A stretch of 23,588 nt of DNA from an uncultured delta proteobacterium (GCA_963814585.1 CAWFDF010000017.1:1-23588), one strand, 5' to 3'; shown: positions 1-23,588, counted from the first letter of the stretch. Made by a program: numbers and translations. Notes: generated by a model not told the origin, from the sequence alone.

Positions 1-41
1 CCCCTAATCATGCATTTTCACTGCCCAACGTGGCTGTCGTC

Positions 42-55
42 TTGATTCGAATCAA
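42..55. promoter_or_regulatory. FNR/CRP-family binding site (TTGAT-N4-ATCAA)
   Basis: TTGATTCGAATCAA matches the FNR consensus exactly and sits inside the perfect palindrome CTTGATTCGAATCAAG (41-56), in an AT-richer stretch ~35 bp upstream of the cytochrome ATG. Confidence 0.75.
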
Positions 56-90
56 GGACGTACACCGACACGGAGTGGGATGGCTTCGGC

Positions 91-2446
91 ATGCCCTCCC
101 CCCGGGGTCACCGGTCGCGCTGCGCCGTCCTCGTCCTGTCCGCGACCCTGGCCGCCGCCTCGGGCTGCAACGAGGCCCGCCCGCTCGCGAACGGCGAGAC
201 CGACTGCCTCTCCTGCCACGGCAGCGACGGCAACCCGGCGCCGCCGAGGGGCACCCGCGGCGAGACCTCCACCACCGCCGCCGCCGTCGGCGCCCACCGG
301 CTCCACCTGCGCGACACCGCCATCCGGCAGGCGCTCGCCTGCACCGAGTGCCACGTGGTCCCGACCCGGGTCGTCGAGCCGGGCCACTTCGACGCGCCGC
401 TGCTGACCTGGGGCCCGCTGTCGATGGCCCGCGGCGGCCAGCCCTCCTGGAACCAGGCCGAGCTGCGCTGCAGCGGCGTCTACTGCCACGGCGGCAGCCC
501 GGCCATCCACGGCGGCTCCAGCACCGCGCCGGTCTGGACCTACGCCACCGAGCCCGACTTCTCGCTGCCGCCCCAGCAGGCCTGCACCACCTGCCACGGC
601 TGGCCGCCGCCCGCCCCGCACCCGCAGAACACCGACTGCCGGCGCTGCCACGGCACCACCGTCCTCGCCGGCGGGACCATCGACGTGGCCGGCGGCAAGC
701 ACGTGAACGGCGCCACCGACTTCTCCGGCGGGGACGGCACGCTCACCTGCTCCTCCTGCCACGGCAGCGCCGACAGCCCGGCCCCTCCGACCGGCCTGGG
801 CGGCGAGACCGCCACCACCGAGCCAGCCGTGGGCGCCCACCGGCTCCACCTGCGCGACACGCCCATCCGGCAGGCGCTGGCGTGCACCGAGTGCCACGTG
901 GTCCCGGCGGCCGTCGACTCGCCCGGCCACCTCGGCGATCCGCGGCTCACCTGGGGCCCGCTCGCCACGGCGCGCGGCTCGCAGCCGGCGTGGAACCCCG
1001 CCCAGGCGAGCTGCTCCGGCGTCTACTGCCACGGCGCCAACCCGGCCATCCAGGGTGGCAGCCGCACCACGCCCGCCTGGACCTACGCACAGGAGCCCGA
1101 CTTCACGCTCCCGCCGCAGCAGTCCTGCACCGGCTGCCACGGCTGGCCCCCGCCGGCGCCGCACCCGCAGCTGACCTCCTGCGCCGGCTGCCACGGCACG
1201 ACCGTCCTGGCCGACGGCACCATCGACGTCGCCGGCGGCAAGCACGTGAACGGGGTGGTGGACTTCGGCGGCACCGGCGGCGGGGCGCTCTCCTGCGACG
1301 CCTGCCACGGCTTCCCGCCGGCGACCGGCGCCCACCTCACCCACTTCGCCTGGACGGCCGGCGCCAGCCCAGGGCGCGTACGGCGACGTGCGCGTGCTCG
1401 GCGACTACGTGGCCGGTGGCCTGCTCCCGCCCGGCTTCCCTTCCTTCGCCTTCGGCTGCGGCAACTGCCACCCGGTGGATCCCGCCGGCCACATGGACGG
1501 CCAGGTCGAGGTGGCGCTGGCGGGGACCGGCGCGCCCGCCGGCAGCCTCAAGGCGCGCAACCCGGCGGCGGCGGCCTACGCCGGCGGGAGCTGCGCGACG
1601 GTCTACTGCCACTCCAGCGGCCAGGCCACCGACGTGGCGGCGGCGACGCCGGCCTACGTCACCACCCCGGCCTGGACCTCGGGCGCCACGCTGGGCTGCG
1701 GCTCCTGCCACGGCAACCCGCCGCGCTACCCGTCGGGCGGCCCCGGCGCCGTGACCGCCAACTCCCACCTCGGCCTGGCCTTCGACGGCTACGAGTGGGG
1801 CCACTTCGGCGGCCAGCCGGGCGTCTGGCACCCCGGCGTCGAGATGGGCTCCAAGCACGGGCAGGGGACCTGGGCGGCGCTGAACGACGCCTCGGCCATC
1901 ACCTGCCAGACCTGCCACTCCGCCACGGTCGATCCGGCCAACACCGGCCCGTCCGGCTTCTACTACCTCGACACCAGCGGGGACTACCTGCTGGCCGGCT
2001 CGGTCACGCACTACGACTGCCTCGGCTGCCACCGGGACGGGGACCCGGTGGCGCCCACCCGCACCGGCAAGGCACTGCCGCTCCTCCACGTGAACGGGAG
2101 CCGCGACGTGGTCTTCGACCCGCGCGAGACGGTCCCGGCGATCCCCTGGCTGCCCACCGCCCCGTTCACCCCCACCCGGCCGATCTGGGTGACCAACGCG
2201 GCGCCCTTCGTCGATCCGCTGCCGGCCGGGGCGGTCTACGACCCCGCGGTGATCCCGCCGCCGCCGGCTGGCCAGGCCTGGCCCTACGGTGACCCGACCA
2301 TGTCCATGCACCTGGGCGGCGCGACCTGGGCCCCCGCCACCAAGACCTGCTCCAGCGTCGCCTGCCACCTCGCCGAGACCAGCGTGATCTGGGGCGGCGC
2401 GCCGGAGGACTACGCGGCGCCGTGCCGACGCTGTCACGGGCTGTGA
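91..2446 (+). CDS. Multiheme c-type cytochrome lipoprotein, Geobacter-type CxxxxCH/CxxCH family, ~18 hemes; split by a +1 frameshift near 1369
   Basis: Signal peptide ending in a lipobox-like AASG-C. Joining frame 91.. to frame ..2446 gives 14 CxxCH plus 4 CxxxxCH motifs (CSGVYCH x2, CATVYCH, CSSVACH). Removing one C from CCC at 1368-1370 reads through as ...AGAS-QGAYGDVRVLGDY... Start codon uncertain. Confidence 0.9.
205..1290 (+). repeat. Intragenic tandem duplication, 2 x 543 bp (181 aa, five hemes per unit)
   Basis: Matching anchors at a constant 543-bp offset: first Cys 205/748; CGGCTCCACCTGCGCGACAC 298/841; GTCTACTGCCACGGC 478/1021; AAGCACGTGAACGG 697/1240. Confidence 0.92.
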
Positions 2447-2550
2447 TTGGGTCCGGCCCCGGGTGCTGCCCAGCTCCCCCTTGTCGGGGCGGTTGAGCCG
2501 TCCCATCACCTGGCACGTTCCGCTATCCTCACTTCATCACCACGGAGTTC

Positions 2551-4950
2551 GTGCTGCGAATGGCACTGGGCATCCAGACCACCGTCGAGAGGCCAGCCTC
2601 CAGCGGGTATCTACGGCGCCTGCTGACCGGGCCGCTCGCCCGCATCTGGCCCCCGGCCCTGGCCGGCGCGCTGGCGGCGCTGGTGCCGGCGGCTTACCTG
2701 GCGGCCGGCCACGCCATCGCCTGGCGCGACTCCACGCTCTTCTTCACGCCGCTGCGGGCCCTCGTCGAGCCGGCGCTGCGGTCGCTCCGGCTGCCGCTCT
2801 GGAACCCGCACGAGGCGCTGGGCCAACCGCTCTTCGCGCAGCTGAACCACGCCGTGCTCCACCCCGTCTCCCTCCTGGGCGCCTGGCTCCTCCCCGGCGC
2901 CGGGCCCGACCTGGCCATCGTGGCCTTCGTCTTCCTGGCCGCTGCCGGTGCGGCCGTGGCCTCCCTCCAGCTCGGGGCCACCGCGCCGGCCGCGGTCCTG
3001 GGCGGCCTGGCCTACGGCCTCTCGGGGTACGTGCTGGGGATGAGCGCCATCCTCGTCTACCTGTGCGCCGGCGCCACCGCGCCCTGGGTGGTGGCGGGCC
3101 TGCTCCAGCTCGGACGAGGCGGCCCGGGCCGGCTCGCCGTGGGCGCCGTCGCCGTGGCCGTCATGCACCTCGCCGGCGACCCGCAGTGGACCGTGGTCGC
3201 CTGCGCGCTCGGGGTGATGCTGGCCTGGCAGCGACACGGGCTCGCCGTCCTGCCCCGGCTCCTGCTCGCCATGGCCCTCGGCACCGGGCTGGCGGCCCTC
3301 CAGCTGGCGCCCACCGCCCTGGTCTTCGGGGAGACGGCCCGGGCCACGGGCCTCTCGGCGTCGGACCAGCGGCAGTGGGCCTTCCCGCCCTGGCGCGTCG
3401 TCGAGCTGGCGTCGCCGGGCTTCTTCGGCGGCGTCCTCGGCCAGCTGGAGTGGCCGGTCTTCCGCTGGCTCGGCGACTTCGACAGCGCCACCGTCATGAT
3501 GCCGTGCCTGCCGAGCGTGTACGTCGGCGCCGTCCCGCTGGTGCTGGCGGCCGCGGCCCTCCGGGCGGACCGGACGGCCAGGCTGCTCGGCCTCCTGGCG
3601 CTGGTCTTCCTCTGGCTGGCCCTGGGACACCACTTCTACGCCCAGTCCGTCGTGGAGCGCATCCCGATCTGGGGCTCGTTCCGGTACGCGGAGAAGCTCA
3701 TCGGGCCCCTGACCCTCTGCCTGGCCCTGGCGGCCGCCCGGGGACTCGACGCGTTGCCGTGGCCGCGCCCCCGGCTGGCCTGGTCCCTCGCCGCCGCGGC
3801 CGCCGCCTTCCTGGCCGGCGCGGCGCTGCTGGCGGTTGATCCGTCGCTGGTGCCGCACGGCGCGGGCGCGACGGCGACGGCGGGCGCGGCCCAGGCGGCG
3901 CGGAACCTCTCCGCCGGCCTGCTCCACCTCGGCCTCGCGACGTCGCTCCTGGCGCTGGTGCTGGGCCGTGGCGCCCGCTGGAGCGAGCCGGCCCGGCGCT
4001 GGTCGCTCACCGGGCTGCTCCTCGTCGCCGCCGTGGGCGCCTCCCCGTTCTCGCTCCACGCCGGCCAGCCAGGCCTGCTCGACCTGGGCGTGATGACGAG
4101 CCTCCCCCGCGAGGCGCCCGCCCCGCGGATCATGACGCCGCTGGAGGAGGGCGGCCACGCGCTCCAGCGCGGACCCCACCCGGTGGATGCGCTGCTGCTG
4201 GCGCAGTCCCGGCTGGGCGAGGTGCCCTTCCCGGCGATGGTGGGGGTCGATCAGGTCGGGGGCTATGCCGCGATGCCCGCCCGGCCCTGGGTGGAGGTCC
4301 GGCAGCTGCTGGCGAGCAGCCTGGGGACGGAGCAGTGGGTGGCGCTGCGGCGCTTCGGCGTGACCCACGCCGTGGTCCAGGATCCGTACACCGACCAGGA
4401 GAAGGTGATCGCCCGCAGCGCGACCCGGCAGGCGCGCTTCCTCTGGCACGATCGGGACCGCCACCTCTCCGTCTGGGCCCTGCCGCACCGGCCCTGGGCC
4501 AGCTTCGCCGCGGAGGTCTGGCCCGCCCGCGACGAGGTCGAGGCGCTGCGGTTGCTGGGCCAGGCCGTCTCGGCGGGCAGCGAGGCCGTGGTGGTCGAGA
4601 GGCCCCCAGCCGACCTGGCCGCGGGCGGCGGCCGGGTCCTGCGGGTGGCGCGCGGCACCGAGGAGGCCGAGGTCGAGGCCGAGTCCGACGGGCCCGGCCT
4701 CCTGGTCGTCAACGAGGCCCTGCTGTCCGGCTGGAGCGCGACCATCGACGGCGCGCCCGCGCCGCTGCTGCGGGCCGACCGGGCCGTCCGCGCCGTGGCC
4801 TGGCCCCCGGGCCGTCACCTGCTCCGCATGCACTACGAGGCTCCGGGGCTCCGCCTCGGCCTGTGGGTCAGCTCGGCCAGCGCGCTGATCCTGCTGGCGC
4901 TGGCCGCCCTCGCCCTGGCGCCTGCCGCCAGGCGGGGCAGCACGGCCTAG
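2551..4950 (+). CDS. YfhO-family polytopic membrane protein (putative GT-C glycosyltransferase)
   Basis: 799 aa with many hydrophobic helices; LPLWNP..LGQP motif near the N-terminus; C-terminal LVVNE...GWSATIDG...RAVAWPPGRH.L..Y followed by a final TM helix, as in YfhO proteins; GGAG before the GTG start. Confidence 0.8.
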   Translation: MLRMALGIQTTVERPASSGYLRRLLTGPLARIWPPALAGALAALVPAAYLAAGHAIAWRDSTLFFTPLRALVEPALRSLRLPLWNPHEALGQPLFAQLNHAVLHPVSLLGAWLLPGAGPDLAIVAFVFLAAAGAAVASLQLGATAPAAVLGGLAYGLSGYVLGMSAILVYLCAGATAPWVVAGLLQLGRGGPGRLAVGAVAVAVMHLAGDPQWTVVACALGVMLAWQRHGLAVLPRLLLAMALGTGLAALQLAPTALVFGETARATGLSASDQRQWAFPPWRVVELASPGFFGGVLGQLEWPVFRWLGDFDSATVMMPCLPSVYVGAVPLVLAAAALRADRTARLLGLLALVFLWLALGHHFYAQSVVERIPIWGSFRYAEKLIGPLTLCLALAAARGLDALPWPRPRLAWSLAAAAAAFLAGAALLAVDPSLVPHGAGATATAGAAQAARNLSAGLLHLGLATSLLALVLGRGARWSEPARRWSLTGLLLVAAVGASPFSLHAGQPGLLDLGVMTSLPREAPAPRIMTPLEEGGHALQRGPHPVDALLLAQSRLGEVPFPAMVGVDQVGGYAAMPARPWVEVRQLLASSLGTEQWVALRRFGVTHAVVQDPYTDQEKVIARSATRQARFLWHDRDRHLSVWALPHRPWASFAAEVWPARDEVEALRLLGQAVSAGSEAVVVERPPADLAAGGGRVLRVARGTEEAEVEAESDGPGLLVVNEALLSGWSATIDGAPAPLLRADRAVRAVAWPPGRHLLRMHYEAPGLRLGLWVSSASALILLALAALALAPAARRGSTA

Positions 4951-4970
4951 CCGCCGTGCCGGCGCGAGAC

Positions 4971-4994
4971 GGCGCCATCGCGCTCGATGACGCC
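4971..4994. terminator. Possible hairpin between convergent genes
   Basis: GGCGCCATCG-cgct-CGATGACGCC, 10-bp stem with one mismatch, 20 bp after the YfhO-like stop; no U-tract. Confidence 0.25.
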
Positions 4995-5093
4995 GCCCCG
5001 CAGCGGACCACCGGGCCCCGCGCCGATCCTCGTCGCGGGGTCGACCAGGTCCGGATGACGCCGGGACCGGTGGCCAGCGGTCTCACGGACCGG

Positions 5094-5351
5094 TCAGCGG
5101 TTGGTCCGGGCGTAGACGCGGTCGCGGAGCTGGTCGCGGGTCTGCAGCGGATCCGTGCCGTTCACGCAGTCGCCGGTCTGCAGCTGGTCCTTGGCCTGCA
5201 GCTTGGCCCGGTCCCGGGCCTGGTCCATGGCCGCGATCCGGTCGCGGATCCGGTCGAAGAGCCGGAGGTGGGTCCAGTCGCCGGCCATGGCCGGCGTGGC
5301 GAGCATGGTGAGGACGGCGGCGAGGGTCATGCGGCGAGCGAGCGTGGTCAT
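5094..5351 (-). CDS. Small secreted D/R/Q-rich hypothetical protein (85 aa)
   Basis: Sec-type signal peptide (MTTLARRMTLAAVLTMLATPAMA) followed by DRIRDR/DQARDR/DQLRDR quasi-repeats; GC-ending codons. Confidence 0.7.
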   Translation of the reverse strand: MTTLARRMTLAAVLTMLATPAMAGDWTHLRLFDRIRDRIAAMDQARDRAKLQAKDQLQTGDCVNGTDPLQTRDQLRDRVYARTNR

Positions 5352-5489
5352 GTCGATTCCCTGTGGGTTGGGAACTTCACCTCCCGCAACCGCGCGCCGA
5401 GCCGCCGGTTTCTGCGGTCCGTGGTCGCACGCCTCCAGCCGGTGGCCACGAGCCGCACGGTGGGACTTCGGACCGCAGCCGGGGAGGCG

Positions 5490-5826
5490 CTACGCCGGGC
5501 AGACGTAGAGCTTGCGCAGGTCCTCGTGGACCACCCAGCGCGTCCTGGCCCCGGCCTCGAGGACGCCGACGTCACCCGGTCCCGACCTGCAGGGTCGGGC
5601 CCCCCTCGACTTCGATGGTGGCCCGCCCGCGCAGCACCACGAACACCTCGTCGACCTCCACGTCGGTGGAGGAGCCGGCGGTGTGCTCCCAGACGCCGGC
5701 GGCGAGCCCGGCCACGACGGGCACCTGCACGGATCCGGCGCGCGGGCTCCCCGCCACCACCTGGCGCGCCGGGAGCGGCTCCAGGGGGACCTCGAGCCGC
5801 GTGGCGGCGATCACTCGGCAGGCCAT
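5490..5826 (-). CDS. Cupin_3 (DUF861/EutQ-like) protein, ~111 aa; +1 frameshift near 5582
   Basis: GVWEHTAG...DEVFVVLRGRATIEVEGG, and after removing one base VGPGDVGVLEAGARTRWVVHEDLRKLYVCPA* (TAG at 5492-5490); GGAG RBS overlapping the upstream stop. Confidence 0.85.
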
Positions 5827-5833
5827 GACGCTC

Positions 5834-7541
5834 CTACTCCAGCGTGAACCACTGCACCTCGACCCGGCGGTTCAGGTTGCCGTCGGCGCCGACCGGCTCC
5901 TCCCAGCCGCGCCCCACCGTCTCGATCCGCTTGGGATCGAGCTTGGGGTGGCGCGCCAGCAGCGCCTCGCGCACGCCCATGGCCCGCTGCCGCGACAGCT
6001 CCATGGCCTTGAGGGCCATGCGCCCGCACCAGCTCCTCGCCCCCCTGCTTGCGGAACTCCGCCACCCGGGCGTTGTCCACGTGGCCGCGCAGCACCACGA
6101 TCGAGCCCGGGCTCACCTGCAGGAACTGCTTCACCGCGTCGAGGTACTCCAGGTTCTTCGGCTCCTTCTTGTCGAGCGCGGCGGAGTTGGGCTCGAAGAA
6201 GAAGCGGATGTCCTTCTTGAGGAGCGGGTCGCCCTCCAGCGAGGCCCCCGCCCCGGTCTTGATGGGGGCGATGGCCACCACCTGCCCGGCGAAGAGCCCC
6301 TCCTTGGCCAGCGCCTCCAGGTGCGAGAGGTCGGGGAAGCGGGCCGAGTCGGACGGGTTCTTGATGACGTCGCCGTAGGCCAGCACCGAGGACTGGAAGA
6401 TGCCGCCGAAGGAGCCGGCCGCGTCGATGGTGCCGGCGAAGAAGGCGCGGTTCTCCGGCAGGTTGGCCAGGTGGACCTTGCCGAGCTCGGCGGCGGCCTC
6501 GGCCTCGCTCCACTTGAACGCCTTGGCCACCACCGCCAGGTTGGCCTTCTGGTCGTCGCGCAGCCGCCGGTTGCCCTCCAGCAGGCCGTGCACCAGCCCC
6601 TTCACCAGCTTGGGGTTGGCCTCGGCGAACCCCTTGTTGACGGTGAGGATGTCGGCCACCACCAGCAGGTTCCGGTTGGTGACCAGCGCCTTGGCCTTGC
6701 CGGCGGAGGCCTCGATGACCTCGTCGGTGGCGGGCGACCAGCCCACGCAGCCGTTGAGCCGCCGGCGCCCGCTGGCCAGCTCGGCCTGGTAGGCGGTGCA
6801 GCCGGCGTTGGCGTCCTCGTAGAAGACCAGCCCGACCTCGCCGGGCTCGGGGCGGCCGTCCAGGTCGCGCAGCACGCTCACCTGCACGCCGGCCTCGCGG
6901 GCCAGGTAGCGCAGGAAGAACTCGGCCTCGTTGAACTGCGAGGCGGCCAGCACCTTGCCGGCCAGCTGGTTCACCGTGGCCACGCCGGTGTCCACCACCA
7001 GCATGTCGGCGCCGCGCGACCAGCCGATCTGCGCCGGCACCACCACCTGGAAGCCGCGCCCCTGCACCGCCAGCACGTCGGTGGTGGTGGCCGAGGCGGC
7101 GAACCGGCCGTTGTTGAGCTGGCACCAGGTCTCCCCCTCGCCCACCGTGAGCTTCACCTTGAAGCCGTGGGTGCGGGCGAAGAAGGACTCCGGGTTGGGC
7201 TCGAGCCCGCCGTTGGCCACGATGAGCCCGCCGTAGCCGGCGTACTCCGAGATGTCCACCTCCACCACGCCGTCCTTGACGACGTAGGGCGCGGCCGCGG
7301 CCAGCGGGGGCGGGCCGGTGACCGGCTCGACCGGCGCGGGGACCTTCCCCTCCGGGGCCCTGGCGCCGCCGGCGGAGGCGGGGGCGCCGGGCGCTCCGGC
7401 GGTCGCGCCGGCCGGCGCGGGCGCCGGGGCGCGGCGCAGCAGGAGCCAGGCGCCCAGGCCGATCAGGGAGAGCGCCAGCAGGATGGTGACGATGGCGCCG
7501 GCGGCGGCGCCGCGCGGCGTGCGGAAGGGCGTGAGGGTCAT
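5834..7541 (-). CDS. Membrane-anchored periplasmic binding protein (NMT1/SsuA-like PBP2) fused to a C-terminal OmpA-like peptidoglycan-binding domain, ~568 aa; +1 frameshift near 6024
   Basis: ATG 7541 with GGAG RBS and ATGA overlap; N-terminal TM helix, Pro/Ala linker, PBP-like region (EYAGYGGLIVANGG; WSRGADMLVV); OmpA motifs FEPNSA, GHVD, LSRQRA, GRGWEEP, NRRVEV. The two frames join by removing one base at CCC 6023-6025. Confidence 0.85.
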
Positions 7542-8389
7542 GCCGATTCTCCCGTGGTGGTGCGGCCCCGGCGCGAGCGGCCGAGCAGCGTGCTGGGTGG
7601 GGGGGCGGTCAGGTCGTCGAGGCCGCCGAGCAGCTCCTGCTGGTCGATGAGCCAGCGGCTCGCCTCGTCGAGCGAGGCGGAGAGCGAGTCCACCGAGCCG
7701 GTCACGCCGGCCTCGCCGGTGGAGAGCAGCACCTGCTCGCGCACCAGCGCCACCTGCTGGCGGATCCGCTCCAGCTCGGCCTGCACCCGCTCGCGCCGCC
7801 GGGCCGCCTCGAGGTGGCCGTCGCGGCGCGCCTGGATCACCCCGGCCTGCTGCTCGAGCGTGCGCTTCAGCTCGTCGGGGAGGTCGGGCGAGAGCAGCCG
7901 CCTGGCCAGCGCCTGCGCCTGGGTCTCCAGGCTGGCGGCCTCGGCCGCGCCGCTCGCCATGACCCGCTCCAGCGCCTGGCGCGCCGCCAGCAGCTTCAGG
8001 TGCATCCAGGCCAGCCGGGCCAGGCCGTCGGCGTGCGTCGAGGCCCGCTCCGGGCCCAGCGTGGCGAGCACCTCGTCGCAGCGCGCCTCGAGCGCGTCCT
8101 GCGCCTCCTGGTCCACCCGGGCCAGGCGGGACCAGAGCGCCTGGTGGCGCGGATCGCGCTGGCCGGCCGGACCGCCGCCGCCCCCCGCCGCGTCCACGGC
8201 GGCCTGGAAGCGGGGGTTGCGCGAGAGGGCCAGCAGGTAGGCCACCTCGAGCCCGGCGCCGATGAGCCAGAAGCCGGGGTTGAGGAGGGCGCCCAGCATG
8301 GCGAAGGCGGCCACGCCGAACAGGTTGGGCGGCACCGGCATGCCGGACGGGCGGGCCCAGAAGGCGGCCCAGACGTGGCGGGCGCTCAT
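7538..8389 (-). CDS. 2TM plus coiled-coil membrane protein (283 aa), probably a separate gene from the upstream ATPase
   Basis: MSARHVWAAFW... start; two hydrophobic segments then a long helical coiled-coil; its ATG overlaps a TGA (ATGA, 8389-8386) that closes the +1 frame of the upstream gene. Confidence 0.75.
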   Translation of the reverse strand: MSARHVWAAFWARPSGMPVPPNLFGVAAFAMLGALLNPGFWLIGAGLEVAYLLALSRNPRFQAAVDAAGGGGGPAGQRDPRHQALWSRLARVDQEAQDALEARCDEVLATLGPERASTHADGLARLAWMHLKLLAARQALERVMASGAAEAASLETQAQALARRLLSPDLPDELKRTLEQQAGVIQARRDGHLEAARRRERVQAELERIRQQVALVREQVLLSTGEAGVTGSVDSLSASLDEASRWLIDQQELLGGLDDLTAPPPSTLLGRSRRGRTTTGESA

Positions 8390-10063
8390 GTCCCGCTCGC
8401 GGCGCCGCGGTCGGCCGCTCGGACCGGCCAGGTGGCGGAAGGCGGGGGCCACGAAGGCCAGGTCGGTGGCCTCGCGCACCGCCAGCCGCATCTGGAACTC
8501 CATCACGTCGGGCGGCACCGGCCCCTGGTAGCCGTCCAGGCAGCGGCGCACCGCCTCGAGGGGCGCCAGGCTGGCCGTCCGCACCAGCCGGTAGGCCTTC
8601 ACCGAGAGCGCCTCGGCCGCGCCCGGCGTGAGCAGCAGCGGCGGCGCGAGCGGGAGCAGGTCGGCCGGGGACACCGCCAGGTCGAGCCGCGCCAGCAGCG
8701 CCGAGAGCAGCCCCGCGCTCTCCTCGGCGGTGGCGGTCGGGAGGATGGGCACCTTGACGTCGACGCGGCCGGGCCGCTTCAGGTCCACCTCGATGAGGTC
8801 CGGGCGCGACGAGGCCAGCACCCACATGACCCGCCCGCGGTTGGAGGAGTCGCTCATCTCCTGCGCCACCATCGAGTAGAGGCGCCCCCCCAGGCCGCTG
8901 TCGCCGCTGCCCGACTCGCGCCGCCCCAGCGCCTGGTCGGCCTCGTCCACGAAGACCATGCAGCGCCCCAGCGCCCGCACCAGCCGGAAGATCTTCTCCA
9001 GGTTCCCCTCGGAGGAGCCGACCCAGCGGTCGCGGAAGTTCTTGAGCTTCACCACCGGCACGCCGGCCTCCCCGGCCAGGCACTCGACCAGGAAGGTCTT
9101 GCCGGTGCCCACCGGCCCGCAGACCAGGTAGCCCATGGGCAGGGCGCGCAGGTCGGCGGCGCGCCAGAGCGCCACGTCCTGCCGGAGCCAGGCCTTGAGC
9201 GCCTCCTGCCCGTGGTAGTCGGCGAAGGAGCGGCGCGGCTCGATGAACTCCACCAGGCCGGCCGAGTCGCGCTCGACCAGCTCCTTCTTGACCCGCGCCT
9301 GGTCGGCGGGGCGCAGGGGGCGCTGCTCGTGGGCCCGGGTCTTCACCAGGCTCTCCAGCGCCGAGATCGAGACCCCCACGAAGGCGGCGGCCGAGGCGCC
9401 CAGCTCCCCGCTCCCGGCGTCGAAGGCGGCCGGGTGCTGCTGCTGGAGCATGGTGAGGGCCTGGGTCAGCGGCGCCGCGTCGGGCAGCGGCACGCGCACC
9501 CGGTTCACCCGCGGGTTTCCGGAGATGAGCGGGTGCAGGTCGGTGAGGCCGTCGGCCAGCAGGAAGGAGGCGAACGCCACCTCGGAGAAGGGGGCCTCGC
9601 CGGCCCAGTCGCGCACCAGCGAGACCAGGCTGCCCTGCTCGTGGCCGCCGTCGTTGCCGGCCGGCAGGATGCGATCGGCGCCGCGCAGGATGCAGGCCAC
9701 CGAGCGCTTCTCCGGCCGCCCCAGGGCGCGCAGGTTGGCGAGGTAGCGCACCCAGCGCCCCACCAGCTCCACCGCCTCGAGCGGATCGCGCGGCAGCGGG
9801 CCGGCCTTCTCGCCCCCGCGCCAGGCCTCCACCGCCTCGGCGCCGCGCGCCACCCGGAGCCCGTTGCCCAGGTCGTAGACGAAGACCACGTCGAAGCCGG
9901 CCAGCAGCTCCTCCTCCAGCCAGCGGTGGAGCGTGACCAGCCGTCCCTCCACCGGCAGGCGGTCGGCCACGTTGCCGTGCAGGATGAACTGGCCGTGGGC
10001 GCCGCTCTCGTAGGCCAGCACGAGGTCGGCGGCCCAGGCGGGCGCGCTCGGCGGGAGGGGCAT
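8386..10063 (-). CDS. Classical-clade AAA+ ATPase with a degenerate N-terminal AAA-like domain
   Basis: Walker A GPVGTGKT, pore loop RWVGSSE, Walker B MVFVDEAD, second region of homology SSRPDLIEVDLKRPGRVD; N-half has eroded motifs (FILHGNVAD; CILRGADRILP). 3' end inferred from a probable +1 indel near 8420. Confidence 0.9.
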
Positions 10064-10128
10064 GCTAGGTCCCGCCTCGCCGCGGTCTCGGCGCTCTGGT
10101 CACGGTCGCCGGCCTGGGGTGGGGCATC

Positions 10129-10890
10129 TCAGCCCTCCTTGCCGCCCTCGGTCTCGCTGGCCTTGGCCGCGCCCATGGCCCGCTCGGCCGGGGCCGTCGC
10201 CACCTGGGGCTCCAGCGTGATGCCCTCCTTGGCGGCGAAGTCGGCCAGCGCCTGGTCGGCCAGCGCCTCCAGCTCCGCCTCCTTGACGTTCACCTCGCTC
10301 ATGTCGAGCGCGTCCCTGGCCACGCGGGCCCGCCCGGCCGCCTTGGTCCGCTCCTCCTCCACCATCTCGTGGAGCCGGTTGATGGTGTCGCCCGAGCCGC
10401 CGATCTCGCTGACCATGCCGGAGGCCATCTCGTGCATCTCCGCCATGGCCTGCTTCATGCGCATGTCGGTGATGGCGCCCTTCAGGCCCTCGATCTTGGC
10501 GCGGGCCGAGGCCACCGCCACGTCACGGGCCTTGACCAGGTTCTTGTAGGTCTCCTCGGCCTGGGCGAGCTGGCGCCGGTTCTCCGCCAGCTCGGCCTCC
10601 ACCGCCTGCAGCCGCACCGCGTACTGGCCGGCGGCGTTGCGGTTGCCGGCGCGCAGGTGGGCGGTGGTCTTGGCCTTCAGGTCGCGCTGCTCGGCCTCCT
10701 GCTTGCGCACCTGGCCCATGATCCGCTCGCACAGGCCGGCGTGGGTGGCCAGCCCCTGGTTGAAGGAGGCCACCTGCTTGCGCAGGTTCTCCGCCTCGAG
10801 CTGGAGCAGCGCCTCGGGGTTGCGCTTCTCCAGGTCGGTGACGAACAGGTTCGCAAACGCCCTCAGCAGGTTCCCCAGCCGCTGCCACAT
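10129..10890 (-). CDS. pspA: PspA/IM30 (Vipp1, ESCRT-III superfamily) protein
   Basis: 253 aa; amphipathic N-terminus (MWQRLGNLLRAFANLFV) followed by E.RNPEALL and long coiled-coils; strong GAGGAGG RBS. Confidence 0.88.
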   Translation of the reverse strand: MWQRLGNLLRAFANLFVTDLEKRNPEALLQLEAENLRKQVASFNQGLATHAGLCERIMGQVRKQEAEQRDLKAKTTAHLRAGNRNAAGQYAVRLQAVEAELAENRRQLAQAEETYKNLVKARDVAVASARAKIEGLKGAITDMRMKQAMAEMHEMASGMVSEIGGSGDTINRLHEMVEEERTKAAGRARVARDALDMSEVNVKEAELEALADQALADFAAKEGITLEPQVATAPAERAMGAAKASETEGGKEG

Positions 10891-10934
10891 GGTCGTCCTC
10901 CTCGACGCGCGCCCGCCGCGGGCGCGGAGCCGCG

Positions 10935-10963
10935 ATTATGGACGGGGCCCGGGTGCGCCGCCA
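10935..10963 (-). promoter_or_regulatory. Candidate sigma70-type promoter for the pspA operon
   Basis: Minus strand TGGCGG-N17-CATAAT about 45 bp upstream of the pspA ATG; good -10, weak -35. Confidence 0.3.
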
Positions 10964-11174
10964 CCTGGACAGGAGGGTCGCTCCCGGACCCCCTCCGGTT
11001 TCGGGCCCCCGCCCCGGGCCAGGCTCGGGCCAGCGGCCCGGCGGTCCTGCGCGTCCGCGCCCGGCACCGGGGCCGGCGGGAGGGGGTACCATGGCGCCAT
11101 GCCCGCGCAGGGTTCCCCACCCTCCCGATGGCCGCGGCTCGAGCCGGCACCGAGGTGCCCGCCTCGTCTCGCGG

Positions 11175-12545
11175 ATGGCATCGACTCCCATGAACGACTC
11201 CCCCCCCAGTCCGCTCCGCGTGCTCGTCATCGACGACGAGCCCAACATCCGGGACACCCTCGCGCTCTGCATCCAGGGGACCGGCGCCCGCGCCGACAAG
11301 GTCGGATCGAGCGCGGCGGCGCTGGAGGCGCTGCGGCTCGCGCCGTACGACCTGGCCTTCTGCGACCTCCGGCTGGGGTCGGAGAGCGGGCTCGACCTCA
11401 TCCCGCGGCTGCTCGCCGAGCGCCCGGGCCTGGAGGTGGTCGTCATCACCGCCTTCGCCACCTTCGACACGGCCGTGGAGGCCATCCGCCGCGGCGCGCG
11501 CGACTACCTGCCGAAGCCCTTCACGCCGGCCCAGATCCGCCACCACGTCGAGGCCGCGCGCCAGCGGCGCGCCACCGCCTCCCGGCTCGACGACCTGGAG
11601 GCGCGCCTCGCCGACGCGGCCCCCGACGTCCGGCTCGACTCGGCCTCCCCCCGGGTCCGCGCGGCCGTCGAGACGCTCATGAAGGCCGCGCCCCATGACG
11701 TCTCCGTCCTGCTGCGCGGGGAGAGCGGGACCGGCAAGGGCGTCATGGCCCGCGCCCTCCATGCGGCCAGCCCGCGCCGGGAGCGCCCCTTCGTGGTCGT
11801 GAACTGCCCCACGCTCTCGGAGGAGCTGCTGGCGAGCGAGCTCTTCGGGCATGCGCGAGGCTCCTTCACCGGCGCCGTCCGCGACCAGCCCGGGCGCATC
11901 GAGGCCGCCGAGGGCGGCACGCTCTTCCTCGACGAGATCGGGGAGATCTCCCCGTCCCTCCAGTCCAAGCTCCTCCGGTTCCTCCAGGAGCGGCGCTTCG
12001 AGCGGGTCGGCGAGAACCGGACCCGCGTCGCCGACGTGCGCGTCGTCGCCGCGACCAGCCGGGACCTGGAGGCCGCGGTGAAGGAGGGCCGGTTCCGGGA
12101 GGACCTGCTCTACCGGCTCAACGTCGTGGAGGTGACCGTCCCGCCGCTCCGCGATCGCACCGAGGACGTCCTTCCGCTCGCGCGGGGCTTCGTCGCCTTC
12201 TTCGCCTCCCAGGTCCGGCGCTCGCCACCGGAGATCTCGCCGGCCACGGAGCGAATGCTCCAGGCGTGGCCCTGGCCCGGCAACGTCCGCGAGCTGCGCA
12301 ACGCCATGGAGCGCGCCGTGATCCTGACGCCCGGGCAGGTGCTCGAGCCGGAGAGCTTCCCGGAGCGGATGGCGGGGCACGTCGGGCGCGTGCCGACGCT
12401 GGGGGGCGACTTCACCGTGGAGGAGGTGGAGCGGGAGCACATCCTCCGCGTGCTGGCCCGCACCTCCACGCAGGACGAGGCCGCGCGCCTCCTCGGGCTC
12501 GACACCTCGACCCTGTGGCGGAAGCGCAAGAAGGAGGGACGCTGA
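11175..12545 (+). CDS. Sigma54-dependent NtrC-family response regulator, AlgB-like (REC-AAA-HTH)
   Basis: REC domain (VIDDE, FCDLRLG, YLPKPF); GESGTGK; ELFGHARGSFTGA; LFLDEIGE; WPGNVRELRN; Fis-type HTH ending LGLDTSTLWRKRK. Start at 11175 or 11190. Confidence 0.93.
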   Translation: MASTPMNDSPPSPLRVLVIDDEPNIRDTLALCIQGTGARADKVGSSAAALEALRLAPYDLAFCDLRLGSESGLDLIPRLLAERPGLEVVVITAFATFDTAVEAIRRGARDYLPKPFTPAQIRHHVEAARQRRATASRLDDLEARLADAAPDVRLDSASPRVRAAVETLMKAAPHDVSVLLRGESGTGKGVMARALHAASPRRERPFVVVNCPTLSEELLASELFGHARGSFTGAVRDQPGRIEAAEGGTLFLDEIGEISPSLQSKLLRFLQERRFERVGENRTRVADVRVVAATSRDLEAAVKEGRFREDLLYRLNVVEVTVPPLRDRTEDVLPLARGFVAFFASQVRRSPPEISPATERMLQAWPWPGNVRELRNAMERAVILTPGQVLEPESFPERMAGHVGRVPTLGGDFTVEEVEREHILRVLARTSTQDEAARLLGLDTSTLWRKRKKEGR

Positions 12546-12567
12546 GCAGCGGACCGACGAGGCCGCT

Positions 12568-12602
12568 TGCCGCAGCGAGAGGATCGGCTCTCGCAGCAGG
12601 CA
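12568..12602. terminator. Hairpin between convergent regulator and kinase genes
   Basis: GCGAGAG-gatcgg-CTCTCGC core (12575-12594) with an imperfect extension; no U-tract. Confidence 0.3.
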
Positions 12603-12675
12603 TCTCGCCTGGGGCGCGGCACTGGCAGCCTGCGCCACAGCAGGGCTCGGGCCAGTCGAGTGGCACCATGCGCCC

Positions 12676-14502
12676 TCACGCGCCGCTGCGCGGGCTGGCC
12701 GGGAGCGTGAACCAGAAGGTGCTGCCCTGGCCGGCCTCGCTCGTCGCCCCCATCTCCCCGCCGTGCGCTCGCACCACCTCGCGGGAGATGTAGAGCCCGA
12801 GCCCGACTCCGCCGCGCTTCGCCCCGGGGACCTGGAAGAACCGCTCGAAGATCCGCTCCTGGTACTGGGGCGGGATTCCCTCGCCCGAGTCCTGGACCTC
12901 GAAGCGGGCCCCCTCGTTCGTCCGGCGCACGCGGACGTCCACCCGTCCGCCCGGCGGGGTGTGGCGCACCGCATTCCCGAGCAGGTTGTCGAGGACGACG
13001 CCGATCCGCTCCGGGTCGGCCTCGAGCGAGAGGGCCTGGCCAGGTTCCTCCAGGGTGAGCTCCACCCCTCCCGCCCGCGCCGCGGCGTCCGTCTCCCTGA
13101 CGGCCTGCCGGGCCAGCGCGACCGGGTCCACGGCGCGGGCGTGGAGCTCGATGCGGCCCGCCTGGATCCGCGACAGGTCGAGGATGTCGTCGACGATGCC
13201 CTGGAGCCGCTCGCAGTCCTGGCGCGCCGCGGCCATGAGGTCGGCCTGCTGGGGCGTGAGCGGCCCGGCGGCCTCCTCGGCACACATGTGGATGGCCATC
13301 CGGAGCGACGTGAGGGGCGTGCGGAACTCGTGGGCCACGGTGGCGACGAGGTCGTTCTTCAGCTCGTCGAACCGCACCAGCCGGGTGACGTCCTGCAGGA
13401 CCACCGTGACGCCGGTGACCGCTCCCTCCTCGGAGTACAGCGCGGTGGCCCTCGGCAGGAGCCGGTGTGGGCCGTCCTGGAGATCCACCCGGATGGCCTC
13501 GTCGAAGCCGCGAGGGACGACCGCGCCCTTCCCGGAGAGGACGAGCGCCCGGATCGCCTCGACGCGCTCCCGCAGCCGCGGGTCGAGCGCGTGGATCGTC
13601 GCGCCGGCGCCCTCTCCCGTCCCGATCCGGAGCAGGGTCTCCGCGGCCCGGTTCAGGTTGAGGATTCCCACGCCGGCGTCCAGGACCAGGACCGGGTCCG
13701 GCAGGCTGTCGATGGCGGCCTGGGAGGCCTGCTGGGCCTGGAGGAGGTCGCCCAGCGAGCTCTTCCGGAACGCCTCCAGCCGGTCGGCCATGGTGTTGAA
13801 CTCGGTGGACAGCGCCGCGATCTCGTCCCTCCCGTGGGGCCTCGCCCGGGACTCCAGGTCCCCTTCGCCGAAGCGGCGCACCGCGAGGGAGAGGGCCGAC
13901 AGCGGCCTGACGATCCGCGAGGTCAGCGAGAACGAGGCGACCAGCCCGAGGACCAGCGCGCAGAGGGTCGCCACCAGCATGAACTGGAGCAGGCGCTGGG
14001 CGGTCCGGCGCGCCTGGTTGCTCTTGCGGACCATCGCGTCCTGGTTGAGCGACAGCACCTCGTCGATGGCGGACCGGACCGCGATGGAGTCCCGCTGGAG
14101 GGGTCCGAGATAGGCGGGGAGCTTGTCGGTCGCGCCCTCCTGCTCGCGCTCCGCCGTCAGGTAGGCCGTCCAGGCCGCGCGCAGGCGCTCGGTCGCCTGC
14201 ATCTCGCCGGGCTCCGTCAGGTTGCTCTCCTGGACCCGGAGCTCCGCCTCGAACCGGTCCCGCAGCGCCTGCGCCCGCTCCGCCCCGGGCCGCGACAGCG
14301 CCCGGAGCAGCGCCTCGCGGTCGAGCCCGTCGAGCGCGTCCCCCATGCGCTGGGCGGCGAGCACGCTGCGGTAGTTGTCCTGGAGGATGGTCTCCGAGCT
14401 GTCCCCCAGGAAGGAGACCGTGCGCAGGGACGCCGCTCCGACGACGAGCAGGGCCGCGGCCAGCGGGACCTGCGCGAGCAGCAGCCGGCGCCGGAGCGTC
14501 AT
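12676..14502 (-). CDS. Sensor histidine kinase, KinB-like (TM-periplasmic helical sensor-TM-HAMP-PAS-HisKA-HATPase), 608 aa
   Basis: Start MTLRRRLL overlapping the kdpD stop (ATGA); HAMP (GRDEIAALSTEFNTM); H-box VAHEFRTPLTS; N-box NLLGNAVRHT; G boxes DSGEGI and GVGLGL. Confidence 0.92.
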   Translation of the reverse strand: MTLRRRLLLAQVPLAAALLVVGAASLRTVSFLGDSSETILQDNYRSVLAAQRMGDALDGLDREALLRALSRPGAERAQALRDRFEAELRVQESNLTEPGEMQATERLRAAWTAYLTAEREQEGATDKLPAYLGPLQRDSIAVRSAIDEVLSLNQDAMVRKSNQARRTAQRLLQFMLVATLCALVLGLVASFSLTSRIVRPLSALSLAVRRFGEGDLESRARPHGRDEIAALSTEFNTMADRLEAFRKSSLGDLLQAQQASQAAIDSLPDPVLVLDAGVGILNLNRAAETLLRIGTGEGAGATIHALDPRLRERVEAIRALVLSGKGAVVPRGFDEAIRVDLQDGPHRLLPRATALYSEEGAVTGVTVVLQDVTRLVRFDELKNDLVATVAHEFRTPLTSLRMAIHMCAEEAAGPLTPQQADLMAAARQDCERLQGIVDDILDLSRIQAGRIELHARAVDPVALARQAVRETDAAARAGGVELTLEEPGQALSLEADPERIGVVLDNLLGNAVRHTPPGGRVDVRVRRTNEGARFEVQDSGEGIPPQYQERIFERFFQVPGAKRGGVGLGLYISREVVRAHGGEMGATSEAGQGSTFWFTLPASPRSGA

Positions 14503-15647
14503 GCGCGCCTCTTCTCCTCGTCGAAGGAGACGACGTGCACGTCGAGTCCGTCCGCGGCGTCGACCACCCGGTCGAGCACCGAGCGCCGCAGGTGGCGCCG
14601 CCACCAGGGCTCGCTCCCGCGGCCGAGGATGATGTCACCCACCCGGTGCGACCGTGCGAAGTCGATGAGCGCGGCCGCCGGATCCTCGGACTGGAGGCGC
14701 ACCACCTCTCCTCCCATCTCCTTGGCCCGGGCGATGTTGGTGTGCAGGTGGCGCTGCACCTCCGAGTCGATGCGCTCGGGCGACTCCCGGTGGGTCTCCA
14801 CGTGGACCGCGTACCAGTCGGTGTTGAGCCGCCCGGCCATCCTCGAGGCCCGGCGGAGGAGGGTCGCCGCGTGCGTGGGGTTCGAGGAGAGGCACACCAT
14901 GACGCGGCCCGGGGCCGGAGCTCCCGGAGCCGCGGAGGGCTGCCGGATGGCCGCGCGGTCGAGGCTCTGGGCCACCTCGCGGAGCGACAGCTCGCGGAGG
15001 GTGGAGAGGTTGGCGTCGCGGAAGAAGTGCTCGAGGGCCCAGGGGATGCGGTCGGCTGGGTAGATCTTCCCGCCCTTGAGCCGCTCGAGGAGGTCCTCCA
15101 CGGCCAGGTCGAGGTTCACCACCTGGTCGGCCTGCTCCAGGAAGGAGTCGGGGATCGTCTCCCGGACCTGCACGGCCGTGTTGCGCTGGATGAGATCGTT
15201 CAGGCTCTCCAGGTGCTGGATGTTGAGCGCCCCGATCACGTTGACGCCCGCGTCGAGCAGCTCCAGGACGTCCTGGTAGCGCTTGCCGTGGCGCGAGCCG
15301 GGGGCGTTGGTGTGCGGGATCTCGTCGACGACGGCGACGGTGGGCTTGCGAGCCAGGACCGCGTCGAGATCCATCTCCTCGACCGCGACGCCCCGGTACT
15401 CCACCCTTCGCCGGGGAACCACCTCCAGGTCGCCGATCAGCGCCGCGGTCTCGGCCCGGCCGTGCGTCTCCACCAGCGCGCCGACCACGTCCACGCCCCG
15501 CTTCCGCAGGGCGTGGGCCTCCTCCAGCATGCGCCAGGTCTTGCCCACCCCCGCCGCGAACCCGACGTAGAGCTTGAGCTTCCCGCGGCGGGCCCGCTCC
15601 ACGAGCTCGAGGAAGTCCTCCGGCCGCTGGCGGACGGGCGCCGTCAT
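14499..15647 (-). CDS. kdpD: Stand-alone KdpD N-terminal sensor (KdpD domain plus Usp domain; no TM or kinase)
   Basis: GKLKLYVGFAAGVGKT, VETHGRAET, VDEIPHTN..GSRH.KRYQDV, NIQHLESLND, then a Usp-like C-terminus; only 382 aa. Confidence 0.92.
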   Translation of the reverse strand: MTAPVRQRPEDFLELVERARRGKLKLYVGFAAGVGKTWRMLEEAHALRKRGVDVVGALVETHGRAETAALIGDLEVVPRRRVEYRGVAVEEMDLDAVLARKPTVAVVDEIPHTNAPGSRHGKRYQDVLELLDAGVNVIGALNIQHLESLNDLIQRNTAVQVRETIPDSFLEQADQVVNLDLAVEDLLERLKGGKIYPADRIPWALEHFFRDANLSTLRELSLREVAQSLDRAAIRQPSAAPGAPAPGRVMVCLSSNPTHAATLLRRASRMAGRLNTDWYAVHVETHRESPERIDSEVQRHLHTNIARAKEMGGEVVRLQSEDPAAALIDFARSHRVGDIILGRGSEPWWRRHLRRSVLDRVVDAADGLDVHVVSFDEEKRRA

Positions 15648-15656
15648 CTCGTCGTT

Positions 15657-16259
15657 CTACCCCTTCGGGCTGGCCGCCGGGCGCCCGAACTGCCGGTCGA
15701 GGGCCAGGTTGAGGAGCAGGACGTTCACCCGGGGCTCGCCGAGCAGCCCAAGGTCGCGCCCCTCGACTGCATCCTCCACGGCCGCCCTGATGCGCGCCAC
15801 GCTCACGCCCCGGGCCGCGGCGACCCGGGACACCTGCCAGAGCGCGCCGGCGGGGGACAGGTGCGGATCGAGCCCGCTCCCGGACGTCGTCACCAGCTCC
15901 GACGGGACCAGCCGGGGGGCCGCCGGGTTCTCGGCCCGGAGCCGGACCACCTCGGCCGCGGCGCGGTCCCGGAGCCTCGCCGAGGTCGGACCCAGGTTCG
16001 AGCCGCCCGAGGCCAAGGGGTCGAAGCCCCTCTCGCCCGCGGCGGACGGCCGCGGCTGGAAGTAGGCCGGCGACGAGAAGCCCTGGGCCAGCAGCTCCGA
16101 GCCCACCGGCTGGCCGGAGCCGTCGAGGACGATGCTCCCCCCGGCCCGGCGGGGAAAGGCGAGCTGGGCCAGGCCGGTCACGGCCAGCGGGTAGAGCAGG
16201 CCGGTGAGGACGAGGGTGACGACGGTGACGCGCAGCGAGGTCGAGATCTGGTCGAGCAT
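15657..16259 (-). CDS. kdpC: Potassium-transporting ATPase subunit C
   Basis: GLLYPLAVTG, YFQPRPSA, SGGSNLGP, VTTSGSGLDPHLS, GEPRVNVLLLNLALD. Confidence 0.97.
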   Translation of the reverse strand: MLDQISTSLRVTVVTLVLTGLLYPLAVTGLAQLAFPRRAGGSIVLDGSGQPVGSELLAQGFSSPAYFQPRPSAAGERGFDPLASGGSNLGPTSARLRDRAAAEVVRLRAENPAAPRLVPSELVTTSGSGLDPHLSPAGALWQVSRVAAARGVSVARIRAAVEDAVEGRDLGLLGEPRVNVLLLNLALDRQFGRPAASPKG

Positions 16260-16268
16260 GGATTTCCC

Positions 16269-18314
<2,046 letters not shown>

Positions 18315-18316
18315 GG

Positions 18317-20039
18317 CTAGAAGACCCTTCCGCGCAGGGCGGCGAAGTGCTCGAGCACCGGCCCGAGGGACAGCGCCGGGAAGAAGGTCAGCGCCCCGAC
18401 GATGACGATCACCGTGACGAGGAGGAGGACGAAGGTGGGGCCGCCGGTGGGGAAGGTCCCGGGACCGGCGGGGACCGACTTCTTGGCGACCATGGCGCCG
18501 GCGATGGCGAGCGCCGGGACGATCATGAAGAACCGCCCCACCAGCATGTCCACGCCCAGGGAGAGGTTCCAGAAGGTCGTGTTCGCGTTCAGGCCGGCGA
18601 AGGCCGAGCCGTTGTTGGCGGCGCCGCTGGTGAAGGCGTAGAGCAGCTCGGAGAGCCCGTGAGGCCCGGCGTTGTTCAGCGACGAGGTCCCCTGCGGCAC
18701 GACCGCCGCCCAGCCCGCCAGGACCAGCACCGCGACCGGGAAGACCAGGACGTAGAGCACGGCCAGCTTCATCTCGCGCCCCTCCACCTTCTTCCCCAGG
18801 TACTCGGGCGTGCGCCCCACCATCAGGCCGGCGAGGAACACCGTCAGGATGGCCATGACCAGCATCCCGTAGAGGCCGGCGCCGACCCCGCCGAAGACGA
18901 CCTCGCCGAGCTGCATGTTCACCATCGGGACCAGTCCGCCGAGGGGCGTGAAGCTGTCGTGCATGGAGTTCACCGCCCCGCAGGAGGCGTCGGTGGTCAC
19001 GGTGGCGAAGAGCGCGGAGCTCGCCACGCCGAAGCGCATCTCCTTGCCCTCCAGGTTGCCGGCGGACTGGTCGAGCTCCAGGCCGGCGAGGGCCGGGTTG
19101 CCGCCCGCCTCGGCGCCGTAGGCCACGGTCGCCCCGACCAGGAAGAGCGCCGCCATGGCGGCGAAGAGCGCCCACCCCTGCCTCCCGTCCCGCGCCATCC
19201 GTCCGTAGGTGAAGGTGAGCCCGGCCGGGATGAGGAAGATGAGGAGCATCTGCGACCAGGTTCACCAGCGGCGTGGGGTTCTCGAACGGATGGGCGCTGT
19301 TGGCGTTGAAGAAGCCGCCGCCGTTCGTCCCCAGCATCTTGATGGCCTCCTGCGAGGCCACCGGGCCGAGCGTGACGACCTGCCTCGCCCCCTCGACGGT
19401 CTGGAGCTCGACGTTCGGCGAGAGCGTCTGCACCACCCCCTGGGAGACCAGGAAGACGGCGACCAGGAGCGAGAGGGGCAGGAGCACGTAGAGGGTGGCC
19501 CGGACGAGATCGACCCAGAAGTTCCCGAGCGTCCTCGGGCCACCCGGGCCCCCGCGGCGGGTCAGCCCCCGCGCCAGGGCCAGCGCCACGCCGATGCCGG
19601 CGGCCGCGGACGTGAAGTTGTGCCAGGCGAGGCCGGCCATCTGGGCCAGGTAGCCCATCGTCGACTCGCCCGCATAGGCCTGCCAGTTCGTGTTGGTGGT
19701 GAAGCTCACCGCGGTGTTCCAGGCCAGCGCCGGGGCGACCTCCCCGAGGCCGTTGGGGTTGAGCGGCAGCAGCGCCTGGAGGCGGAGGATGGCGTAGGTG
19801 ACGAGCAGGCCCATCGCGCTGAAGACGAGCAGCGAGACCGCGTACGCCTTCCAGTCCTGCTCCCGGTCCGGGTCCACCCCGCAGGCCCGGAAGACGAGCC
19901 GCTCCACCGGACCGAGCAGGCGCGGGAGCGGTCGCGCCCGGCTCTCGAAGACGCGGTAGAGCCAGAGCCCGACCGGCTTCGTGAGCAGCAGGACGAGGAG
20001 GGAGAAGAGCCCGATCTGGAGCCAGCCGTTGACCGTCAT
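18317..20039 (-). CDS. kdpA: Potassium-transporting ATPase subunit A, ~573 aa; +1 frameshift near 19253
   Basis: [38 protein letters not shown] filter motifs spread over two frames; removing one base at 19253/19254 gives ...[18 protein letters not shown]... Confidence 0.96.
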
Positions 20040-20047
20040 GGGGTCCC

Positions 20048-20137
20048 CTAGAAGCGCTCGGGGCGGAGGAGCGCGTAGACGAGGTAGGCGGCGAGCAGGA
20101 CGGCGACGCCGATGCCGAGGACGTGGTCGAGGGACAT
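20048..20137 (-). CDS. kdpF: Potassium-transporting ATPase subunit F (29 aa)
   Basis: [29 protein letters not shown] with the YL.YAL..PE.F signature; GGAGG RBS; directly upstream of kdpA. Confidence 0.93.
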
Positions 20138-20145
20138 GGGGCCTC

Positions 20146-20229
20146 CTAGGACCGGTCGAGCGCTCGGACGAAGAGGACGGCGAGGAGGAAGAAGGCGAGG
20201 GTGGCAGCGGCGAGGGCGAGATCGGCCAT
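20146..20229 (-). CDS. Small single-TM peptide upstream of kdpF (27 aa)
   Basis: [34 protein letters not shown]; its TAG merges with the kdpF RBS. Confidence 0.7.
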
Positions 20230-20237
20230 GGCGAGCC

Positions 20238-20560
20238 TCACTTGGGGGCGGGGGGTGTGGCTTCGCGCGATCTCCTGGCAGCGGGCGTCGCACTCCGGGA
20301 ACTTGAGGACGAACTGCACCTGCGCGAGGCAGCGCTCTCGAGCGCGTCGTTCCGGCGCCGCAGAGGCGCTGGAGCTCGCCGAAGGCCTGCTCGTAGACCG
20401 CTCGCCGCTGCGCCGGATCCAGCCCTCGATGGCGCGATGCTCGGCGTCGAGCTCCAGCTGAACGCGACCGCCAGGCTCAGGGCGATGAGCAGGGCCAGGG
20501 CCCAGCCGGCCCGGTCGCGGTACCGGCGAGGCTGCTCCCTTGGAGGTCGGGTCGAGGCAT
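20238..20560 (-). pseudogene. Cryptic ~105-aa membrane protein with four Cys, interrupted by 5-6 indels (pseudogene or sequencing errors)
   Basis: Protein-like segments chain across all three frames: EQPRRYRDRAGWALALLIALSLAVAFSWSST / EHRAIEG / LDPAQRRAVYEQAFGELQRLCGAG / NDALE / RCLAQVQFVLKFPECDARCQEIARSHTPRP. Confidence 0.6.
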
Positions 20561-20562
20561 CC

Positions 20563-20578
20563 AGCTCCGGTCGTGCCA
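20563..20578 (-). promoter_or_regulatory. Candidate sigma54 (-24/-12) promoter of the kdp operon
   Basis: Minus strand TGGCACGACCGGAGCT: consensus TGGCACG and exact GG-N10-GC spacing; the -12 element deviates from TTGC. Confidence 0.6.
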
Positions 20579-20627
20579 GCCCTTCTCCCGGGAAATCGGG
20601 CACTTCCGCCCCCGGGATCACGGGGGC

Positions 20628-20674
20628 GATTGCATCTTGCAGGGAGACGCCCGCTGGCGGATTGCAGGGCGCAA
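20628..20674. promoter_or_regulatory. Tandem candidate enhancer (UAS) sites for a sigma54 activator
   Basis: GATTGCATCTTGCAG and GATTGCAGGGCGCAA, both GATTGCA-N3-YGCA, 32 bp apart and ~80-120 bp upstream of the predicted sigma54 start site. Confidence 0.55.
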
Positions 20675-20823
20675 CGCTGGCGAGGCCACCCACGGGCCGG
20701 CGACCGAGGTGGCCTGGTGGTCGGGCGGCAGGCCGGCTCGACCGGGCCAGGGCAGGACGCCACGTGCTATGGCTGGTGGCACCGGTCCGCGCGGGTGCTC
20801 CGGGCCGGAGACGAGGTGTGGCC

Positions 20824-21741
20824 ATGTCGACCTGGGAAGCGGACGCGGACCTCCTCCACTCGTGCGGCGCGCGGCACGCGCTGATCCTCTCGCAGACCAG
20901 CGCGGCCCTCGGCCAGCTCGCCGAGGGGATCGCGCGCGCCCTGGCGCCGCGGCAGGTCCGCATCTCCTCGGCGGGCGCCACCCCGGGACGCCTCGACCCC
21001 CTCGCGCGACGCGTGCTCGCCGAGCTCTCGGTGAACGTCGCCGACCAGCACCCGAAGGGACTCGCCGAGGTGGACGCCTCCGACGTGCAGGCGATCCTGG
21101 TGGTCTCGGAGGAGGACCCGACCCCACCCGGGCTGCAAGGACTCCTGCGGGTCCACTGGCCGCTGGCCGACCCGGCCGCCGGAGGGGGCACGGAGGAGGA
21201 GAAGCTCGCCCGCTACCGCGCGGTCCGCAACGAGCTGCGCCGCCGGCTCATCCGGGTCTTCGCGCGGGAGCTGGTGGTGACCGCCGAGACCGGGGGCACG
21301 ACCACCTCCATCGGCCCGGCCTCGGGCGGCGACATCGACGGCATCCAGCGGCTGCTGGTGGGCTCGCTGCTGCCGTCGCGGGACGTCGGCGGGGCTCGCC
21401 AGCGCTTCATCGTGGCCAGCGAGAACGGCCGGCTCATCGGCTGCGCCGGGCTCCAGGTGGCCCGCCAGGACGGCCTGGTCCGCTCCATGGCGGTCCACTG
21501 GACGCGCCGCAACGCCGGCCTGGGGAGCAGGCTGCTCGAGCGGCTCCTCTTCGAGGCGGTGCTGGCCGGCGTCCGGACGCTCTACGTCGTCACCACCACG
21601 GCCGAGGACTTCTTCGCCGGCCATGGCTTCCGGAAGATCGCGGCGAGCGCGGTGCCGCCCGAGCTGCAGGCCTCGGAGGAGTTCACCGCCTTCGTGCCCG
21701 GGGGCAGCACGGTCATGTCGCGGCCGGTGTCGCCGGCCTGA
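20824..21741 (+). CDS. Fusion of a degenerate ArsC/LMW-PTP-fold domain and an ArsN2-like GNAT acetyltransferase (305 aa)
   Basis: GAGG RBS; QLAEGIARAL, SSAG, HWPLADPA, YRAVRNEL are ArsC/LMWP-like; IGCAGL, VRSMAV...RNAGLGSRL, LYVVTTTAEDFF...GF, SEEF are ArsN2/GNAT-like. Confidence 0.85.
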   Translation: MSTWEADADLLHSCGARHALILSQTSAALGQLAEGIARALAPRQVRISSAGATPGRLDPLARRVLAELSVNVADQHPKGLAEVDASDVQAILVVSEEDPTPPGLQGLLRVHWPLADPAAGGGTEEEKLARYRAVRNELRRRLIRVFARELVVTAETGGTTTSIGPASGGDIDGIQRLLVGSLLPSRDVGGARQRFIVASENGRLIGCAGLQVARQDGLVRSMAVHWTRRNAGLGSRLLERLLFEAVLAGVRTLYVVTTTAEDFFAGHGFRKIAASAVPPELQASEEFTAFVPGGSTVMSRPVSPA

Positions 21742-21825
21742 CCGCGGCGTCGAGGCCCGGCCGGCCGGTGGCCGCCGCCGGGCCGGATGACCTCGCCCTG
21801 CCCGGGCGTGGGTCCGGGCCGCGGG

Positions 21826-22497
21826 TCAGCGCCGCCTCGTCAGGACCACGTGCATGGCACGGTCCGTGGCGACGTGCTCGGTGCACGTGTAGCCGAGGCG
21901 CGCGGTGTCGATGCCGGCGAAGAGGTGCTCGCCCCGGCCGAGGACCACGGGGGAGACCGCCAGATGGAGCTCGTCGATCAGGCCCGCCGTGAGGTACTGC
22001 CGGATGGTGGCGGCGCCACCACCGAGCCGGACGTCCCGGCCCTTGGCCGCCTGCCTCGCGAGCTCCAGGGCAGCGTGGATGCCGTCGGTCACGAAGTGGA
22101 ACGTGGTTCCGCCCTCCATCGTGATGGGCGCCCGCGCATGGTGCGTGAGGACGAAGACGGGCACGTGGTAGGGCGGGTTGCTGCCCCACCATCCCTTCCA
22201 GCCGTCGTCGGCCCATGGACCCCGCACTGGACCGAACATGTTGCGGCCGAGGATCCAGGCGCCGACGTTCTCGAAGCCCCTCGCGGCGAAGGCGTCATCG
22301 GCGTCCTCCCGGCCGGCCTGGTCGCCGATCAGCGAGGCGGCGAAGTCGGCGTGCAGCTTCTGGAACGTCCTGGTCCCGAGCACCCACTGGTGCAGCGCCA
22401 TTCCTCCGACGCCCATCGGATTCTCCAGGCTCTGTTCGGGACCGGCGCAGAAGCCATCGACGGAGATCCCAAGTGCGTTCACCCGCAGCCTCGACAT
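21826..22497 (-). CDS. Dihydrofolate reductase / RibD C-terminal domain family protein (223 aa)
   Basis: ISVDGFCAGP, ILGRNMF, PPYHVPVFVLTHH, LGGGAATIRQYL.AGLIDELHL..PVVLG.GE.LF; AAAGGAG RBS before ATG 22497. Confidence 0.9.
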   Translation of the reverse strand: MSRLRVNALGISVDGFCAGPEQSLENPMGVGGMALHQWVLGTRTFQKLHADFAASLIGDQAGREDADDAFAARGFENVGAWILGRNMFGPVRGPWADDGWKGWWGSNPPYHVPVFVLTHHARAPITMEGGTTFHFVTDGIHAALELARQAAKGRDVRLGGGAATIRQYLTAGLIDELHLAVSPVVLGRGEHLFAGIDTARLGYTCTEHVATDRAMHVVLTRRR

Positions 22498-22611
22498 GAT
22501 CACCTCTCCTTTCGCCAGTGGAGTCGCCCGTGACCGCGGCGACGACCGGCTCCCCGCGCTTCGACGGTCGCGCATGGGCAGCGCAGGAGGGCCAGGACGA
22601 GGCCCCGCACC

Positions 22612-23478
22612 TCAGAGCCCCAGCGCCTTCGGGTCCTTGCCGGCGTCCGGGACGAACAGCGGGGCCCCGAACTTCTCGACGCCGAACCGGCCGATGGCCT
22701 CCTGCGTCTTCGGCGAGACCAGGTAGTCGGCGAACGCCCTGGCGCCCGCCGCGTTGACCTTCGGCCACTTCGACGGGGTCACCTCGATGACGTGGTAGAC
22801 GTTGAGGAGGAGCGGCTCCTTCTCCAGCACGATCTCCAGGGCGAGGCTCCGGGCCTTCGAGAGCGCCAGCCAGGTCGCGCGGTCGGTCAGGGTGTACCCG
22901 TCCTTCTCCGACGCCACGGCGAGGGTCTCGCCCATCCCGAGCCCCGTCTGCTGGTACCACCTCTGGCCGTCGGGCTTCACGCCAGCCGCCTTCCAGAGGT
23001 TCTTCTCCTTCGCGTGGGTCCCGGAGTTGTCTCCCCGCGACACGAAGAGCGCCCCGGCCTGGGCGATGGCGGCCATCGCCTCCTTCGACGATCCCGTGCC
23101 CTTCACCTTCGCCGGATCCTTCCTCGGGCCGACGATGACGAAGTCGTTGTGCATCACCAGGCGGCGATTCACGCCGAACCCCTCGTCGACGAGCTTCTGC
23201 TCGTCGGCGGGCGAGTGGACCAGGAGCACGTCCGCCTCGCCCCGCCGCCCCATCGCCATCGCCTGGCCGGACCCCACCGGAATCGTCTTGACGACGTAGC
23301 CGACCTCCTTCTGGAACGGCGGGAGCAGGGCGTCGAGGAGCCCCGAGTCCTGGGTGCTGGTGGTCGTCGCCAGGATGATGGTCCTGGAGGCGTCCTGCGC
23401 GTGAGCGGGGCCTGCGAGGAGGGCAAGGCCCGCCAGGGCCGTCGCAAGGAGGGCGGTGAAGCTTCGGCGCTGGCACAT
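22612..23478 (-). CDS. tupA: Tungstate ABC transporter substrate-binding protein (TupA family)
   Basis: Signal peptide then LATTTSTQDSGLL (TTTS motif), VGSGQA, MHNDFVIVGP, FVSRGDNSGTH, GMGETL, YTLTDRATW; GGAG RBS supports ATG 23478. Confidence 0.9.
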   Translation of the reverse strand: MCQRRSFTALLATALAGLALLAGPAHAQDASRTIILATTTSTQDSGLLDALLPPFQKEVGYVVKTIPVGSGQAMAMGRRGEADVLLVHSPADEQKLVDEGFGVNRRLVMHNDFVIVGPRKDPAKVKGTGSSKEAMAAIAQAGALFVSRGDNSGTHAKEKNLWKAAGVKPDGQRWYQQTGLGMGETLAVASEKDGYTLTDRATWLALSKARSLALEIVLEKEPLLLNVYHVIEVTPSKWPKVNAAGARAFADYLVSPKTQEAIGRFGVEKFGAPLFVPDAGKDPKALGL

Positions 23479-23588
23479 GGTTCTCGCTCCCGTCGGTGTC
23501 GTGGTGTTCCCGCAGACCAGCACGGAGGCCATCGGCCTTCAATCCCCGTTCAGGGTACCTGCCTCCTTGCCCCGGCCGACCCGTCCCG

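Follow-up and report, generated by a model that had tools for sequence, protein, structure and literature searches.

The window, the whole stretch of 23,588 nucleotides analysed here, carried five co-oriented genes on the minus strand at 5490-10890, as the original prediction had described. The first gene encoded a 253-aa protein of the PspA/IM30 family (ESCRT-III superfamily), from an AAA-linked subfamily (10129..10890; PF04012, E 2.4e-9). It was followed by an AAA ATPase gene (10063-8386; PF00004 at aa 313-438), by a gene for a 283-aa membrane protein with two transmembrane (TM) helices and a three-helix coiled coil in its AF2 model (2TM protein; 7538..8389), and by a gene for a membrane-anchored protein with an SsuA/TauA-like solute-binding domain and an OmpA-like peptidoglycan-binding domain (PBP-OmpA; 5834..7541; TIGR01728 and profiles). 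The fifth was a EutQ-like cupin gene (5490..5826; PF05899, E 1.7e-6) with a frameshift near 5575. The order in the window was PspA-AAA-2TM-PBP/OmpA, with no ABC permease or ABC ATPase gene. PspA, the tandem inactive and active AAA ATPase, the 2TM coiled-coil protein and PBP2-OmpA formed a conserved four-gene operon. The cupin was rejected as a fifth component, because no homologue was found in 92 related loci (L014-L105) or by tblastn over L014-L105 plus L210-L229. It was a co-oriented passenger.

Two ATGA overlaps had been claimed for these genes. The 2TM/PBP overlap was present in the sequence as given. The AAA/2TM overlap appeared after an assembly error was allowed for, since the sequence as given held AAA and 2TM as a single 841-aa ORF. 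The stop lay within ATGA at this junction in 4/4 same-genus relatives, and a contig from run X2 (1 mismatch in 269 nt) carried 14 extra bases at 8398-8420 that restored the frame. When the indel at about 8398-8420 was allowed for, the AAA stop TGA lay at 8388-8386. The AAA-2TM fusion was rejected as "Rosetta stone" evidence on the basis of these relatives and this contig. In addition, one extra base at about 6021 truncated the end of the OmpA domain. This base was missing from 4/4 relatives and from contigs of 3/3 DNA runs, and the split OmpA was an assembly indel.

No pspB/C/F or lia genes were seen among the ORFs scanned in the window, in line with the original prediction. A divergent sigma-54 regulator (11190-12545) was considered as a stand-in for PspF and rejected. 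It had a receiver domain, adjoined kdp kinase genes and was not beside pspA in four same-genus loci. No -24/-12 (sigma-54) pattern was found upstream of pspA in any of the loci, and a promoter/terminator scan found nothing. Two metatranscriptome runs contained less than 0.1 of the words, and one of them (X18) gave scattered contigs only, mostly divergent. A PADLOC search for an anti-phage role gave generic IetA matches for the ATPase and none for the other three proteins. Among viral homologues, 22 weak matches were found, none full-length.

The window PspA exceeded the PF04012 cut-off and was the sole PF04012 match of its genome, which was 91.7% complete. Its family profile (alignment A4) matched Vipp1/PspA structures from residue 1 (best E 5e-12), and PF04012 and this profile identified a PspA_IM30 domain with the N-terminal amphipathic helix. 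Members of the PspA family form polymers on the cytoplasmic side of the inner membrane. Alignment A4 and regex counts revealed a short tail motif, R-A-M-G, at aa 237-240 (10171..10182, minus strand), located after helix 5 and behind a variable Pro/Ala linker. In the A4 columns, R/K was kept in 58/62, M/L/I in 62/62 and G in 55/62. The pattern, a C-terminal [RK]-x-[MLIV](G/end) after helix 5 and only 3-4 residues long, occurred in 49/62 A4 sequences against a shuffled mean of 1.2, in 33/35 of the phylum set, and in 3/31 PspAs of other subfamilies. It was defined on A4 and the phylum set, and counts in the deep clade, made once it was fixed, gave 17/17 and 22/24 (4 of the 24 seen before). The motif formed the extreme C-terminus in the deep clade, with a hydrophobic last residue; in other clades, it lay inside the chain, with G and additional tail residues after it. 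It was absent from one ATPase-linked PspA (L025) and from 2/24 of the deep clade. The PspA of the one ATPase-less genome read R-S-L-E, in which the strict motif was missing but R-S-L was kept. These results suggested that the tail motif may be a candidate MIM-like handle for recruiting the ATPase.

The ATPase consisted of two AAA modules. The N-terminal module (aa 1-255; 9299..10063, minus strand), identified by HHalign and the N-profile, was degenerate and inactive. It could be aligned with the C-terminal module of the same family (93.6% probability, E 2e-7), had LHGNVxD in place of Walker A, and its profile matched CDC48 AAA domains (E 5e-11). The second part (8386..9298, minus strand; PF00004, E 1.4e-22) held an active classical AAA module and a C-terminal helical part, with Walker A at 9095-9118, Walker B at 8942-8959 and the arginine fingers within 8765-8815. 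The features of classical-clade unfoldases were found: Walker A and B, an aromatic-hydrophobic-Gly pore loop and a second region of homology with two arginines. The catalytic residues were kept across 172 sequences (K322 in 171/172, D373/E374 in 172/172, R430 in 171/172 and R433 in 172/172). Sensor 1, usually N, varied among them (S 111, N 33, A 14, C 13). The predicted pore loop RWVGSSE was located at aa 346-352 (9008-9028, minus strand), as foreseen, and its aromatic residue (W/Y/F347) was kept in 170/172 members. However, it lost its value as a pointer to Vps4, since an aromatic loop is, to our knowledge, common to all classical AAA ATPases.

Searches with the ATPase gave no match to MIT or Vps4_C, and aa 1-260 had no Pfam match at E 1. 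MIT was also not found among 25 of 34 families for 62 members. The CdvC model NF041006 reached 35 bits (cut-off 650), and the CDC48 model TIGR01243, the best single-family score, 64 bits (cut-off 803). The top PDB sequence matches were p97/Cdc48, which two-domain scoring inflates. AAA trees were built, as proposed with the original prediction. The family formed its own clade (support 100/99), and the best tree separated it from CDC48, from FtsH and from the Vps4-like rows and grouped it with ATPases that we take to be Ycf46-like from motif and architecture (98/97). The trees comprised a 66-row quick version and a careful 23-row tree without a mixture model. An AU test of grouping the family with a Vps4-like lineage gave p 0.078. 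That lineage, bacterial and unverified (L125; 200 bits over CdvC positions 18-366), was the sole Vps4-like reference, and the tree included no authentic archaeal or eukaryotic Vps4. Judged from its sequence, the ATPase is almost certainly not a Vps4: it has no MIT domain, it has a degenerate N-terminal AAA module, and it forms a separate clade. Because of the missing MIT domain and the dead N-terminal module, "Vps4-like" can mean only analogous.

A gene-neighbourhood survey supported the co-occurrence of PspA and the ATPase in other genomes, and the cupin did not follow them. PspA was near the ATPase in 61/80 loci and in 48/55 of those flanked on each side by at least 3 kb (well-flanked loci). 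The neighbourhood spanned at least five named phyla in several gene orders. Among 41 relatives, 13/13 genomes with the ATPase had this PspA, and 27/28 without the ATPase lacked it. Among 201 genomes of the phylum, counted at cut-offs, 80 had neither, one had PspA only, six had the ATPase only, and 114 had both, although 77 of these 114 came from one family and kin are not independent. Two of the six ATPase-only genomes had PspA in the same cluster, and one had a weak PspA-like match about 2.4 kb upstream. Where PspA was absent from the ATPase locus (20 genomes), it was found elsewhere in the genome in 15. The window PspA shared 69% identity, and the AAA 71%, with a gammaproteobacterial pair; against a pair from their own order, the values were 27% and 35%. 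Both genes occurred in only 5/13 same-genus genomes. The two genes move as a pair. The pairwise identities of AAA and PspA correlated (r 0.91), but this was set aside as evidence because kin share history. Cultured hosts included Arenimonas composti, Pseudoxanthomonas mexicana and Pseudomonas tumuqii, and probably myxobacteria. Five Steroidobacteraceae MAGs had the ATPase with no PspA match by either profile. In the deep clade, PspA was beside the ATPase in 17/80 metagenome loci and in 7/31 with at least 1.5 kb on each side. A plasmid homologue had no PspA among its annotated neighbours.

Structure prediction of a PspA-ATPase complex gave a score of 0.43, and the best control gave 0.00. In the benchmark, the mark was reached by 116/157 solved and 2/215 mismatched pairs, and scores of 0.60 or below contained 18/157 solved pairs and both passing mismatches. 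The runs showed at least 92% contact agreement and a partner pLDDT of at least 64, in an output without the interface. The prediction gave weak support for PspA-ATPase binding. It would fit a substrate or a regulator alike, and may stem from a resemblance to PspA-AAA+ contacts already known.

The alignment-based AF2 model of the 2TM protein (pLDDT 86) had helices at 21-35 and 39-56, read as TM, and long helices at 113-165, 172-222 and 226-254, giving a TM hairpin and a three-helix bundle. A model from the single sequence was of poor quality (pLDDT 51). No Pfam family matched the protein, and its profile found nothing among PDB sequences. An ESCRT-III fold was considered. Foldseek found no match at E 0.001, with ESCRT-III chains at ranks 38 and 50 (E over 2), and VIA-align placed no ESCRT-III chain in the top 50. 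Generic helical bundles were the only matches (best Z 9.7, rmsd 4.7, 145 aligned). An ESCRT-III fold was not adopted as an assignment, although the protein may have it. Identity with PspM was rejected, since PF25587 had no match even at E 10. Rv2743c was the nearest named Atlas cluster, with a score of 0.88, 185 features in common and the family on 40% of members, which is a language-model lead only. The 2TM gene never occurred without PspA in 55 well-flanked loci, and was not found in 21/33 tested genomes where it was not adjacent. It may be a candidate membrane anchor for PspA.

PBP-OmpA had a TM segment at aa 9-38 and a solute-binding domain (TIGR01728, E 1.6e-5). The OmpA domain of relatives matched PF00691 (E 1e-7 to 1e-15), and the profile matched OmpA-like domains (E 9e-25) and TauA (E 9e-11). 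PBP-OmpA adjoined the ATPase in 23/55 well-flanked loci and was absent from 32/55. SBP and SBP-vWA genes took its place in nine loci. Neither the 2TM gene nor the PBP-OmpA gene is an obligatory part. The proposal of one trans-envelope machine was not supported by these counts, and an obligatory four-part machine with a periplasmic sensor is unlikely. The sensor role is a guess, because PBP-OmpA was often absent, swapped for SBP/SBP-vWA, or joined by ABC permease and ATPase genes.

This arrangement has been published before. The genome survey of Ravi et al. (2024, mSystems; PMC11237479), in its available passages, lists operons of PspA, "inactive-Classical-AAA+Classical-AAA", "SIG+TM+Snf7" and "SIG+PBPB+OmpA" (OGG56892.1, AEY64321.1, AKJ06548.1), the same four protein types as in the window. 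There too, pspA neighbours the gene for a protein with two AAA copies, of which the N-terminal one is inactive (93.6% by HHalign in the window), and the PBPB+OmpA protein is membrane-anchored. An ABC ATPase and permease are optional in their operons; they were absent from the window operon and present in related clusters. The 2TM protein is probably their "SIG+TM+Snf7" by position, with homologues at the position given for Archangium (L223), although fold searches with the TM hairpin and three-helix bundle did not confirm the Snf7 label. The same passages propose ATP-dependent remodelling comparable to Snf7/VPS4, and call the disassembly of PspAs without an ATPase unknown. On the evidence of these passages, both the gene cluster and the ESCRT-III/Vps4 analogy were already published, and the guess that the operon was noted but uncharacterised was right. 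The passages contain no tail motif, genome-level co-occurrence test or structure model, and no biochemical or genetic experiment on the operon and no mention of the tail motif were found in the open-access literature. The tail motif and the tight PspA/ATPase co-occurrence are new here. A 2025 review (PMC7619361) states that a Vps4-like ATPase appears absent in bacteria, a 2024 structure paper (PMC11746142) guesses at chaperones or PspF for PspA disassembly, and the MIT domain has been called diagnostic for Vps4 (PMC10936438).

The window resembled ESCRT-III/Vps4 of eukaryotes and CdvB/CdvC of archaea in combining an ESCRT-III-superfamily polymer with a classical AAA motor bearing an aromatic pore loop, and in the short conserved motif on the C-terminal tail of the polymer subunit. 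Unlike Vps4/CdvC, its ATPase had no MIT and two AAA modules, one of them dead, in a separate clade, and the tail motif was not a MIM. The tandem layout was shared with Cdc48/p97/VAT and Ycf46-like ATPases, but the double-psi-barrel N-domain of Cdc48/p97 was missing and the first ring was catalytically dead. E. coli PspFABC also has a PspA with an AAA+ partner, although that partner, the sigma-54 activator PspF, belongs to a different AAA+ clade. Mycobacterial ClgR-PspA-PspM (Rv2743c) also has a small membrane anchor.

Genome-level co-occurrence, the candidate tail handle and the weak predicted binding argue for the PspA/ATPase partnership that had been proposed; homology to Vps4 was not supported. 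The two proteins are almost certainly functional partners, and direct binding is quite probable. We favour, with some reserve, a convergent PspA-polymer remodeller with its own motor, and PspA is somewhat more easily seen as the threaded substrate than not. The operon would be a PspA (bacterial ESCRT-III) membrane-maintenance module with a dedicated motor. By analogy with the classical AAA clade, the tandem protein would form a hexameric double ring, with the dead N-terminal ring as a platform for docking and the active ring threading polypeptide through the aromatic pore loop. It would recognise [RK]-x-[MLIV] on the flexible PspA tail beyond helix 5 and extract PspA subunits, so that the polymer is remodelled or recycled. 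This is the task of Vps4, performed there by way of MIT-MIM contacts, and it would have been reached convergently. The 2TM protein would be an optional membrane anchor or nucleator, and PBP-OmpA an optional wall-tethered partner, probably derived from a linked ABC importer. The PspA-less Steroidobacteraceae MAGs, the deep-clade loci, the plasmid homologue and the variant sensor 1 count against this remodeller, as do the relatedness of the genomes counted, the shortness and gaps of the tail motif, and the inhibition of PspF by PspA.

PspA might instead be a regulator or adaptor that holds the ATPase or brings it to the membrane, with the 2TM protein or damaged membrane proteins as Cdc48-like clients, which we consider rather unlikely. 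This has a precedent in the best-known system, in which PspA inhibits the AAA+ protein PspF by binding it and is not its substrate. The tandem architecture and the CDC48 score, 64 bits against 35 for CdvC, would agree with it, and co-occurrence and the weak complex score fit equally well. However, a conserved motif at or near a free C-terminus behind a flexible linker is where a threading motor would be expected to grip, PspF is reported to bind the hairpin region PspA1-144, and the 2TM protein, missing from many genomes tested, is not a constant client. An improbable alternative is a transport-linked machine, in which PBP-OmpA and an ABC permease/ATPase import a solute while PspA, 2TM and AAA assemble or maintain the transporter or the surrounding membrane. 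It is near a suggestion in the available passages of Ravi et al., and is consistent with the SsuA/TauA-like domain, the SBP and SBP-vWA replacements and the complete PBP-OmpA/permease/ABC sets in seven clusters (L083, L093, L094, L098, L104, L218, L219). However, most well-flanked loci had no PBP-OmpA, permease and ABC genes are missing from operons of the window's type (the best permease match in the genome was 29-35% identical, on another contig), and PspA and the ATPase persisted together without any transport genes. Known C-terminal degrons end in a hydrophobic residue, as does the deep-clade motif, and the motif might be a degron for FtsH, ClpXP, Lon or a tail-specific protease, the ATPase and PspA sharing only a stress role. 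This is very improbable, since the motif is internal in other clades and, although housekeeping proteases are everywhere, tracks this PspA subfamily and is rare in other PspAs. A true Vps4/CdvC orthologue in a homologous bacterial system is extremely improbable: the AU test did not reject it, but the absent MIT and Vps4_C, the dead N-terminal half, the low CdvC score, the best tree and the words "a distinct" ATPase in the passages of Ravi et al. oppose it.

The convergent remodeller, in its fullest form, would mean that an equivalent of ESCRT-III/Vps4 exists in many bacteria, among them an entire family of myxobacteria. A distinct tandem-AAA clade would grip its own PspA subfamily by the tail motif, as the counterpart of MIM, and take the polymer apart; the 2TM protein would nucleate the polymer on the membrane, and wall-bound PBP-OmpA would position it. 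We give this complete picture slightly less than an even chance. The question addressed is how bacterial ESCRT-III polymers are taken apart. The operon provides a two-protein system for testing PspA disassembly, and the tail motif offers a specific mutant. If true, a convergent Vps4 equivalent would overturn the view in the 2025 review that PspA has no Vps4-like regulator in bacteria.

Open reading frame and Pfam analysis of the window identified five minus-strand genes between 10890 and 5490. They encoded PspA (253 aa, PF04012; first gene, from 10890), an AAA ATPase of about 550 aa, a membrane coiled-coil (2TM) protein of 283 aa, a membrane-anchored solute-binding/OmpA fusion (PBP-OmpA) and, ending at 5490, a cupin. 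The source genome was 4.3 Mb, with the window at 1-23588 of its contig C17, and a 2TM homologue at 80% identity was assigned to Anaeromyxobacter sp., on which basis the source is taken as Anaeromyxobacter-like. The ATGA overlap predicted between the AAA and 2TM genes was absent as assembled, where both formed a single 841-aa ORF. However, the ATPase stop was located within an ATGA overlap in 4/4 same-genus relatives. The two genes were separate in all four, and a near-identical contig of sequencing run X2 restored 14 additional bases at the junction (8398-8420), so the fusion was rejected as an assembly indel. In PBP-OmpA, an extra base at about 6021 truncated the OmpA domain; it was missing from 4/4 relatives and from the contigs of 3/3 DNA runs. 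Further indels split a multiheme cytochrome c (91-2446) and affected the cupin (5575), and kdpA appeared by eye to be split over two frames at about 19250. Given several indels, fusions or pseudogenes inferred from this contig should be distrusted. The five genes of the original prediction were indeed co-oriented, but no cupin counterpart was found in any related locus searched, and the conserved unit was therefore four genes.

The remaining window carried a YfhO-like membrane protein (2551-4950), a small protein (5094-5351) that had a signal peptide and LQ-x-RDR repeats but matched nothing in Pfam, a GNAT acetyltransferase with an apparent ArsC/LMW-phosphatase domain by eye (20788-21741) and a PBP_like_2 solute-binding protein (22612-23532). 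A kdp-type potassium cluster with KdpD+Usp and a HAMP-PAS histidine kinase occupied 11190-20300, with kdpA/B/C/F read by eye. Its sigma-54 receiver-AAA-HTH regulator was transcribed away from pspA, at the position occupied by pspF in canonical systems. This adjacency was not kept in four same-genus loci.

Gene neighbourhoods were surveyed in the best 80 of at least 580 ATPase relatives in GTDB contigs. PspA was present in 61/80 loci, 2TM in 48/80 and PBP-OmpA in 26/80. Restricted to the 55 loci flanked by 3 kb or more on each side, the numbers were 48 for PspA, 40 for 2TM and 23 for PBP-OmpA; all four genes were found in 23 loci and none of the partners in 7. These 55 showed no 2TM without PspA and no PBP-OmpA without 2TM. 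Gene orders varied (PspA-AAA-2TM-PBP; PspA-2TM-AAA; SBP-vWA, SBP, PspA, 2TM, AAA; PBP, permease, ABC, 2TM, PspA, AAA; PspA-AAA alone), and of 33 genomes tested that had no adjacent 2TM gene, only 12 carried one. The PspA/ATPase core of the proposed four-part envelope machine was thus retained, but its other two parts were optional. PspA and the ATPase are the core, 2TM and PBP-OmpA are accessories, and the cupin is a passenger. In nine Thermoanaerobaculia loci (L054, L057, L058, L064, L067, L068, L074, L078, L088), PspA-2TM-AAA operons continued with a conserved 210-aa gene (weak V4R/MsvR-like match) and two small unknown genes.

The co-occurrence expected of the system was closer at the level of whole genomes. 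Among 41 relatives' genomes, the ATPase was found in 13, all 13 with PspA of this kind, and 27 of the 28 ATPase-less genomes also lacked this PspA. A phylum set of 201 genomes was at least 92% complete except for the source genome, and included the unpublished G364. The ATPase was present in 120/201, and PspA, by two subfamily profiles, in 115 (91 + 25, one shared). At the cut-offs, both were present in 114 genomes and neither in 80; PspA alone was found in 1 and the ATPase alone in 6. Of these ATPase-only genomes, two carried a borderline PspA, right at the cut-off, within the ATPase cluster, and one had a weak PspA-like match nearby. Double positives were not independent events, because a single family gave 77 of the 114. 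Family f6, with ATPase and pspA in 77/77 genomes, is probably Myxococcaceae, since its layout matched the Archangium row of Ravi et al. 2024. In the 99%-complete genome G026, PspA, 2TM and ABC genes were kept (locus L222, G026:C2:661000-680000), and no ATPase of the family was found.

The pair was patchy in the window's own family and occurred in two unrelated versions. The window's PspA and AAA were 69% and 71% identical to a gammaproteobacterial pair, versus 27% and 35% to that of an order-mate. This pattern points to joint horizontal transfer of PspA and ATPase. In a deep clade of the ATPase family, PspA lay beside the ATPase in just 17/80 metagenome loci; where genomes of such members were searched, it was usually encoded elsewhere (24/30 at E 1e-40 or better). 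A distant full-length homologue was seen at L124:5968-7599; such homologues are on large Brevibacillus/Paenibacillus plasmids, and the one plasmid region examined had no annotated pspA nearby. In five Steroidobacteraceae MAGs with the ATPase, PspA was looked for and none was found. Their ATPases (L038, L039, L040, L052, L055) formed a subclade differing at the otherwise conserved Y18, F57, E448 and P515, and could serve as a natural control when the surface that binds PspA is examined. In seven same-order loci (L018-L022, L024, L223), the ATPase was about 10-13 kb from pspA within the same cluster, immediately downstream of a gene that looked by eye like a Ser/Thr kinase. This placement suggests that phosphorylation may regulate the system in these relatives.

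The accessory proteins were also analyzed. The confident 2TM model (pLDDT 86) had a short helix at the N-terminus, then two that were read as transmembrane and a bundle of three helices. Its identification as PspM was a language-model lead only, and the PspM HMM gave no match. PBP-OmpA was anchored in the membrane at its N-terminus and carried a TauA/SsuA-like domain together with an OmpA-like domain in which the G-H-x-D and LS-x-x-R positions were conserved. ABC permease/ATPase genes accompanied it in other clusters, suggesting descent from an importer; operons of the window's type kept it without them, which would fit a tether or sensor. In nine loci of Acidobacteria and Planctomycetes (L051, L059, L066, L069, L070, L071, L072, L081, L083), SBP-vWA and SBP genes before pspA replaced PBP-OmpA. 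This arrangement is reminiscent of TelA-XpaC tellurite-resistance neighbourhoods and their solute-binding/vWA genes.

The C-terminal module of the ATPase was a classical AAA domain. Of 172 family members, 171 kept Walker A K322, all 172 kept Walker B D373/E374 and 170 had an aromatic pore-loop residue at 347; R430 was conserved in 171 and R433 in 172, and sensor 1 was S, N, A or C. No Pfam family matched the N-terminal 255 residues. HHalign paired them with the active module of this same family (93.6%, E 2e-7), but their Walker A was lost, so this module was read as a dead AAA ring. Judging from the sequences, it was apparently duplicated in P0287, P0302, P0303 and P0315 (about 820-856 aa). 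Inteins were indicated in P0337 by Pfam and in P0286, within Walker A, by eye. NCBIfam bits were 64 for CDC48, 60 for FtsH and 35 for CdvC, all far under the cut-offs. Trees were built from 66 AAA cores (quick) and, more carefully, from 23 of these rows; the Vps4-like reference in them was a bacterial lineage, with no authentic Vps4 among the rows. The family was one clade in both trees (100/99 in the 23-row tree), on the side of rows that we take to be Ycf46-like, and was separate from CDC48, FtsH and the Vps4-like bacterial lineage (98/97). However, grouping with that bacterial lineage was not rejected by the AU test (p 0.078; no authentic Vps4 among the rows). Judged by its architecture, the ATPase is not a Vps4, and by the tree it is likely not one. 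The predicted likeness to Vps4 was accordingly reduced to a functional one at most, given the dead N-terminal module and the low CdvC score. A different arrangement was seen at L125:1453-3452 (G112, Kiritimatiellia), where the gene right after that of a 367-aa AAA ATPase (CdvC model 200 bits over positions 18-366, under the cut-off) encoded a 299-aa coiled-coil protein that matched nothing in Pfam or the PDB. Among the homologues listed, the best 120 were no less than 74% identical. The two may form a different sort of Vps4/ESCRT-III-like pair in bacteria.

Beyond helix 5 of PspA, a divergent Pro/Ala linker was followed by conserved R/K (58/62), M/L/I (62/62) and G (55/62). The strict pattern [RK][TSAENQ][MLIV](G or end) within the final 30 residues, set after seeing the 62-row and phylum sequences, occurred in 49/62, compared with a shuffled mean of 1.2. 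Other PspA subfamilies gave 3/31, with matches in or at helix 5 and without such a tail. The phylum set gave 33/35 (including one G364 tail), the misses being PspA of the ATPase-less G026 (tail R-S-L-E) and of the long-branch locus L025. With the pattern fixed beforehand, the motif was found in 17/17 deep-clade metagenome PspAs beside ATPases and in 22/24 from deep-clade genomes (four genes seen before), where it formed the extreme C-terminus. The motif is a candidate handle for the ATPase, its putative partner. Complex prediction was performed with full ATPase (aa 1-546) and full PspA, a 62-row alignment each and no interface residues in the output. The score was 0.43, versus 0.00 for the best of three controls; runs agreed in at least 92% of contacts, and partner pLDDT was at least 64. 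In calibration, the mark was reached by 116/157 solved and 2/215 mismatched pairs, but at scores of 0.60 or under it was reached by only 18/157 solved pairs and by both mismatches. The score lent weak support to direct binding and, together with the genomic prior, raised its odds. The prediction was compatible with PspA as substrate or regulator and so did not separate the two.

This kind of operon has been described in silico. In the available sections of Ravi et al. 2024 (PMC11237479), PspA accompanied a two-AAA protein with an inactive first copy, TM+'Snf7' and PBPB+OmpA, and ESCRT-III/VPS4-like remodelling was proposed. No experiment on such an operon was found in the literature searched, and the arrangement was thus noted but uncharacterised, as the original prediction had supposed. 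A term search of PMC9239133 turned up no mention of the operon. Elsewhere, in the sections available, a Vps4-like ATPase appears absent from bacteria (PMC7619361), vps4+ESCRT-III systems are restricted to archaea and eukaryotes (PMC10936438), Hsp70 chaperones are named for Vipp1 disassembly (PMC13051332), and chaperones or PspF are suggested (PMC11746142). No earlier description of the tail motif was found in the available literature searched. Its position matched that of the MIMs of ESCRT-III (PMC10936438, in the part available). We lean towards an operon that works like ESCRT-III/Vps4 but is not a Vps4 system. The question of bacterial ESCRT-III disassembly becomes directly testable through the tail motif and the near-complete co-occurrence.
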